A DNA stretch of 64,000 nucleotides from Gemmatimonadota bacterium (GCA_039587395.1 JBDHIQ010000005.1:21897-85896); one strand, 5' to 3'; positions 1-64,000 are shown, numbered from the stretch's first letter. Numbers and translations: made by a program. Notes: generated by a model from the sequence alone, not told the origin.

Positions 1-194
1 ATGAACCGTTCCGCTTCGAGCGCCCCGTCGATGTCGAAGACACTCCGCGAGAGCTGGAGCCACGCCGCGAGTCCGCCCTGCTGGCGACCGCGACGGCCCC
101 TGCGGACCGTCAGGACAGCGATGGAAGGCGACGGCCTGTGTGGCCGTTTGGCCTGGCCATCGTGTTCTTGTGTGGCGAGTGGTTGTGGAGACAC
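1..194 (-). CDS. Possible N-terminal part of a gene running off the window edge (hypothetical)
   Basis: Open minus-strand frame from GTG at 194 to the window edge (…IAVLTVRRGRRGRQQGGLAAWLQLSRSVFDIDGALEAERF), divergent from ftsY; no recognisable motif. Confidence 0.25.
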   Translation of the reverse strand, partial: MSPQPLATQEHDGQAKRPHRPSPSIAVLTVRRGRRGRQQGGLAAWLQLSRSVFDIDGALEAERF

Positions 195-254
195 AGAATC
201 GGGCTCCGGTAGGCGTGATGCGCACTGGACACCCGGCAAGCGAATAGATGAACA

Positions 255-1205
255 GTGGATGACGCGAGGCTCGATCTGAAATCGCAGCGGCCCAAGCGGT
301 CGCTGTGGAGACGTATTGTGGATGTGGCCTTCATGGACGTGAACACTCTCGTCCAGGGTGGCATAGACGCCGAGACGATCGACAGTCTCGAGCGCGTGTT
401 GCTGGAGGCCGATTTTGGGGTGGACGCCTCCATGGAGCTGGTCCAGACGCTGGAACGGGCGGCGGAGCGCGGCAAGGTGTCCAGCGAGGACGACCTCAGG
501 ACCCTGCTGGGTGACCGCATCCGCGAGATGCTCGACTCCGGGGTCGACGGCTCCGTGCCACCTGCCCAGTTGCGGCGCGCCCCGTCCGGACAATCCGTGG
601 TGCTGTTCCTGGGGGTCAACGGGACGGGCAAGACCACCACCGTCGCGAAGCTGGCGTGGCGCCTGACGCAGGCGGGTGACACGGTTCTGCTTGCGGCGAC
701 GGACACATTCCGCGCGGGGGCCCAGGAGCAACTCAAGGTGTGGGCCGAGCGCGTCGGCTGCGAGTACGTGGGTGGCAAGCCGGGCGGCGACCCGGCCGCG
801 GTGGCGTTTGATGCCGTCGAGGCCGCGGAAAGACGGGCCATAGACTGGGTCCTGGTCGATACGGCTGGACGTCTGCACACGGAGCACAGCCTGATGGAGG
901 AGCTAAAGAAGATCGACCGCGTCATCGGCCGCAAGATCGACGGGGCTCCGCACGAGCGGCTCCTGGTGGTCGACGCGACTTCGGGCCAGAACGTCCTCAA
1001 CCAGGCGCACCAGTTTGGAAGCGCCCTGGATCTGACGGGTCTGGTGCTGGCGAAGTTCGACAGCACCGCCCGGGCCGGCACGGCCGTCGCAGTCGCCCGG
1101 GAGCTCTCGATTCCGGTCCGCTTCCTTGGCACGGGAGAGAGCGAAGAAGCCCTGGAACAGTTCGACGCGGACGTGTACGTGACGAAGATCCTCGAAGCGG
1201 GGTAG
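255..1205 (+). CDS. ftsY: Signal recognition particle receptor FtsY
   Basis: SRP GTPase motifs GVNGTGKTTT, DTFRAGA, DTAGR; N-domain LLEADFG; C-terminal PVRFLGTGE. Confidence 0.97.
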   Translation: MDDARLDLKSQRPKRSLWRRIVDVAFMDVNTLVQGGIDAETIDSLERVLLEADFGVDASMELVQTLERAAERGKVSSEDDLRTLLGDRIREMLDSGVDGSVPPAQLRRAPSGQSVVLFLGVNGTGKTTTVAKLAWRLTQAGDTVLLAATDTFRAGAQEQLKVWAERVGCEYVGGKPGGDPAAVAFDAVEAAERRAIDWVLVDTAGRLHTEHSLMEELKKIDRVIGRKIDGAPHERLLVVDATSGQNVLNQAHQFGSALDLTGLVLAKFDSTARAGTAVAVARELSIPVRFLGTGESEEALEQFDADVYVTKILEAG

Positions 1206-1212
1206 CGAGCAC

Positions 1213-3321
1213 GTGAAGCGAGGTCGGTCGCTGCTTACCGGCTCCGTCCAGTACTTGAAGGGCGTCGGTCCCCGGCGGGCCGAGCGGCTCGAGCGTCTGG
1301 AGATTCGAACCGGTCGCGAGCTCCTGTACCACGTGCCGCATCGGTACGAGGATGCGACCACCGTGGATCCCATTGCCGGCCTGAAACCGGGCGACGACGC
1401 GACCGTCATCGGCCGTGTCGTATCGAAAGGCGTTCTGCAGACGCGAAGCCGGTTGCGCGTGTTCCACGCAGTCATCCGGGACGAAACCGGCATGATCGAG
1501 TGCGCCTGGCCGGGCCGGCCCTGGCTGGAGCGGACCATTCGCAAGGGCGATCTCCTCCTCGTCTCCGGACCTGTTCGCTTCTATCACGGCCGCCAGCTGC
1601 AACCCCGCGAGCACACCATGCTTGCCCGCCCGGACGACAGTACTGATCAGGGGGCCGCCGACGGTGGAAACGGAGCCGGCGGAGGCAGGGTGTTTCCGGT
1701 GTATCCGGCTACCGAGGGCCTCACGCACCGGCAGATCCGCACGATTGTCGACGCCAATCTGGAGGCCCTTCTCGCCGAACTGGACGAGGCGGATCCGTTT
1801 CCGGCCGCCTGGCTTCGGGAACTGGCGCTCCCGCCGTTGCGAACGGCACTGTCCTCCCTGCACCAGCCTCGCGTCATGGCCGAAGTGGAGCCTGCCAGGC
1901 GTCGGCTCGCCTTCGAAGAGCTGTTCTATCTCCAGCTGCTCCACGCGCGGGCGCGGGCCAAACTGCGCCTCGAGACCCAGGGGATCTCCTTCCGCGCGGC
2001 CCCGGAGCTGACCGAACCATTCCTGAAGGCACTGCCGTTCAAGCTGACCGGCGCCCAGAAGCGGTGCTGGGCGGAGATCCGCGAGGACATGGAGAAGTCC
2101 ACTCCCATGAACCGCCTGCTCCAGGGCGATGTCGGCAGCGGAAAGACGGTGGTGGCGGCGCTGGCCATGTTGAAGGCGGCGGAGGCAGGGTTTCAGGCCG
2201 CGCTCATGGCGCCGACCGAACTTCTCGCGGAGCAGCATCACCGTTCGCTTTGTGAGCTCCTGGACCCGATTGCCATGGAGCCGCAGCTGCTGACCGGCTC
2301 GATAGTGGGGAAGAAGCGGGCGGAAGTGTTGTCCAGCCTGGCGGCCGGATCCGGCCGCCTGGCCGTCGGCACGCACGCGCTGATCCAGGAGGCGGTGGAA
2401 TTCCAGTCTCTCGGACTGGCGGTAATCGACGAGCAACACCGGTTTGGCGTGGAGCAGCGCCGGTTGATGAGAGAGGGAGGTGGCGGGGTCGACGCGCTCG
2501 TGATGTCGGCGACGCCTATACCGCGCAGTCTGGCGCTGGCGCTGTACGGGGATCTGGACATATCCGTGATCGATGAGCTACCTCCGGGGCGGCGGCCCAT
2601 CATCACGGGAGTGCGTGGCGAGTCGAAGCGGGAAGCCGCCTTCGAGTTCCTGCGAGAGCAGCTGTCCGAGGGCCGACAGGGATACGTAGTCTACCCGCTG
2701 ATCGACGAGTCCGAAGTCCTGGAGGCGCGGGGCGCCACGGCCATGCGGGATGAGCTGGCCAGGCGGTATCCGGAGTTCCAGGTGGGCCTCCTGCACGGCC
2801 GCCTCGCGGCTTCCGAGAAGGAATCCATCATGCGCGGCTTTCTGTCAGGCCAGATCCACCTCCTGGTGGCAACGACGGTGATCGAGGTAGGCATAGACGT
2901 GCCGAACGCCAGTGTCATGCTGATAGAGGATGCCGACCGGTTCGGCCTGGCCCAGCTGCACCAGCTGCGTGGCAGGGTTGGCCGTGGCGCGGACCAGAGC
3001 TACTGCGTGGCCTTCTATCGCGGCGATTCGCCTCCTGAGCGATTGCAGGTGTTCTCCTCCACGACGGATGGGTTCGTGCTGGCTGAAGAGGATCTCCGGC
3101 TGCGCGGGCAGGGTGACATGTTCGGCCGCGAGCAGCACGGCGTGCCGGCGCTTCGCTTCGCGGAGCTGGATCGCGACCGCCAGCTCCTCGAGGATGCGCG
3201 ACGTCGGGCCAGGGAGATCGTGGCCGAGGACCCCGATCTTGCCAGGCCGCGGAACCGGCGCTTGGGGCGAGAGCTGACCGAGCTGTACGGTGGGCGCGAA
3301 GAACTGTACAGGGTGGGGTGA
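1213..3321 (+). CDS. recG: ATP-dependent DNA helicase RecG
   Basis: MNRLLQGDVGSGKT, MAPTELLAEQH, IDEQHRFG, MSATPIPR, QLHQLRGRVGRG; N-terminal wedge/OB domain. Confidence 0.98.
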   Translation: MKRGRSLLTGSVQYLKGVGPRRAERLERLEIRTGRELLYHVPHRYEDATTVDPIAGLKPGDDATVIGRVVSKGVLQTRSRLRVFHAVIRDETGMIECAWPGRPWLERTIRKGDLLLVSGPVRFYHGRQLQPREHTMLARPDDSTDQGAADGGNGAGGGRVFPVYPATEGLTHRQIRTIVDANLEALLAELDEADPFPAAWLRELALPPLRTALSSLHQPRVMAEVEPARRRLAFEELFYLQLLHARARAKLRLETQGISFRAAPELTEPFLKALPFKLTGAQKRCWAEIREDMEKSTPMNRLLQGDVGSGKTVVAALAMLKAAEAGFQAALMAPTELLAEQHHRSLCELLDPIAMEPQLLTGSIVGKKRAEVLSSLAAGSGRLAVGTHALIQEAVEFQSLGLAVIDEQHRFGVEQRRLMREGGGGVDALVMSATPIPRSLALALYGDLDISVIDELPPGRRPIITGVRGESKREAAFEFLREQLSEGRQGYVVYPLIDESEVLEARGATAMRDELARRYPEFQVGLLHGRLAASEKESIMRGFLSGQIHLLVATTVIEVGIDVPNASVMLIEDADRFGLAQLHQLRGRVGRGADQSYCVAFYRGDSPPERLQVFSSTTDGFVLAEEDLRLRGQGDMFGREQHGVPALRFAELDRDRQLLEDARRRAREIVAEDPDLARPRNRRLGRELTELYGGREELYRVG

Positions 3322-4953
3322 TGCGTTCAGTAGACGCACTCTGCAGTCAACGGCAACCGAAGCGGTGTGCCGCACCCGTGCGGCGGACGCTGATGGCGCT
3401 CATATGGTTGGCTGCCGGCTGTACAGGGTCGCAACCGGAGCTTCCCGTGCCTTCCGAAGCCTCCACGCCGCCCGAGATCCCGCCGTCCTGGCCGGGTTCG
3501 TTTCCGCGCGTGGTCATCGACGGCCGGCTGGACGACTGGTCCGCCGAGGTTACCCAGCTCACGGATCCTGCAGATGCTCCTGATGGGCCGGTGGATATCC
3601 GCCGCGTTCTGGTGACCAACCCTGCTGCTGGACGCAGACGACGACCCCGGGACCGGGGTCGCTCTCCATGGCCTGAGCGGGGTGGACGTGGCAATCGATT
3701 TCACGCGTCAGGATGCAGAGCAGCCCTCGCAGGTGCTGGAGGGGATCGCCGTCAGAGCTGTTCCGTCTTCGATCATGCTGAGTCCGTACGACCTCGGGCT
3801 GTGGTTCGAGCCGCGTCACTCGTCTCGAGTGATCGAGCTGCGCCTGGCGCGAGGGAGCCGTTTGCCTGACGGACGCGGGCTCTTCACGGCCGCCAGTTTC
3901 CACGGCAAGCTGGTCGGCAGAGATCTCACCGGCACAGTCCGGGACGAGACGCGCAGTTTCACGCATGAATTCCGGGAATCGCTGGCCGGTGGCGAACCGG
4001 TAACATCCGCAGCACGGCCGGATCCACTGGCCCGGGCTCCCGAGGCGGATCTGCGGGTGGTGGTGTGGAACGTGTCTCGCAACAGGATGCTGGAACGCCC
4101 GGAACCGTTCTCGCGGATTCTCGCCGCCCTTTCCCCCGACGTGGTCTTGCTCGACGAAGTGCCGCCCGGGGCCACCGAAGACCACATCAGGAATCTGCTC
4201 GCTCACCTGGCCGACTTCACGAAATGGAGCATTACGCCGGGAGAGAACGGAGGTAGCCAGCGGGGTGCCGTCGCCAGCAGGTTCGCAACGACCGCGGTTC
4301 CGGGCCTCAGCCGCATTGTCTACCCGGATTCCACACTGCGGGTTATGGGCGGCACGTCGTCACCAGGCCTCATGGACGTAGCGCGGAACGCGCGCTCCGG
4401 GGCTATCCCCGCGCACGGAACCGAGGTCAACCAGGGTGACAGGCGGATCCTTGTCGTCACGCTTGATCTGGTGTGTTGCGGAAACAGCGCGACGGCGGCG
4501 CAGGATAGGGTGCGGCGGATAGAAGCGGCAGCCATTCGCGCGGCCGTTCACGCGACGCTGAACCGGGAGGCGTTCGATGCCGTGCTGATCGGGGGCGATT
4601 TCAACCTGGTCGGTTCCCAGTTCCCGCTGGACGAACTGAGCCGCGATCTCGACCTGGATGGCGGAGACCTCTCGGTGGTGGAAGCCCTGCAGCTGGACGG
4701 GCTGTCTTCGGCGACCTGGGATGAAGGGAGCGGGCCTTTTCCTCCCGGCCAGCTGGACTACCTGCTGTACAGCGACCGGTCTCTCGAGGTGCGGCGGGCG
4801 TTCGTGTTCGATTCAGAGGACCTGGCCCCCGATTGGCTCGCGGCCCACGGGCTGCAGGCGGAGGACTCGGACCTGGCATCGGACCATCGACCCGTGGTGG
4901 CCGACTTCATGTGGTCATCGCAGGCAGGCGAGGCCCAACCTCCCGACAACTAG
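3318..4953 (+). pseudogene. Exported endonuclease/exonuclease/phosphatase (EEP) family lipoprotein, frameshifted near 3620
   Basis: N-part has a lipobox (LAAGC) and IDGRLDDW. A different frame continues LLLDADDDPGTG into ORF 3682..4953 with EEP motifs VVWNV, PDVVLLDE, GGDFN, LDYLLYS, SDHRPV. Lesion may be an assembly error. Confidence 0.7.
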
Positions 4954-5062
4954 AGACGCGCGATGCGTTGCCGTCGCCGCCCGCCGATCGCATCCTGATA
5001 GCGCGCCCCGAGCCCCTCACCGGACGGGCCCGGATCCGACTGCGACCGCCCTGCTAGAGATG

Positions 5063-6366
5063 ATGGATATGGAGACGTTCTGCACGATAAGGATCTCCCG
5101 GACCACGCCGGCGACACCGTCCAGCTGCGCGGGTGGGTCCGGAATCACCGTTCCAGCGGCAAGATTGCCTTTGCGGTGCTGAGAGATGGCACCGGCCAGG
5201 TGCAGGTTGTCTTCCCCAGGGATGAGGTCACTGAGCAAGCCTGGAGCGCCCTGGAAGACCTCGGGTACGAGGCCAGCATTCGCGTGGTAGGCCAGGTTCG
5301 GCAGGATGATCGGGCCCCGGGCGGATACGAGATCCATGCCCACGATGCCGAGATCCTGGGAGAGTCGCTGGACTACCCCATCCAGCCCAAGGAACACGGC
5401 ACGGACTTCCTGCTGGAGAATCGCCACCTGTGGCTGCGAAGCCCCAGGCAGATCGCCATCATGCGGGTCCGCGACGAGATCATCCGAGCCATCCGGGATT
5501 TCCTCCACGAGCGGGACTTCGTGATGGTCGATACGCCCATCCTCACGGGCTCGATCGGCGAATCCGCAGGCACGCTGTTCGAGACGGAGTACTTCGATCT
5601 CGGAACGGCTTACCTGGCACAGACGGGCCAGCTGTACGCCGAGGCGGCGGCGGCCGCGTTGGGAAAGGTCTACTGCTTCGGCCCGACGTTCCGCGCCGAG
5701 AAGTCCAAGACGCGGCGACACCTCACCGAGTTCTGGATGATGGAGCCCGAGGTGGCCTGGCTGGACAGTGAGGGCAACATGCAGCTCCAGGAGGACATGA
5801 TCTGCTACATCGTGGATCGTGTCCTGGAGCATCGCCGCGAGCAGTTGGGCATCCTGGATCGGGATGTCGAGGCGCTGGAGAAGGTGAAGGCTCCGTTCGA
5901 CCGGCTTAGCTACACGGAGGCGGTGGAGCAACTGCAGGGACAGGGGAGCGACATCCGGTGGGGAGCCGACCTGGGCGCCGGAGACGAAACGATTCTCACC
6001 GATGGCCGGGAGGGCCCGCTATTCGTGTACGACTACCCGAAACAGGCCAAGGCCTTCTACATGAAGGAAAATCCAGAAGATCCGCGCACCGTCAAGTGCA
6101 ACGATCTCCTGGCTCCCGAGGGCTACGGCGAGATCATCGGCGGCAGCCAGCGAGAGGACGACTACGACAAGCTGCTTTCCCGGATCCGCGAAGAGGGCCT
6201 TCCCGAAGAGTCGTACGACTGGTACCTGGACCTGCGGCGATACGGGACGTTCACGCACAGCGGATATGGTCTGGGGATCGAGAGAACCGTGAGTTGGATC
6301 TGCGGGCTCTCGCACCTGCGAGAGGCGATTGCGTTTCCGCGGATGATGACGCGTATCACTCCCTGA
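5063..6366 (+). CDS. asnS: Asparagine--tRNA ligase (apparent 1-nt frameshift at about 5089)
   Basis: YLAQTGQLY, FGPTFRAEKSKTRRHLTEFWM, GEIIGGSQRE, HSGYGLGIER. N-terminus MDMETFCTI is one frame off from KDLPDHAGDTVQLRGWVRNHRSSGK. Confidence 0.93.
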
Positions 6367-6388
6367 GCGACCCGAAGAAGGAGGGGAC

Positions 6389-6910
6389 GTGCGAAACAGG
6401 AGACGGAGCTCTCTCGGCAAGCACCCCCGGCTGTTGGCCCTGTGCCTGGTAGCTCTGGTTGCCTGCCAGACGTCCGAGCAGACCGACGCCGAACCGGCCA
6501 CAGGAGCCGCGGCTGCGTTGGATGTGGAGTATCTGGCTTCCGGTCCGATGCCCGGTCCGTTCTCGGAGGCCGTACGAATTGGAAACGTACTCATCCTGTC
6601 CGGTCAGATCGGACTCGATCCGGAAACCGGAGCGCTGGCACCCGGTGGAATCCAGGCGGAGACACGCCAGACTCTCGAGAACATCCGGACCACCCTCGAG
6701 CGCTACGGCTCCTCGATGGATCGCGTGGTCAAATGCACGGCCATGCTGGTCGATATTGAGGAATGGCCGGCGCTGAACGAGGTCTACGCCACGTACTTCC
6801 CCGTCAACAAACCGGCCCGCAGCGCGTTCGCCGGCAGCGGATTGGCCCGCGGCGCGAGGGTCGAGCTGGAGTGCTGGGCCACCGTCGAGGCCGTCCCGGC
6901 CGGCAACTGA
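6389..6910 (+). CDS. RidA/YjgF family protein with N-terminal lipoprotein signal
   Basis: PFSEAVRIG, SGQIG, VVKCT, NEVYATYF, PARSA, VELEC; N-terminal RRR…LLALCLVALVAC. Confidence 0.88.
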   Translation: MRNRRRSSLGKHPRLLALCLVALVACQTSEQTDAEPATGAAAALDVEYLASGPMPGPFSEAVRIGNVLILSGQIGLDPETGALAPGGIQAETRQTLENIRTTLERYGSSMDRVVKCTAMLVDIEEWPALNEVYATYFPVNKPARSAFAGSGLARGARVELECWATVEAVPAGN

Positions 6911-7027
6911 CGGACGGGGAGCGGATTTGCCCGCGAGATCACTCTTCCTGATCTTCTCGCCCACAGTTCCGCAGTTCCACAGTCTCGCAGGTCGATCTGG
7001 AGAGAAGGCGGGAAAAGGAGTGACTCC

Positions 7028-7690
7028 GTGAACGCAGCGATTCGCAATCTGGCCCTGATCGGTGCCCTGGCGGGCTCCCTTACCCTCGCGGCCACCGGGC
7101 CTGCGACGGCGCAGGACGACGGCGGGCCACCCCCGGGCTGGATGGTCCGGACGGACGGCGGAGGGCACGGGGCAGCCGAGGGCCTCGAATTCACGGAGAT
7201 GCCTCCCGGGTTCCACATCATGACCGGACCCGCGGGGATCTTCTACCACCCGGCTCAACGCGCGGATGGCGCGTATCGGGTCGAGGCGGAGATCTTCCTG
7301 TTCGATCCGGGCAATCGCCGCGAAGGTTTCGGACTCCTGTTCGCCGGTACGGAGCTGGACGGAGACGGGCAGGCGTACACGTATTTCCTGATCCGCCGGG
7401 ATGGGAAGTACCTGATCAAGCGCCGCGACGGCTCCGAGACCGCCACCATACAGGAGTGGACGGATCATTCCGCGATCACGACGTGGGAGAACCGGGGAGA
7501 GGACCAGGCAACGCTGAAATACGTGCTAGCCGTCCAGGTTGGGGCCTCCGCAATCGCCTTCTATGTGAACGACAGCGAGGTTGCCCGGATTCCGCGCGAC
7601 GGGCTGAGCACCGACGGCGTGGCGGGTCTCCGCATCAATCACGGCCTGAACCTTCACGTGACCCGACTGGATGTGACCACCGACGGCTGA
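7028..7690 (+). CDS. Secreted beta-rich hypothetical protein (concanavalin/DUF1080-like)
   Basis: AAGGAG RBS, Sec signal ending ATA-Q, beta-strand pattern (EGFGLLFAG, YTYFLIRRDGKYLI, FYVND, GLRINH). Confidence 0.7.
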   Translation: MNAAIRNLALIGALAGSLTLAATGPATAQDDGGPPPGWMVRTDGGGHGAAEGLEFTEMPPGFHIMTGPAGIFYHPAQRADGAYRVEAEIFLFDPGNRREGFGLLFAGTELDGDGQAYTYFLIRRDGKYLIKRRDGSETATIQEWTDHSAITTWENRGEDQATLKYVLAVQVGASAIAFYVNDSEVARIPRDGLSTDGVAGLRINHGLNLHVTRLDVTTDG

Positions 7691-7702
7691 TTCCGCCGGG
7701 TT

Positions 7703-8029
7703 CTAGGCGCCGCGAATCATGATCAACAGCATCTTGAACGGCTGCGGGGCATGGAGCGCGTGGGGGATGTCGGCCGGCAGGAGCAGCGCCTGACCCGCCT
7801 GTGCGACATGGGACTCACCGCCGACGGTGATCCGGGCCGTGCCGTCCAGTATCACCACGAGCGCATCGTGCGGCGTGGTGTGCTCGCTCAACCCCTCGCC
7901 CTCGTCGAAGGCGAACACCGTGACGTTTCCGGTGGCGTTCTTCAGCACCACGCGGCTGACCACCGAGTCCGCCTGGTAGTCGATCAGCTCGGAAAGCTGC
8001 GTCGGCACACTCAATCCGTCGGCAGTCAT
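7703..8029 (-). CDS. Cupin domain protein
   Basis: FAFDEGEGLSEHTTP and LPADIPHALHA cupin motifs; ATG at 8029 overlaps the maf stop. Confidence 0.9.
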   Translation of the reverse strand: MTADGLSVPTQLSELIDYQADSVVSRVVLKNATGNVTVFAFDEGEGLSEHTTPHDALVVILDGTARITVGGESHVAQAGQALLLPADIPHALHAPQPFKMLLIMIRGA

Positions 8030-8628
8030 CGTTGTATTCCCTCCGTACGAGCCCATCCCTGGAATGCGTATCGCCACCCGAAACGCCGGAACAGCTCCAG
8101 CATTCGCAGGACCGGAAGCCCCATGACGTTGAAAAAATCGCCCTCCACGCCCTGCACGATCGCCGCGCCGAAGCCCTGAATCCCGTAGGCGCCGGCCTTG
8201 TCGAGCGGCTCGCCGGTCTGGACGTACTCCGCGACCTCATTGCTGTCCAGCTCGCGAAACCAGACCCGCGTCTGCTCGACGGTACTTTCGGTACGGTCGT
8301 GAGCCGCGAGCGCGACGCCCGTATACACCACGTGCTCCCCGCCCGCCAGCCGAGTGAGCATCTGCCGGGCCTGCTCCGCCGACGCGGGCTTCCCCAGCAC
8401 GTGCCCCTCGAACGCCACCAGCGTATCGCACCCGAGGCTCAGGAAGCCGGCACGCGCAGCCTGTCTGGCTTTGACCCGGGCAAGACGCTCGGCGGCTACC
8501 TCCGGGAGCTCACCCGGCAGCAACGACTCGTCGACGTCCTGCGCCCGCACATCAAACTCGATGCCCAGGCGATCCAGGATCTCTGCCCGGCGCGGCGACC
8601 TCGACGCGAGGATGATTCGTGGGTGCAC
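8026..8628 (-). CDS. maf: Maf family nucleoside triphosphate pyrophosphatase
   Basis: ILASRSPRR, GCDT, LGKP, GEPLDKAGAYGIQG, NVMGLP. Confidence 0.96.
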   Translation of the reverse strand: MHPRIILASRSPRRAEILDRLGIEFDVRAQDVDESLLPGELPEVAAERLARVKARQAARAGFLSLGCDTLVAFEGHVLGKPASAEQARQMLTRLAGGEHVVYTGVALAAHDRTESTVEQTRVWFRELDSNEVAEYVQTGEPLDKAGAYGIQGFGAAIVQGVEGDFFNVMGLPVLRMLELFRRFGWRYAFQGWARTEGIQR

Positions 8629-8803
8629 GGCGACTCCTCCTTAGACCGAAATGTGCACACAGCCGCTCCGGATCGCACGCGGCCGCCTCCTGTTGCTAGG
8701 TTGTAGGCTAAGTTGGTGCCGCGAGACGCAGCCGTCTGCCCGCCGGGTGGGGGCGGAGACAGCGGCGCAGATCATTCGGAGGAGGCACGCTCTGGAGAAC
8801 GAG

Positions 8804-9417
8804 ATGGTAGAACCGGACATGACCGGCGGCGACGCGGGGCCACGCAGGGTTCCCAGGCGGCTGCGTGAGCGCGCTCCGGAGCTGCTGGTGGAGGCTTTTT
8901 CGGTCATGCTTGCCGTCCTGGTCGCGCTGGCCGTGGATGCCTGGCGAGAAGACCGGTCATACAGAGAGCTGGCCGAGCGAGCGCAGGCGAGCATCGTCGA
9001 AGAGATCCAGACCAACCGCGCCGAGCTTGCCAGTGCAGCCGACAGCAACGACGAGCTTCTCGGGCAGCTTGGACGCTCTCCGGTTTCGATTTCTCCTTCT
9101 CGCTCCTCACATCCGCCGCATGGCAAACTGCCCAGATGACCCGTGCCGCTCACTTTCTGGATTTTGACTGGGTGACCAGGGTAGCCCGCCTCTACGATCT
9201 GCAGGAGTTGTACGAGCGGGCCCAGTCGGCTGTCGTGGATGAGTTCGGCGCCGGTGGTCCGGGCGAGGCGCAGTTGGAGGAGTTCCTTCGCAAACTGCAG
9301 GCCCGCATCTCCCTGGCAGCGACGCTCCAGGACGGGCTGTTGGAAGAGTATGAGGAAGTGCTGACGGAGTCCGGCTCCGGGGCAGGGGATTTGGCCCCTG
9401 AAGCGGATGGAGCTTAG
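8804..9417 (+). pseudogene. Single-pass membrane protein (N-terminal TM plus helical domain), frameshifted at about 9070-9078
   Basis: TM ELLVEAFSVMLAVLVALAV then coiled-coil. A second frame from 9079 reads SGFDFSFSLLTSAAWQTAQ straight into ORF 9136..9417. Confidence 0.6.
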
Positions 9418-10298
9418 TGAAGACTGAGCGAAAGGGAACCATTCATATGATACCAGCAGTCGACACCCTTGCACCATCGCGCTGGTCCGCGACGGCGGTG
9501 ATGACCGCGCTGGCCCTGACAGCGGTATTGTCCGGCACCCTCCACGCGCAGCAGCTCCCGGCCGAATTGGAGGCCGAGCTTCAGGGAAAGACGGTCTTTT
9601 CGGACGGCACCCTGCTCCGTCATGCGTCTGTCGATGCGGCACAAGCTGCAGAAATCGCCAGCTTGCTGGGAATCGGGCGGCAGCGCATCGAGACCTTCTT
9701 CGGCGAGCCGTTTCCCGAGCCCTTCACGGTGACTCTGGCACCCGACCGCGACAGCTTCAGCGCCGTCCTGCGCGCGGAATGGGGCGTCCCGGAGACCGCA
9801 TGCTGGATGGTAGCCACGGGTGTCGCCGACTTCATGGTCATTCTCTCGCCCCGCGTCTGGGAGAAGCAGGCCTGCGAGCACGATCCGTCCGACAAGCAGC
9901 ATGTCCAGGACATCGTTACGCACGAGCTTGCCCATGTCTTCCACGGCCAGCGCAATCCGACGCGTGATTTCAGCGGGGCGGAGGAGATAGGCTGGTACGC
10001 GGAGGGACTCGCCGTTCTGGTAGCGGATCAGCTGAACCGGGATAGGCTGTCGGATCCGGCCCAGGCGGTAGCGAGCGGTGCGGCGCCGACGCGACTGGCC
10101 GACGCATGGTCTGGAGAGTACCGGTACGGTGTCTCGGGCTCCATCGCCGCCTACATCGACCACCAGTACGGTCGTCAGACCACGCTCCAGCTGCTGTCCG
10201 TAACGACTCAGGCGGAGCTGCTCTCGGTGCTGGACATTGCCGAGGAAGCTCTGCTGACGGCCTGGAAGAGCTGGCTGAGCGAATCCGCGGGTGGCTGA
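9417..10298 (+). CDS. Secreted gluzincin-type zinc metallopeptidase (clan MA-like)
   Basis: Signal peptide ending LHA-Q; HELAH at 9921-9935 plus downstream WYAEGLA third-ligand motif. Confidence 0.8.
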   Translation: MKTERKGTIHMIPAVDTLAPSRWSATAVMTALALTAVLSGTLHAQQLPAELEAELQGKTVFSDGTLLRHASVDAAQAAEIASLLGIGRQRIETFFGEPFPEPFTVTLAPDRDSFSAVLRAEWGVPETACWMVATGVADFMVILSPRVWEKQACEHDPSDKQHVQDIVTHELAHVFHGQRNPTRDFSGAEEIGWYAEGLAVLVADQLNRDRLSDPAQAVASGAAPTRLADAWSGEYRYGVSGSIAAYIDHQYGRQTTLQLLSVTTQAELLSVLDIAEEALLTAWKSWLSESAGG

Positions 10299-10848
10299 CC
10301 AGACAGGGATGATGGTTCCGGGCGGCAAGTGGCTGGCAATCGGGCTGGCCCTGGCTGGCTGGGGCGCCTGCTTCATCCTGGAGCCCACACGCCCGTGGCT
10401 CACCAATGCCGCGGTCGTTCTGGCCGCCCTGGCGGGAGCCTACCTGCTTGCCGGATTCATGTCCTCACGTGTCGCGGTCGTGTCCTTTGCCATCGCAGGG
10501 GCACTGTCGGACCTGATCTCGGTGTATCGGGGCCCCACTCGCTGGATTGTCGAATCCGAGGAGGCCCGCTCATGGCTCCGCTACCTGGCCGTCGGTATGG
10601 ATCTGGATGGACGGTGGATCGCGATAGTGGGTCTGGGCGATCTCCTGTTTCTAGGGGCGTTCGCACTGGCATTGAAGCGGTTGGGGTGGAGCCCCGCAAC
10701 CGCCGTATCCGTGCCGCTGCTGGGGCTGCTGGGCGCGATTGGCACGGGACTCCTGGCCGGCCCACTGCCCGGAATCCCGTTCATGTCGGCTACGGTACTC
10801 GCGTTTCTGTGGTGGGCCGCGGTGCGAGAGAAGAAGTCCGGGTCTTGA
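10291..10848 (+). CDS. Presenilin/SPP-like GxGD intramembrane aspartyl protease homolog
   Basis: About 6 hydrophobic helices; ALSDLISVYRGPTR, IVGLGDLLF and PLPGIP in presenilin order; alternative ATG start at 10309. Confidence 0.65.
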   Translation: MADQTGMMVPGGKWLAIGLALAGWGACFILEPTRPWLTNAAVVLAALAGAYLLAGFMSSRVAVVSFAIAGALSDLISVYRGPTRWIVESEEARSWLRYLAVGMDLDGRWIAIVGLGDLLFLGAFALALKRLGWSPATAVSVPLLGLLGAIGTGLLAGPLPGIPFMSATVLAFLWWAAVREKKSGS

Positions 10849-10923
10849 TGCGGCGTGTGCCTTGCACCATCCATAAGGAGATACAACAAGGGAGTCGGTC
10901 CACCTGCAGAAAGGACGCCACCG

Positions 10924-11337
10924 ATGGCATTCACGATCCGTCGCGTCGAGTACTTCTACACGACCGTCCGCGACGAGCCCGGCGAAGCCTACTCGCTTCT
11001 AACCCAGTTGGCCCGACTGGGACTCAACCTGCTCGCCTTCACCGCCGTCCCGGTAGGACCGATGCGCACCCAGCTGGCCCTATTTCCCGAGGACCCGCGC
11101 CAGATGGAAGATACGGCGCGAAAGGCCGGGTTCGACCTCGACGGTCCGCACCTCGCGCTCCTGGTCCAGGGCGATGATGAGCTGGGAGCGCTGGCACAGG
11201 TGCATGAGAAGCTGTATGGAGCGGGAGTCAACGTGTACGCATCGACCGGTGTCGCCGACGGCAAGGGCGCCTACGGCTACGTTGTCTACGTCCGACCCGA
11301 GGAGTACGCACGGGCCACGTCCGCCCTCGACATCTGA
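10924..11337 (+). CDS. Stand-alone tandem ACT-domain protein
   Basis: VRDEPGEAYSLLTQLARLGLNL and GDDELGALAQVHEKLYGAGVNV ACT signatures; AAAGGA RBS. Confidence 0.85.
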   Translation: MAFTIRRVEYFYTTVRDEPGEAYSLLTQLARLGLNLLAFTAVPVGPMRTQLALFPEDPRQMEDTARKAGFDLDGPHLALLVQGDDELGALAQVHEKLYGAGVNVYASTGVADGKGAYGYVVYVRPEEYARATSALDI

Positions 11338-11379
11338 GCGGACCATCGCGCACCTGCCGGGCCCCAGCGGTCCGGGCCT

Positions 11380-11851
11380 GATGGGTCCGGGCCTCCTCGG
11401 TCTGGTGTTTCTCGGAATCGTGGGACCGGCCCAGGTGGTCCGCGCGCCAAGCCTGCCGGCCACGGAGATTGGCGGAGGCTACTACGAGCCGGCGGCCGGC
11501 GCGGCCAGCCGGCTCCTGGCCCAGCTGGGCGCCCACCGCTGCGCTGCCGGGACCATATCGGAGTCTACGGTTGAGGGTGTGCCGTTTGTCGGCCAGATCG
11601 CGCTGGACGCAGGTACGCTGCTGGCCGTGCCGGTCGAGGCTGCCCTGGAGCCCGGGCGGCCCATCGTCGGCGCCACGATACTGGTGACGGACGTGCAGGC
11701 GGCAAGGCGGTTCGCCTCTGTCCCACCGGGACGCCAGCCTGCCTTCGAAGAGGACTGGCGGGGCAGGTTCGTCCGTGTATCTCCCTCGCGGGCTCATGGC
11801 CTGTGGCTCGAGTTCCTTGAACCGGGCGCAAACGGGCAGTGTGCATCGTGA
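11380..11851 (+). CDS. Hypothetical protein with VOC/glyoxalase-like C-terminus
   Basis: Fills the gap between the ACT and DinB genes; GATILVTDVQAARRF and PSRAHGLWLEF; start uncertain. Confidence 0.5.
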
Positions 11852-12333
11852 TCCAGGAGCTCATCCCCCTGGCTGCGATGCTCGAGTTGAACGGTCGTTT
11901 GTACAGGCGGAGCCTGTCGGGCGTCACCCGTGAGCACGCGGAGGCACGACCCAGTCCGGAGACGGGCCACATGGCCTTCATAGCATGTCACCTGCTCGAT
12001 GCTCGACACTTCCTGGCGCGCTACCTGGGACTGACCCTCGAGAATCCGTTCGGCGAACTGTTCGATGCCGCAGCGGGTATCGAGGAGATTGCCGAATATC
12101 CGGCGCTGACGGAAATCGTAGCGGAGTGGAGTCGGATCGAAGAGGCAATCCTGACCCGCCTCTCGAGCCTTACGGAAGGCGAGGTCCGAGCCGCGTCGAC
12201 GGAACGGTTCCCGATCGATGATCAGAGCGTGTGCGGAGGCATCGCCTTCCTGGTTCAGCACGAGGCGTACCACGTCGGACAGTTGGGATTGCTGCGCAAG
12301 TACTATGCTTATAAGGGAGTTACGTACCAATGA
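11848..12333 (+). CDS. DinB/DUF664 family protein
   Basis: HMAFIACHL and QHEAYHVGQL metal-binding His motifs. Confidence 0.9.
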   Translation: MIQELIPLAAMLELNGRLYRRSLSGVTREHAEARPSPETGHMAFIACHLLDARHFLARYLGLTLENPFGELFDAAAGIEEIAEYPALTEIVAEWSRIEEAILTRLSSLTEGEVRAASTERFPIDDQSVCGGIAFLVQHEAYHVGQLGLLRKYYAYKGVTYQ

Positions 12334-12905
12334 GTGAGAAACAGGTTGAGGACGTGACGACACGGCACGGCCAGGAGGTTGCCAATCTGGCGGGTGGCTG
12401 CTTCTGGTGTCTCGAAGCGGTCTTCGAGGAGCTTGCCGGCGTCAACGACATCGAATCCGGCTACATGGGCGGAGATGTGGAGAACCCGTCGTACGAACAG
12501 GTGTGCACGGGCACCACGGGTCACGCCGAAGTCGTGCGGCTGCGCTTCGATCCCGGCCTGGTCTCGTTTCGACAGATCCTGGAGATCTTCTTCTCGATCC
12601 ACGACCCCACGACGCTCAACCGGCAGGGGGCCGATGTCGGTTCCCAGTACCGGTCCGCGATCTTCCACGAGACGGACGGGCAGCGCCGCGCCGCGGAAGA
12701 ACTGATCACGGAGCTGGAAAACGTGAACGTGTTCGACGGGCCGATCGTGACGGAAGTCGTGCCGGCGCCGACGTTCTATCCCGCCGGGGAATACCATCGG
12801 GCATACTACAGGCGAAATTCCAGTCAGTCGTACTGCCAGTTCGTAATCGCGCCCAAGCTGGCCAAGTTTCGACGCCAGTACCTGGATCGAGCGCAGACAA
12901 CCTGA
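12330..12905 (+). CDS. msrA: Peptide methionine sulfoxide reductase A
   Basis: GGCFWC, GTTGHAE, HDPTTLNRQGADVGSQYRS, resolving Cys in YCQFVIAPK. Confidence 0.97.
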   Translation: MSEKQVEDVTTRHGQEVANLAGGCFWCLEAVFEELAGVNDIESGYMGGDVENPSYEQVCTGTTGHAEVVRLRFDPGLVSFRQILEIFFSIHDPTTLNRQGADVGSQYRSAIFHETDGQRRAAEELITELENVNVFDGPIVTEVVPAPTFYPAGEYHRAYYRRNSSQSYCQFVIAPKLAKFRRQYLDRAQTT

Positions 12906-12918
12906 CGTGGATGGACGA

Positions 12919-13368
12919 ATGAGCGAAGCACAGCGTGGCAGACTCGAAGCGATCTGGATCAAGACGGCCAGACGCGGATCCATGCAGCCGGTCGACAACG
13001 CCGATCTCGTGGCCGACCGTGGTCTGGTGGGCAACGTAGACCAGGGTGGACGACGGCAGGTGACCTTGCTGCAACGAGAGGCCTGGGAGCGAGCGCTGGC
13101 GTCATTGGGGGCTTCCGTGGATCCGTCCCGACGCCGGGCCAACCTGTTCGTCAGCGGTCTGGATCTGGCGGACAGCGGTGACAGAGTTGTGCGAGTGGGT
13201 GACTGCAGAATCCGCATAGTGGGTGAGACCCACCCCTGCGACCGCATGGACCAGGCCTACCGGGGCCTGCAGAAGGCCCTGGAGGCGGACTGGGGAGGTG
13301 GTGCCTACGGCGTCGTGCTGGACGATGGGCCCATTGCGGTAGGCGATACCGTGAGCTGGAGCGAGTGA
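12919..13368 (+). CDS. MOSC domain protein
   Basis: RQVTLL, RRANLFVSG, ETHPCDRMD, GPIAVGD. Confidence 0.9.
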   Translation: MSEAQRGRLEAIWIKTARRGSMQPVDNADLVADRGLVGNVDQGGRRQVTLLQREAWERALASLGASVDPSRRRANLFVSGLDLADSGDRVVRVGDCRIRIVGETHPCDRMDQAYRGLQKALEADWGGGAYGVVLDDGPIAVGDTVSWSE

Positions 13369-13372
13369 TGGG

Positions 13373-13993
13373 ATGAGGGGCCGGAACCGACGCGGAAAGC
13401 CGAAGAAACCCACCATGGCCGATGCCTGGACGGAGCTGGCGGCCCGGCTGGAAGGTTCCGTCATGACCGACAAGAAAGGCAAGCCGAAGGGAGTGGAATT
13501 CCCGCACGACGGCCGGATCGTGACCGTCGACACGTACGTGGTCTCCACCGGAAACACGACGGTCACCTACAGCAGGGCGCGGCTTGGCCTGGTCGTGCTG
13601 GATGGTTTCCGGCTCAAGGTCTTCAAGGCCAACCCGTTCACGTCGCTGGGAGTGCGGTTCGGGATGCAGGACGTCAAGATCGGACACGGTGTGCTCGACA
13701 CGGGATTCGTGTTTCAGGGAAGCAGCGAGTCCGCCGTGCGCTCCCTGGTGCTGGGCACGCAGGTCGGGCAACTGCTGACCGGCAAGCCGACCGTTCGCCT
13801 GGAGGTCAAACCGCTGGACAGAAAGCTGCGGAAACTGCACGGGGAAGACGCACGCCAGGTGGTAGTTCAGGCCACTGGTGCGCTCAAGGACGCGACCAAG
13901 CTGCAGCGGCTGGCCGGGTTGTGCACGGCCACGTGTGATCAGATCGTGCGGCTGGGCCTGGCGTCCGACCGACCCATCATAGTTGACTGGTAG
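13373..13993 (+). CDS. Hypothetical protein
   Basis: Co-oriented with the upstream operon, protein-like composition (GMQDVKIGHGVLDTGFVF). Confidence 0.7.
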   Translation: MRGRNRRGKPKKPTMADAWTELAARLEGSVMTDKKGKPKGVEFPHDGRIVTVDTYVVSTGNTTVTYSRARLGLVVLDGFRLKVFKANPFTSLGVRFGMQDVKIGHGVLDTGFVFQGSSESAVRSLVLGTQVGQLLTGKPTVRLEVKPLDRKLRKLHGEDARQVVVQATGALKDATKLQRLAGLCTATCDQIVRLGLASDRPIIVDW

Positions 13994-15065
13994 GCGCCGC
14001 CGGCTGGTCGGACTGGTCCTTCTCGCGGCGCAGAAAGTCGTCTACCGACTTCGGGACGAGCAGATTGTCGGCGATGTCCGCGACCTCCTCGGCTGCGATC
14101 CACGCCATCTCCAGCTTCTCGAGCTCTCCCTCCAGCGCCTCGCGCTCGACCTCCTCCTGCGTCGCCATTTCCAGCGCCAGACGGGCGTCAGGCGGCAGAT
14201 AACGAAGCGTGCCGGCGCGTCTTCTCGCTTCCTTTGATTTGCCCTCTTTCCGGATTCGCAACCTTTCGGCCTCGCGGGCGGCGATCCTCAGGTATTCCTC
14301 CGGATGCCCTGCCTTCTCGATCCGATCGACGGCCGTTGAGATGGTGACCTGCTTCCCGCCGGCCCGGTTGACGCGTGCCATGAGCTTGCCGACGACAGGT
14401 ACGGCATCCTCTCCGGTGAGGATGAGAGTACGGTCCTCGCCTCCCTTTCCACCCCACCCCGGAACGTGCACGAGCTTCAGGGACCAACCCTCGCCATCGC
14501 TGGACGGGAGAATCCGGGACCTGGCCAGGTGACCGAACTTGACCCGTATCGGGTCTTCATTGGGATCTCGGAGGCGGGCCACGGTGCGCTCGTTCCGCCA
14601 CCGCTGGAATAGCGTGTGGAACAGCCACCACTGGCCTCCGATCGACACGCCGGCCGCCGCTCCCCCGACGACCACCAATCCGCCGGCCGCCACGCCGGCC
14701 GCCGTATACGTTATCGCTCTCCTGCGCCGTCGACCGAACTGGTCTCCCCAGCGCCAGGCTGCGAACTCCGGCCGCATCGGCTCGCCGACCCGTACCAGCT
14801 CGAGGCCATCGCCCAGGCGGGCAAGCCCGATGTTGTCCGTCGAGACCCGGAGCCGCGTGGCCCGAAACCGGCGCTCGCACTCCTCGATGGCTTCCCACCG
14901 CACCTCGAGCGGCGATAGGTTCCAGCGCTCGCAGCGCCTGCAGACTACCCACAACCGGCCCTTTGCCGGATCGAACGCCAGGCGCCGGCCAACCGGGAAC
15001 TGCTCGATCTCCTCATTGGAGCCGAGCGACCGGTGGCAGAAGATGCATGTCGTGAACATCAACAT
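13977..15065 (-). CDS. Conserved hypothetical membrane protein with N-terminal Cys pairs
   Basis: CIFC…CRRC pairs, central Gly/Ala-rich TM segment, acidic C-terminal helix; start ATG 15065 or 15059. Confidence 0.75.
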   Translation of the reverse strand: MLMFTTCIFCHRSLGSNEEIEQFPVGRRLAFDPAKGRLWVVCRRCERWNLSPLEVRWEAIEECERRFRATRLRVSTDNIGLARLGDGLELVRVGEPMRPEFAAWRWGDQFGRRRRRAITYTAAGVAAGGLVVVGGAAAGVSIGGQWWLFHTLFQRWRNERTVARLRDPNEDPIRVKFGHLARSRILPSSDGEGWSLKLVHVPGWGGKGGEDRTLILTGEDAVPVVGKLMARVNRAGGKQVTISTAVDRIEKAGHPEEYLRIAAREAERLRIRKEGKSKEARRRAGTLRYLPPDARLALEMATQEEVEREALEGELEKLEMAWIAAEEVADIADNLLVPKSVDDFLRREKDQSDQPAAPTSQL

Positions 15066-15256
15066 GGTGACGGTTTCCCCCGTCCAGCGCGATGTGGCGT
15101 CGATGATCGGCAGCGAGGCCTGCCGATCACCAGTGTAATGTACGTCGGAACCCGCCCGGAGGGTTCGGTTTGCCCCGCTGCGAGGCATCCTCGAGCTTGA
15201 CACCTGGATCAACACGCTGGACCTCACACGGACCAAGCAACGAAAGGACCCGGACG

Positions 15257-16243
15257 TTGAAACACAGGATATGGAGACGCCTCGTAAGCGGTGGCGTCTC
15301 GGTCGTGGCAGTGTTGGGGGGGATCGTGGCGTGCGACGTGGAGCCGGCAAGCTTCTCGCCTCCGGTGTCAGAGGGCACGATCCAGGTAGATGGCGCGGAG
15401 CTCTACTACAAGACAGTCGGGACCGGAGAGCCCATCGTCATCGTGCACGGCGGTCCGGGTATGGATCACTCCTATCTCCTTCCGGGGTTCGCCGGACTGG
15501 CCGAGCAGTACAGGCTGGTCTTCTACGACCAGCGGGCACTGGGTAGCTCGACCGGAGAGGCCGATTCCACTTGGATCACGTTCGAGCGTTTCCTCGAGGA
15601 CCTGGATCAGGTCCGGGTTGCACTGGATCTGGACCGCATGACTGTTCTGGGGCACTCGTGGGGTGGCCTGCTCGCGCTTCGGTATGCGATGGAGTACCCG
15701 GAGCGGGTGGAATCTCTAATCCTGGTGAGCAGCGTCGAGCCGGGTCAACGCTTCCAGCAGGCCATGATGGAGAATCAGGCGGCGCGCAGAACGCCCGAGG
15801 ATGCGGCCGCGCTGGACTCCCTTGTGCAGAGTGCCGCCTTCCAGGAAAGAGACACGGAGGCGGTCAATCGCATCTTCTGGCACTCGTTCCGGTCCACCTT
15901 CGCGGATCCGCAGGCTGCGGCGGACCTGGTGGTGCAGTTCTCCGATCGCACCATACAAAACGGGAGCCGCGTCGCTGGCTTCCTGATGCTGCCACTGGGG
16001 GCGTACGACTACTGGGATCGGTTGCAGGCTGTCCACGTTCGCACCCTGGTAGCCCACGGCGCCCAGGATCCCATTCCGCTCGAGATGGCTCGTGAGCTGG
16101 CCGGGGCGCTGCCAGGCGGCACGCTGGTCGCTCTGGAAGGGGCGGGGCACTTCCCGTTCGTCGAGACTCCGGGTGCACTGTTCGCGGCGATAGACGACTT
16201 CCTGAAGAACGCAGCCGCGGACGGCGGAGAAACCGACCGGTAG
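15257..16243 (+). CDS. Alpha/beta hydrolase, proline iminopeptidase-like lipoprotein
   Basis: HGGPG, YDQR, GHSWGG nucleophile elbow, AGHFPF; lipobox GIVAC; TTG start after AAAGGA. Confidence 0.88.
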   Translation: MKHRIWRRLVSGGVSVVAVLGGIVACDVEPASFSPPVSEGTIQVDGAELYYKTVGTGEPIVIVHGGPGMDHSYLLPGFAGLAEQYRLVFYDQRALGSSTGEADSTWITFERFLEDLDQVRVALDLDRMTVLGHSWGGLLALRYAMEYPERVESLILVSSVEPGQRFQQAMMENQAARRTPEDAAALDSLVQSAAFQERDTEAVNRIFWHSFRSTFADPQAAADLVVQFSDRTIQNGSRVAGFLMLPLGAYDYWDRLQAVHVRTLVAHGAQDPIPLEMARELAGALPGGTLVALEGAGHFPFVETPGALFAAIDDFLKNAAADGGETDR

Positions 16244-16249
16244 GACCAC

Positions 16250-17167
16250 CTACTCGTCCCGTTTCGCCGCCTCCCACAGCTGATCAAGCTCGTCCAGCGT
16301 GGCCGAATGCCAATCCACTCCGCTGTCCGCGGCGCGTCGTCGTATCTCACGGCTCCGCCGCTGGAATTTGGCGTTCGCCAGGATGAGCGCGTTAGACGGG
16401 TGGACGCGGCAGAGCCTGGCCACGTTGACCACCGCGAACAGGAGATCGCCCACCTCTTCCTCGAGCCTGGCGAAATGTTCCGAACCTCCGGTAGCGGCTC
16501 CGTCGCGCGCCGAACCCTCTTCCAGAAGCTTTGCCAGTTCGCCGGCCTCCTCGTCCACCTTTGCCAGTGGACCCGAAACATCCGGCCAATCGAACCCGAT
16601 CGCAGCCATCCGGTCCTGGATCCTCAGGGCTCGACTGAGCGGCTCCATGCTGACGGGCAGGCCGTCAAACGGATCCTCCGGTTCGCGCCCCGCGCCCTCA
16701 GCCGGTTTCGCCAGGCGTTCTGCACGTTCGCGTGCCTTGAGTGCCTCCCAGTCGGGGGGTTGGTCCGCGTCGCCGTAGATGTGCGGATGACGGAGGCGCA
16801 TCTTCGCCTCGAGCGTCTCGACCACTGCCCGCCCGTCAAACGCTTCACGCTCTTCGCCCAGGACGATCTGAAACGCGATGTTGAGGAGAAGGTCTCCGAG
16901 CTCCGCGGCCAGAGCCTCGTCGTCGGAGATTTCGATGGCATCTGCAACTTCGTGCGCCTCTTCGAGTAGATACGGGCGCAGGCTGCGAGGGTCCTGGCGC
17001 GCATCCCAGGGACAGCGATCCCGGAGAAAGCGCACGAGTGCCAGCGAGCGCCCGATGATCTCGTCGTCGGCCCGGGACAACTCCTGGTGAGCGAGCGGGT
17101 CGAGCTTGCCGTCGGCCGGTTGCGCAGAATCTTGCAAGTTACTCTGGTCATTAGACATAGACGGCAT
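16250..17167 (-). CDS. mazG: Nucleoside triphosphate pyrophosphohydrolase MazG
   Basis: CPWD, YLLEEAHEV, ELGDLL, RHPHIYG, GFDW, EEEVGDLLF. Confidence 0.96.
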   Translation of the reverse strand: MPSMSNDQSNLQDSAQPADGKLDPLAHQELSRADDEIIGRSLALVRFLRDRCPWDARQDPRSLRPYLLEEAHEVADAIEISDDEALAAELGDLLLNIAFQIVLGEEREAFDGRAVVETLEAKMRLRHPHIYGDADQPPDWEALKARERAERLAKPAEGAGREPEDPFDGLPVSMEPLSRALRIQDRMAAIGFDWPDVSGPLAKVDEEAGELAKLLEEGSARDGAATGGSEHFARLEEEVGDLLFAVVNVARLCRVHPSNALILANAKFQRRSREIRRRAADSGVDWHSATLDELDQLWEAAKRDE

Positions 17168-17194
17168 TGTACGCCGGCTGAGGAACAGGTGTCA

Positions 17195-18355
17195 ATGGGA
17201 GAGCGCGGAGACGCGCGGCGCCGTGCGTGGGTAGAGGTGAGCCTCGGGGCGCTGCGTAGAAACGCGGAGGCGCTGGTGTCGCGCCTTGGGGGAGCGAAAC
17301 TGCTCCCGATGGTGAAAGCCGACGGGTACGGACTCGGGGCGCGTCGAGTGGTGACCGCTCTGCGCCCGCTGGACCCGTGGGGTTTCGGAGTAGCCACAGT
17401 CCAAGAGGGAGTTGCGCTCCGCGCCGCCGGAGCAACCGAGCGGATCCTGGTATTCTCTCCGTGTGGCCCGCTCGACGCGGAATCGCTCCAGACGGCCAAG
17501 CTGGAGCCCGCCGTCACCAGTCTGGATGCGTTGCGGGCCTACGCAGAGGCAGCCAGGAAGAGCACGACTCCGCTGCGCTTTCACCTTGAGATCGACACCG
17601 GAATCGGTCGGGCTGGGCTTCCGTGGGCGACTCGTGACGCCTGGCTACCGATCCTCTCGCGCACCCTGTCTGATGTCCCCCGGTTGACGCTCGCGAGCAC
17701 CTTCACGCATTTCCACTCCGCGGAGACCAACGCCGTGGAAACACGAGCGCAGTGGAAAAGGTATCAAGCAGTGTTCTCAAGCCTTCGGGAGGCCGGACTG
17801 GACCCCGGCGTCAGCCACGTGGCAAACAGTGCCGCGGTGCTTCGCTATCCTGAATACAATGCCGAGGTAGTGCGTCCCGGGCTGTTCCTGTACGGTGGAG
17901 GAAGAGACAAACCAGCGCCGGAGTCCGTGATGCGGTTGCAGGCGCGGATTCTCGATGTGCGTGACGTTGAAGCAGGCTGGACCGTCAGTTACGGAGCAAC
18001 GTGGGTCGCGCCACGAAAGTCACGCCTGGCGACCCTGGGATTGGGCTACGCGGACGGACTGCCCGTAGCGGCGTCAAACCGGGGGCAGGCCCTGGTGAAC
18101 GGACAGCGTGTGCCGATTTGCGGCCGCGTGTGTATGGATGTGACCGTCGTGGATGTAACCGGGCTGGAGCACGTGGTTCCGGGGACGACAGCGACGCTGG
18201 TCGGTCGCGACGGGCTGGAAGAGATCACGCTTACGGAGCTTGCAAATACATGTGGAATGATAGAGTACGAAATCTTGACGGGTCTGGGTGCCCGCCTGCC
18301 GCGGATCACGGCTGCCGAGCGGCTTGCTCAGGGGGGCGCGCATGAGCCGGCCTGA
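17195..18355 (+). CDS. alr: Alanine racemase
   Basis: MVKADGYGLG PLP-lysine motif, HLEIDTG, VRPG, VSYG, GYADG, GRVCMD, YEILT. Confidence 0.97.
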   Translation: MGERGDARRRAWVEVSLGALRRNAEALVSRLGGAKLLPMVKADGYGLGARRVVTALRPLDPWGFGVATVQEGVALRAAGATERILVFSPCGPLDAESLQTAKLEPAVTSLDALRAYAEAARKSTTPLRFHLEIDTGIGRAGLPWATRDAWLPILSRTLSDVPRLTLASTFTHFHSAETNAVETRAQWKRYQAVFSSLREAGLDPGVSHVANSAAVLRYPEYNAEVVRPGLFLYGGGRDKPAPESVMRLQARILDVRDVEAGWTVSYGATWVAPRKSRLATLGLGYADGLPVAASNRGQALVNGQRVPICGRVCMDVTVVDVTGLEHVVPGTTATLVGRDGLEEITLTELANTCGMIEYEILTGLGARLPRITAAERLAQGGAHEPA

Positions 18356-18752
18356 CATCGAGAGAGAAGCGATCCTGGCGCTGGAGAGCGCCTACGCGCC
18401 GTACTCCGCCTTTCGGGTGGGGGCCGTGCTGGAGGCAGAGGACGGCAGCCGCTACACGGGTTGTAACGTTGAGAACGCCTCCTACTCGGTGACGATCTGT
18501 GCGGAGCGGGCGGCTCTCGCGGCGGCTATCGCGGCGGGGGCGCAGAGATTTCGAAGAATCGCCATCGCCTGCTCCGGATCCAGTCCCGTCGCTCCCTGCG
18601 GGATGTGTCGTCAGGCGCTCGTGGAGTTCGGGACGGAGCTGGAGGTGATCAGCGTGACGCCCGACGGACAGCGCACGGCCTGGCAGCTCGATTCGCTGTT
18701 GCCCCAGAGCTTCACGCCCCAAGAGCTGGGCCGGCGCGGGGGGATGTCATGA
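18342..18752 (+). CDS. cdd: Cytidine deaminase (homotetrameric type)
   Basis: YAPYSAFRVGA, GCNVENAS, CAER, PCGMCRQ. Confidence 0.96.
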   Translation: MSRPDIEREAILALESAYAPYSAFRVGAVLEAEDGSRYTGCNVENASYSVTICAERAALAAAIAAGAQRFRRIAIACSGSSPVAPCGMCRQALVEFGTELEVISVTPDGQRTAWQLDSLLPQSFTPQELGRRGGMS

Positions 18753-19999
18753 ACGGCCAGAGACCTGCGGCGGCGACGCCACTCCTGTTCCTGGTGGCTG
18801 CCGGGCTGACCTACGCGTGCACCGAGGATCCGCTGGGAACAGACCCGGGCACCTCTCCGGGCGAGACCAGTCCCACGTACGAGTTCCGGATCCCCGCGGA
18901 CCAGCTGGACTGGACGGACACGACCGTGAGCGGCTTCTCGGATCGCGTCGACCTGTTCTTCTCCCAGTCCGGCGACCGGGAAGGCCTCCGATCCCGGACG
19001 ATAGCCAGATTCCCGCTACCCGACACGTTTCGCACCTTCGGGGACACACTGCCGGCGGATTCCTTCCCGAGCGGGTACGTACGCCTGAAGGTCGACACGA
19101 CCAGCTCCTGGCTTCCGGGATTCCCGGTGACGGTGACGCTGCACGAGCTCACGCGGAGTTTCGATGAGCGCGAGGTCAGCTGGGAAGAGGCAAGAGCGGG
19201 TGAACCGTGGACCACGCCGGGTGGCGATATCGGCCAGGTCCTGGGCTCCGCCGTCATGGAGACCATCAGCGACAGCATGATCATAGAGTTCGACGTTGAC
19301 GTGGATTCGCTGCTCATGTCATGGACGGAAGACCTTGGCGAGCCGGGATTCATCCTTCTTGCCGACCCGCCCGGGACGCAATTGAACTTCACTTCCGTGC
19401 GGTTGAAGTTCCAGGCGGTCCTCCAGGGCCGCTCGGCGGCGATAACCCAGGACATAGCAGCCTTGCCGCGCACGTTCATCACGGATCCGCCCCCGCCCCC
19501 GACCGGACTCGGACTGCGAATCGGTGGCTCTCCCTCCGCACGCGCCTACTTCCAGTTCACGCCACCGGACACGATAGACGGCATCCCGGTTCGGGGATCG
19601 ACAATCAATCACGCGCAGTTGATCTTTCACCCTCTAGAGTCTCCTGAGGAGCCCTTTGTCCTGGAGAGACTGATCGGCGGACGGCCGGTGGAGCTCCTCA
19701 AGGATCCTTTCCTTCTGGCCGAACGGACGCCGATCGGCACCCCGTCACCGGAGGTGTTCCCGCTGGACCCGGATTCACTGGCGAACGGCAGGCCTATTAC
19801 GTTCAACATCACCCCGGTCATGCTCAGACAGGCGAGCCTCCCGCCGGACTCTTTCGAGACCGTGCGACTGGGTCTGCGGGCCGATCCCGATGCGCAATCG
19901 TTCGGCTACTGGGAGATCGGCTCCGAGGAGGCACCGGAGGGGTACCGGCCCGAGCTCCTGATCATCCTCACGCCACCCGCGGATCTGAGGGTCAAGTGA
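18749..19999 (+). CDS. Hypothetical outer-membrane lipoprotein
   Basis: Lipobox LTYAC; beta-rich; SW…WTTPGGD segment reminiscent of DNRLRE-type domains; C-terminal RPELLII. Confidence 0.7.
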   Translation: MNGQRPAAATPLLFLVAAGLTYACTEDPLGTDPGTSPGETSPTYEFRIPADQLDWTDTTVSGFSDRVDLFFSQSGDREGLRSRTIARFPLPDTFRTFGDTLPADSFPSGYVRLKVDTTSSWLPGFPVTVTLHELTRSFDEREVSWEEARAGEPWTTPGGDIGQVLGSAVMETISDSMIIEFDVDVDSLLMSWTEDLGEPGFILLADPPGTQLNFTSVRLKFQAVLQGRSAAITQDIAALPRTFITDPPPPPTGLGLRIGGSPSARAYFQFTPPDTIDGIPVRGSTINHAQLIFHPLESPEEPFVLERLIGGRPVELLKDPFLLAERTPIGTPSPEVFPLDPDSLANGRPITFNITPVMLRQASLPPDSFETVRLGLRADPDAQSFGYWEIGSEEAPEGYRPELLIILTPPADLRVK

Positions 20000-21198
20000 T
20001 CTCGCGGGTTCGTAAGCCGGCGGTCTTCGCTCCGCTGGTTCTTGCGCTCCTGCTGGTCGGATCGGTCGGTTCTCTGCACGCCCAGGCCACGGTCACGTCG
20101 GCCGGACTGGGCTACCTGGTGCCGCCGGTTGACGCCCGCGCCGCCGGTTTGGGCTCCGTGGGTGTTGGCCTTCTGGGCGGGACGTTCTCGCTTCGCAATC
20201 CGGCCGACCTGTCCGAGCATTTGCATCCCGGCATCAACATCTCGGCAGCCCCCGAGGGCCTCACGGTGAAAGAGATCGAAGGGGCCAATACCACAGGCCG
20301 GCAGCGGATGTCGGTGATTCGAGCCGTGGTTCCGTTCGGGGAGTGGGCGGTGGCGCTGGGTTTCGGAGCCGAGCTGGACCAGGACTGGTCGGTGACCATC
20401 GCGGACACGGCGTACCTGCAGATCGGCACGTATCCGTTCGAGGAGGTACGTGAGCAGGACGGCGGGATCAGCGCCATCGACCTGTCGTTCTCTCGAAGCT
20501 TCGGGCCGCTGTCGCTGGGCCTCGCGGTTGAGACTCTGACCGGATCGGTGACCCGCCAGTTCCGACGCCAGTTTGACTTCCCGGTGGAGGACGATGCGCC
20601 GATCATCCAGAACGTGTTCAACAGGGAAACCACCTCATACCGGGGTTGGCGGTTCAAGGCTGGTGTGAACTACAGGTTGAGCAATCGGTTCCTCATCAGT
20701 GGATCGTACGGCATCTCCACCCAGCTGACGGCGGATGCGGCGGATCCCGGCATTCCCAATCGGTCTTTCGACATGCCGGGGATCCTCGAACTGGGTGCGA
20801 GCGCGCGACTCAGCCCCAAATTCCTGCTGACCGCCGGAGGAGGCTGGTCCGGCTGGTCAACGCTGAACGGTCAGGTCGAGGACGTCATCGCGTACGATGT
20901 CTTATGGGCTGGCGGTGGGGTGGAGTACGTCGGCATAGAGTTGTTGGGACTGAACTGGCCGCTTCGTCTGGGAGGGCGGTGGGCTCAGATGCCGTTCTCA
21001 CCCCAGACAGCATTGCAGTCGACCGAGGTCTCCGTAGCGGGTGGCCTGGGTCTGGTAGCCAAAGAGGGAGTTGCCGAGCTCAGCGCGACCTTCGAGATAG
21101 GCAAGCGCGGGAATCTGGATCAGGGCCAGATAGAAGAGTCGTTCCGGCGGCTCACAGTCTCGTTCGTTCTCCGTCAGATGGCGCAGAACCGACCCTAG
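19996..21198 (+). CDS. Outer-membrane beta-barrel protein (FadL/PorV-like)
   Basis: Signal peptide, N-terminal DARAAGLG…NPA hatch motif, alternating beta strands. Confidence 0.7.
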   Translation: MISRVRKPAVFAPLVLALLLVGSVGSLHAQATVTSAGLGYLVPPVDARAAGLGSVGVGLLGGTFSLRNPADLSEHLHPGINISAAPEGLTVKEIEGANTTGRQRMSVIRAVVPFGEWAVALGFGAELDQDWSVTIADTAYLQIGTYPFEEVREQDGGISAIDLSFSRSFGPLSLGLAVETLTGSVTRQFRRQFDFPVEDDAPIIQNVFNRETTSYRGWRFKAGVNYRLSNRFLISGSYGISTQLTADAADPGIPNRSFDMPGILELGASARLSPKFLLTAGGGWSGWSTLNGQVEDVIAYDVLWAGGGVEYVGIELLGLNWPLRLGGRWAQMPFSPQTALQSTEVSVAGGLGLVAKEGVAELSATFEIGKRGNLDQGQIEESFRRLTVSFVLRQMAQNRP

Positions 21199-21961
21199 CC
21201 GCGCTGGCAGACGCGGTCGCAGCTTCCTGCCTCAGGAGCGCGGCCGCGTCCGTGACCATCCGTTCGAGCAGCTCGGGACGGGTCACCGGCCAATCGTGAC
21301 CGACGTCCAGCGTCGTCACGGTCAGGCGATCGTCCGGCAGGTGGTCCAGATAGAGCCGGTACTCCTCCGTCCGGTACAGGGCGTCCGCCCGAGACAGGAT
21401 GACGTGTGCCCGTGGACAGACCGGGTGTAGTCCGGACTTCACGCCGGCCAACGTGTCCGTGACGGTGGGGAACAGGACCCGGGGCTTTCGGATGGCCGCC
21501 GACACGTAGTCCACCATGATTCCGGCTGCGAACCGCGCACCGGGCCAGCCTTCACCCCCCGTGTACTCCTCCAGCTGGAGTCGGACAGCTCTTCCCACCA
21601 CCGTAATCCAGCGCCGCTTCACCGGAACGCTGGGCGCACAGGCGATAGCCGGACGGGTGCCCAGCATGGCCACCATCCCGCCGAACGAATGGCCGACACG
21701 CGGAGCTTCCGGCGCATACCGCTCCGCCAGCTCCTCAACGAATTCCGCATACGCCGCCACATCCTGGAACAGGGAGCCATGGGTCTTGAACGAGAGATCG
21801 GGCAGCACCACCCGGGAACGTTCCGCGAGCCGTGCGATACCGTCCCCGTAGTACGATGGATGGACGCCCAGCCCGGGCAGAAAGACTAGCGCCTCGGGCC
21901 CCGAGCCCCATATTTCCACTGGAACGTGGAGACCGTCGAACGAAAAGGTGTCCTTTAGCAC
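21152..21961 (-). CDS. Alpha/beta hydrolase
   Basis: LVFLPGLG, GHSFGG elbow, C-terminal GHDW; GTG start at 21961 (the upstream part of the long ORF is the antisense shadow of miaB). Confidence 0.8.
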   Translation of the reverse strand: MLKDTFSFDGLHVPVEIWGSGPEALVFLPGLGVHPSYYGDGIARLAERSRVVLPDLSFKTHGSLFQDVAAYAEFVEELAERYAPEAPRVGHSFGGMVAMLGTRPAIACAPSVPVKRRWITVVGRAVRLQLEEYTGGEGWPGARFAAGIMVDYVSAAIRKPRVLFPTVTDTLAGVKSGLHPVCPRAHVILSRADALYRTEEYRLYLDHLPDDRLTVTTLDVGHDWPVTRPELLERMVTDAAALLRQEAATASASAARVGSAPSDGERTRL

Positions 21962-22150
21962 GCACGGATCGTAAATCCGCCCGAAACCAGGGGCAAATCG
22001 GTACCTGTGCGGAGGCAGTCGGCATTCGCCCGCTCGTGGTGCGGAAATAGGGCCACGAACGCGGGCTGTTTTCTTGTTCTGTTCCAGTCTCGGATCGACC
22101 TTGAGGCATCCCTTGAGGCAGTGATGATCGGAAACGATACGCTCTGAGCC

Positions 22151-23545
22151 ATGACCTCTCTGGTAACCCTGAAGACCGGGAGCGGCAGACCCGCCACGGA
22201 AGCGGCGCGCGGAGGTTCCGTGCGCCCGGTGGGCAAGCGGGTCTATATCGAGACGTACGGGTGCCAGATGAACATCAACGACACCGAGCTGATGGCCGGA
22301 GTCCTGGCGGATCGGGGCTACGTGCAGGTCCCGCTTCCGGCGGAGGCCGACGTGATTCTCATTAACACGTGTGCTATCCGGGATCATGCTGAACAGCGAG
22401 TCCTCGGGCGGATCGGCCAGCTGCAACAGTATCGAAGGGACCGGCCGGAGCTGGTGCTCGGCGTGACCGGGTGCATGGCGCAGCGGCTGGGGTCGCTGCT
22501 GCTCGAGGATATGGCGGGGGTGGATCTGGTGGCCGGCCCGGATGCATACCGGAAGCTGGGCGGGCTGGTCGAAGAGATCCAGGTGGGCGCCATGGCGCGC
22601 GGCCAGGCCCTGCTGGAGCTGGATTCCGAAGAGAACTACGAGGGGGTCGACAGCATCCGCGGCGATGGCGTCAGCGCCTGGATCACCGTGCAGAGAGGGT
22701 GTGATCATCGGTGCACGTTCTGCATCGTGCCATATGTGCGCGGCGGGGAGAAGAACCGTCGGCCGGAGCGGATCCTCTCGGAGGTAGAGGGGGTCGCGCA
22801 GTCGGGGTACTCGGAGGTCACCCTGTTGGGTCAGACCGTCAACTCCTACCGCCACGGAGACTGGGATTTTGCACGCTTGCTTCGCGCCGTGGCACGAACT
22901 CCCGGAATCCGGCGCGTACGATTCACATCGCCACATCCCAACGACGTGACGGAGGACATGCTGGTCGCCATGCGCGAAGAGCCGGCGGTGTGCAGGCAAC
23001 TCCACCTGCCCGTGCAGTCGGGCTCCAACCGGATTCTCAAACGGATGGTGCGGCGCTACACGGTAGAAGAATTCGAGCAACAGGTAGACCGGGTCCGCGA
23101 GCGAGTCCCGGATATCGCGCTGTCCACGGACGTCATTGTCGGTTTCCCCGGCGAGACGGAAGAGGAGTACCGGGCGACGCTCGATCTCATGCGAAGGGTG
23201 CGCTTTGACGACGCGTTCCTCTATCGCTACTCACTGCGCGACGGTACGCCCGCCACGCGGTTTCCGGACGCGGACTTCGTGTCCGACGAGACGGCCCAAA
23301 GCCGGCTGGCGGAGTTGATCGAGACCCAGCGCTCGATCCAGCGTGAGTTGAGCGAGCGTGAAGTTGGAGAGGTTCGGGAAGTTCTTGTGGAGCGTCCGGC
23401 CCGGAGTGCCGGGGACATGCTTGGCCGTACAGAGACCAACAAAGTGGTCGCGTTTCCGGGGGAACCGGCGCTGGTCGGCACGTACGTGCAGGTCCGGCTG
23501 CTGCACACGTCGGGGGCGACCTTTACCGGAGAGCGGGCTACATAG
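22151..23545 (+). CDS. miaB: tRNA-2-methylthio-N6-dimethylallyladenosine synthase MiaB
   Basis: TYGCQMN, NTCAIR, GCMAQ, radical SAM CDHRCTFC, TRAM domain. Confidence 0.97.
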   Translation: MTSLVTLKTGSGRPATEAARGGSVRPVGKRVYIETYGCQMNINDTELMAGVLADRGYVQVPLPAEADVILINTCAIRDHAEQRVLGRIGQLQQYRRDRPELVLGVTGCMAQRLGSLLLEDMAGVDLVAGPDAYRKLGGLVEEIQVGAMARGQALLELDSEENYEGVDSIRGDGVSAWITVQRGCDHRCTFCIVPYVRGGEKNRRPERILSEVEGVAQSGYSEVTLLGQTVNSYRHGDWDFARLLRAVARTPGIRRVRFTSPHPNDVTEDMLVAMREEPAVCRQLHLPVQSGSNRILKRMVRRYTVEEFEQQVDRVRERVPDIALSTDVIVGFPGETEEEYRATLDLMRRVRFDDAFLYRYSLRDGTPATRFPDADFVSDETAQSRLAELIETQRSIQRELSEREVGEVREVLVERPARSAGDMLGRTETNKVVAFPGEPALVGTYVQVRLLHTSGATFTGERAT

Positions 23546-23923
23546 ATGAGAATCGCTTCTCGCCTACTGATCTTCGCGCTGATCGCGCTTCTGGCATTCT
23601 GGTTCACAGCGGCCAACTCCGGGGAACGGGTGACCGTGGATCTCGTACTGCTCCGCCTTACCGTCCCGTTGCCGCTGGTGGTTTTCGGGTCGGTCCTTGT
23701 CGGAATGCTGGCCGTCCTGCTGGTTGGCCTGAAAGCCGATCTCCAGACTCGGCGTGCCATCCAGAGGTTCCGCGAAGTAGCCACCGCCTCTAAGCCGTCG
23801 AGTAGAGTGTCCGAACTGCCGGTCTCGGAGACATTGATCTCGGAGCCACGGGCCCCCGGGACGGACAGGCCGGACGAAGCGCTCACTGCCGAGTCACAAA
23901 GATCATCCGCGCACCAGCCATAA
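23546..23923 (+). CDS. LapA/DUF1049-like membrane protein
   Basis: Two TM helices with F-x-x-x-N and PL motifs, basic cytoplasmic tail. Confidence 0.7.
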   Translation: MRIASRLLIFALIALLAFWFTAANSGERVTVDLVLLRLTVPLPLVVFGSVLVGMLAVLLVGLKADLQTRRAIQRFREVATASKPSSRVSELPVSETLISEPRAPGTDRPDEALTAESQRSSAHQP

Positions 23924-23927
23924 GGCA

Positions 23928-26486
23928 CTGCACCCGCGCCACCCCGTTCCGGCTCACGTACCACCGCTCCTGGCTGTAGCCCTATCCCTTGCTATCGGCG
24001 ATGCGCTTGGCCTGTCGCTGGCTGCCCGGGCCGCCGTTGCCCCCGGTCTGACTGTCTCCACCCTCCTTGCTGCCGTGGCCTGGCTGGCAGGCAGGGAGGG
24101 ACCGGGCATGGCTGCCACCTGGTCAGGGCCAGCCGTGGTGACCACCGCCCTCGCTGCCGTAGTGGCCGCGGGGATCGCAGCCGGATCGTGGGCGGGAGCA
24201 CGTTCAGCCCACTCCTGTCAAGCGGCTCTCGAGAACGGAGACGAGGTTGCCATGTCCGGCCTGCTCAGCGAGGACGTCGCAGGCACGGAGCAGGCAGTCG
24301 AGGCGCCCGTGACAGCCCGGGGGAACGGGTCCGTCGCCGGCCGGCCACGCTGGGTCCGGACGAGTCTCGCGGAGGCAGTGATGGTGCATGGCGGCCGCCG
24401 CTGCCTCCTTCCTGGAATGTCGATCAGGCTTAGGCGCCCGCAGCGCGAGTTGGTGGAGGGGAGCCGGATCGTGGCCAGCGGAACGTGGCTCTCGTACGAG
24501 AGATCAAGCCGGGCTCGTCCCCTGAGCGCGTACGGCGTCCCCTACGTTTCGCTCGTGGTCGTGACTCCTCCCACGGAAGCGACGGCCGGATCCGGTCCCG
24601 GTGGGCGGCTCAAATCCATCTTCCATTCTCGAGCAACGGACCGGCTGGAGAGACTGCTTCCACCGGACGTCGCGCCGTTCGCAAAGGCCCTTACGCTGGC
24701 CGAGCGACGGGACATCGACCCGGCAGTGACTCGCCGGTTCGCGGAGGCAGGGCTGGTGCACCTGTTGGCCATCTCCGGTCTGCACATCGGATTCCTCGCG
24801 GCGGTCTGCGTCTGGCTACTGGGCCTGTTCACGCGGCGGCGATGGCGCTACTCGGTCGCCGCCGGCCTGATAGCCGGCTACGTGATCCTGATCGGAAGTC
24901 CGCCGTCTGCGGTGCGCGCTGCGCTGCTGTTCGCCGGCTACGCGCTGGCCAGGGCCCGCCAGGCTCCGGCCAGCACGGGCGATCTGGCCGGCCTGGCCGC
25001 TGCGATCGCCATCCTGGTGAGTCCGCTCGTCCTGGTCGAGCCGGGCTTCCAGCTGTCCTATGCCGGCTTTGCCGGTCTGATCGGGGGTCGCCATGCGGCC
25101 CGACGGCTGACGGCCGTATGGCCCGCTCTGACCGGTGTCACGGGCGCTCGCGCGATCCTGACCACGCTGGCAGCGGGAGCCGGCGCGTTCGTCTGCACGG
25201 CCCCGATCGCAGCCGCGCACTTCCAGCGCGTCGCACCCGTCTCGGTGTTGTCGACTCCGGCCGCCGCTCCGCTGGTGGCGCTTGCCCTGCTTGGACTGCT
25301 GGGCGCGTTGCTGCTCCCGGAGATGATCGCCAGTCTCGCCGCTGATGGCGCAGCCGTCGCGCTGCAGATCCTGGAATGGGTAGTCGACCGGTTTGCCCGA
25401 CTGCCGCTGCACGGATCCGCCAGCCCGCCCGGGCCGGTGGAGTGGGCCGGCCTGGCGCTCGTGCTGGCAGGACTGGCGCTCCTGGTGCTGGGCAGACGCC
25501 CCGTGCGGGCCGTCATTCCCCTCGCCGCGGCCCTGTCACTTACGTTCCTGGCTCCGTGGGCATCCGGGCTGTCAGCCCGCGCCGGGACGCTCCTCTGTTC
25601 TCTGGACGTAGGGCAGGGAGACGCAACGGTCGTTCGGACCCGGGCCGGACGCTGGATCGTGCTCGATGCCGGCCCCGGCGCCGGCTTCCACGCATCAACG
25701 GCCGCACCACGGGCTGCAAGCCGGGCTGCCTACGCGTACGAGACGGACTGGAGATACGGAGACGCAGGTCGTCGCACCGTACTCCCCTTCCTGCGGTCAC
25801 GGGGGGCACGCGCCGTGGACCTGTTCGTACTGTCTCACCCCCACCTGGACCATCTGGGTGGGGCGGCAGCGTTGTTCGCGAAGCTCCCCGTGCGTCGCGT
25901 GCTGGACGCCGGATACGCGCAGGCCAGCCGTCCGTACCTGGGCTTTCTTCAGCGGGTCGAAGCGGAGGGGGTCCAATGGCTTCCGGGGAGAAGCGGTGCC
26001 CGCATCTCCATGGATGAGGTCGAGATCCTGGTGCTGGGACCGGAGGCCGCCTCACCGGGATCCGCGGATGCAGATGAGAGAGACAGCGCGATCCCGGCCA
26101 CACACGCCGAGGACGCCAACGACACCAGCCTCATCGTGCGCCTCACCATCGCTGACAGGCTTGTCTACCTGAACACCGGAGACGCGCCCCGCTCTGCCGA
26201 GGATGCTCTGCTGGGTAGCTGGCCGGCGGAAATGCTGCGGGCTCACGTGCTCAAGCTGGGTCACCACGGAAGCCACACGTCTACTAGCCTGGGCTGGCTG
26301 GAGGCGGTTGGCCCGGAGATTGCCGTGATCTCCGCCGGACGGGGCAACAGCTACGGACACCCTCATCCGGTCACCCTGGCCAGACTGGATTCGGCTGCGG
26401 TAAACCGGGTCTGGCGAACGGATCGGGACGGCGACCTGTGCATCATCGTTCCAGACGCAGGGCCGTGGCGAATCGAGAGCCCCTGA
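23928..26486 (+). CDS. comEC: DNA internalization competence protein ComEC/Rec2
   Basis: HLLAISGLH, GFQLS, LDVGQGD, SHPHLDH, KLGHHGS, YGHPH, RTDRDG. Hydrophobic in-frame sequence extends upstream of GTG 24075 to a CTG at 23928. Confidence 0.9.
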   Translation: MHPRHPVPAHVPPLLAVALSLAIGDALGLSLAARAAVAPGLTVSTLLAAVAWLAGREGPGMAATWSGPAVVTTALAAVVAAGIAAGSWAGARSAHSCQAALENGDEVAMSGLLSEDVAGTEQAVEAPVTARGNGSVAGRPRWVRTSLAEAVMVHGGRRCLLPGMSIRLRRPQRELVEGSRIVASGTWLSYERSSRARPLSAYGVPYVSLVVVTPPTEATAGSGPGGRLKSIFHSRATDRLERLLPPDVAPFAKALTLAERRDIDPAVTRRFAEAGLVHLLAISGLHIGFLAAVCVWLLGLFTRRRWRYSVAAGLIAGYVILIGSPPSAVRAALLFAGYALARARQAPASTGDLAGLAAAIAILVSPLVLVEPGFQLSYAGFAGLIGGRHAARRLTAVWPALTGVTGARAILTTLAAGAGAFVCTAPIAAAHFQRVAPVSVLSTPAAAPLVALALLGLLGALLLPEMIASLAADGAAVALQILEWVVDRFARLPLHGSASPPGPVEWAGLALVLAGLALLVLGRRPVRAVIPLAAALSLTFLAPWASGLSARAGTLLCSLDVGQGDATVVRTRAGRWIVLDAGPGAGFHASTAAPRAASRAAYAYETDWRYGDAGRRTVLPFLRSRGARAVDLFVLSHPHLDHLGGAAALFAKLPVRRVLDAGYAQASRPYLGFLQRVEAEGVQWLPGRSGARISMDEVEILVLGPEAASPGSADADERDSAIPATHAEDANDTSLIVRLTIADRLVYLNTGDAPRSAEDALLGSWPAEMLRAHVLKLGHHGSHTSTSLGWLEAVGPEIAVISAGRGNSYGHPHPVTLARLDSAAVNRVWRTDRDGDLCIIVPDAGPWRIESP

Positions 26487-26588
26487 GGTGTGATTCGTGT
26501 TCCGAAACTGTTTCTGCGGGGATAGCTTACGGCGTGAAGCGGATGCAGCGCCGTCGCCGGATTCTCTGAGCGATCACTGGAGGTTTGC

Positions 26589-27596
26589 GTGGACAAGTAT
26601 GTAGTCACGATCGAACGCTTCATCCTGGAACAGGAGCGGCGGTACCCGGAGGCTACGGGCATCTTCTCCAACCTCCTGTACGACCTGTCTCTGGCCGCTA
26701 AGATGATCCACCGGGCGGTCAACATGGCAGGCCTCGTCGAAATCCTGGGCGAAGCCGGCAAGCGCAACGTGCACGGCGAAGATGTCATGAAGCTGGACGA
26801 GTACGCCAACGAGGTGATCTTCAACGCCATGGACCACACGGGCCACCTGTGCGTCATGGGCTCCGAGGAGGTTGAGGAGCCTATTCTGATCCCCGAGAAG
26901 TTCCCGACCGGCCCCTACGTCCTGCTGTACGATCCACTGGACGGGAGCTCGAACATCGCAGCGAACATCTCCATCGGCACGATCTTTTCCCTGCACCGGC
27001 GGGTTACGGTCGGGCAGAGGGACGGAACGATGGAGGATCTCCTTCAGCCCGGCGTCAACCAGGTCGCCGCGGGCTACGTGATCTACGGGTCTTCCACCAT
27101 GCTGGTGTTCTCCGCCGGCAACGGGGTACACGGGTTCACGCTGGATCCATCCATCGGCGAGTTCCTGCTGTCACACCCGGACATCAAGATCCCGGTCCCC
27201 GGCAAGAAGATCTACAGCGTGAACGAGGGCTATGCGGCCAAGTGGAGCCCCGGCCAACGGGCGCTGGTGAAGCGCTACCAGGAGAACGGCTTCTCGTCCC
27301 GCTACGTCGGCTCGTTGGTCGCCGACTTTCATCGGACGCTGCTGTACGGCGGCGTGTTCATGTACCCGGCCACCGCGGATGCGCCGAACGGCAAGCTGCG
27401 CCTGCTCTACGAGGTGTCGCCGATGGCGTTTCTCTGCGAGCAGGCGGGCGGCGCGGCCTCGGACGGTACCCAGAGCACGCTTGGATTCCAGCCCACGGAC
27501 CTCCACGAGCGAGTTCCGGTCTACATGGGAACGCCGGAGTACGTCCAGTGGGCCAAAGAGTGCCTGGCCGAGGACGCAGTCAGTCGAGAAGCCTGA
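26589..27596 (+). CDS. fbp: Fructose-1,6-bisphosphatase class 1
   Basis: GSEE, YDPLDGSSN, RYVGSLVADFHR, GKLRLLYE; GGAGG RBS. Confidence 0.97.
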   Translation: MDKYVVTIERFILEQERRYPEATGIFSNLLYDLSLAAKMIHRAVNMAGLVEILGEAGKRNVHGEDVMKLDEYANEVIFNAMDHTGHLCVMGSEEVEEPILIPEKFPTGPYVLLYDPLDGSSNIAANISIGTIFSLHRRVTVGQRDGTMEDLLQPGVNQVAAGYVIYGSSTMLVFSAGNGVHGFTLDPSIGEFLLSHPDIKIPVPGKKIYSVNEGYAAKWSPGQRALVKRYQENGFSSRYVGSLVADFHRTLLYGGVFMYPATADAPNGKLRLLYEVSPMAFLCEQAGGAASDGTQSTLGFQPTDLHERVPVYMGTPEYVQWAKECLAEDAVSREA

Positions 27597-27690
27597 GCTG
27601 TCGGCGAAACTCCGGTCAAGAAGAGGCCGGAGCGCTCCGAAGCTTGCCGGGAGAAGCCGAAGGGTCGGCCGCAGAATGCCTCAGATACGA

Positions 27691-27723
27691 GAGAAGCCCC
27701 GGGGTGATCCCCGGGGCTTTCTC
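27691..27723. terminator. Bidirectional rho-independent terminator between convergent fbp and TonB-receptor genes
   Basis: Stem AAGCCCCGGGG-tgat-CCCCGGGGCTT (27694-27719) followed by TCTC. Confidence 0.75.
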
Positions 27724-27788
27724 AATACTACCTCTTCCGTCTCGCGGGCAGAGCTCCGATCGAGCCCCACCACGCAAGCCAAATCTGG

Positions 27789-30700
27789 CTACGGAAGGAT
27801 GTAGCGCAAACCGAGCTGGAAGCGGAACAGCGAGCCCGGAATCCGTGACTGGAACGGGTTAACCGAGCCATCATCAGCTTCACTCGGACCCCTGTACTCG
27901 TAAACCAGTCGGCCCTGACTGTCGCGTCCGTCTATCCGCAGCGCTTCCAGTCCACGGTCAATGTTGGAAGGCTCCTCGAACCGGGCGCTCGTGATGTTGA
28001 TGAAGTCTCCAATGACCTGGAATCGGTTCAGCCCGCCACCCGGAAGCCGGATCACGAAGCGCAGGTCGAACCGGCCGAACCACGGCGCTGTGCAGCTATT
28101 GCGCTTCATGATGGATCCGCGCTGGCTTTCCAGGCATGAGTTGGCGCTGATCAGAGTGTCGAAATCGGCTGCGTCCTCAGGAGAATCCCACTGCAATTCG
28201 TTGACGCTCACCGGGATGTACATGAGATCGTTGTCCCGGCTGATTACCGCATCCCGGTACCCATCGCCGTTCGGGTCACCCCTCACGATGTAGGAATACG
28301 GTGAGCCCGACTGCCCGAAATACTGGGGCGTGAGCTCAATCCCGAAGCCGGCGTTCCCGATATCCCAGTTCATCGGAAGCGAAACGACAACCTTGTGCCT
28401 GCGCTCGAACGAAGAGGTTGTCCGCGCCGGGTCGTTCAGATTGTCTCCGATCGGGTTGCGTCCCAGGTTCGATGTAGCCTGGCTGGAAAACAGGCCCTGC
28501 ACGTCCTCCACATCCTGCCACGTGTACGACGTCCGAAGCCCCATGGACAACGGGTTGGCGCCCAGGTCCGCGACCTTCGTCATCGCGCGGTTCAGCTGCA
28601 CGCTGACCAGGTAGGCCCGCTGGTTGCTCGTGTTGGTGAGCATCACGACCTGGCCGAACTCGTCATCGATTCGGTTGCCCGTGAAGCAGTTGCCGCGGCT
28701 TCCGCAGCCGGAGGAGTTTGGCGAGCCGTGCGTGGGACGACCGTCGACCGGATCCACTCCGTTCGCGGGGAGCAGGTTCATCTCCCGCAGGAAGGGGGCG
28801 TTGATCGCCTTCGTGTAAATCCCCTCGAGTGTGGCCGAGAACCCGGCCCCGATCTGCTGGTCGATTCCCGCTGAGACCTTGAAATCGGTCGGGAACTTGA
28901 AGTTCTCGTCCGTCACGTTGATCCGCGGAATGGCTGCCTCCGCACCTGAACCGTCGTTGCAAGTCGATGGCGCCGGATTGTTCGGATCGAACAGCGGCGC
29001 GTTGCTGCCGTCGCACTCCAGGTCGACGGACTGGACGCCCGTGTTGCCGTAGGCATTCGAGATCCAGACGTACGGGGCGCGACCCGCAAACACGCCCACT
29101 CCGCCGCGCAGCTGGGTGATGCGGTCTTCCCCGAGCTGATAGTTCAGCCCAAGTCGCGGCTGGACGACCGGGTTTGCCTTCGGAATGGTCGTAGTGTTGA
29201 GCGCGATCTGGCTGTTCTCCAGCGCCTCGTTCCTGCGCGGGGTGTCCAGCATGATCGGCACGTCCACACGCAGGCCCCCGGTCAGGGTGAGACGCTCGTT
29301 GACCGCCCACACGTCCTGCGCATAGAAGCCAAGCTGGAGGACGCTGAACTTCGCCGGCAATTCATCCACCGCGACCCCGGCCACGGGGACGCGCTTTACA
29401 TAGCTGTCGACGACGTTGTTCTCCAGATCGTCCAGGCTGTCGAACTCCCACAGCCCGAGTAGGCCCGGCTCGAATACGTTGAAGAAGTTGTAGTACTCGT
29501 TGTGCGTGCCGAATGTGAGCGCGTGATCGCCAAACTGGCCGGTCAGGTTGTCGGTCAGCTGAATGATGTCCTGGTCCAGCTGATTGAAGTGGGAGAAGCG
29601 CTCTGCGCCGGCCACGAGCGTGTTGTCGCTCACACCCACCTCAACCTGGCCCCACTCGACCAGCGGATCGCGATTGTCGCGCACCGTCTCGAAGTTGATG
29701 AGCAACTCGTTGTCCCAGCGGCTTCCAAAGGTGGAGAACAGCTGACCCACGACGGAGTTGGTCGTGCTCTTGAACGGGTAACCGTTGCTGCCCATCCCGT
29801 AGACGAAGGTCTCCCGGAACGGATCGACGTTCTGACTGGAGTGCGCGTAGTTCCAGCGGAGCATGGCGCGGTGGTTCTGGTTGATGTTCCAGTCCGTGCG
29901 CAGGAAGATGTTGGTCCGCGGGTTGTCGATGGTGACGAAGTCTGACGTGCCGGCATCGACGCCATACGTATCCCGCATGATGTCGATCATCTCCTGCGCT
30001 TCACCGGGAGCGACCCCCCACCTGTCCGAGCCCGCAGCCGGATCGAAGCCGGCAACGCTGGGCCGGTCGAGGATCTGGGTCTCGAACGCGCCGAAGAAGA
30101 ATAGCTTGTCTCGCAGGATCGGACCGCCGAGCGTGGCCCCGAACTGATAGTCCTTGAACTCTTGCTTGGGCTCATCCGGATCAAGGGTCGGGTCCCGGCT
30201 CACCACGTTCTCGTTGGAGAAGAAGCCGAACGCAGAGCCCTTCCACTGATTGGTGCCCTGCTTGGTGACCGCGTTCAGCAGGCCGCCCGTGAAGTTGGAC
30301 TGCCGGACGTCGAACGGCGTGGTGAGGATCTGCATCTCCTCGATGGCTTCGATCGAAATGGCCTTGGCGTTGGTCTGACCACCGGGGATCCCGCTGTCGG
30401 CCAGGCCGAACACGTCGTTGTTCACGGCCCCGTCAATCTGAATCTGGTTGAACCGGTTGTTCTGACCGCCTATAGATGGAGAGCCTTCGATCACATTCGC
30501 GTACGGCGAGAGAATCGCGAAATCGGTGATCTGACGCTGCAGCGTCGGGTTGGCCTGGATCTCCTCCTGTTGGATCGTGGCTTGGCTGCCCGTGCGCGTG
30601 GCGCTGAACAGCGGGCTGCCCTCCACCGACACGGTCAGCGGAGCCACCTCCACGGCCGATTCCTCGAGCTGGAAGACCAGCGTGGCCGTGGTGCTGAGGG

Positions 30701-30983
30701 TCACCCGTACGTCCAGCCTTTCCTCGGTCCGGTAGCCGATGATCTGCACGCTGACGGTGTAAGGTCCGCCGGGCTGAAGAGCCGCGACGAAGAACCGGCC
30801 GGCTGCGTTGGAGATGGGCTGCCCCAACTGGTCGGTTACGGTTCCCTGAATCGCGCCCGTGGTGACGCCCTGCGCCCAGGCCGAATCGGCCATCGCCAGG
30901 CTGAGAAGGACTGCCACGACCAGGGGGAGTAAAGAGAATAACGAGGATTTGCGCATCTTCCGCTCACTTTCTCGGATAGGCAT
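27789..30983 (-). CDS. TonB-dependent receptor, Oar-like, with N-terminal carboxypeptidase-regulatory-like domain
   Basis: Signal peptide AWA-Q, GGQNNRFNQIQIDGAVNNDVFGL, PFDVRQSNFTGG, C-terminal FQLGLRY. Confidence 0.92.
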   Translation of the reverse strand: MPIRESERKMRKSSLFSLLPLVVAVLLSLAMADSAWAQGVTTGAIQGTVTDQLGQPISNAAGRFFVAALQPGGPYTVSVQIIGYRTEERLDVRVTLSTTATLVFQLEESAVEVAPLTVSVEGSPLFSATRTGSQATIQQEEIQANPTLQRQITDFAILSPYANVIEGSPSIGGQNNRFNQIQIDGAVNNDVFGLADSGIPGGQTNAKAISIEAIEEMQILTTPFDVRQSNFTGGLLNAVTKQGTNQWKGSAFGFFSNENVVSRDPTLDPDEPKQEFKDYQFGATLGGPILRDKLFFFGAFETQILDRPSVAGFDPAAGSDRWGVAPGEAQEMIDIMRDTYGVDAGTSDFVTIDNPRTNIFLRTDWNINQNHRAMLRWNYAHSSQNVDPFRETFVYGMGSNGYPFKSTTNSVVGQLFSTFGSRWDNELLINFETVRDNRDPLVEWGQVEVGVSDNTLVAGAERFSHFNQLDQDIIQLTDNLTGQFGDHALTFGTHNEYYNFFNVFEPGLLGLWEFDSLDDLENNVVDSYVKRVPVAGVAVDELPAKFSVLQLGFYAQDVWAVNERLTLTGGLRVDVPIMLDTPRRNEALENSQIALNTTTIPKANPVVQPRLGLNYQLGEDRITQLRGGVGVFAGRAPYVWISNAYGNTGVQSVDLECDGSNAPLFDPNNPAPSTCNDGSGAEAAIPRINVTDENFKFPTDFKVSAGIDQQIGAGFSATLEGIYTKAINAPFLREMNLLPANGVDPVDGRPTHGSPNSSGCGSRGNCFTGNRIDDEFGQVVMLTNTSNQRAYLVSVQLNRAMTKVADLGANPLSMGLRTSYTWQDVEDVQGLFSSQATSNLGRNPIGDNLNDPARTTSSFERRHKVVVSLPMNWDIGNAGFGIELTPQYFGQSGSPYSYIVRGDPNGDGYRDAVISRDNDLMYIPVSVNELQWDSPEDAADFDTLISANSCLESQRGSIMKRNSCTAPWFGRFDLRFVIRLPGGGLNRFQVIGDFINITSARFEEPSNIDRGLEALRIDGRDSQGRLVYEYRGPSEADDGSVNPFQSRIPGSLFRFQLGLRYILP

Positions 30984-31146
30984 GTGAACGACGTGAACGA
31001 CTATCTAGCTGGGAGGGCGCACAGTCCAGGCGCCCGCAACGGCCACAAAGACAAAGTGTCCACGCCCATAACAGTGTTCTGGCCGGGAGTCTTTCCGGAA
31101 GGCGTGCTTCCCGTGTCCAGTGGTGCCCTCACAGCAGCTACGAACC

Positions 31147-31175
31147 GTAGTAACATCGGTCCACAGGGGTGTCAA
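31147..31175 (-). promoter_or_regulatory. Sigma70-type promoter for the TonB-dependent receptor
   Basis: TTGACA (31175-31170), 17-bp spacer, TG-n-TACTAC (31152-31147) on the minus strand. Confidence 0.6.
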
Positions 31176-31275
31176 TGCGGGCGGCGGTCCTCCGTGGTCT
31201 CGCGCGCCGAAGCGCCGCCGACACTCCGCCCGAGTCCGCTCCGCTGTCCAATCCGGCGCCCCGCCGGGCGCCCGG

Positions 31276-32313
31276 TCAGTCCTTCAGCGTCCGGATCTCG
31301 GGCTCCACCTCAGCCAGCAGCTCCAGCTTCTCCTCGTGGTGCAGGAAAGCGCTTCGGAACCCGTTCAGGATCAGCTCTGCCAGGTCCCCGGGAGCGAAGC
31401 CCAGGTGTTTCGCTGCACGGAGGTGCTCCTCCGTAACGGAAGTGCGGCTCATGAGCCGGTTGTCGGTATTGAGGCACACCACCAGTCCGGCATCGAAGTA
31501 ATCCCGCACCGGGTGGCTGGAGAAGCCGGCCACGGCCCTGGTCTGAACGTTGCTGGTCAGACAGATCTCCAGCGGAATCCGAAAATCGGCCACGTACTGC
31601 ATGAGAGCCGGATCCTCGAACAGCCGCGTCCCGTGACCGATCCGGTTGGCTCCACAGTAGTGAAGCGCCTGGTGGATTGACTCGGCGCCGTAGGCCTCGC
31701 CCGCGTGTATGGTCGCGCCGACGTTGGCGTTGCGCACCAGGTAGAACGCCTCGCGGTGCAGCTTGGCGGGGAAGTTGGACTCGGCGCCCGCCAGGTCAAA
31801 GGCCACCACGCCGCGGTTCTTGAACGCCACGGTGAGCGCGGCGAGGTTGTAAGACACCCCCGGATCCATGTTTCGGATCCCGCAAATGATCAGGTTCGAG
31901 CGGATGCCAAAGTCCTGCGCGGCCCTGTGCATACCTCGCAGCGGCGCTTCCACCGTCTCGGGCAGCGGCAAGCCGTTTCGCGTGTGCAGCGCCGGCGAGT
32001 AGCGGATCTCCATGTACCGTACGTTCTCGGCGGCCGCGTCTTCGCACAGCTCGTAGGCGGCGCGTTCCAGTGCCTGCGAGCGTTGCAGCACGGAGAGGGT
32101 GATCTCGAAGCGGGTGAGGTAGTCCTCGAGGTTGGTCGCGTCCTTCACGTACATCAGGTCGCTGAGCTCGTCCCGATCGTCCGTCGGCAGGTCGATCTTC
32201 TGCTCGGCCGCGAGCTCCAGGATCGTCGAGGGCCTGAGCGATCCATCCAGGTGAACGTGCAGATCGGTCTTCGGGACCGACGCGATGAGCCTGCGCAGGT
32301 GGTCTTCTTTCAA
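31276..32313 (-). CDS. add: Adenosine deaminase
   Basis: DLHVHLDGS, FDLAG, TIHAGE, RIGHG, NTDN. Confidence 0.95.
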   Translation of the reverse strand: MKEDHLRRLIASVPKTDLHVHLDGSLRPSTILELAAEQKIDLPTDDRDELSDLMYVKDATNLEDYLTRFEITLSVLQRSQALERAAYELCEDAAAENVRYMEIRYSPALHTRNGLPLPETVEAPLRGMHRAAQDFGIRSNLIICGIRNMDPGVSYNLAALTVAFKNRGVVAFDLAGAESNFPAKLHREAFYLVRNANVGATIHAGEAYGAESIHQALHYCGANRIGHGTRLFEDPALMQYVADFRIPLEICLTSNVQTRAVAGFSSHPVRDYFDAGLVVCLNTDNRLMSRTSVTEEHLRAAKHLGFAPGDLAELILNGFRSAFLHHEEKLELLAEVEPEIRTLKD

Positions 32314-32395
32314 CGCGTATCCTCCCGGGCCGTACTCAGCGCAGTGTAACCGCGCCCATACTTGACGCGACAGCCCACCGCAATGGCCCGGCGGA

Positions 32396-32761
32396 TCAGT
32401 GGTCTATCGGCGGTGGAACCGGCTTTGTATGGGTGCCGGATGAGAGACCGGCTTGGCTTCCCACGCCGATATCGTGCTCGATCCTGCGACGCTTCTCCTG
32501 ATTGTCCATCAGCGATTCGTTGAAGTCCAGCCGTTGCTCGAGCAGGTCAAGACGCCGGTCCAGCCGGGACATCAGCATCCGCACCTGCTCCCCCTCCAAC
32601 CCCGTCTGCTGCTGGAGATGCGGGTTGAGTTGCGGGTTGTACCGTGCCCGCTTCTCCTCCGCCTGTGCCTCCAGCAGGAGCCCCAACCGCTTGGTAAGGG
32701 GGCGGAAGATGGCGACCGCCGCGATGGACAGGAACATCATGATCGGAATCAGTGCTTCCAT
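32396..32761 (-). CDS. Small membrane-anchored coiled-coil protein (PspB-like architecture)
   Basis: N-terminal TM, then RLDLLEQRLDFNESL heptad segment. Confidence 0.65.
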   Translation of the reverse strand: MEALIPIMMFLSIAAVAIFRPLTKRLGLLLEAQAEEKRARYNPQLNPHLQQQTGLEGEQVRMLMSRLDRRLDLLEQRLDFNESLMDNQEKRRRIEHDIGVGSQAGLSSGTHTKPVPPPIDH

Positions 32762-32796
32762 GTTTTGCCTTCTCTCTCAGCGCTCGTTGCGCGGAC

Positions 32797-34041
32797 TCAC
32801 TCGTAACGCAGCGAATCCACCGGGTCCAACCGGGCTGCCTTTCGCGCCGGCAGTATGCCGGCCAGCAGCCCGATTCCGACCAGTATGGCCAGGCACAGGG
32901 ATGCAATAGGCCACGACAACTTCGGATTCAGAATGTACTGCATTGCCTCGTTGTCGTAGGGGAGGGAGTCCACCCCGAGGACCACGGCGGTCGAGAATGC
33001 CAGGCCGACCAGTCCGCCGCCAACGGCGATGAGCAACGCCTCGAAGATGAACTGACTCATGATGTGCCGCTTGCGCGCCCCCACGGCCAGCTTGACGCCT
33101 ATCTCCCGCGTACGCTCGCGAACCACCACATACATGATGTTGGCGACGCCAACTCCGGCGACGAGCAGCGTGAACCCTCCCACCATGCCCAGGAAGATCT
33201 GGATTCCGAGGCCGATGGCCCGGGTCAGCTTTTCGTCCTCGATGAAGTCCCACATGGCCAGGGCCCGCTCATCCGCCGGGTCGAACTTGTATCGTCTGCC
33301 CAGTACCTGGTACAGCTGATTCTTGACGTGGGCCGCCTCGCTGATGTCGCGCGGTCGAACGATGAGATGGCCCACCCAGCGGTGCCCATAGATGGTCCGG
33401 AAGGTGGACGCGGGGATGATGGCTCGGTCTTCGTCCGGACCGTTGTTGCTACTGTCCTGGAACTTCTTCTGCATGACTCCGACGACCGTGAACGGGAGAC
33501 CGTCCAGCTCTACCGTCTGGCCTACCGGATTCGTGTCGCCGAACAAGCGCTCCGCGATGGCGTCACCGAGGAACAGCACACGTCGCTGCTGCTCCATGTC
33601 CCTCCAGTTGAGGAACCGGCCGCCCTGCGCCGGATACGTGCGGCGCATGAACATGAAGTCGGGGTTTACCCCCTCCATGTACGTGGTGGTCTTGTTGTCG
33701 CCCGCCTCCAGGGTCACTCCCCAGCGTCCGTAGGAGGGGCTGCCCATCTCGATCTCCGGGATGGCCTTCACTAGAAGGGTGAGATCCGCCTCCGTCAGCC
33801 GGACCCGCCGACCCTTCGCCAGGCCCTCGAACTCCTGGCTGGTCTGTCCGCCGTACACCATGAAGATGCGCTCGCCCGCGTTCAGCAGACCGTTGGTGAC
33901 GCTGCGCCGGAGGCCCTCGCCGAACGCGAGGAGGAGCACTACAGAAATGGTGCCCCACACCATGGCGAAGATGGTCAGAAAGGCGCGCGTCTTCTGCACC
34001 TTCAGATCTCCCCAGAACTCCTCGAACAGGATCTTCCACAT
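32797..34041 (-). CDS. ABC transporter permease, MacB/FtsX-like
   Basis: GVGVANIMYVVVRERTREIGVKLAVGA, PARKAARLDPVDSLRYE. Confidence 0.93.
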   Translation of the reverse strand: MWKILFEEFWGDLKVQKTRAFLTIFAMVWGTISVVLLLAFGEGLRRSVTNGLLNAGERIFMVYGGQTSQEFEGLAKGRRVRLTEADLTLLVKAIPEIEMGSPSYGRWGVTLEAGDNKTTTYMEGVNPDFMFMRRTYPAQGGRFLNWRDMEQQRRVLFLGDAIAERLFGDTNPVGQTVELDGLPFTVVGVMQKKFQDSSNNGPDEDRAIIPASTFRTIYGHRWVGHLIVRPRDISEAAHVKNQLYQVLGRRYKFDPADERALAMWDFIEDEKLTRAIGLGIQIFLGMVGGFTLLVAGVGVANIMYVVVRERTREIGVKLAVGARKRHIMSQFIFEALLIAVGGGLVGLAFSTAVVLGVDSLPYDNEAMQYILNPKLSWPIASLCLAILVGIGLLAGILPARKAARLDPVDSLRYE

Positions 34042-34174
34042 GGCCGCTAGCCTCCCACCCGAGGTCGGCTAGCGGCTCTCAAGCGGAGGGCGGCGTGTGG
34101 CCTCAGAGGGCGCCTCGGTTGCGGAGCAACCGCCAGCGCCCGGAGAGGCGTGCATGCCGCCGAGCGTTCGGAGA

Positions 34175-35407
34175 TCAGTCGCGCAGACATTCCACCGGAT
34201 CCAGACTTGCTGCTCGCCGCGCCGGGAAGAAGCCGGCGAGCATGGAGACCAGCGCGAGGAGGGTCATCGTGACGAGAGCCACCTCGAACGAGATAGTCGG
34301 AACGCCCACGATGTCTTGCATGGGAACCACCGTGGCGAGTTTCACCAGTCCGATCGATATGAGAATGCCGAGCGCGGCCCCGATGGCGACGATCATGAAG
34401 CTCTCGGCCAGGAACTGCCACAGGATGTTCCTCCGCCTGGCACCGAGCGACCGCTTGATGCCGATCTCGGGCGTCCGCTCCTTCACGACGATGTACATGA
34501 TGTTGGCCACGCCTATGCCGCCCACGCTGAGCGTGAAGCTGCCGACGATGGCAAAGAAGATATTGAAGCCGAGGAACATGTAGCCGAACAGTTTCTCGAA
34601 CTCCGCCGTGTCCCAGACAGCCAGGGCGTCCTCGTCCGCCGGGTCGAATCGGTACTTGCGCCCGAGGATCTGGTAGACCTGTGCCTCCACACCCTTGGTG
34701 ACCAGCGCGTCGCGTGTCCGGTAGATGATGTTGTTCAGATTGCGGTGCCCGAAGATGGCCTCATGCGTGCTGGCCGGGATGAACACGCGGTCCGTGTCCC
34801 GCGAGTTGTAGGACGAGTTCTGCAGCTTGGGCTTCATCACCCCGATGACCGTAAACAGCGCGTTGCCGACCAGGACATCCTTTCCGACCGGGTCTTCATC
34901 GTCAAAGAGGAGACTTGCCACGCCATCGCCCAGAAAGATCACCCGCCGCCGCTCGTCTTCATCACGCTGGTTGATGAACCGCCCCCCCATCTCGGGGATC
35001 ACGTTGCGCATGTACCCGTAAACGGAGGAAATGCCGGTGATAGCCGGGTTTACGCCGTTTCGCTTGTACCGTACCGGCGTGTTGCGCTCCACGTACTCGG
35101 GGCTGATCATCACGATTTCGGGGATCTGCCTGGCGAGCGTCCGAACGTCCTCCGAGCGGAGACCGATGTACCTGCCTTCGCCGAAGCCGGCGTAAGCCCG
35201 GGTCGTTCTCCCTCCGAACAGAATCACGATTCGGTCGCCCAGGCCGTGGAACCGCTTGCGCGTTTGATTCTCCAGGCCGACGCCGAACGCGAGCAGCACC
35301 ACCACGGCCACGGTCCCCCAGGTGATCCCCAAGATCGTGAGGGTGGTCCGCAGGCGCTGGGCCCTGAGGTCGGCCCACAGCTGCAGGATGGCGTCGTTCA
35401 GGCGCAT
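34175..35407 (-). CDS. ABC transporter permease, MacB/FtsX-like
   Basis: GGIGVANIMYIVVKERTPEIGIKRSLGA, PARRAASLDPVECLR. Confidence 0.93.
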   Translation of the reverse strand: MRLNDAILQLWADLRAQRLRTTLTILGITWGTVAVVVLLAFGVGLENQTRKRFHGLGDRIVILFGGRTTRAYAGFGEGRYIGLRSEDVRTLARQIPEIVMISPEYVERNTPVRYKRNGVNPAITGISSVYGYMRNVIPEMGGRFINQRDEDERRRVIFLGDGVASLLFDDEDPVGKDVLVGNALFTVIGVMKPKLQNSSYNSRDTDRVFIPASTHEAIFGHRNLNNIIYRTRDALVTKGVEAQVYQILGRKYRFDPADEDALAVWDTAEFEKLFGYMFLGFNIFFAIVGSFTLSVGGIGVANIMYIVVKERTPEIGIKRSLGARRRNILWQFLAESFMIVAIGAALGILISIGLVKLATVVPMQDIVGVPTISFEVALVTMTLLALVSMLAGFFPARRAASLDPVECLRD

Positions 35408-35424
35408 GGAGCGATCCCGTCAGC

Positions 35425-36519
35425 CTACGAAATTTCCCTGGGCGGCGGCTCGACCAGCTGCTCGCCTTCCTCCAGGCCCGAGATCACCTCTACGTTGATG
35501 CCGTCGCTGAGACCCGTCTCGATGATGCGTTCCTCCGTCAGCTCACCCGCCAGCTTCACCGTCACGCGCGCGGTGTCCCCGGAAAAAGCGATCAACCTCT
35601 CCGGAATGAACAGGACGTCCGCCCGATTCTCGATGATGATGTCCGCATTCGCCGAGTATCCCGCGCGCAGCGTGGAGCCCTCCGCGGCTGACACCGTGAT
35701 CTCCACCGGGAAGGACGTGGCATTCTCCAGCTCCCGGCCCTTCAACGAGATCCGGAACAACACGCCTTCGATGGGTTCATCCGGCAACGCTCCGATCTTG
35801 AGCAGGACGGGCATGCCCTCCTCGAGGCGCCCGACGTCAATCTCATCGACCGTGCCCCGGAAGATGAGATCGTCCATCTCCGCCATGGTCATCAGGACGG
35901 TTCCTTCCTGGAAACTGGTCAGCGGCACGACCGGATCGCCAATCTCCACCATCTTCTCCAGGATGAAGCCCGTGATCGGGGCCTTGATGACCGTCTCGAC
36001 CTGCTCGTCGCCGATGGTCACGCGCCCTTCCTCCAGCAGCGCCAGACGCTCCCTGGAAATCTGAACCTGTAGCTTGGCCTCGCTGTAGCTCCGATCGACG
36101 GTCTCGAACTCCTCCTGCGTGACGTAGTCCTGATCACGGAGCGCAAGCAGGCGCTCCCGTTGCTTCTCAAGTTGAGTGAGCTCGATGTCTCGAAGCTCAA
36201 CCTGGCGACGACCTTCGACCAGTTCGATCGGGGTGGGATTAGGCTTGATCTCGAGGAGGGGTGACCCGGCGACCACGTACTCGCCGGGTTCCGAGTACAT
36301 GCGGCGTACCACCCCGGCCAGCTGCGACTTGACGCTGATCTCCACCAGCGGTTCGATACGGCCGACGGCCAGCGCCTTGTCCGCGATGTCGCCACGCTGC
36401 ACTTCCACGAGGCGCATCCCGTCTTCTCCGTTTCCGCCGGACGTCGTGACGGCCATGGCGGTTCCGCCCACACCGACGATGGCAATGGTGCCGAGTATGA
36501 TCTTCGTGCGTCGTTTCAT
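35425..36519 (-). CDS. Efflux periplasmic adaptor (MacA/HlyD-like)
   Basis: N-terminal TM, lipoyl halves (VKSQLAGVV, IKAPITG), VDEIDVG, VEVISGLEEGE. Confidence 0.92.
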   Translation of the reverse strand: MKRRTKIILGTIAIVGVGGTAMAVTTSGGNGEDGMRLVEVQRGDIADKALAVGRIEPLVEISVKSQLAGVVRRMYSEPGEYVVAGSPLLEIKPNPTPIELVEGRRQVELRDIELTQLEKQRERLLALRDQDYVTQEEFETVDRSYSEAKLQVQISRERLALLEEGRVTIGDEQVETVIKAPITGFILEKMVEIGDPVVPLTSFQEGTVLMTMAEMDDLIFRGTVDEIDVGRLEEGMPVLLKIGALPDEPIEGVLFRISLKGRELENATSFPVEITVSAAEGSTLRAGYSANADIIIENRADVLFIPERLIAFSGDTARVTVKLAGELTEERIIETGLSDGINVEVISGLEEGEQLVEPPPREIS

Positions 36520-36660
36520 AATCCTGCCAGGATTCTCATGGCTTCAGGCTGCGTGTGCGGACACGGGTTCCCGGGGCACACGGCTGCACGCGTACGTGGG
36601 TCACTACGGAGCGGGCGGCGGGAAAAGTTTCGCCGAATAGGCGGGGCTCCGGGGTCTGGT

Positions 36661-36702
36661 CGCCCGGCAATCAGTCCCGGCCGCCTGGCTATCAGTCCCG
36701 GA
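36661..36702. repeat. Two imperfect 21-bp tandem repeats
   Basis: cgcccggcaatcagtcccggc / cgcctggctatcagtcccgga; the second copy covers the stop codon of the small ORF. Confidence 0.6.
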
Positions 36703-36928
36703 CAAACCCCCTGTCGGCGTCGGGAGGACCGTCAACGTAGAAGCGGGCTCCATCGCACAGCGAGCCCTCCAGGTCGACACGCTGGCCGGCTCCGTCGGTC
36801 AGGGAGCTTTCACCGCCGCGCACGCGAAGAAACGCGTCCTCCGAGTGCCAGATGAGGGCGTGCCGCGCCCGGGCCCAACCCCAGATTCTCACGGGCCGGT
36901 CGTCCACAAATACCGTGATGCGGTTCAT
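36692..36928 (-). CDS. Small hypothetical protein, possible beta-grasp (ThiS/MoaD-like) fold
   Basis: ITVFVDDRPVRI…VDLEGSLCDGARFYV; 15 bp downstream of the 5'-nucleotidase. Confidence 0.65.
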   Translation of the reverse strand: MNRITVFVDDRPVRIWGWARARHALIWHSEDAFLRVRGGESSLTDGAGQRVDLEGSLCDGARFYVDGPPDADRGFVRD

Positions 36929-36943
36929 TCGGCTGCCACGTCC

Positions 36944-38635
36944 CTATCCGCCGACAACGCGCCAGCGCGGATCAGGCGGAGCCTCCACCGGTGGCGGTTG
37001 GTCCGTCAGAAACTCCACCAGGGCTTCGAGATCCAGGATCCCGGTCATCACGGCCGTTTCCGCGCCCATGAACATGACATAGCCGCTCCCGCCGGCCACC
37101 ATGAAGTCATTGACGGTGACCGTGTAAACGGAGTCCGGTTGGACCTGCCGGCCATCGGCCAGGGTGGCGGCTACGACTCGACTTCCCGCCGGGGCGGCCG
37201 GATCATAGCGAACCACCAGCCCGCTCACGTGCGCATCCGGGCGGCCGTCCCGCGCCAGGGCATGCTCGAGGGCGGCCAACAGACTGGCCCCGTCCAACTG
37301 GAGCCGCACCAGGGTGTTCTGGAACGGGTGCAACTCGAACAGGTTCTGGTACGTGACGGGGCCCGCGTCGAGTGGCCGCCGGATGCCGCCGTTGTTCATG
37401 ATGGCGACTTCCGCGCCCGTCGCGGCCCGTTGCGCATCCGCGATCAGCCGGCCCAGTCCGTATTCGGCGCCGCGCTTCGGCAGCGGTTCGGCCAGAGTAG
37501 CTACCACGCGCTCCACTTCGCGGGCCATCTCCGCCCGATATCGCTCGATCACGGCCGCTATCGTCCGGTCCGGCGTGACTTCATCGGCGAACGCGGCGCG
37601 GACCTCGATCAGCTCGCGCCGGACGGACCCATCCGGACCGCGCCGCAACAAGCCATGGCCGTACGCCGAGCCGCCGGAGAACGATTGCACGACCGGAGCT
37701 CCCCGGACTATTGCGTCCACGCGGCTGTGCGTGTGGCCCGTCACGACGTAGTCGAACGAGGCGCGCGTTGCCGCCAGTTCGCTCATCGCCTCGCCAGCGC
37801 ACGTTCCCTGGTCATCGCAATAGGCGCCGGCATGCATCACCACCACCACGAAATCCACGCCCTGACGCTGGACCTCGGGGACGTACCGGTCCAGCGCTTC
37901 CGCAATCGGGCGGAACTCGAGGTGGCTGACGTTGGCCGGTTTGGTCGTGCTGGGCGTCGATCGCGTCGTCACACCGACCACGCCAAGCCGCACCCCGGCG
38001 CGCTCGATGACGACATACGGAAGAGACCACTCGGGATGGCGGTCGGTCCCGGCCTGGAAGATGTTCGCTCCGAGAAACGGGAATTCCGCCTGCTCGATCC
38101 GGGCTCGCAGCACGTCCATGCCCCAGTCGAACTCGTGGTTGCCGATGGCCAGTGCATCGTATCCGATGGCGTTGGCGGCCTCGATCGTAGACCGTCCATC
38201 GGTCAGGTTCGAGATCGGCGTTCCCTGCAGCATGTCGCCGGCGCTCAGCACGAAGACGGGACAATCCGGCCACGCCACGCGTACGCTGTCGAAGTGAGCC
38301 GCCAGCGTCGCCGCACCACCTACCTCCCGCCCGTCCGTCCAATCATACGTGTCGGGCTGGAGCTTGCCGTGCGTGTCGTTGGTGGAGAGGATCGTGGCGC
38401 ACGCCGGCCGCGGGTTCGCGGTACCGCCATTTGACGAGGCGTCCGCTGACTGGTTCCGGACCTCGGAATGGGCCGGGTTCCGGGAGTCGCGTTCCGGGCG
38501 GCAGCCGCTGAACGGAAGCCAGGCGGCAAGGACAATCAGTCCAAAGAACCGTCGGACGACAGGATACGTCCTGCGGCCCGGAAGCCCCCGGGCGATCGCC
38601 GGGACCGGCAACCGCCGGCTAAGGGAGCCGTGCAA
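36944..38635 (-). CDS. 5'-nucleotidase / bifunctional metallophosphatase (lipoprotein)
   Basis: TNDTHG, AGDMLQG, GNHEFD, VVMHAG, TGHTH, NNGGIR, HPFQN, NDFM; lipobox FSGC. Confidence 0.93.
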   Translation of the reverse strand: MHGSLSRRLPVPAIARGLPGRRTYPVVRRFFGLIVLAAWLPFSGCRPERDSRNPAHSEVRNQSADASSNGGTANPRPACATILSTNDTHGKLQPDTYDWTDGREVGGAATLAAHFDSVRVAWPDCPVFVLSAGDMLQGTPISNLTDGRSTIEAANAIGYDALAIGNHEFDWGMDVLRARIEQAEFPFLGANIFQAGTDRHPEWSLPYVVIERAGVRLGVVGVTTRSTPSTTKPANVSHLEFRPIAEALDRYVPEVQRQGVDFVVVVMHAGAYCDDQGTCAGEAMSELAATRASFDYVVTGHTHSRVDAIVRGAPVVQSFSGGSAYGHGLLRRGPDGSVRRELIEVRAAFADEVTPDRTIAAVIERYRAEMAREVERVVATLAEPLPKRGAEYGLGRLIADAQRAATGAEVAIMNNGGIRRPLDAGPVTYQNLFELHPFQNTLVRLQLDGASLLAALEHALARDGRPDAHVSGLVVRYDPAAPAGSRVVAATLADGRQVQPDSVYTVTVNDFMVAGGSGYVMFMGAETAVMTGILDLEALVEFLTDQPPPVEAPPDPRWRVVGG

Positions 38636-40139
38636 CCTCTAGATCGGAGACCCGGGACACGAAACCGTGCTCCTGGTCCACCAGCGGGGCCTGGTAGTTG
38701 CCCGTCCAGCAGGCATCGCAGAACGGTCCGTGGCTCTCCACGGCCTCCCGCATTCCCTCCATGGACAGGTATCCCAGAGTCTCGACTCCCAGGTGGTCAC
38801 GGATCTCATCTACCGAATGGCTGGAGCCGATCAGTTCCTCCCGGGTCGGCATGTCGATGCCGTAGAAACACGGGTACTTGATCTTGGGCGAGGCGACACG
38901 GAAGTGAATTTCGCTGGCGCCCGCCTCCCGAAACAGGGAAACGAGACCACTGCTCGTCGTGCCGCGCACCAGCGAATCATCGACGATGATCACCCGCCGG
39001 CCTTCCACGGCCTCCCTGACGGGGTTGTACTTGACCCTGACCCGGAAATCCCGTCCAGCCTGCGTGGGCTGGATGAACGTGCGGCCCACGTAGTGGTTCC
39101 GGATGAGTGCCAGCTCGAACGGAATCCCCGATTCCTCCGCGTAGCCCAGCGCCGCGGAGTTTGATGAGTCAGGCACGGCAGTGACCAGATCGGCATCGAT
39201 GGGGTGTTCGCAAGCGAGCTGCTGTCCAAACAGCCGCCGGGCGCGATCCACGCTGATCCCCCAGACGTGTGAGTCGGGTCGCGCAAAGTACACCAGCTCG
39301 AACAGGCAGGATGACGGCTCGGCGGGTGGCAGTGGGCGCAGGCGCTCGACGATCCCGTTGCGAATCCGCAGAACCTCGCCCGGCTCGATCTCCCGCAGAT
39401 AGCGCGCCCCGATGATGTCCAGGGCGCACGTCTCCGACGCGACGACGCAGGCCTCGCCGAGCCGCCCGAGCACGAGCGGCCGAAAGCCACGCGGATCCCG
39501 CGCCGCATAGAGCGTATCCCCGATGCTCAGAACGAGAGAGAAGGCACCTGTTACCTGCGACAGGGCGTCGTCCACCTGCATCGCTTCCTCATCACGCCGG
39601 GAGCGCGCGATCAGGTGAATGATGACTTCAGAGTCGCTGTCGGTCTGAAAGATCGCCCCCTCGTCGCTGAGGCGTTCACGAAGCTCCTGGGCGTTGGTCA
39701 GGTTGCCGTTGTGCGCCAGGGACAGCGAGCCGTGGCGATAGTCGACCAGAACCGGCTGTGCGTTGCGCAGCAAAGAACTTCCGGCCGTCGAGTAGCGGAC
39801 GTGTCCCAGCGACACCTTGCCCTGCAGTCGCTGGATCACGGAGTCATCGAAGATCTCGGCGACCAGGCCCATACCGCGGTGCGAGCGCGCCTTGCCGTCC
39901 TCATCGATCGCCACGATTCCGGCGGACTCCTGACCGCGATGCTGGAGGGCGTACAGTCCCATGAAGACCTTCTCGGCGGCGGCTGACGAGCCGCTGACCG
40001 CGAACACGCCACACTCCTCGTGCGGCTTGTCGTCATCGTGTGCCCAGACGGGAAGGGACCTGGCGACGGGGGATTCGCTCATCTTGTCCGGGTGGCTGTG
40101 CGTTTCCTCAGATCGCGCCGTCTCTGCGCGAGACGGCAT
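38619..40139 (-). CDS. purF: Amidophosphoribosyltransferase
   Basis: EECGVF (propeptide type), LQHRGQES, GHVRYST, HNGN, VDDSLVRGTT; Fe-S cysteines including CDAC. Confidence 0.97.
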   Translation of the reverse strand: MPSRAETARSEETHSHPDKMSESPVARSLPVWAHDDDKPHEECGVFAVSGSSAAAEKVFMGLYALQHRGQESAGIVAIDEDGKARSHRGMGLVAEIFDDSVIQRLQGKVSLGHVRYSTAGSSLLRNAQPVLVDYRHGSLSLAHNGNLTNAQELRERLSDEGAIFQTDSDSEVIIHLIARSRRDEEAMQVDDALSQVTGAFSLVLSIGDTLYAARDPRGFRPLVLGRLGEACVVASETCALDIIGARYLREIEPGEVLRIRNGIVERLRPLPPAEPSSCLFELVYFARPDSHVWGISVDRARRLFGQQLACEHPIDADLVTAVPDSSNSAALGYAEESGIPFELALIRNHYVGRTFIQPTQAGRDFRVRVKYNPVREAVEGRRVIIVDDSLVRGTTSSGLVSLFREAGASEIHFRVASPKIKYPCFYGIDMPTREELIGSSHSVDEIRDHLGVETLGYLSMEGMREAVESHGPFCDACWTGNYQAPLVDQEHGFVSRVSDLEVARLP

Positions 40140-40146
40140 GATCGCT

Positions 40147-41106
40147 TCAGACCGCGAGATCGTGCCCGACCACGCGGCGGTACGCTTCGAGATAGCGGTT
40201 CGTGGTCTCTTCCACCACCTCGCCCGGCAGTGCGGGAGCCGGCGGCGTCTTGTCCCATTCGCCCTTCTGGACCAGACCTTCCAGGTAGTCCCGCAACGGC
40301 TGCTTGTCCAGCGACGGCTGTCCTCGGCCCGGCGCGTACTGGTCTGCGGGCCAGAAGCGGGACGAGTCCGGAGTCAACACCTCGTCGATCAGGAGGATCT
40401 CACCCTTCCTGGAGGTGCCGAACTCGAACTTGGTGTCGGCCAGGATGATGCCTCGCTCCGCGAGCAGGTCTCGCCCGAACTCATACAGCTCCAGGCTCAG
40501 GTCCCGGAGCAGCCCCGCCGTCTTGATGCCGACAATCCGGCACATGCCGTCGAACGTGATATTCTCGTCGTGGCCCTCCTCCGCCTTGGTGGCCGGCGAG
40601 AAGATGGGCGCGGGAAGCGGCGAAGATTCCTCCAGCCCCTCCGGGAGAGGCTCGCCCGCCAGCGTGCCGCTGACCCTGTACTCCTTCCAGGCCGATCCGG
40701 ACAGATAGCCGCGCACGACGCACTCGACCGCGAAGGGCTCCGTACGCTCGACCAGCATGCCGCGACCGGCCCACCGGCCCACGGAGTCCGCGAGTTCCGG
40801 AACCTGGCGAATCACGTCATCGGCCTCGACAGCTTCCAGGTGATTCTGGAGAATGTTACGCGTCTGCTGGAACCAGAATCGCGAGACCTGCGTCAGCACC
40901 GATCCCTTGTGCGGGATCGGGTCCGGAAGCACGCAATCGAACGCGCTGATTCGATCCGTCGCTACGAGAAGAAGGTGCGGCCCAAAATCGTACATCTCGC
41001 GAACCTTACCCTCCTTGAGGAGCGGGAAGGGAAGATCGACGCGAAACGTGCCGGCCACGGACTCGGGGCCGGCGCTGGCACCAACCGGTGTGTCACTGGT
41101 CATCAT
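40147..41106 (-). CDS. purC: SAICAR synthetase
   Basis: GKVRE, TDRISAFD, ECVVRGY, LADTKFEFG, DEVLTPDSSRFW. Confidence 0.97.
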   Translation of the reverse strand: MMTSDTPVGASAGPESVAGTFRVDLPFPLLKEGKVREMYDFGPHLLLVATDRISAFDCVLPDPIPHKGSVLTQVSRFWFQQTRNILQNHLEAVEADDVIRQVPELADSVGRWAGRGMLVERTEPFAVECVVRGYLSGSAWKEYRVSGTLAGEPLPEGLEESSPLPAPIFSPATKAEEGHDENITFDGMCRIVGIKTAGLLRDLSLELYEFGRDLLAERGIILADTKFEFGTSRKGEILLIDEVLTPDSSRFWPADQYAPGRGQPSLDKQPLRDYLEGLVQKGEWDKTPPAPALPGEVVEETTNRYLEAYRRVVGHDLAV

Positions 41107-41160
41107 CGTGCTCTCATGCTGAATGAGTTTTCTCCACTTGCCGCCACGTGGGACTCCACC

Positions 41161-42603
41161 CTACACACGCAACTCTAGTTCGTCCCCAATGCTGTCCTCA
41201 TCGGCTCCCGTCAGCAGGGGCTGGACCACGGTACTCAGAAACCGGTCGACCTGTTCGGCGGATCTACCGGTCAGAGTCTCCGGCCGAGCCAGCTCCACCA
41301 GATCCTCCGGGCTGAGGTCGAACGACGAATCCCGGGAGATTCGTCCGAGAAAATCGTTGTCCGGCGCCCCATCATCCATGCGCTCCCGGGCCGCCAGAGC
41401 ATGCCGACGCACCCGCTCGTGCAACTCCTGCCGATCGCCGCCTCTCCGTACCCCCGCAATCAGGATCTCCTCGGTCACCAGGAAGGGCAATTCGCGCTCC
41501 ATGCGGGCCCGGATGACTGCCTCGTGGACTACCAGGCCACCCCCGACGTTCCGGGTGAGGAGCAGCACCGAGTCAGCCGCCAGGTACGCTTCCGGGATCG
41601 CGATCCGCCGGTTGGCCGAATCGTCAAGCGTCCGCTCAAACCACTGAACCGAGGCCGTCCACGCCGCGTCCACCTCCAGGAGGCACAGGTGACGGGCCAG
41701 GGCGCAGATCCGTTCCGAGCGCATGGGGTTCCGTTTGTAGGGCATCGCGGATGAGCCAATCTGCTTCTGCCCGAACGGCTCCTCGACCTCGCGGAACGAT
41801 TGCAGGATCCGAACGTCGTGTCCAAAGCGTGCGGTGGTGGCCCCGATCCCGGCCAGGACCGACAGGCAGCGATGATCCACCTTCCGCGGGTAGGTCTGGC
41901 CTACCACGTGGTATGCCTCGCCAAACCCGAACCTGGCCGCCAGGCGCGCGTTAAGCTCGTCCACTCTGGCGCCTTCGCCCTCGAAGAGCTCGAGGAACGT
42001 GGCCTCCGTCCCGGTCGTGCCACGAGCACCGCGAAGACGCAGCTCTGCAAGAACGGCGTCCACCTGCTCCAGATCCATTACCAGGTCCTGAATCCACAGG
42101 CAGGCGCGTTTGCCCACGGTGGTGGGTTGTGCGGGCTGCAGGTGGGTGTAACCCAGCGTCGGTACCGACCGGTGCTCGGCCGCGAACTCCGCCAGCGCCT
42201 TGATTGCGCCGAGCAGCCGCAGGCGCACGATCCCCAGCGCAGCGGCGTGCTGGATGAGCGAAGCGTTGTCGGTGACGAAACAGCTGGTTGCGCCCAGGTG
42301 GATGAAGCCGCGCGCCGCCGGAGCCACCTCCCCAAAATGGTGGACGTGGGCCATCACGTCGTGGCGAAACTCCTGCTCTATCTCCGCCACGCGAGACAGG
42401 TCGATGCGGTCACGCCCGTCGCGCATGGCCCGGATCGCCTCCTCCGGAATCTGGACGCCCAGCGCGCGCTCCTCTTCGGCCAGCGCTATCCACAGGTCAC
42501 GCCAGGCCAGCGCGGTCGCCAGCGGCGAGAAGAGGTCCGCCATCTCCGGCGAGGAATAGCGGTCAATCAAGGGGTGGGAGTACTGCGTTCGCTCTTGACT
42601 CAA
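41161..42603 (-). CDS. purB: Adenylosuccinate lyase
   Basis: RHDVMAH, IHLGATS, THLQPAQ, GSSAMPYKRNP. Confidence 0.97.
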   Translation of the reverse strand: MSQERTQYSHPLIDRYSSPEMADLFSPLATALAWRDLWIALAEEERALGVQIPEEAIRAMRDGRDRIDLSRVAEIEQEFRHDVMAHVHHFGEVAPAARGFIHLGATSCFVTDNASLIQHAAALGIVRLRLLGAIKALAEFAAEHRSVPTLGYTHLQPAQPTTVGKRACLWIQDLVMDLEQVDAVLAELRLRGARGTTGTEATFLELFEGEGARVDELNARLAARFGFGEAYHVVGQTYPRKVDHRCLSVLAGIGATTARFGHDVRILQSFREVEEPFGQKQIGSSAMPYKRNPMRSERICALARHLCLLEVDAAWTASVQWFERTLDDSANRRIAIPEAYLAADSVLLLTRNVGGGLVVHEAVIRARMERELPFLVTEEILIAGVRRGGDRQELHERVRRHALAARERMDDGAPDNDFLGRISRDSSFDLSPEDLVELARPETLTGRSAEQVDRFLSTVVQPLLTGADEDSIGDELELRV

Positions 42604-42661
42604 GTGTTTGCCTTCTCCATCGGTCCGGCACGCATCTTCGGGACGGTGTGTCCGACAGTGC

Positions 42662-44200
42662 CTAGCTCCGAATCTGGAATGTGCTCGTTAAAGTCGATCC
42701 GTTCCGGTCCACCCACACCCGGACCCAACCGTCGCCGCTGGCAAGGTAGTTGAACATCTCGCCGGCCTGGTTGGCGTCCTGTACGCGCTGCCGGTTGATG
42801 CCGACAATCACGTCGCCCCGCCGCAGGCCCGTGATGCGCGTGGTGTTCTCGTCAATGGCGACGATGAGCGCCCCAGCCTCCGCCTCCAGCCCTCGCTCCT
42901 GCGCGATCTGCGGCGTCACCGACACGAGTTCCAGCCCGCGCAGAACCTCCACCCGCTCGGCCCGTTCGGATGGCAGCTCTTCCACCTGCATGCGGACGGT
43001 ACGCTCGCTCCCATCCCGGCGGTAGCGGACCTGGACCGTCTGCGCAATGCCGGCCTCGAGAAGCCCGACCTCCCAGTCCATCGGGTTCTGAATCGGCTCG
43101 CCGTCCAGGCTGACCAGGACGTCGCCTGCCCGCATCCCCGCGCGTGAGCCGGGGGAGTCGGGAGCGACTCTGTCCACTACAGGTAGGCGCTTCAGGCTGT
43201 CTGACTCCATGTTGATCACATCCACGCCGACCCAGGCCAGTCGTATTCGGCCAAAGTCCCGCAGCTCTGCCGCCACTCGCAGCGCACGATCCATCGGAAT
43301 CGCGAACCCCAGTCCCTCCGATCCTCCGGAGCGCGAAAAGATCACGGTGTTCACGCCGATGACCTCGCCGAGCGCGTTGACCAGCGGACCACCGGAATTC
43401 CCCTGGTTGATGGCCGCATCCGTCTGGACCATGTCCGCGTACAGGACTTCACGGCCCTCTTCCGAGAGAATATCGCGCCCGACACCAGAGATCACGCCGC
43501 TCGTGACCGTGGATTCCGTGTTGACCAGGAAGAAGCCCGACGGGTTGCCGATCGCCACGGCGGGCTCTCCGACGATCAGGTCGTCGGAGGTGCCGAGTGG
43601 AGCGGGCGGGACGCTTCCCGCAACGACCTTTAGCAGAGCCAGATCGCTGAGCTCGTCCGTTCCGATGAGGTCTGCCTGGAACAGTCGCCCGCTGGAGTTC
43701 ATCACGACGATTGAATCCGCCCCCCGGACTACGTGATGATTGGTGAGGATGTAGCCGGCATCATCGATGGCGAAGCCGGAACCGATCCCCTGCACGGTCT
43801 GAGAGCGCGCACGTCCAAGGAACTCGTCGAACGGCGAGGGCCGGCGCTGCACTCGCCGGGTCACCATGACGCTCACCACCGACGGGCTGACGCGCTCCGC
43901 GGCCGCTACCACCGGAGTCATCCGGGGGCTGCCCTGCAGAGCCCCTGCGCGGCGCGCGGCCTCGCTGCCCGGGAGACCATCGCCGGAATCCGAAACGCCA
44001 ATCGTCCGCCCACCGGTCGGAACGACGGAGCCCGCCGCCGGCTCCACGACAGTGAGGTCGTCTCCCGGGGCGGCCTTGCTCCACGGAGATGTGAGGAGCA
44101 CACCGACCGTCAGCCCGGCGATGAACACGATGCCGATTCCGAGCGCGAGTTTGGACCCGGGTCGGGCGCTGAAGGAACCTTGTTGCCGAAACAGATTCAT
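42662..44200 (-). CDS. HtrA/DegP-family serine protease with two PDZ domains
   Basis: TNHHV, DLALL, DAAINQGNSGGPL; N-terminal TM. Confidence 0.95.
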   Translation of the reverse strand: MNLFRQQGSFSARPGSKLALGIGIVFIAGLTVGVLLTSPWSKAAPGDDLTVVEPAAGSVVPTGGRTIGVSDSGDGLPGSEAARRAGALQGSPRMTPVVAAAERVSPSVVSVMVTRRVQRRPSPFDEFLGRARSQTVQGIGSGFAIDDAGYILTNHHVVRGADSIVVMNSSGRLFQADLIGTDELSDLALLKVVAGSVPPAPLGTSDDLIVGEPAVAIGNPSGFFLVNTESTVTSGVISGVGRDILSEEGREVLYADMVQTDAAINQGNSGGPLVNALGEVIGVNTVIFSRSGGSEGLGFAIPMDRALRVAAELRDFGRIRLAWVGVDVINMESDSLKRLPVVDRVAPDSPGSRAGMRAGDVLVSLDGEPIQNPMDWEVGLLEAGIAQTVQVRYRRDGSERTVRMQVEELPSERAERVEVLRGLELVSVTPQIAQERGLEAEAGALIVAIDENTTRITGLRRGDVIVGINRQRVQDANQAGEMFNYLASGDGWVRVWVDRNGSTLTSTFQIRS

Positions 44201-44230
44201 CGGATCGTCTTGACCTCTCCTCAGGACCGG

Positions 44231-45031
44231 TTAGCTGGGGAGACCGGGTATTCCGGGCGGACGATTCCAGCCCTCCGGATAGCAGACGCCGGTAAGGTAG
44301 AGTCCGCTCGGCGGTGCTGGCGAGGGTGGGCGGGCCTCCGGATCCTCATCGAGGAGCCGGCTCAGCTCCTCGGCGTCTCGCTGCCCATTCCCGATCTCGA
44401 TCAGCGTTCCCACCAGGTAACGTACCATCCGGTGGAGGAAGCGGTCCGCCACGATGGTGAACACCAGGTCTCCAGCTGTCGTCTGCCGCCAACCGGCCTC
44501 CTCCACACGGCAGCGCGTGCCGCGCTCCGGCTGGCCGGACTTGGCGAACCGGCCGAACGATCTCTCTCCCGGGAGATGACGCGTGCAGTCGGCCAGCAGA
44601 GCGACGTCCACTTCTCGACATAGCGGCCACAAGCGGCCGGACCGGAGAGGTGATGCCGCGTTCGGCCACAGGCCGACCACATACTCGTATCGGCGAAGCA
44701 CGGCATCGTAGCGGGGATGAAAGTCTGCCCGCGTGCGGCTAACTTGCTCGATCCAGATGTCGTCCGGCGTGAGCGCGTTCAGGCCGCGCCGGAGGTCCGG
44801 GGCCGACCAGTGAGGCGCAGCATCCAGAGCGATCTCCTGGCCCACGGCGTGGACGCCCGTGTCCGTGCGGCCCGCCGCCGTCACCCGGGTCGGAACCGTG
44901 AGCAGGCGGGCCAGGGCTTCTTCGATGACGCCCTGGACGGTCCGTTCCTCCGGCTGGAGCTGCCAGCCGCTGAACGCCGTTCCATCGTAGTGAACGGTGG
45001 CGCGGAAGCGCGCCGCAGAATGTTCCGGCAC
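44231..45031 (-). CDS. truA: tRNA pseudouridine(38-40) synthase
   Basis: YDGTAFSGWQ, AGRTDTGVHA, FLHRMVR, APPSGLYL. Confidence 0.97.
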   Translation of the reverse strand: MPEHSAARFRATVHYDGTAFSGWQLQPEERTVQGVIEEALARLLTVPTRVTAAGRTDTGVHAVGQEIALDAAPHWSAPDLRRGLNALTPDDIWIEQVSRTRADFHPRYDAVLRRYEYVVGLWPNAASPLRSGRLWPLCREVDVALLADCTRHLPGERSFGRFAKSGQPERGTRCRVEEAGWRQTTAGDLVFTIVADRFLHRMVRYLVGTLIEIGNGQRDAEELSRLLDEDPEARPPSPAPPSGLYLTGVCYPEGWNRPPGIPGLPS

Positions 45032-45059
45032 GCCGGGAAGCTAAGCAGAGGGAACGCGA

Positions 45060-46127
45060 GTGCAAGATTGGACAGCGAAGCTATTTGCCGGAAGCCCGCT
45101 CACCGCCGACCAGGCCGAGGCGGAGCTGGACCGGTTCATGGATGGATCCGCCGACGAGGCGGAGATGGCCGCCGTCCTTACCGCGCTCAAGGTGAGGGGT
45201 GAGACGGCGGCCGAGATCGCCGGTGGCGTGCGCGCGCTTCGCAAGGCGATGGTCCCCGTGCAACTGCCTGGCAGACGGCTGGTCGATACCTGCGGCACGG
45301 GCGGCGGCGCTCTCAGCACTTTCAACATTTCGACTGCTTCAGCGCTCGTGGCGGCAGGCGGCGGGGTGAAGATCGCCAAGCACGGCAACCGTTCCTACAG
45401 CTCCAAGTGCGGAAGTGCCGATGTTCTCGAGGCGCTGGGTGTGGAAATCGACCTGGGTGCGGCCGCGATAGCCCGTGTGTTCCGGGAGACCGGCCTGGCG
45501 TTCATGTACGCGCCCCGCTTTCATCCTGCGATGCGTCACGTGGCGCCGGTGCGTCGCAGTCTGGGCGTTTCGACCCTGATGAACATCCTAGGCCCGCTGG
45601 CCAATCCGGCCGGAGTGCGCCGCCAGGTGGTCGGCGTAGCCCTGGGTGGCAGGCAGTGGCTGGTCGCGGAAGCGTTGCGAGAACTGGGGCACGAGCGCGC
45701 CCTGGTGGTGCACGGAGAGCCGGGGCTGGACGAGTTGAGCCCGCTGGGGCCGACAACGATGGTCGCGCTCGACGACGGGAAGCTGACCGATCACGAAGTC
45801 AGTCCGGCCGACTTTGGCTGGACCGATCTGTCGGCAGAGCAGCTGGCCGGAGGCGAGCCGGCACAGAACGCACAGCTGGTGGAAGACGTCATCCAAGGCC
45901 GGACCGGGGGCACTGCGCGGGCGGCCGTCGTGCTGAACGCCGCCGCCGCCTTCTACGTGGGTGGCGCTACCGACAGTCTGGAGGACGGCGTCGGACTGGC
46001 GGAGGCATCCATCGACAGCGGGAATGCCCATGGCGTCCTCGAAGCGCTCCGGGAATCCACCCGCGCGGCCCGCCGCGAGCAGGAAGCGTCGCAGGGGCGG
46101 AATCGCGAGTCGGAGACCGGGCAGTGA
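45060..46127 (+). CDS. trpD: Anthranilate phosphoribosyltransferase
   Basis: VDTCGTGG, FNIST, KHGNRS, GSADVLEALG, LGPLANP. Confidence 0.97.
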   Translation: MQDWTAKLFAGSPLTADQAEAELDRFMDGSADEAEMAAVLTALKVRGETAAEIAGGVRALRKAMVPVQLPGRRLVDTCGTGGGALSTFNISTASALVAAGGGVKIAKHGNRSYSSKCGSADVLEALGVEIDLGAAAIARVFRETGLAFMYAPRFHPAMRHVAPVRRSLGVSTLMNILGPLANPAGVRRQVVGVALGGRQWLVAEALRELGHERALVVHGEPGLDELSPLGPTTMVALDDGKLTDHEVSPADFGWTDLSAEQLAGGEPAQNAQLVEDVIQGRTGGTARAAVVLNAAAAFYVGGATDSLEDGVGLAEASIDSGNAHGVLEALRESTRAARREQEASQGRNRESETGQ

Positions 46128-46435
46128 CGGGGGGTGGAGTGACAGGCGAGCGGCGGCAAGGGGAGGAGCGCAGGGGCTGGCGCGGCCGTCTGCGCGCCTT
46201 CCGAGACATCTATGAAGGTCTGTACATTGCGCCGTACCGATCCACGATTCAGCGGGAGTACCTGCGCCAGCGCGACCTGTTCATGCTGCTGGGCTTCTCG
46301 GACCTCCTGGGGCTGCCCAATCCTGTCCAGTTCTATACGCTGGAGTTGTACCCGGAGATCATCGAGCAATTCCACCAGTGGCACCTGCGCATGGGGATGG
46401 AGCAGCCGCCCGACGGCGGCTTCCGGTGCTGCTGA
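46124..46435 (+). CDS. Small CstA-associated protein ending in Cys-Cys (cory-CC-star-like)
   Basis: DLFMLLGFSDLLGLPNPVQFYTLELYP…FHQWHLRMG…GFRCC-stop; GTG overlaps the trpD stop (alternative GTG 46139). Confidence 0.85.
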   Translation: MTGGGVTGERRQGEERRGWRGRLRAFRDIYEGLYIAPYRSTIQREYLRQRDLFMLLGFSDLLGLPNPVQFYTLELYPEIIEQFHQWHLRMGMEQPPDGGFRCC

Positions 46436-46437
46436 AC

Positions 46438-47448
46438 ATGGACGAGCCCGGCCGGATGCTGGACAGCCGGATCCTATTCCTGGGCGGGAAGGGTGGGGTG
46501 GGCAAAACCACGCTGGCTGCCGCCACGGCACTGCAGCTGGCCGACTTCGGCCTGCGGACGCTGCTGGTTTCGACCGACCCTGCTCACTCCACCGGTGACA
46601 TCCTCCAGACCGGTTTGGGTCCGGAGCCGACCGTCGTCGTCCCCGGCTGTTGGGCGCTGGAGATAGACCCCGCACGCGAAGCCGAGCTCTACATTGCCGA
46701 TGTGAAGGCGCGTGTCTTCGAATCGACGCCGCCCAGACTCGTCGCCGAGGTGGAACGACAGATCGACATTGCCCGGGTGTCTCCCGGTGCGGAGGAAGCG
46801 GCATTGTTCGACCGATTCACCCGGATACTGGAAGAGGGCCGCGAGACGTACGAGCGAATCGTGTTCGACACGGCCCCCACCGGACACACTGTGCGCCTCC
46901 TGTCACTCCCCGAGCTGATGTCGGCCTGGATAGGCGGGCTGATAGGCCGCCGCAAGAAAGTGACTTCGCTGGGACGGATGTGGCGCAACGTGGCCGGAGC
47001 GGCCGCCGGGGACGTAGCTGAGCGGGACGACCCCGTGCTACGGGCGCTGGAAGAGCGACAGGCCCGGTTCCAGCGGGCGCGAAGGGTTCTGACCGATGCC
47101 GGGCAGACCTCCTTCGTGTTTGTCGTGACGCCCGAGCGGCTTCCCATCTGGGAGACGGAGCGTGCCGTAGCGACGCTGGCGAAGTACGGAATCCCCGTGG
47201 GCGGCATTCTGGTCAACCAGGTGTTGCCGGCCGAGCCCGGCGGTGACTTCCTGGCCGGTCGCAAGGAGAGGGAGCGGGAATACCTTGCCAGAATCCAGCG
47301 GAGCTTTGGAGATTGGCCCATCGAACACGTCGCCCTGGCCGAGCGGGATCCGGTCGGAGTGGACGCGCTGCGGGAGCTGGGCGCTCGGATCGCTGGACGG
47401 CGAGACGCTGTGCGCGGCGCACCGCCGATGAGGCGCCGGGAGACCTGA
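46438..47448 (+). CDS. ArsA/Get3-family ATPase (single domain)
   Basis: GKGGVGKTT deviant Walker A, STDPAHS, SPGAEE, DTAPTGHT. Confidence 0.93.
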   Translation: MDEPGRMLDSRILFLGGKGGVGKTTLAAATALQLADFGLRTLLVSTDPAHSTGDILQTGLGPEPTVVVPGCWALEIDPAREAELYIADVKARVFESTPPRLVAEVERQIDIARVSPGAEEAALFDRFTRILEEGRETYERIVFDTAPTGHTVRLLSLPELMSAWIGGLIGRRKKVTSLGRMWRNVAGAAAGDVAERDDPVLRALEERQARFQRARRVLTDAGQTSFVFVVTPERLPIWETERAVATLAKYGIPVGGILVNQVLPAEPGGDFLAGRKEREREYLARIQRSFGDWPIEHVALAERDPVGVDALRELGARIAGRRDAVRGAPPMRRRET

Positions 47449-47457
47449 GGAGGCCGC

Positions 47458-49218
47458 GTGAGTGCCATCGTCTTGCTGGTAGTGGGTGTCTTCGCCTTTC
47501 TCACCGGGTATCACGTGTACTCCCGCTACATCTCGCGGCGGATCTACCAGCTGGACCCCGACTTCGTGACGCCCGCGCACGAGTTCGAGGACGGGGTGGA
47601 TTTCGTGCCCACCAACAAGCACGTCCTGTTCGGTCACCACTTCACTTCGGTCGCCGGTGCGGCCCCCATCGTCGGACCCGCGATTGCGGTGATCTGGGGT
47701 TGGCTACCGGCGTTTCTGTGGGTGGTGCTCGGAACCATCTTCGCGGGCGCCGTGCACGATTTCGGGGCGTTGTGGATCTCCACCCGCCACAAGGGGAATT
47801 CCATCGGGACCCTCACGCAGACCATCATCGGGGATCGCGCGCGGGTCCTGTTCCTGCTGCTGATCTTCTTCCTTCTGCTGATGGTCAACGCCGTATTCGC
47901 AGTGATCATTGCGACGCTGTTCATGAACAACCCGGGTGCGGTGCTGCCCGTGTGGGGCTCGCTGGTGGTCGCGCTCGTCGTCGGGTTCCTCATCTACAGA
48001 ACGGGCGCCGGCATCCTTCTGCCGTCCATCGGTGCGCTCCTCATCCTCTACGCCATGATCTGGTTCGGGCAGTACCTGCCGTTCGAGCTGCCCGATCTGA
48101 TCCGGTTCGACCCGACGGCCAGCCAGCTGTCCGCGGCGGGAGGGGATGCATCGGTCGCCGCCCAGGCCGCTCGGGCGGACGGGCAACGAATCGGCTGGAT
48201 CGGGGTGCTGTTCATCTACACGTTCTTTGCCAGCGTCCTGCCCGTCTGGCTGCTGCTTCAGCCACGCGACTACGTGAACGGCCACCAGCTGTTTGTGGCG
48301 CTGGGCATCATCGGTGCGGGCGTCGTGGTCGCGAACCCCCAGGTGGTGGCACCGGCGGTCAACACCAGCCTGCCTGCGGACGCTCCCAACTGGTTTCCCC
48401 TGCTGTTCATCACCATCGCCTGCGGAGCGATCAGCGGCTTTCACGGACTGGTCGGGTCCGGAACGTCATCCAAGCAGCTGAACAGGGAGACCGACGCCAG
48501 ATATGTCGGTTACGGCGGGATGCTGGGGGAGGGAAGCCTGGCGCTCACATCCATTCTGGCTACCACGGCGGGCTTTGCCCTGTTCGTCGGAATCGATGGT
48601 TGGCATGCGCACTACAGCACCTGGGCCAGCGCCTCGTCCGGAGCCACGACGGCGTTCGTGAACGGAGTCGGAGTACTCGCGGAGGGGATCGGGATCCCGC
48701 ACGCAGTCGCGACGATCTTTGCAGCAGTGGTCGTCATCAGCTTTGCGGCCACCTCGCTGGACACCAGCGTCCGGCTTCAGCGCTACATCATCTCTGAGCT
48801 GGGCGTCGAATACGGAGTGAAGGCCGTCCAGAATCGCTGGGTGGCCACTCTGGTAGCGGTCACGAGTTGCGCGCTCCTGGCCCTGGGGCTCGATCGCGGA
48901 GCCGGCGGAATGCGTCTGTGGCCCCTGTTCGGAACCACGAACCAGCTGCTGGCCGGCCTCACGCTGTTGATCCTGACCCTGTTCCTGTTCCGCCTGAAGC
49001 GCAACGTGTGGGTCACGGCCATACCGATGGCGTTCCTTCTCTTCATGACAACCTATGCGATGGTGCTGAACCTCATCCGGTACAGGAGCGAGAGCCAGAC
49101 GCTGTTGCTCGTGGTGGGAGGGGCGATCTTCGTGCTCGAGATGTGGCTCCTGTTCGAAGCCGCGGCGGGCGTGAGGCGGGTGCTGGCGTCGCGGAGAGAC
49201 GGGGTCGGGGAGCCGTAG
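47458..49218 (+). CDS. cstA: Carbon starvation protein A family transporter
   Basis: TPAHEFEDGVDFVP, GHHFTSVAGAAPIVGP, LLQPRDY, ACGAISGFH, WPLFGTTNQL. Confidence 0.96.
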   Translation: MSAIVLLVVGVFAFLTGYHVYSRYISRRIYQLDPDFVTPAHEFEDGVDFVPTNKHVLFGHHFTSVAGAAPIVGPAIAVIWGWLPAFLWVVLGTIFAGAVHDFGALWISTRHKGNSIGTLTQTIIGDRARVLFLLLIFFLLLMVNAVFAVIIATLFMNNPGAVLPVWGSLVVALVVGFLIYRTGAGILLPSIGALLILYAMIWFGQYLPFELPDLIRFDPTASQLSAAGGDASVAAQAARADGQRIGWIGVLFIYTFFASVLPVWLLLQPRDYVNGHQLFVALGIIGAGVVVANPQVVAPAVNTSLPADAPNWFPLLFITIACGAISGFHGLVGSGTSSKQLNRETDARYVGYGGMLGEGSLALTSILATTAGFALFVGIDGWHAHYSTWASASSGATTAFVNGVGVLAEGIGIPHAVATIFAAVVVISFAATSLDTSVRLQRYIISELGVEYGVKAVQNRWVATLVAVTSCALLALGLDRGAGGMRLWPLFGTTNQLLAGLTLLILTLFLFRLKRNVWVTAIPMAFLLFMTTYAMVLNLIRYRSESQTLLLVVGGAIFVLEMWLLFEAAAGVRRVLASRRDGVGEP

Positions 49219-49335
49219 CCGTGCGAACCTGCCGTAGAGAGTGAAAGAAGAGCTTCTGCCCCGGTGGCGTGGGATGGGTGGGTTGTGGGACCACCGGGGC
49301 TTAGGCTCTGATGTTCGTCCAGTCCTTCTGCTGGT

Positions 49336-49944
49336 CTAGTACTTTCTTATTACCCCGATGACGATCCCCTGGATCGCCACCTGGCCTGGATCGAAGTACA
49401 TGGGATCGAGCCCGGGATTGGCCGGCTGCAACCTCACCTGACCGTTCTCCCGGTAGAACTTCTTCATCGTGGCGTTCTCGCCATCGATCAGCGCGATCAC
49501 CATCTCTCCGTTGTGCGCCGTCTCGCGGGACTGGACGATGACGAAGTCACCATCGCGGATCTGCTCGTCTATCATCGACTCGCCGCGCACCCGGAGCACG
49601 TAGTGTCCGGCGACGGAGCCGGCGACCATGTCCTCGGGGACCGAGATAGTCTCCTGGTCCTCGATGGCTTCAATGGGGACGCCTGCTGCCACAGCGCCGA
49701 GCAGGGGGAGCTCGATCGCTGAGATCTTGAGCTCGGCCTCGACCAGTTCGATCGAGCGGCTCTCGTTGTAGTTCTTCTTGATGTAGCCCTTCGCCTGCAG
49801 GTTACACAGATGCTCGTGCACCGTGGCGAGGGAGCGAAACCCGAAGTTCTCGGCGATTTCCTCGAAGCTCGGAGAGTAGCCCCGGAATCGCACGAAGCCT
49901 TCGATGAAGTCCAGGATCTCGCGCTGTCGTTTGGTGAGCGCCAT
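49336..49944 (-). CDS. lexA: SOS transcriptional repressor LexA
   Basis: LTKRQ…SPSFEEI winged HTH, VAAG Ala-Gly cleavage site, GESM catalytic Ser, TMKK catalytic Lys. Confidence 0.97.
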   Translation of the reverse strand: MALTKRQREILDFIEGFVRFRGYSPSFEEIAENFGFRSLATVHEHLCNLQAKGYIKKNYNESRSIELVEAELKISAIELPLLGAVAAGVPIEAIEDQETISVPEDMVAGSVAGHYVLRVRGESMIDEQIRDGDFVIVQSRETAHNGEMVIALIDGENATMKKFYRENGQVRLQPANPGLDPMYFDPGQVAIQGIVIGVIRKY

Positions 49945-50040
49945 CACCGCGCCTTCTTCCGTTCCGCCACAATCCACGTCCCGCCTTGATGCCCGCACCC
50001 GGGGCAGCGGGGCGCCGGCTCATCAGCCCCTCCTCCATCA

Positions 50041-50083
50041 CCGAACGGAAACCGAATGTACCCGAATAGGAACCGAAGCGCAA
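50041..50083 (-). promoter_or_regulatory. lexA promoter overlapped by four CCGAA direct repeats (putative LexA operators)
   Basis: TTGCGC (50083-50078), 17 bp, TACATT (50060-50055); CCGAA at 50041, 50052, 50062, 50073. Confidence 0.75.
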
Positions 50084-50168
50084 GGGCACTCTGTCACGTG
50101 GTTGGTTTCGCCGCGGCGGGGAGGGTAGTTTCGACCACACCCGGGGTGGCTCCAGGTGGCCGCATGGC

Positions 50169-51035
50169 GTGTCCAGACCCACCCTCAGCGCACGCTCAAA
50201 GGCGGACCAAACGGTGATCCTGGACGAGATTCTGCAAGCCAAGCGAGAGGAAGTGGCCAGGCTGGATGGGAGCGAATCGCTCCTGGCCGAACTGGCGGCT
50301 CGGGCGCCCGGTCCTCGCGGCTTTGAGGCCGCGATCGTGGAAGATGAGTCGGTTTCGGTGATCGCCGAGTTCAAACGGCGCTCTCCCTCCGCCGGCCCGA
50401 TCGATTCCTATGCGAATCCGCGCAGCGTCGTGTCGGCGTACGATGCCGGGGGGGCGGCGGCCGTCTCGGTCCTCACGGACGGGCCTTATTTTGGAGGTTC
50501 GCTGGAGGATCTGGCAGCGGCCCGCGAGGTGAGCACCATCCCGATTCTGCGGAAGGATTTCATCGTTCACCCGCTGCAGCTCCTGGAGTCCCGTGCTGCG
50601 GGTGCCGATGCCGTCCTGTTGATCAGCCGGGCGCTGGGTACGGCTCTGCTGGCCGAGTTGCTGGAAGAGTGCGAACGGCTGGGCATGGCGGCGCTGGTGG
50701 AGATCCACGATGAGGATGAGTTGGGCGGCGCTGTGGATTCGGGCGCTCGCATCATCGGGGTGAACGCGCGAGATCTCTCCACGTTCGAGGTCGATCTCCA
50801 GGCGGGGCTGCAGATCGTGTCGCAGGTGCCCGGTGACCGTGTGGCCGTGGCGGAAAGTGGTGTGCTGGGTCGGGAAGACGTGGCTCTGGCCGGCCGCGCG
50901 GGCGCCGACGCCGTTCTGGTCGGCGGCTGGCTCATGCGGCAGGATCCGGAGCGGGGCGTCTCGGAACTGACCGGGGAGCGGCGGCTGCCGCGCATCTCGC
51001 ACGCGGATCCCGATGTGGAGCCCGGCCCGGAATGA
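50169..51035 (+). CDS. trpC: Indole-3-glycerol phosphate synthase
   Basis: VIAEFKRRSPSAG, SVLTD, LRKDF, IGVNARDL, VAESG. Confidence 0.97.
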   Translation: MSRPTLSARSKADQTVILDEILQAKREEVARLDGSESLLAELAARAPGPRGFEAAIVEDESVSVIAEFKRRSPSAGPIDSYANPRSVVSAYDAGGAAAVSVLTDGPYFGGSLEDLAAAREVSTIPILRKDFIVHPLQLLESRAAGADAVLLISRALGTALLAELLEECERLGMAALVEIHDEDELGGAVDSGARIIGVNARDLSTFEVDLQAGLQIVSQVPGDRVAVAESGVLGREDVALAGRAGADAVLVGGWLMRQDPERGVSELTGERRLPRISHADPDVEPGPE

Positions 51036-51718
51036 GCGAGTCGGCCGAAGCCCGGTACCCGACCCGGGTGAAGATCTGCGGTCTCCGACGGTCTGCCGAC
51101 GCCATCGCGGCAACCAGGGCCGGGGCCGACTACGTGGGCCTGGTGCTCGCCGAGAGCATTCGTCGGGTGACGGTGGAAGAGGCAACGGAGATCGTCCAGG
51201 AGATGTGGGCCGCCTGCCCGGATGCACCCGCCCGGCCGGTTGGAGTGTTTGTAGACGCGGCAGCCGAGATCGTGAGCCAGGCCGCGGCCGGGATCGGCCT
51301 GGCCGTCGTGCAGCTGCACGGTGTGGAGACTCCGGAGCAGTGCAGGACCTTGCGGGCGGACGGCTTCCGCGTGTGGAAAGCGCTCCGGCCGCGCACTCCC
51401 GGCCAGCTGGCCCGGCTCACGGATCGATACGCCGGGGTTGTGGACGGCATTCTGGTAGAGGGTTATTCCGAACTGGCGGCAGGAGGCACCGGAACCGGAA
51501 TTCCGCACGAATGGCTGTGCGATCCGTTCTCGAGCCGGGCGCAGCGCGGCCGTCCACGGCTGATCCTGGCCGGAGGTCTCACACCAGCCAACGTGGCGGA
51601 TGCGATCCGGGCGGTCGGCCCGGATGTGGTGGATGTGAGCAGTGGAGTGGAGCGATCCCCCGGTGAGAAGGATGCGGAGCTGATCCGCGCGTTTGTCGCG
51701 CAGGCCGGACGGGCCTGA
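51032..51718 (+). CDS. trpF: Phosphoribosylanthranilate isomerase
   Basis: VKICGL, VQLHG, GGTG, LAGGL, VDVSSGVE. Confidence 0.96.
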   Translation: MSESAEARYPTRVKICGLRRSADAIAATRAGADYVGLVLAESIRRVTVEEATEIVQEMWAACPDAPARPVGVFVDAAAEIVSQAAAGIGLAVVQLHGVETPEQCRTLRADGFRVWKALRPRTPGQLARLTDRYAGVVDGILVEGYSELAAGGTGTGIPHEWLCDPFSSRAQRGRPRLILAGGLTPANVADAIRAVGPDVVDVSSGVERSPGEKDAELIRAFVAQAGRA

Positions 51719-51739
51719 CAGGAACATCAGGAGTGCGAA

Positions 51740-52960
51740 GTGGCAGATCAGGTGACGAACCATGACTGGTTCGGAGACTACGGCGGACAATTCGTCCCCG
51801 AGACGCTCATCCCCGCGCTGGCGGAGCTGACCCGGGCGTACGACGAAGCCATCGCCGACCCGGACTTTCTGGAGGAGCTGGTGTGGCTGTTCGAGCACTT
51901 TGTCGGCCGGCCGAGCCCCGTGTATCGCGCCCGGCGCCTGGGCGAGCACCTGGGAGGGGTGCGGGTGTGGCTGAAACGCGAGGACCTGAACCACACAGGG
52001 GCGCACAAGATCAACAATACCATCGGGCAGGCGCTGCTCTGCCGGCGGATGGGCAAGCAGCGGATCATCGCGGAGACCGGAGCCGGCCAGCACGGGGTCG
52101 CGACGGCCACCGCTTGTGCCCTGTTCGGCTTTGACTGCGTGGTGTACATGGGCGAAGAGGACATGCGCCGCCAGGCCCTCAACGTCACCCGCATGGAGAT
52201 CCTCGGGGCCGAGATCAGGTCCGTCTCCAGCGGCAGCCGCACGCTCAAAGACGCCACCAACGAGGCCATTCGCGACTGGGTTGAGAACGTAGAAACCACG
52301 CACTACATCATCGGCTCGGTTGTCGGGCCGGCGCCGTATCCGCGGATAGTCCGTGACTTCCAGCGCGTGATCGGCGATGAGGCGTCGGCCCAGCTCTACG
52401 ACCGCGGTGTGGAGCCGGAGGCCGTCTTCGCGTGCGTCGGCGGCGGTTCCAACGCGATCGGGATCTTCGCTGGCTTCCTGGATCGGCCCGAGGTGGAGCT
52501 GGTAGGAGTGGAGGCGGCCGGAGAGGGCGTCGCGACCGGCCACCATTCGGCGTCGCTGGCCGCGGGGATTCCGGGAGTGCTGCACGGTTCGTACAGCTAC
52601 CTGCTCCAGGATGAAGGGGGACAGGTGATCCCGGCGCACTCGGTCTCGGCCGGGCTGGACTATCCCGGAGTCGGTCCCGAGCACGCATTCCTCAAGGACA
52701 CGGGGCGCGTCCGTTACGAGGCGGTGACAGATGAGCAGGCGCTGGAGGCCTTCGAGTTGCTCTGCCGATTGGAAGGGATCGTGCCCGCGCTGGAGCCGGC
52801 CCACGCCATCGCCCGCCTGGCTGAAGAAGCGGACCGATGGCACGGCAAGGATGTTCTGCTCTGCCTGAGCGGCAGGGGTGACAAAGATGTTGCGGAGGTC
52901 GCGCGGCTCACGGCCCGGCGAACTCAGGCAATGGACGTCGATCACGAGAGAGGAAGCTAA
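51740..52960 (+). CDS. trpB: Tryptophan synthase beta chain
   Basis: [50 protein letters not shown]. Confidence 0.98.
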
Positions 52961-52963
52961 TCA

Positions 52964-53827
52964 ATGCATGCAGATGACAGCGGTAGGTCGGTACTCGTTA
53001 CCGGAGCTTCCCGTGGTCTCGGGAGGAGTCTAGTCCTGCACCTGGCGAGCGAGGGATTCCAGGTTTTTGCAGGGGTCCGCAGCGATGCAGCGGCAGCCTC
53101 GCTCCGCGCGGAGAGCGGGGACAGCCTGCAGACACTCACGCTGGACGTCACGAACGACAGCCACATCGAACAAGCGGTCGGCGAGCTCGAGGCTGAGCTG
53201 GGTGACAGGGGACTGTGGGGCCTGGTGAACAACGCCGGTGTCCTCGACCTGGGACCCGTGGAAACCACACGTGTGAGCGACTTCCGGAAGGTGTTCGACG
53301 TGAACCTGTTTGGCGTTCTGGCGCTCACCAGGCGCTGCCTTCCGCTCGTTCGCCGGGCCAGCGGCCGCATCGTGAACGTAAGTTCGGTGAACGGAAAGCT
53401 GTCGATGCCGTTCGCGAGCGCCTACTGCGCGTCCAAGTTTGCCCTGGAGGCAGCCAGCGATTCTCTGAGGATGGAGGTTGCACCATGGGGGATCGACGTC
53501 TCGGTCATCCAGCCGGGCGTGACGGCGAGCGACATTCGCGACACCGCGCTGGCAGCGTGGACCGAGCGGCGGTCCGACATGAGCCAGGAGCAGGCGAAGC
53601 TGTATGGCGAGTTCTTCGCTGCAACCGACAACCTCGTCACCGGGATGCAAGCCAACGCGGCGGGCCCCGAGGATTTCTGTGGCTCTGTCACGCACGCGCT
53701 GACGGCCGAAACGCCACACACCCGGTACGCAACGGGGCCCGACGCGCCCGATCTTCTAGAGCTGGCCGCGCTCCCCGACACGGAGAAGGACCAGGCGCTT
53801 CTGGCCTTCTGGGCTGGGTCCGAATAG
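52964..53827 (+). CDS. Short-chain dehydrogenase/reductase
   Basis: TGASRGLG, NNAG, YCASK. Confidence 0.95.
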   Translation: MHADDSGRSVLVTGASRGLGRSLVLHLASEGFQVFAGVRSDAAAASLRAESGDSLQTLTLDVTNDSHIEQAVGELEAELGDRGLWGLVNNAGVLDLGPVETTRVSDFRKVFDVNLFGVLALTRRCLPLVRRASGRIVNVSSVNGKLSMPFASAYCASKFALEAASDSLRMEVAPWGIDVSVIQPGVTASDIRDTALAAWTERRSDMSQEQAKLYGEFFAATDNLVTGMQANAAGPEDFCGSVTHALTAETPHTRYATGPDAPDLLELAALPDTEKDQALLAFWAGSE

Positions 53828-53836
53828 GCGACTGAC

Positions 53837-54277
53837 ATGCCTTACGAATACCGAGCGACGCGCCGGGTCGAGTTCGCGGACACCGACACGGCCGGGGTCG
53901 TCCACTTCTCGGCCTTCTTCCGCTACATGGAGGAGGCCGAGCACGCTTTCTATCGATCGCTGGGCGGTGCCGCGTTTGTCTGGACACCCGAAGGCGTGGC
54001 GGGCATGCCGCGCGTGTCGGTGCGCTGCGACTACCGCCGGCCGCTCCACTACGGCGAGCAGGTCGAGATACATCTATCGGTGCGGGAGAAAACGTCTCGC
54101 ACGCTGCGCTACGAGGTCGTGTTCCGGCATCCGGACGCCGCCGACACGGCCGAGATCGCGCGTGGAGAAATGACGGTGGTATTCGCGGCGAGAACGCACA
54201 GCGAACGGGATTGGGTGGCCACGACGCTCCCGGCCTTGCTGGCGGAGCAGATCACGGCTGCGCCCGACGCAGGCTAG
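53837..54277 (+). CDS. Acyl-CoA thioesterase (4HBT/YbgC hot-dog fold)
   Basis: VEFADTDTAGVVHF. Confidence 0.92.
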   Translation: MPYEYRATRRVEFADTDTAGVVHFSAFFRYMEEAEHAFYRSLGGAAFVWTPEGVAGMPRVSVRCDYRRPLHYGEQVEIHLSVREKTSRTLRYEVVFRHPDAADTAEIARGEMTVVFAARTHSERDWVATTLPALLAEQITAAPDAG

Positions 54278-54279
54278 AC

Positions 54280-54903
54280 ATGACCCGGATAGACCATTTG
54301 GTCTACGGCGTCCCCGAGTTGGGCGCGGCGGTCGATCGGCTGGAACTGGAGCTGGGTGTCCGGGCCCGTCCGGGAGGTTCCCACCCGCAGTGGGGCACGC
54401 ACAACGCCCTCATCACGCTCAGCGAGACCACCTACCTGGAAATCCTGGCGCCCGATCCGGACCGGCCGTCCGGATTCGTTCCCGGCATTCTCGGACTGGG
54501 TGACCTGGCTCAGCCCCGGCTCGTGTCCTGGGCGGCAAAGACCGAGAATCTGACCGCCGCGGTCCAGGCGGCCGCCAGGCGCGGCGTGCGGCTCGGGACC
54601 GTCCAGACGGCGGGTCGGGACAAACCGGATGGGAAGACGCTATCTTGGCAGCTTACCGACCCGGAAGTAGTGCTGGGGGACGGCCTGGTGCCGTTCCTGA
54701 TCGATTGGTGCGATTCGGACCACCCGGGCGCCGACGTCCCGGCGCAGTGCTCGTTGACTTCGTTCCGGGCCGAGCACCCCGATCCCGAAGGAATCCGGGC
54801 TCTGCTCTCCGCGATCGAAGTAGATCTTCCAGTGACGACGGGCCCCGTACCGGTTCTGGTGGCGAGGCTTGATACGCCCCGTGGAACGGTGGAGCTTCGC
54901 TAG
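54280..54903 (+). CDS. VOC family (glyoxalase-like) protein
   Basis: IDHLV, GGSHPQWGTHNAL, YLEI, PFLIDW. Confidence 0.92.
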   Translation: MTRIDHLVYGVPELGAAVDRLELELGVRARPGGSHPQWGTHNALITLSETTYLEILAPDPDRPSGFVPGILGLGDLAQPRLVSWAAKTENLTAAVQAAARRGVRLGTVQTAGRDKPDGKTLSWQLTDPEVVLGDGLVPFLIDWCDSDHPGADVPAQCSLTSFRAEHPDPEGIRALLSAIEVDLPVTTGPVPVLVARLDTPRGTVELR

Positions 54904-54961
54904 AGACCGGGATTCAATCGAATCGCAAAAGCAAAACCTGACACACGTTGATGGTGAACTC

Positions 54962-56341
54962 ATGAACAACTTGCGCATGCGGCTTTCTCCCAGGCTGCTG
55001 CTCGTCACGGCACTGGCCTCGATAGTCGGCGCGACCACGCCACCCCGGCCGGCAGCCGCCCAGACGGCGGGCCACGGGATGCCCGTGGTCCTGCCGCTCC
55101 GGGAGCGGGCCGAAGTCATGAACCGCTGGCTGGAGCGACGCCTGGACACCGTGGTGCCGGAGCTGATGCGACGCGAGGGCATCGACATGTGGATCATCGC
55201 GGCCCGTGAGTACAACGAGGACCCGGTGATCGAAACGATGCTGCCGGCAACCTGGTTCGCCGCCCGCCGGCGAACCGTCCTGGTGTTCCACGATCGCGGA
55301 CCGGAAGAGGGAGTGGAACGGCTCGCCGTGGCCCGCTACGACATTGGCCCGTTCCCCCGCGCCTGGGACCCGGAGGAACAGCCGGACCAGTGGGCGGCGG
55401 TAGCGGCGGTTGTAGGGGAACGGCAGCCGCAGCGCATCGCCGTCAACCGATCGACCACCTTCGGTCTGGCGGACGGACTCTCCGCGACGGAGTACGAGTC
55501 GTTCCTGGCCGCGCTGGTCGAACCCTACCATGAGCGCATCGTCGGTGGAGAAGGACTCGCGATCGGCTGGCTGGAAACTCGGATCCCCGAGGAGATGGCC
55601 GTCTATCCACAGATCGTCAGGATCGCCCACGAGATCATCGCCGAGGGGTTGAGCCAGCAGGTCATTCAGCCCGGCGTCACCACGACGGTGGACGTGAGCT
55701 GGTGGTACCGCGAGCGCATTGCCGAGTTGAAGCTGGACACCTGGTTCCAGCCCAGCGTGTCGGTCCAGCGCGCGGATGCGGGAGGGCACGAAGGCACGTT
55801 TCAGAGCCGGCCGGGGGCGGAGGTCATCCAGCCGGGAGACCTGATCCACATTGATTTCGGCATCTCCTACCTGGGTCTGAACACGGACACGCAGCAGCAC
55901 GCATACGTGCTTCGACCGGGAGAATCCGACGCGCCCGCCGGCTTGAAGAAGGCGCTTGCCGTCGGCAACAGGCTCCAGGACATCCTGACCGGCCACTTCT
56001 CCACCGGGCGGAGCGGCAACGAGATCCTTCTTGCCGCGCTAGCACAGGCGGAATCCGAGGCAATCAACGCGACGATCTATACACATCCCCTGGGTTTCCA
56101 CGGACACGCGGCCGGTCCGACCATCGGCCTGTGGGATCAGCAGGGTGGCGTCGAGGGGAAGGGCGATTATCCGCTGTTCGCCAACACTGCTCATTCGATC
56201 GAGTTGAACGCGGCGGTGCAGATTCCGGAGTGGGGCGGGCAGGAGATCCGGATCATGCTGGAAGAGGACGCGTTCTTCGACGGGGTGGAGACCCGCTACT
56301 TAGACGGCCGGCAGACGGAACTCTGGCTGATTCCGCGCTAG
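54962..56341 (+). CDS. Secreted M24 (Xaa-Pro aminopeptidase-like) metallopeptidase
   Basis: Signal peptide; IHIDFG, TDTQ, THPLGFHGH, HSIE, LEED metal ligands. Confidence 0.88.
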   Translation: MNNLRMRLSPRLLLVTALASIVGATTPPRPAAAQTAGHGMPVVLPLRERAEVMNRWLERRLDTVVPELMRREGIDMWIIAAREYNEDPVIETMLPATWFAARRRTVLVFHDRGPEEGVERLAVARYDIGPFPRAWDPEEQPDQWAAVAAVVGERQPQRIAVNRSTTFGLADGLSATEYESFLAALVEPYHERIVGGEGLAIGWLETRIPEEMAVYPQIVRIAHEIIAEGLSQQVIQPGVTTTVDVSWWYRERIAELKLDTWFQPSVSVQRADAGGHEGTFQSRPGAEVIQPGDLIHIDFGISYLGLNTDTQQHAYVLRPGESDAPAGLKKALAVGNRLQDILTGHFSTGRSGNEILLAALAQAESEAINATIYTHPLGFHGHAAGPTIGLWDQQGGVEGKGDYPLFANTAHSIELNAAVQIPEWGGQEIRIMLEEDAFFDGVETRYLDGRQTELWLIPR

Positions 56342-56360
56342 TCCAGGGCAGGGGATTTCG

Positions 56361-57833
56361 ATGAAGAAGATCTTTGCGGCGATTCTGATCGTCGTCGTCG
56401 CGCTGGCGGTCGTGATGCTGGTACGCGCCTCCACGATGGAGAGCCTTCAGCCTTCCGACGACATCGAGGCCGTCTCGATCTCGCTTCCTGTCGAGGAGAT
56501 TGCCGGACGATTCGCCGGTGCCCTCACCTTTCCCACGGTCTCGCCCCAGGACCCGGCCGACACCGATTCACTGGCATTCTACGGCTTGCACCACTACCTG
56601 GCGGAGACGTATCCACTCGTTCATTCACAGCTGGAGAGCGAGGCCGTCGCCCAGCTCAGCCTGCTGTTCAAATGGCCTGGCAGCGAGCCGGATCTCGAGC
56701 CGATCCTGCTGATGGGCCACCTGGACGTGGTTCCCGTCATACCCGGTACCGAGGACGATTGGGCGCACCCTCCGTTCGGAGGCGTGCAGGCGGACGGATT
56801 CGTGTGGGGCCGGGGCGCGATGGACGACAAGAGCAGCGTAATCGGGATTCTGGAAGCGACCGAGCGACTGTTGTCCGAAGGTTTCCAGCCGCGCAGGACC
56901 GTCTATCTCGCGTTCGGACATGACGAAGAGGTGGGTGGCCCAAACGGCGCCGCCAAGATAGCCGAGGTGTTGGCCGCGCGCGGCGTGGACTCCTTTGCCT
57001 TCGTTCTGGACGAAGGCGGCGCTATCGCCGAGGACATGATCCCCGGCGTCGACGGCCCGGTCGCCATCATCGGTGTCGCGGAGAAGGGGTTTCTCAGCCT
57101 CGAACTGCTCGTAGAAGGGGAGGGTGGGCACTCCTCGATGCCCCCGGACCACACGAACATCGGCATACTGGCCGCCGCGCTGACGAAGCTCGAAGACAAC
57201 CAGTTTCCCGCGCGGTTGGACGGTGCCACGGAGCAGATGTTCCAGTACCTGGCACCGGAGATGTCGCTGTTGCGGCGTGTGGTGTTCGCGAACCTGTGGC
57301 TGCTGCGTCCCGTCGTGGCGCGGTTGATGGTGAGCGAACAGTCCGGCGCCGCGATGGTGCGCACTACGACGGCGGCCACCATGATCGACGGGGGCGTCAA
57401 GGACAACGTGCTTCCCATCGACGCTCGGGCCGTCGTGAACTTCCGCATCATGCCGGGGGAGACGGTCGAGAGCGTGACGGCCCGCGTCCGCGACGTCATC
57501 GCGGACGACCGCGTACAGCTCCGCATGCTTGCGAACCAGGATCCATCGCCCGTCTCCGATGTCGGTTCCGAGGCGTTCCGTCTCCTCGGACGGACCATCA
57601 GGCAGGTCGTCGCGGATCCGAAGCTCAAGGTCGCCCCGTACCTGGTGGTTGGAGGCACGGACGCCAAGTACTACTCCGGCCGTTCGTCCAACGTGTTTCG
57701 TTTCCTGGCCTTCCGGGCCAGCGGGGAAGATCTGGAGAGAGTGCACGGGACAAACGAGCGACTCAGCCTGGAGAATCTCGATCTGAACGTCACGTACTTC
57801 TATCAGCTGCTGCGAAACGCCCACGACCTTTAG
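56361..57833 (+). CDS. M20 family peptidase (carboxypeptidase S/PM20D1-like)
   Basis: GHLDVVP, GRGAMDDK, HDEE, LDEGG, GGHSS, VHGTNE; N-terminal TM. Confidence 0.93.
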   Translation: MKKIFAAILIVVVALAVVMLVRASTMESLQPSDDIEAVSISLPVEEIAGRFAGALTFPTVSPQDPADTDSLAFYGLHHYLAETYPLVHSQLESEAVAQLSLLFKWPGSEPDLEPILLMGHLDVVPVIPGTEDDWAHPPFGGVQADGFVWGRGAMDDKSSVIGILEATERLLSEGFQPRRTVYLAFGHDEEVGGPNGAAKIAEVLAARGVDSFAFVLDEGGAIAEDMIPGVDGPVAIIGVAEKGFLSLELLVEGEGGHSSMPPDHTNIGILAAALTKLEDNQFPARLDGATEQMFQYLAPEMSLLRRVVFANLWLLRPVVARLMVSEQSGAAMVRTTTAATMIDGGVKDNVLPIDARAVVNFRIMPGETVESVTARVRDVIADDRVQLRMLANQDPSPVSDVGSEAFRLLGRTIRQVVADPKLKVAPYLVVGGTDAKYYSGRSSNVFRFLAFRASGEDLERVHGTNERLSLENLDLNVTYFYQLLRNAHDL

Positions 57834-57842
57834 GAGGCTGAC

Positions 57843-58406
57843 ATGATCCCCATCGCTTCGCTCTGGCTCGCGATTCTGCTGGCTGCCGTGCTCGTGTTCA
57901 TCGCGAGCGCCGTGGTCTGGATGGTCCTGCCGCACCACAAGAGGGACTTCAAGAAGTTCCCGAACGAGGATGCGGCGCGTGACGCGCTCCAACCCCAGGA
58001 CATGCCGCCCGGACAGTACAACATCCCACACGTGGCGGACCCATCGGAGGTGAAGAACCCTGACATGGTCAAGAAATTCGAGGGCGGACCCGTCGGCTTC
58101 TTCACCGTGCTGCCGAACGGGCTTCCCTCGATGGGGAAGAGTCTGGTGCGGTCCTTCCTCTTCTACCTGCTCGTCAGCGCCTGCGTCGCCTACGTGGCCA
58201 CACGGGCCGTGCCGGCCGGAACCGAGTACATGCGCGTGTTCCAGATCACGGGCACCATCGCCTGGATGGCCTACGGGTTCGCCGTGGTGCAGGATGCCAT
58301 CTGGTTCGGAAAGCCGTGGAGCTCCGTGTGGAAGAACCTGTTCGACGCATTCATCTACGGCTGCCTGACGGCCGGTGCCTTCAGCTGGCAGTGGCAGGTG
58401 GTGTAG
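57843..58406 (+). CDS. Conserved hypothetical membrane protein
   Basis: About 4 TM helices; GGAGG RBS; WMVLPHH, PPGQY, GPVG, IWFG. Confidence 0.8.
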   Translation: MIPIASLWLAILLAAVLVFIASAVVWMVLPHHKRDFKKFPNEDAARDALQPQDMPPGQYNIPHVADPSEVKNPDMVKKFEGGPVGFFTVLPNGLPSMGKSLVRSFLFYLLVSACVAYVATRAVPAGTEYMRVFQITGTIAWMAYGFAVVQDAIWFGKPWSSVWKNLFDAFIYGCLTAGAFSWQWQVV

Positions 58407-58453
58407 GCTTTCAAAGCCCTGCGAATGGTGGACTGCAGAGAGGATTTTCACGA

Positions 58454-58945
58454 ATGAGTGATGCCGATTTCGAGCGAGAGATAGAACGCCGGTTGAACAC
58501 GGCGCTGCGCCAGCTTTCCGTGCTGGACAACTACCTGCTGGCAAACGACGTCAACGAGCGATCGATCACCCACCGTCTGGCGGTCTATCTCCAACAGCAC
58601 TTTGACGGCTGGGACGTGGACATCGAATACGACGGGTTCGAGCAGGAACCCCACCACCTGGCCGACCTCGAGCGCCAGCTGACGGAGCTGGATCCCGATT
58701 CTCTGGTGCGCGACACGGACTGTCGCACCGTGTACCCGGACATCGTCGTGCATCACCGGGCCTCCGGAGACCACCTGCTGGTTCTGGAGATCAAGAAGAG
58801 CACCAGCCGGGTTCCCGATGCCCTGGATCGAGCCAAGCTCGAGGGATACAAGAACGACCCGGCGCAGGGTTACCGGCACGCCTGCCTCGTGAGCCTTCGG
58901 GTCGGAGAAAGTGGCCGCGAGCCATACTCGCTGGCGTTCATCTAG
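58454..58945 (+). CDS. PD-(D/E)XK nuclease-like hypothetical protein
   Basis: NERSITH (helix Glu), DIEY, YPDIVVH, VLEIKK. Confidence 0.65.
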   Translation: MSDADFEREIERRLNTALRQLSVLDNYLLANDVNERSITHRLAVYLQQHFDGWDVDIEYDGFEQEPHHLADLERQLTELDPDSLVRDTDCRTVYPDIVVHHRASGDHLLVLEIKKSTSRVPDALDRAKLEGYKNDPAQGYRHACLVSLRVGESGREPYSLAFI

Positions 58946-58970
58946 GCCGGTCCAGGGTGGCGTTGAGGCA

Positions 58971-59891
58971 GTGAAACCGGCGCTGAGGCCGCGGATGAGG
59001 TTGGCCACGCGGATGCCCATCCGGACTCTCGGTCGGGGTCTCAGGACGCTGGTCATCGTGCTGGCGTCCACCGCAGCGTGTGCGGCGCAGCAGGGCGGCC
59101 GCCTGGTCGATGTCGGGGGACACCGCCTGTACATTGACTGCCTGGGAGAGGGCGGTCCGGTCGTGGTCTTCGACGTGGGGATAGGAGAGTCCTCCGATAG
59201 CTGGCGGACTTTGCAACGCCGGCTGGCCGAAAGTACGACGGCATGCGTGTACGATCGCGCCGGCTACGGAGCCAGCGAGCCGGGTCCCGAGCCGCGTACG
59301 GCTGCCGTCGTGGCGGAAGAGCTGTACCTGCTCCTGGACGGAGCTTCCCTGCCGGGCCCCTATGTCCTCGTAGGGCATTCGCTGGGCGCTGTGCACGCGA
59401 TCGTGTTTGCGCACCGGTACCCCGATGTCACGTCGGGGCTTGTCCTGCTCGATCCGCCACCACGTGCGTTTCTGCGCGGTGAGGCGTTCCCCGACCTCAG
59501 TGACATGCTGGCTGGCGAAGCGGAGGGACTGGCGCTGGCGGCTCGTGGTGCGGCCGCTTCGGAGAACCCGGAGGAGCGCGCACAGGCCGCCTACCTGGCC
59601 GCGGTTGCCTCGGAGTACGCGGCATTGACTACCGGGACACTGCAAGAGGCCGACGCGGTGGAAACGCTGGGCGATCTGCCACTTGTCGTGCTGGGATCCG
59701 AGCTTCCGAACCCGGCGTTCGGAGAGCCGGCCGAAGCTTTCCAGGCGTTCTGGCTGGAGGAGAGCCGCACGCTGGCGGAGAAGCTGTCCGGCCGCTCCGA
59801 GTTTCACGTGACCGAGACGAGCCACCACATCCACCTGGATGCGCCGGAGACGGTACTGGCGGCGATCGAAGGCCTGTTGCACCCTGACTGA
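58971..59891 (+). CDS. Alpha/beta hydrolase (exported)
   Basis: YDRAGYG, GHSLG, SHHIH; N-terminal signal/lipobox TAAC. Confidence 0.9.
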   Translation: MKPALRPRMRLATRMPIRTLGRGLRTLVIVLASTAACAAQQGGRLVDVGGHRLYIDCLGEGGPVVVFDVGIGESSDSWRTLQRRLAESTTACVYDRAGYGASEPGPEPRTAAVVAEELYLLLDGASLPGPYVLVGHSLGAVHAIVFAHRYPDVTSGLVLLDPPPRAFLRGEAFPDLSDMLAGEAEGLALAARGAAASENPEERAQAAYLAAVASEYAALTTGTLQEADAVETLGDLPLVVLGSELPNPAFGEPAEAFQAFWLEESRTLAEKLSGRSEFHVTETSHHIHLDAPETVLAAIEGLLHPD

Positions 59892-59983
59892 CGGACCAGG
59901 GATTCAAGGCAGTCTGCTCCGATGGAGGTACGACATGGCTGGGGTGACGGGTGGCCGGGTCGAGGGGTAACCATGCTAGGACG

Positions 59984-60020
59984 CGTCTGCATTTGTGGGA
60001 ACTTCCCACAAATGCAGACG
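59984..60020. repeat. Perfect 37-bp palindrome (18-bp arms, 1-nt centre)
   Basis: CGTCTGCATTTGTGGGAA-C-TTCCCACAAATGCAGACG. Confidence 0.95.
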
Positions 60021-60090
60021 GGACATGAGGAGAAGGGCCGCGCGCGCAGCTCACCTCCCGCGAACAGCCACGGAAGAGCGACGACACCCA

Positions 60091-60933
60091 GTGACAGGAA
60101 GCAGTCAGTCAAACGGTCGCCTGGCGGACACCTTCGCCCGACTCGGTGCCGAGCATCGGGCCGCATTCATTCCGTTCCTCAGCAACGGCTTCCCGACACC
60201 CGCGGACACGCCCCGCCACCTCACCCACCTGGCGGAATGCGGAGCGGACGTCATCGAATTGGGTGTCCCGTTCAGCGATCCGCTTGCCGATGGACCGACA
60301 ATCCAAAGGTCCAGCTGGAAGGCGCTCAAGCAGGGCGTCAGCCTGGATTCGACGCTGGATCTGGTGGCCCGGATGTCGGCCGATCTGCCGCCCATCGTGC
60401 TGTTCTCGTATCTGAATCCAGTCCTCAGGATGGGCGTCGAGCGGTTTCTCGGACGAGCCGAAGAGTCCGGAGCCGCCGGTCTGCTGCTCACCGATCTGCC
60501 GGTGGGAGCGGAACCCGATCTCGAGGCCCGTCTGGCTTCGTCAGGAGTGGACCTGATCGCTCTCGTGGCCCCAACTACGCCGATCGAGCGGATCCGCCGG
60601 ATACGCGATCACTCGTCCGGGTTCCTCTACTACATCTCGAGGACGGGAGTCACCGGGGCCCGGGCCAGTCTCGATGAAGGGTTGCGAGACAAGGTCGAGG
60701 CTCTGCGCCGGGAAGTCAGCTTACCGGTTGCCGTCGGGTTCGGGATCTCGAAGCCTGAGCACGCCCGTACGGTGGCGGGGATCGCCGACGGGGTAGTGGT
60801 GGGCTCGGCCCTGATCGCCGCGCTTGAGCGGGGCGAAGACGAGTTCAAACGGCTGGCTGCGGAGCTGGCGGCGGCGACTCACGAGCCTGACTTCCAGGAG
60901 CCCGACCGGCACGAGCCCGCCCGCCACCCATGA
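60091..60933 (+). CDS. trpA: Tryptophan synthase alpha chain
   Basis: ELGVPFSDPLADGPTIQ, YLNP, LVAPTT, SRTGVTG, VGFGIS, VVGSA; probable GTG start at 60091. Confidence 0.97.
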   Translation: MTGSSQSNGRLADTFARLGAEHRAAFIPFLSNGFPTPADTPRHLTHLAECGADVIELGVPFSDPLADGPTIQRSSWKALKQGVSLDSTLDLVARMSADLPPIVLFSYLNPVLRMGVERFLGRAEESGAAGLLLTDLPVGAEPDLEARLASSGVDLIALVAPTTPIERIRRIRDHSSGFLYYISRTGVTGARASLDEGLRDKVEALRREVSLPVAVGFGISKPEHARTVAGIADGVVVGSALIAALERGEDEFKRLAAELAAATHEPDFQEPDRHEPARHP

Positions 60934-62144
60934 ACGAGTCCGAGGAGCGGTCCCGCGGCGACCTGGGGGCGGTCGCCCGGTTGTTCGGGAAGCTGGGTCT
61001 GATCGCATTCGGTGGACCGGCCGCACACATCGGGATGATGGAGGACGAGGTGGTCGAGCGTCGCGGCTGGCTCAGCCGCCAGCGCTTCCTCGACATGGTC
61101 GGCGCCACCAACCTCATCCCGGGTCCCAACTCCACCGAGATGGCGATGCACGTCGGGTACGTACGCGCCGGGTGGCGCGGGCTGTTCGTCGGCGGAGCCT
61201 GCTTCATTCTCCCCGCTGTACTCGTGACGGTGGCATTCGCCTGGGCGTACGTGCGATATGGGTCGCTACCCTCGATCACGCCGTTCATGAACGGGATCAA
61301 ACCGGCAGTCCTGGCCGTGATCCTCGCCGCAGTGTGGCGACTCGGGAAGACAGCGGTGAAGGGGCCGGCTGTGGCCGTCATCGGTCTGGCCGTCATGCTG
61401 GCGGTCCTGATAGGAGGGGTGAACGAAGTTCTTGCGCTGCTGGCCGGCGCGGTGCTTGGCGCGCTGTGGCTGATGCTGGGCAGGCGCGGAAAGGCAGGGC
61501 AGGATTCGGATCCGGGAACGGCAGCGATCGTCCCGGCCATCGGAACGGCCGTGGCATCGGCATCCACGTCCACGGCCGCGGCGCTTCCGGCCGCCAGCCT
61601 CCTGGCCGCGACCAGCGTTCCTCTGTGGAAGCTGGGTCTGTTCTTCCTCAAGGTCGGGGCGGTGCTGTACGGGAGCGGTTACGTGCTGGTGGCGTTCATG
61701 GAAGGCGATCTGGTCGAAACGTACGGTTGGCTCACACGGCCGGAGCTCCTGGATGCCATCGCCATTGGGCAGCTCACTCCCGGTCCCGTTCTGTCGACGG
61801 CAACCTTTGTGGGCTACCTGATAGCCGGTGTTCCGGGCGCCGCCGTGGCCACCTTGGCTATCTTCCTGCCCTCCTTCGCGTTCGTCTGGATACTGGCGCC
61901 CATCGTCCCCCGGCTTCGTGACTCGAGGTGGACCGCAGCTTTTCTGGACGCGGTGAACGTCAGCGCCGTGGGTCTGATGGCGGCTGTCATGATCGCTCTG
62001 TCCGGAGCGGTCCTGACCGACTGGAAGGCGTGGCTCATCGCGGTGGGCGCCACCGTGCTGGCCGTGAAGGTCAGGGTGAGCTCGATCTGGCTGGTGCTGG
62101 GCGGCGCCGTCCTGGGGTGGGTGCTCGGGGTGGGGGTCGGCTAA
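60930..62144 (+). CDS. chrA: Chromate ion transporter (long-chain CHR)
   Basis: FGGPAAHI, IPGPNST, YGSGYVL, TPGPV duplicated CHR motifs. Confidence 0.94.
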   Translation: MNESEERSRGDLGAVARLFGKLGLIAFGGPAAHIGMMEDEVVERRGWLSRQRFLDMVGATNLIPGPNSTEMAMHVGYVRAGWRGLFVGGACFILPAVLVTVAFAWAYVRYGSLPSITPFMNGIKPAVLAVILAAVWRLGKTAVKGPAVAVIGLAVMLAVLIGGVNEVLALLAGAVLGALWLMLGRRGKAGQDSDPGTAAIVPAIGTAVASASTSTAAALPAASLLAATSVPLWKLGLFFLKVGAVLYGSGYVLVAFMEGDLVETYGWLTRPELLDAIAIGQLTPGPVLSTATFVGYLIAGVPGAAVATLAIFLPSFAFVWILAPIVPRLRDSRWTAAFLDAVNVSAVGLMAAVMIALSGAVLTDWKAWLIAVGATVLAVKVRVSSIWLVLGGAVLGWVLGVGVG

Positions 62145-62177
62145 CGGCGCTCAGCCCACGACGCTACGCCGCGGCGC

Positions 62178-63917
62178 TCAGCCGTCACCCTCGGCGCGAG
62201 ACCGCAACCGCTTCACCAGCGACTCGCTCGGTTCTACGAACAACGTCTTCACCCGATCCGGCACCACAGTTCCAGGCGGTGACTTGCGAGGCTTCCGCAC
62301 GTACTTGCGGCGCGTCCAGTCCACGGCCACCGTGCCGCTATGCCGTCCACCGCTGTGGACAGCGGCCACGACGGCCGCCTCCTGCAGATCGCGCTTCGGC
62401 GGGTTTGTCTCCCTGTCTCCCCAGCGCAGGATGACGTGCGCCCCCTGCACCTGGCGGGCATGCATCCAGATGTCGTCCGGGGCAGAGTGGCGGAACGTGA
62501 GATCGTCATTCGTGCGGGCGCTGCGCCCGACGCGAATCTCGAGCCCGCCGGAGCTGCGCAGCTTGAGATAGGGAAGTCGCTCCGGCCCCGGCTGTCCTCC
62601 CCTCCGTTGCTCCGGTTTGCCTCCAACCACGGCCCACATTTCGTCCGTCGGTGAGGCACTGGCCAGCGTTTCCAATGCCGACTCGATGCGGGCCAGAGCT
62701 CGATCGACCGACGCGATCTCCGCCGGAACTCTCCGCAGCGCTCTCTCCCGGCGAGCCGCCTCCTCGAAGTAGGCGTTGGCGTTGCTCGCGGCGTCGAACG
62801 CGGGGTCCAGCTCCACCTCTTTCGGCGTGCCATCAAAGTCGGCCAACTCCACCAGGGCCATGCCGCGCGGCACCTCCCGGATTCGCGTCAATAGCAGGCT
62901 GCCGATCGCACGCAGATCTTCCGGGTCGCCCAGTTCCGCGATCTCCCGTTCGAGCGAACCGCGCCGCCGGGTGAGTCGCTTCCGGCGTGCCACTAGGGCC
63001 TTGTGCAGCTCCACGGCCTCCCCGGTCGGTTCCGATCCGGACCCATCACTCTCTTGCCCCAGCTGGCGGAGGCTCACCCCGGCTGCATGTGCGGCTTCGG
63101 CCATCGCTTCGAGCAGCGAACCGTGCTTCCGGCTGGCAGTCTCGTTCAGGCTTGCGACGTAGGGTTGAAGCCCCCAGCGCCGCTCGAGCAACCAGGCGCC
63201 CGCCGCGGCTCTCAACTCCCGGTATCGCTGGTGGGCGCGCTGCAGTTGGTCGGCGGCCCCGACCTCTTCCGACGCCGCCGATCCAAGCACATAGTCGACG
63301 TTGAGAGCGCTGACGAAGGCGAAGGTCTCCAGCGCAGTGCGCCTGCGATCCTCCGCGGGGATGTTGCCCAGAGCGCCCAGCCATTCGTCCAGGAGCGCCG
63401 GTGCCTCGGCACCGCGCCGGGCGCCTCCCGGCCTCCGGTAGATTTTGCCGGCCGCAAGCGTGCGGTCTCGCAGCTCGCGCTTCCACAGGGTTCGGCTGAT
63501 CCGGTATTCCCCCGGGGCGCTGGCCAGGGGCTCCAACAGCAGGAGGTTCCACTGGTTGGTGTGGAGCTCCAGCACGATCCGCTGTCGCTCCCGTCCCCCG
63601 GAATCCACCAGCGACAGCTCCAGGAGCCGCTCGTCGGCCGGCGTCGTCACCTCTCCCAGGATGAGCCTGCGGAACTGGACAGTCCTGGCGTCCCCCCCCT
63701 CCTGGCCGCCCACGTCCGCACCCTCCGGAGCGCCGGCCAACAGATAGCCAAACTCGGGGTGAAGGAGCGCCACCAGGTCGGGCCTGTCCGGGAACTTCAG
63801 ACTTGCTGCACGGCGCGAACGGTCCATGACAAGCGTGCGCACCTGCGCCCCTCCCCAGCCGGCGGTGATTTCGGCGGCAAGGGCTCGCACCAGCAACGGA
63901 TCGTAGCGAACGCTCAT
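62178..63917 (-). CDS. rqcH: Ribosome quality control protein RqcH/NFACT family
   Basis: NFACT-N (YDPLLV…, LELH…WNLLL), coiled coil with NANAYF, NFACT-R (VGRSARTNDDLT, WMHARQVQGAHV). Confidence 0.85.
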   Translation of the reverse strand: MSVRYDPLLVRALAAEITAGWGGAQVRTLVMDRSRRAASLKFPDRPDLVALLHPEFGYLLAGAPEGADVGGQEGGDARTVQFRRLILGEVTTPADERLLELSLVDSGGRERQRIVLELHTNQWNLLLLEPLASAPGEYRISRTLWKRELRDRTLAAGKIYRRPGGARRGAEAPALLDEWLGALGNIPAEDRRRTALETFAFVSALNVDYVLGSAASEEVGAADQLQRAHQRYRELRAAAGAWLLERRWGLQPYVASLNETASRKHGSLLEAMAEAAHAAGVSLRQLGQESDGSGSEPTGEAVELHKALVARRKRLTRRRGSLEREIAELGDPEDLRAIGSLLLTRIREVPRGMALVELADFDGTPKEVELDPAFDAASNANAYFEEAARRERALRRVPAEIASVDRALARIESALETLASASPTDEMWAVVGGKPEQRRGGQPGPERLPYLKLRSSGGLEIRVGRSARTNDDLTFRHSAPDDIWMHARQVQGAHVILRWGDRETNPPKRDLQEAAVVAAVHSGGRHSGTVAVDWTRRKYVRKPRKSPPGTVVPDRVKTLFVEPSESLVKRLRSRAEGDG

Positions 63918-64000
63918 CGATCGCTTCCACTGTTCGGCACGAGCAGATCCTGTCTTTCACGCAAGGGATTGGAGACGGACTTCACCCGAGGGTATATTCG

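Follow-up and report, generated by a model that had tools for sequence, protein, structure and literature searches.

The small membrane protein encoded at 10291..10848 in the stretch of Gemmatimonadota DNA analyzed here, 64,000 nucleotides long and called the window below, is probably a remote bacterial homolog of the presenilin/signal peptide peptidase (SPP) family of intramembrane aspartyl proteases (MEROPS A22, GxGD type). A sequence-only reading of the same DNA had proposed a stripped-down catalytic core of the presenilin/SPP kind, and this proposal is supported by conservation of the motifs among relatives, by profile matches to proteins of known structure and by the predicted fold of a homolog, with E-values to A22 proteins that are marginal at about 0.1. 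We set the protein apart from ordinary A22 members because nine helices, the YD motif and a Pfam match are all lacking, while the two aspartates are present and the fold is represented through a homolog.

The gene is real. Its open reading frame occupies 10291..10848 on the plus strand and encodes 185 aa from a GTG at 10291 or 179 aa from an ATG at 10309, the latter being the start used in the database form of the protein (P0002) and in P0003, a relative 88% identical to P0002. GC content in this frame is highest at the third codon position (0.76, with 0.67 and 0.55 at the remaining two), and the target ORF was the only match when the family profile was run against a six-frame translation of the window. 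The frame opens at 10279, so no extra N-terminal helix is hidden upstream. The sequence-only reading had described a protein of about 180 residues with about six transmembrane segments carrying, in order, an intramembrane Asp, GLGD and PLPGIP, and each of these elements was recovered in its place: the ORF at 185 or 179 residues, six helices by Kyte-Doolittle hydropathy, Asp74 at codon 10510–10512, GLGD at 10630–10641, and PLPGIP at 10762–10779 with its PGIP core at 10768–10779.

When 1.84 billion cluster representatives were scanned exhaustively with phmmer, 194 relatives, mostly 200–220 aa long, passed E≤1e-3 and 97 passed E≤1e-10; a word-indexed search returned 11, among which the sole name was “hypothetical protein” from a Gemmatimonadota metagenome-assembled genome (MAG). 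All relatives with a named source genome come from Gemmatimonadota; further homolog searches with the 139-row family profile (at least 8 matches) and with P0076 (2 matches) gave no named protein or taxon, and tblastn against plasmids gave no match. The family is unnamed in Pfam and NCBIfam. The target sequence matched no Pfam family, and so none of PF01080, PF04258 and PF06550, gave noise against NCBIfam (E 2), and as a single sequence found only an irrelevant match among PDB sequences (E 1.7). No Pfam gathering score was reached by any of the 139 aligned relatives, one of which touched the SPP family PF06550 at E 0.012. The alignment itself holds 139 of 158 proteins, with lengths of 150–280 aa; the proteins dropped were 17 shorter fragments, the duplicate P0001, and P0152, a secreted repeat protein of 1103 aa that was a spurious relative.

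Conservation in this alignment is concentrated on the residues expected of an active site. The first Asp (D68 in P0002 numbering, Asp74 in the 185-aa form) is present in 135 of the 139 rows, the other four having one Glu, one Ala and two truncated or misaligned positions, and the Asp of GxGD (D111) is present in all 139; conservation of both aspartates in homologs had been named beforehand as a point on which the reading could fall, and the pair is thus retained nearly throughout. Around the first Asp, Ser at +3 (S71) is invariant (139/139), with Gly at +7 (G75) in 136 rows and T77 in 121, and in the GxGD columns G108 is invariant and G110 is found in 116/139. Other well-conserved columns, again in P0002 numbering, are L93 (133/139), A143 (131/139), P157 (137/139) and F158 (119/139). 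In the third motif, whose consensus is G-G-x-P-A-[IL]-P-F, the four core columns hold Pro in 54/139, Ala in 90/139 (Gly in 44), Ile or Leu in 113/139 and Pro in 137/139, the fourth-position Pro being the invariant residue. Of the 139 rows, 31 carry PA[LIVM]P at this place and 19 carry PALP to the letter. The residue preceding the first Asp is Val in 69 rows, Ala in 45, Ile in 7, Met in 7, Ser in 5 and Thr in 2, and is Ser in the target; the Tyr of the “YD” motif, as defined in PMC7768045 and PMC2947513, is absent from the target and never occurs across the family. Judged by this conservation among 139 relatives, the motifs of the target are beyond chance.

A specific link to presenilin and SPP comes from two profile comparisons. 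The profile of all 139 rows, run against 177,635 distinct PDB sequences, had one match at E≤10, the archaeal presenilin homolog PSH (4hyc_A; E 0.097, 15 bits). The alignment places the first Asp of the family on D162 of PSH, and places GxGD on D220 in a separate and very weak stretch (2.1 bits); D162 and D220 are given as the catalytic aspartates of PSH in PMC9282858. A profile of the 31 members with a PALP-type third motif had as its best PDB match the C-terminal fragment of presenilin-1 (2kr6_A; E 0.1, 15.3 bits), with GxGD and PALP both in register at matching spacing, and its next matches were Cys-loop channels at E 0.57–0.58 involving the N-terminal helix only. A profile of 11 sequences had no match to PDB sequences at E≤10. 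Each of the two matches is marginal taken alone (E about 0.1), and it is because two halves of the family each pick out an A22 protein, with the motifs in register, that together they suggest a relationship to A22. The third motif of the target is P-G-I-P, not P-A-L, and is thus a variant form; its earlier description as PAL-like is supported, in that PGIP shares a column with PA[LI]P of other members, which in turn aligns with PALP of presenilin-1.

Structural evidence was drawn from P0012, a homolog from Gemmatimonadota for which the ESM Atlas has a model (pTM 0.79); over 138 residues it shares 39% identity with the target (E 1e-13). The nearest structures to this model were three unannotated bacterial clusters, with TM-scores of 0.80–0.84 normalized by query, followed by a eukaryotic PA+Peptidase_A22B cluster (0.75 by query), an archaeal SPP cluster with PF06550 on 98% of members (0.74), and an archaeal “Presenilin domain” cluster with PF01080 on 67% and PF06550 on 34% (0.72), the matches to the A22-annotated clusters spanning about 190–200 residues. 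A cluster of 197-aa archaeal proteins, with the Presenilin family PF01080 on 46% of members, matched at 0.60 by query and 0.64 by row, and shows that short presenilin-like proteins occur in Archaea as well. All remaining matches were to unrelated folds at 0.34 or less. The sequence-only reading would have been undermined by a best match to a transporter; the best named matches, at 0.72–0.75 compared with 0.34 or less for unrelated folds, are instead to presenilin and SPP, and no transporter is among them. As modelled, the fold of this homolog is that of presenilin/SPP. For P0005, which is 79% identical to the target, an Atlas search by features found unannotated bacterial clusters at 0.90–0.93, and the single named set, scoring 0.83, was an SPP cluster that counts as no more than a lead by the rating of the tool.

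Hydropathy assigns the target six helices, at residues 13–30, 36–57, 59–79, 109–128, 136–157 and 164–177, and not the nine of A22 enzymes. Because the 139-row profile matches PSH over residues 72 to 168, and with the added evidence of the alignment and hydropathy, seven-helix relatives may correspond to TM3–TM9 of PSH and the six-helix target to TM4–TM9. All elements that follow are on the plus strand. Helix a (residues 13–30; 10327..10380) was identified by hydropathy and is aligned, in an alignment of 11 sequences, to the second helix of seven-helix relatives; by position it may be the counterpart of presenilin TM4. Helix b (residues 36–57; 10396..10461), also found by hydropathy, would by position correspond to TM5, and begins with an Asn shared by all 11 sequences of that alignment. 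Helix c (residues 59–79; 10465..10527) is the putative counterpart of presenilin TM6 and carries the first candidate catalytic residue, Asp74, in A-L-S-D-L-I-S. It is followed by GPTRWIV (10531..10551), a conserved G-x-T-R and then a hydrophobic pair, in which the column counts of the 139-row alignment are Gly 136, Thr 121, Arg 74, [LI] 128 and [LIV] 117. This segment is likely to be the counterpart of the TM6a substrate-contact element, a reading adopted because its pattern G-x-T-R-x-[LI]-[LIV] resembles the hydrophobic TM6a patch of PSH and PS1, which both proteins need for substrate cleavage according to PMC9282858. The loop between the two Asp helices includes a short conserved hydrophobic segment, LRYL (10576..10587; Leu 118/139, Tyr 95/139, Leu 133/139). 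Helix d (residues 109–128; 10615..10674), the putative TM7, bears GLGD with the second candidate catalytic residue, Asp117, and helix e (residues 136–157; 10696..10761), recognized by hydropathy and likened to TM8, has conserved G139, A143 and G147 (P0002 numbering). PGIP (10768..10779), identified as a PAL(P)-type motif by column counts and by alignment with presenilin-1 PALP, opens the last helix, f (residues 164–177; 10780..10821), which is the hydropathy-based counterpart of TM9 and precedes a basic tail, VREKKSGS.

The target is shorter at its N-terminus than most of its relatives. It has 67 residues before the first Asp, compared with a family median of 93 (quartiles 91 and 96), and since a length of 93 fits seven helices, most relatives are taken to have seven. 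Fewer than 75 residues precede the first Asp in 16 of the 139 rows, many of which are probably fragments, and more than 115 do so in 3. In a maximum-likelihood tree from a quick IQ-TREE search, rooted at the midpoint only, the clade of the target (P0002–P0005) is a well-supported long branch inside the family (SH-aLRT 100, stem length 1.12). Given this nested position in a midpoint-rooted tree, the six-helix form looks like the product of lineage-specific loss of the first helix.

Charge distribution suggests how the protein may sit in the membrane. Across the 139 sequences the density of Lys plus Arg per residue is high in loops b–c (0.237) and d–e (0.248) and in the C-terminal tail (0.207), and low in loops a–b (0.087), c–d (0.087) and e–f (0.004). 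By the positive-inside rule this predicts an N-in/C-in layout, with the C-terminal tail cytoplasmic and with both the PAL loop and the loop joining the two Asp helices exposed outside the cell. This pattern suggests an SPP-like orientation. SPP cleaves type II (N-in) helices, and presenilin has the opposite orientation and type I substrates, as set out in PMC7768045; because the predicted orientation is that of SPP, N-in/C-out (type II) helices would be the likely substrates. Both aspartates would lie at similar depth, within about 5–8 residues of the outer ends of adjacent helices.

The mechanism that we propose is that the target is a core of six helices matching TM4–TM9 of the nine-helix enzymes, in which Asp74 (helix c) and the GLGD residue Asp117 (helix d) would face each other within the membrane and activate water. 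GPTRWIV, as the TM6a-like element, and PGIP, as the PAL-like one, would give the active site its shape and keep the unwound substrate in place, and the enzyme would work alone, without cofactors, like PSH and SPP. Its substrates would be type II membrane helices, possibly leftover signal peptides or signal-anchored proteins. Counterparts of TM1–TM3 are missing from the target. In structures of gamma-secretase with substrate, TM2 and TM3 contact the substrate.

That absence is one reason to consider a protein with a presenilin fold that does not act as a protease and instead forms a channel for cation leak or is a pseudo-protease with a substrate-binding or scaffold role. The target also lacks the Tyr of YD along with helices that help to hold substrate in the nine-helix enzymes, and a dual role of presenilin-like GxGD proteins as protease and channel is cited in PMC7997004 (its reference 57). 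We consider this alternative unlikely. Both aspartates, the glycines of GxGD and the Pro of the PAL-type motif are nearly or fully invariant in 139 divergent relatives, a pattern to be expected of an active site. Residues of this kind are usually lost in pseudo-enzymes.

A working protease could also belong to the other GxGD class, the prepilin-peptidase or FlaK-type enzymes (MEROPS A24) that cut leaders off pilin-like proteins, and the target does share with them the GxGD motif and a small number of helices, FlaK and PibD being listed with 5–6 transmembrane segments in PMC4343526. This assignment is very unlikely, since neither the target nor any of the 139 relatives matches Peptidase_A24 in Pfam, a PAL(P)-type motif is present, the nearest named structural clusters of homolog P0012 are Presenilin, SPP and Peptidase_A22B with no A24 prepilin-peptidase cluster among its structural neighbours, and no pilin or secretion genes were seen adjoining the target. 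Least credible of all is a chance resemblance of motifs in a small membrane protein of unrelated origin, for example a subunit of a transporter. E-values of about 0.1 to A22 proteins and weak matches to the FTR1 iron permease in 3 of the 139 relatives (best E 0.001) would fit with it, but coincidence would then have to explain both why two halves of the family profile each choose an A22 protein as best PDB match with catalytic motifs in register and why the homolog model has TM-scores of 0.72–0.75 to three A22-annotated clusters.

If the target is a presenilin/SPP homolog, its closest characterized counterpart is PSH, or MCMJR1, the presenilin homolog of the archaeon Methanoculleus marisnigri (PDB 4HYC, 4HYG; MEROPS A22). 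Both are prokaryotic products of a single gene, and the target, like PSH, presumably needs no cofactor; they share a stretch -D-x-I-S-V-Y-R- and a hydrophobic segment that follows the helix of the first Asp, and PSH has a PAL-type motif of which the target has the variant form PGIP. They differ in size, PSH having 301 aa and nine helices and the target 179–185 aa and six, and in the first motif, which is YD in PSH and SD in the target, whose similarity falls below the Pfam SPP cut-off. With eukaryotic SPP/SPPL (Peptidase_A22B) the target shares GxGD, the PAL motif in its variant form PGIP and, as far as can be predicted, orientation and cofactor-free action, whereas the nine helices of SPP, its YD motif and the additional domains that it frequently carries, PA for example, are all absent from the target. 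The likeness to presenilin-1 consists of GxGD and PALP at matching spacing in the 31-member profile and of G-P-x-R-x-[IL]-V-E after the first Asp, which on inspection resembles the PS1 stretch quoted in the sequence-only reading; unlike the target, presenilin has three partner proteins, endoproteolysis, nine helices, the opposite orientation and type I substrates (PMC7768045). Nearest to the homologs P0012 and P0005 by features (0.90–0.94) and by structure (TM-scores of 0.80–0.84) are the unannotated bacterial clusters of the ESM Atlas, which are automatic groupings that carry no described function and may be related to the family of the target.

No paper on short bacterial presenilin-like proteins was found in the literature consulted; outside it, Raut, Glass and Lieberman 2021 (Proteins 89:232) may cover bacterial homologs. 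In reviews, PMC4343526 for one, the class is listed as presenilin and the SPP families of eukaryotes, with PSH tabulated as its one homolog from Archaea. Related bacterial proteins are present as Atlas clusters, a minority of them with automatic A22B labels, and bacterial relatives as such are not wholly new; the family is unnamed and uncharacterized. With its 194 or more sequence clusters, this bacterial family would extend the presenilin/SPP enzyme class into Bacteria, and natural catalytic cores of six and seven helices could show which helices are dispensable. A protein this small, if cofactor-free as predicted, could be a simpler model of presenilin-type active sites, and it raises the question of which bacterial process uses such cleavage beside the known S2P, rhomboid and SppA systems.

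The surroundings of the gene are those of an ordinary chromosome of about 65% GC. Genes in the window include those for FtsY, RecG, a class II aminoacyl-tRNA synthetase, Maf, MsrA, alanine racemase, a MiaB-like enzyme, ComEC, purine synthesis and HtrA, among others; the window has no tRNA genes and no Rfam matches, and the lack of any PHROGs or PADLOC match gives no sign of a phage or defence context. Immediately upstream on the plus strand (9417..10298) lies a gene whose 293-aa product has an N-terminus resembling a signal peptide and, at 9921–9935, the HExxH-type sequence HELAH. The TGA stop of this gene (10296–10298) overlaps the target's GTG start and precedes the ATG start by 10 nt, no terminator-like site separates the two genes, and they are possibly co-transcribed. 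The upstream protein matched nothing in Pfam, and in NCBIfam it had only a weak match, to the HExxH region of flagellinolysin (E 0.003; 17 bits, compared with a cut-off of 205).

These observations allow a bolder and, on balance, rather doubtful combined proposal, that no natural presenilin-type protease is smaller than the target, whose six helices would suffice for activity in the absence of the three N-terminal ones that hold substrate in gamma-secretase, and that the target forms a compact co-transcribed two-step module with a secreted HExxH metallopeptidase. If this were true, the HExxH protein would first release the exterior portion of a membrane protein and the membrane enzyme would cut the helix left behind or, as an alternative within the same proposal, the membrane enzyme would clear signal peptides. 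Comparison was made with four other loci carrying a family copy (L001–L004), all in Gemmatimonadota MAGs, in which eight neighbours from the window, the upstream HExxH gene included, have no relative. Neighbours and their Pfam content differ among the four loci, and the idea of a conserved partner gene was dropped, the upstream HExxH gene being retained as a possible partner in this window only; an ECF sigma factor near the L001 copy was likewise considered as a partner and set aside, being divergent with no linkage established. The copies at two of the four loci, L002 and L003, are each broken across two reading frames, which could reflect a pseudogene or an assembly error.

Short presenilin-like proteins were found in the Archaea as well as among the relatives of the six-helix protein encoded at 10291..10848 (+). 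Searching the ESM Atlas by structure with the model of P0012, a Gemmatimonadota homolog 39% identical to this protein, matched a 197-aa archaeal cluster, mostly Thermoproteota, in which 46% of members carry the Pfam Presenilin label, and short presenilin-like proteins therefore occur beyond its bacterial family. Among the phmmer matches there was also P0152 (E 3.8e-7, four matched stretches), which is a 1103-aa secreted repeat protein with PPC and glycosyl hydrolase 17 domains; it was rejected as a relative and treated as a false positive, the match being probably due to its own repeats.

Homologs were located in four Gemmatimonadota MAG loci; in two of these, L002 (about 4739-5530) and L003 (about 4641-5465), the homolog was broken across two reading frames, its N-terminal and C-terminal parts lying in different frames. 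This could be because these copies are pseudogenes or because of an indel error in assembly. The L001 locus has an ECF sigma factor gene (3819..4388, -) divergent from and adjoining an unknown 160-aa ORF (4378..4860, +), which in turn shares 4 nt with the start of the homolog. It is conceivable that the L001 homolog is tied to anti-sigma processing, an arrangement seen in this locus only.

Abutting the presenilin-like gene on its 5' side is a gene (9417..10298, +) whose 293-aa product begins with a signal-peptide-like segment and carries a HELAH motif (9921-9935). A Pfam scan assigned it to no family and NCBIfam gave a weak match to flagellinolysin (E 0.003); the product is a putative, uncharacterised secreted zinc metallopeptidase. 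Directly 3' lies a small protein gene (10924..11337, +, or from GTG 10855), with no relative among solved structures or in NCBIfam, for which the sole Pfam match was to GGDEF_2, below threshold (E 5.5e-4). It is followed by a terminator-like hairpin at 11387-11405, a kind of site no commoner here than in shuffled sequence.

The window (1..64000) is chromosomal, with roughly 65% GC, and within it there were no tRNA genes and no Rfam families at gathering score. Farther along the window, at 32797..36519 (-), two MacB/FtsX-type permease genes stand in tandem, adjoining an HlyD-type membrane-fusion gene, an arrangement that appears typical of tripartite efflux loci.
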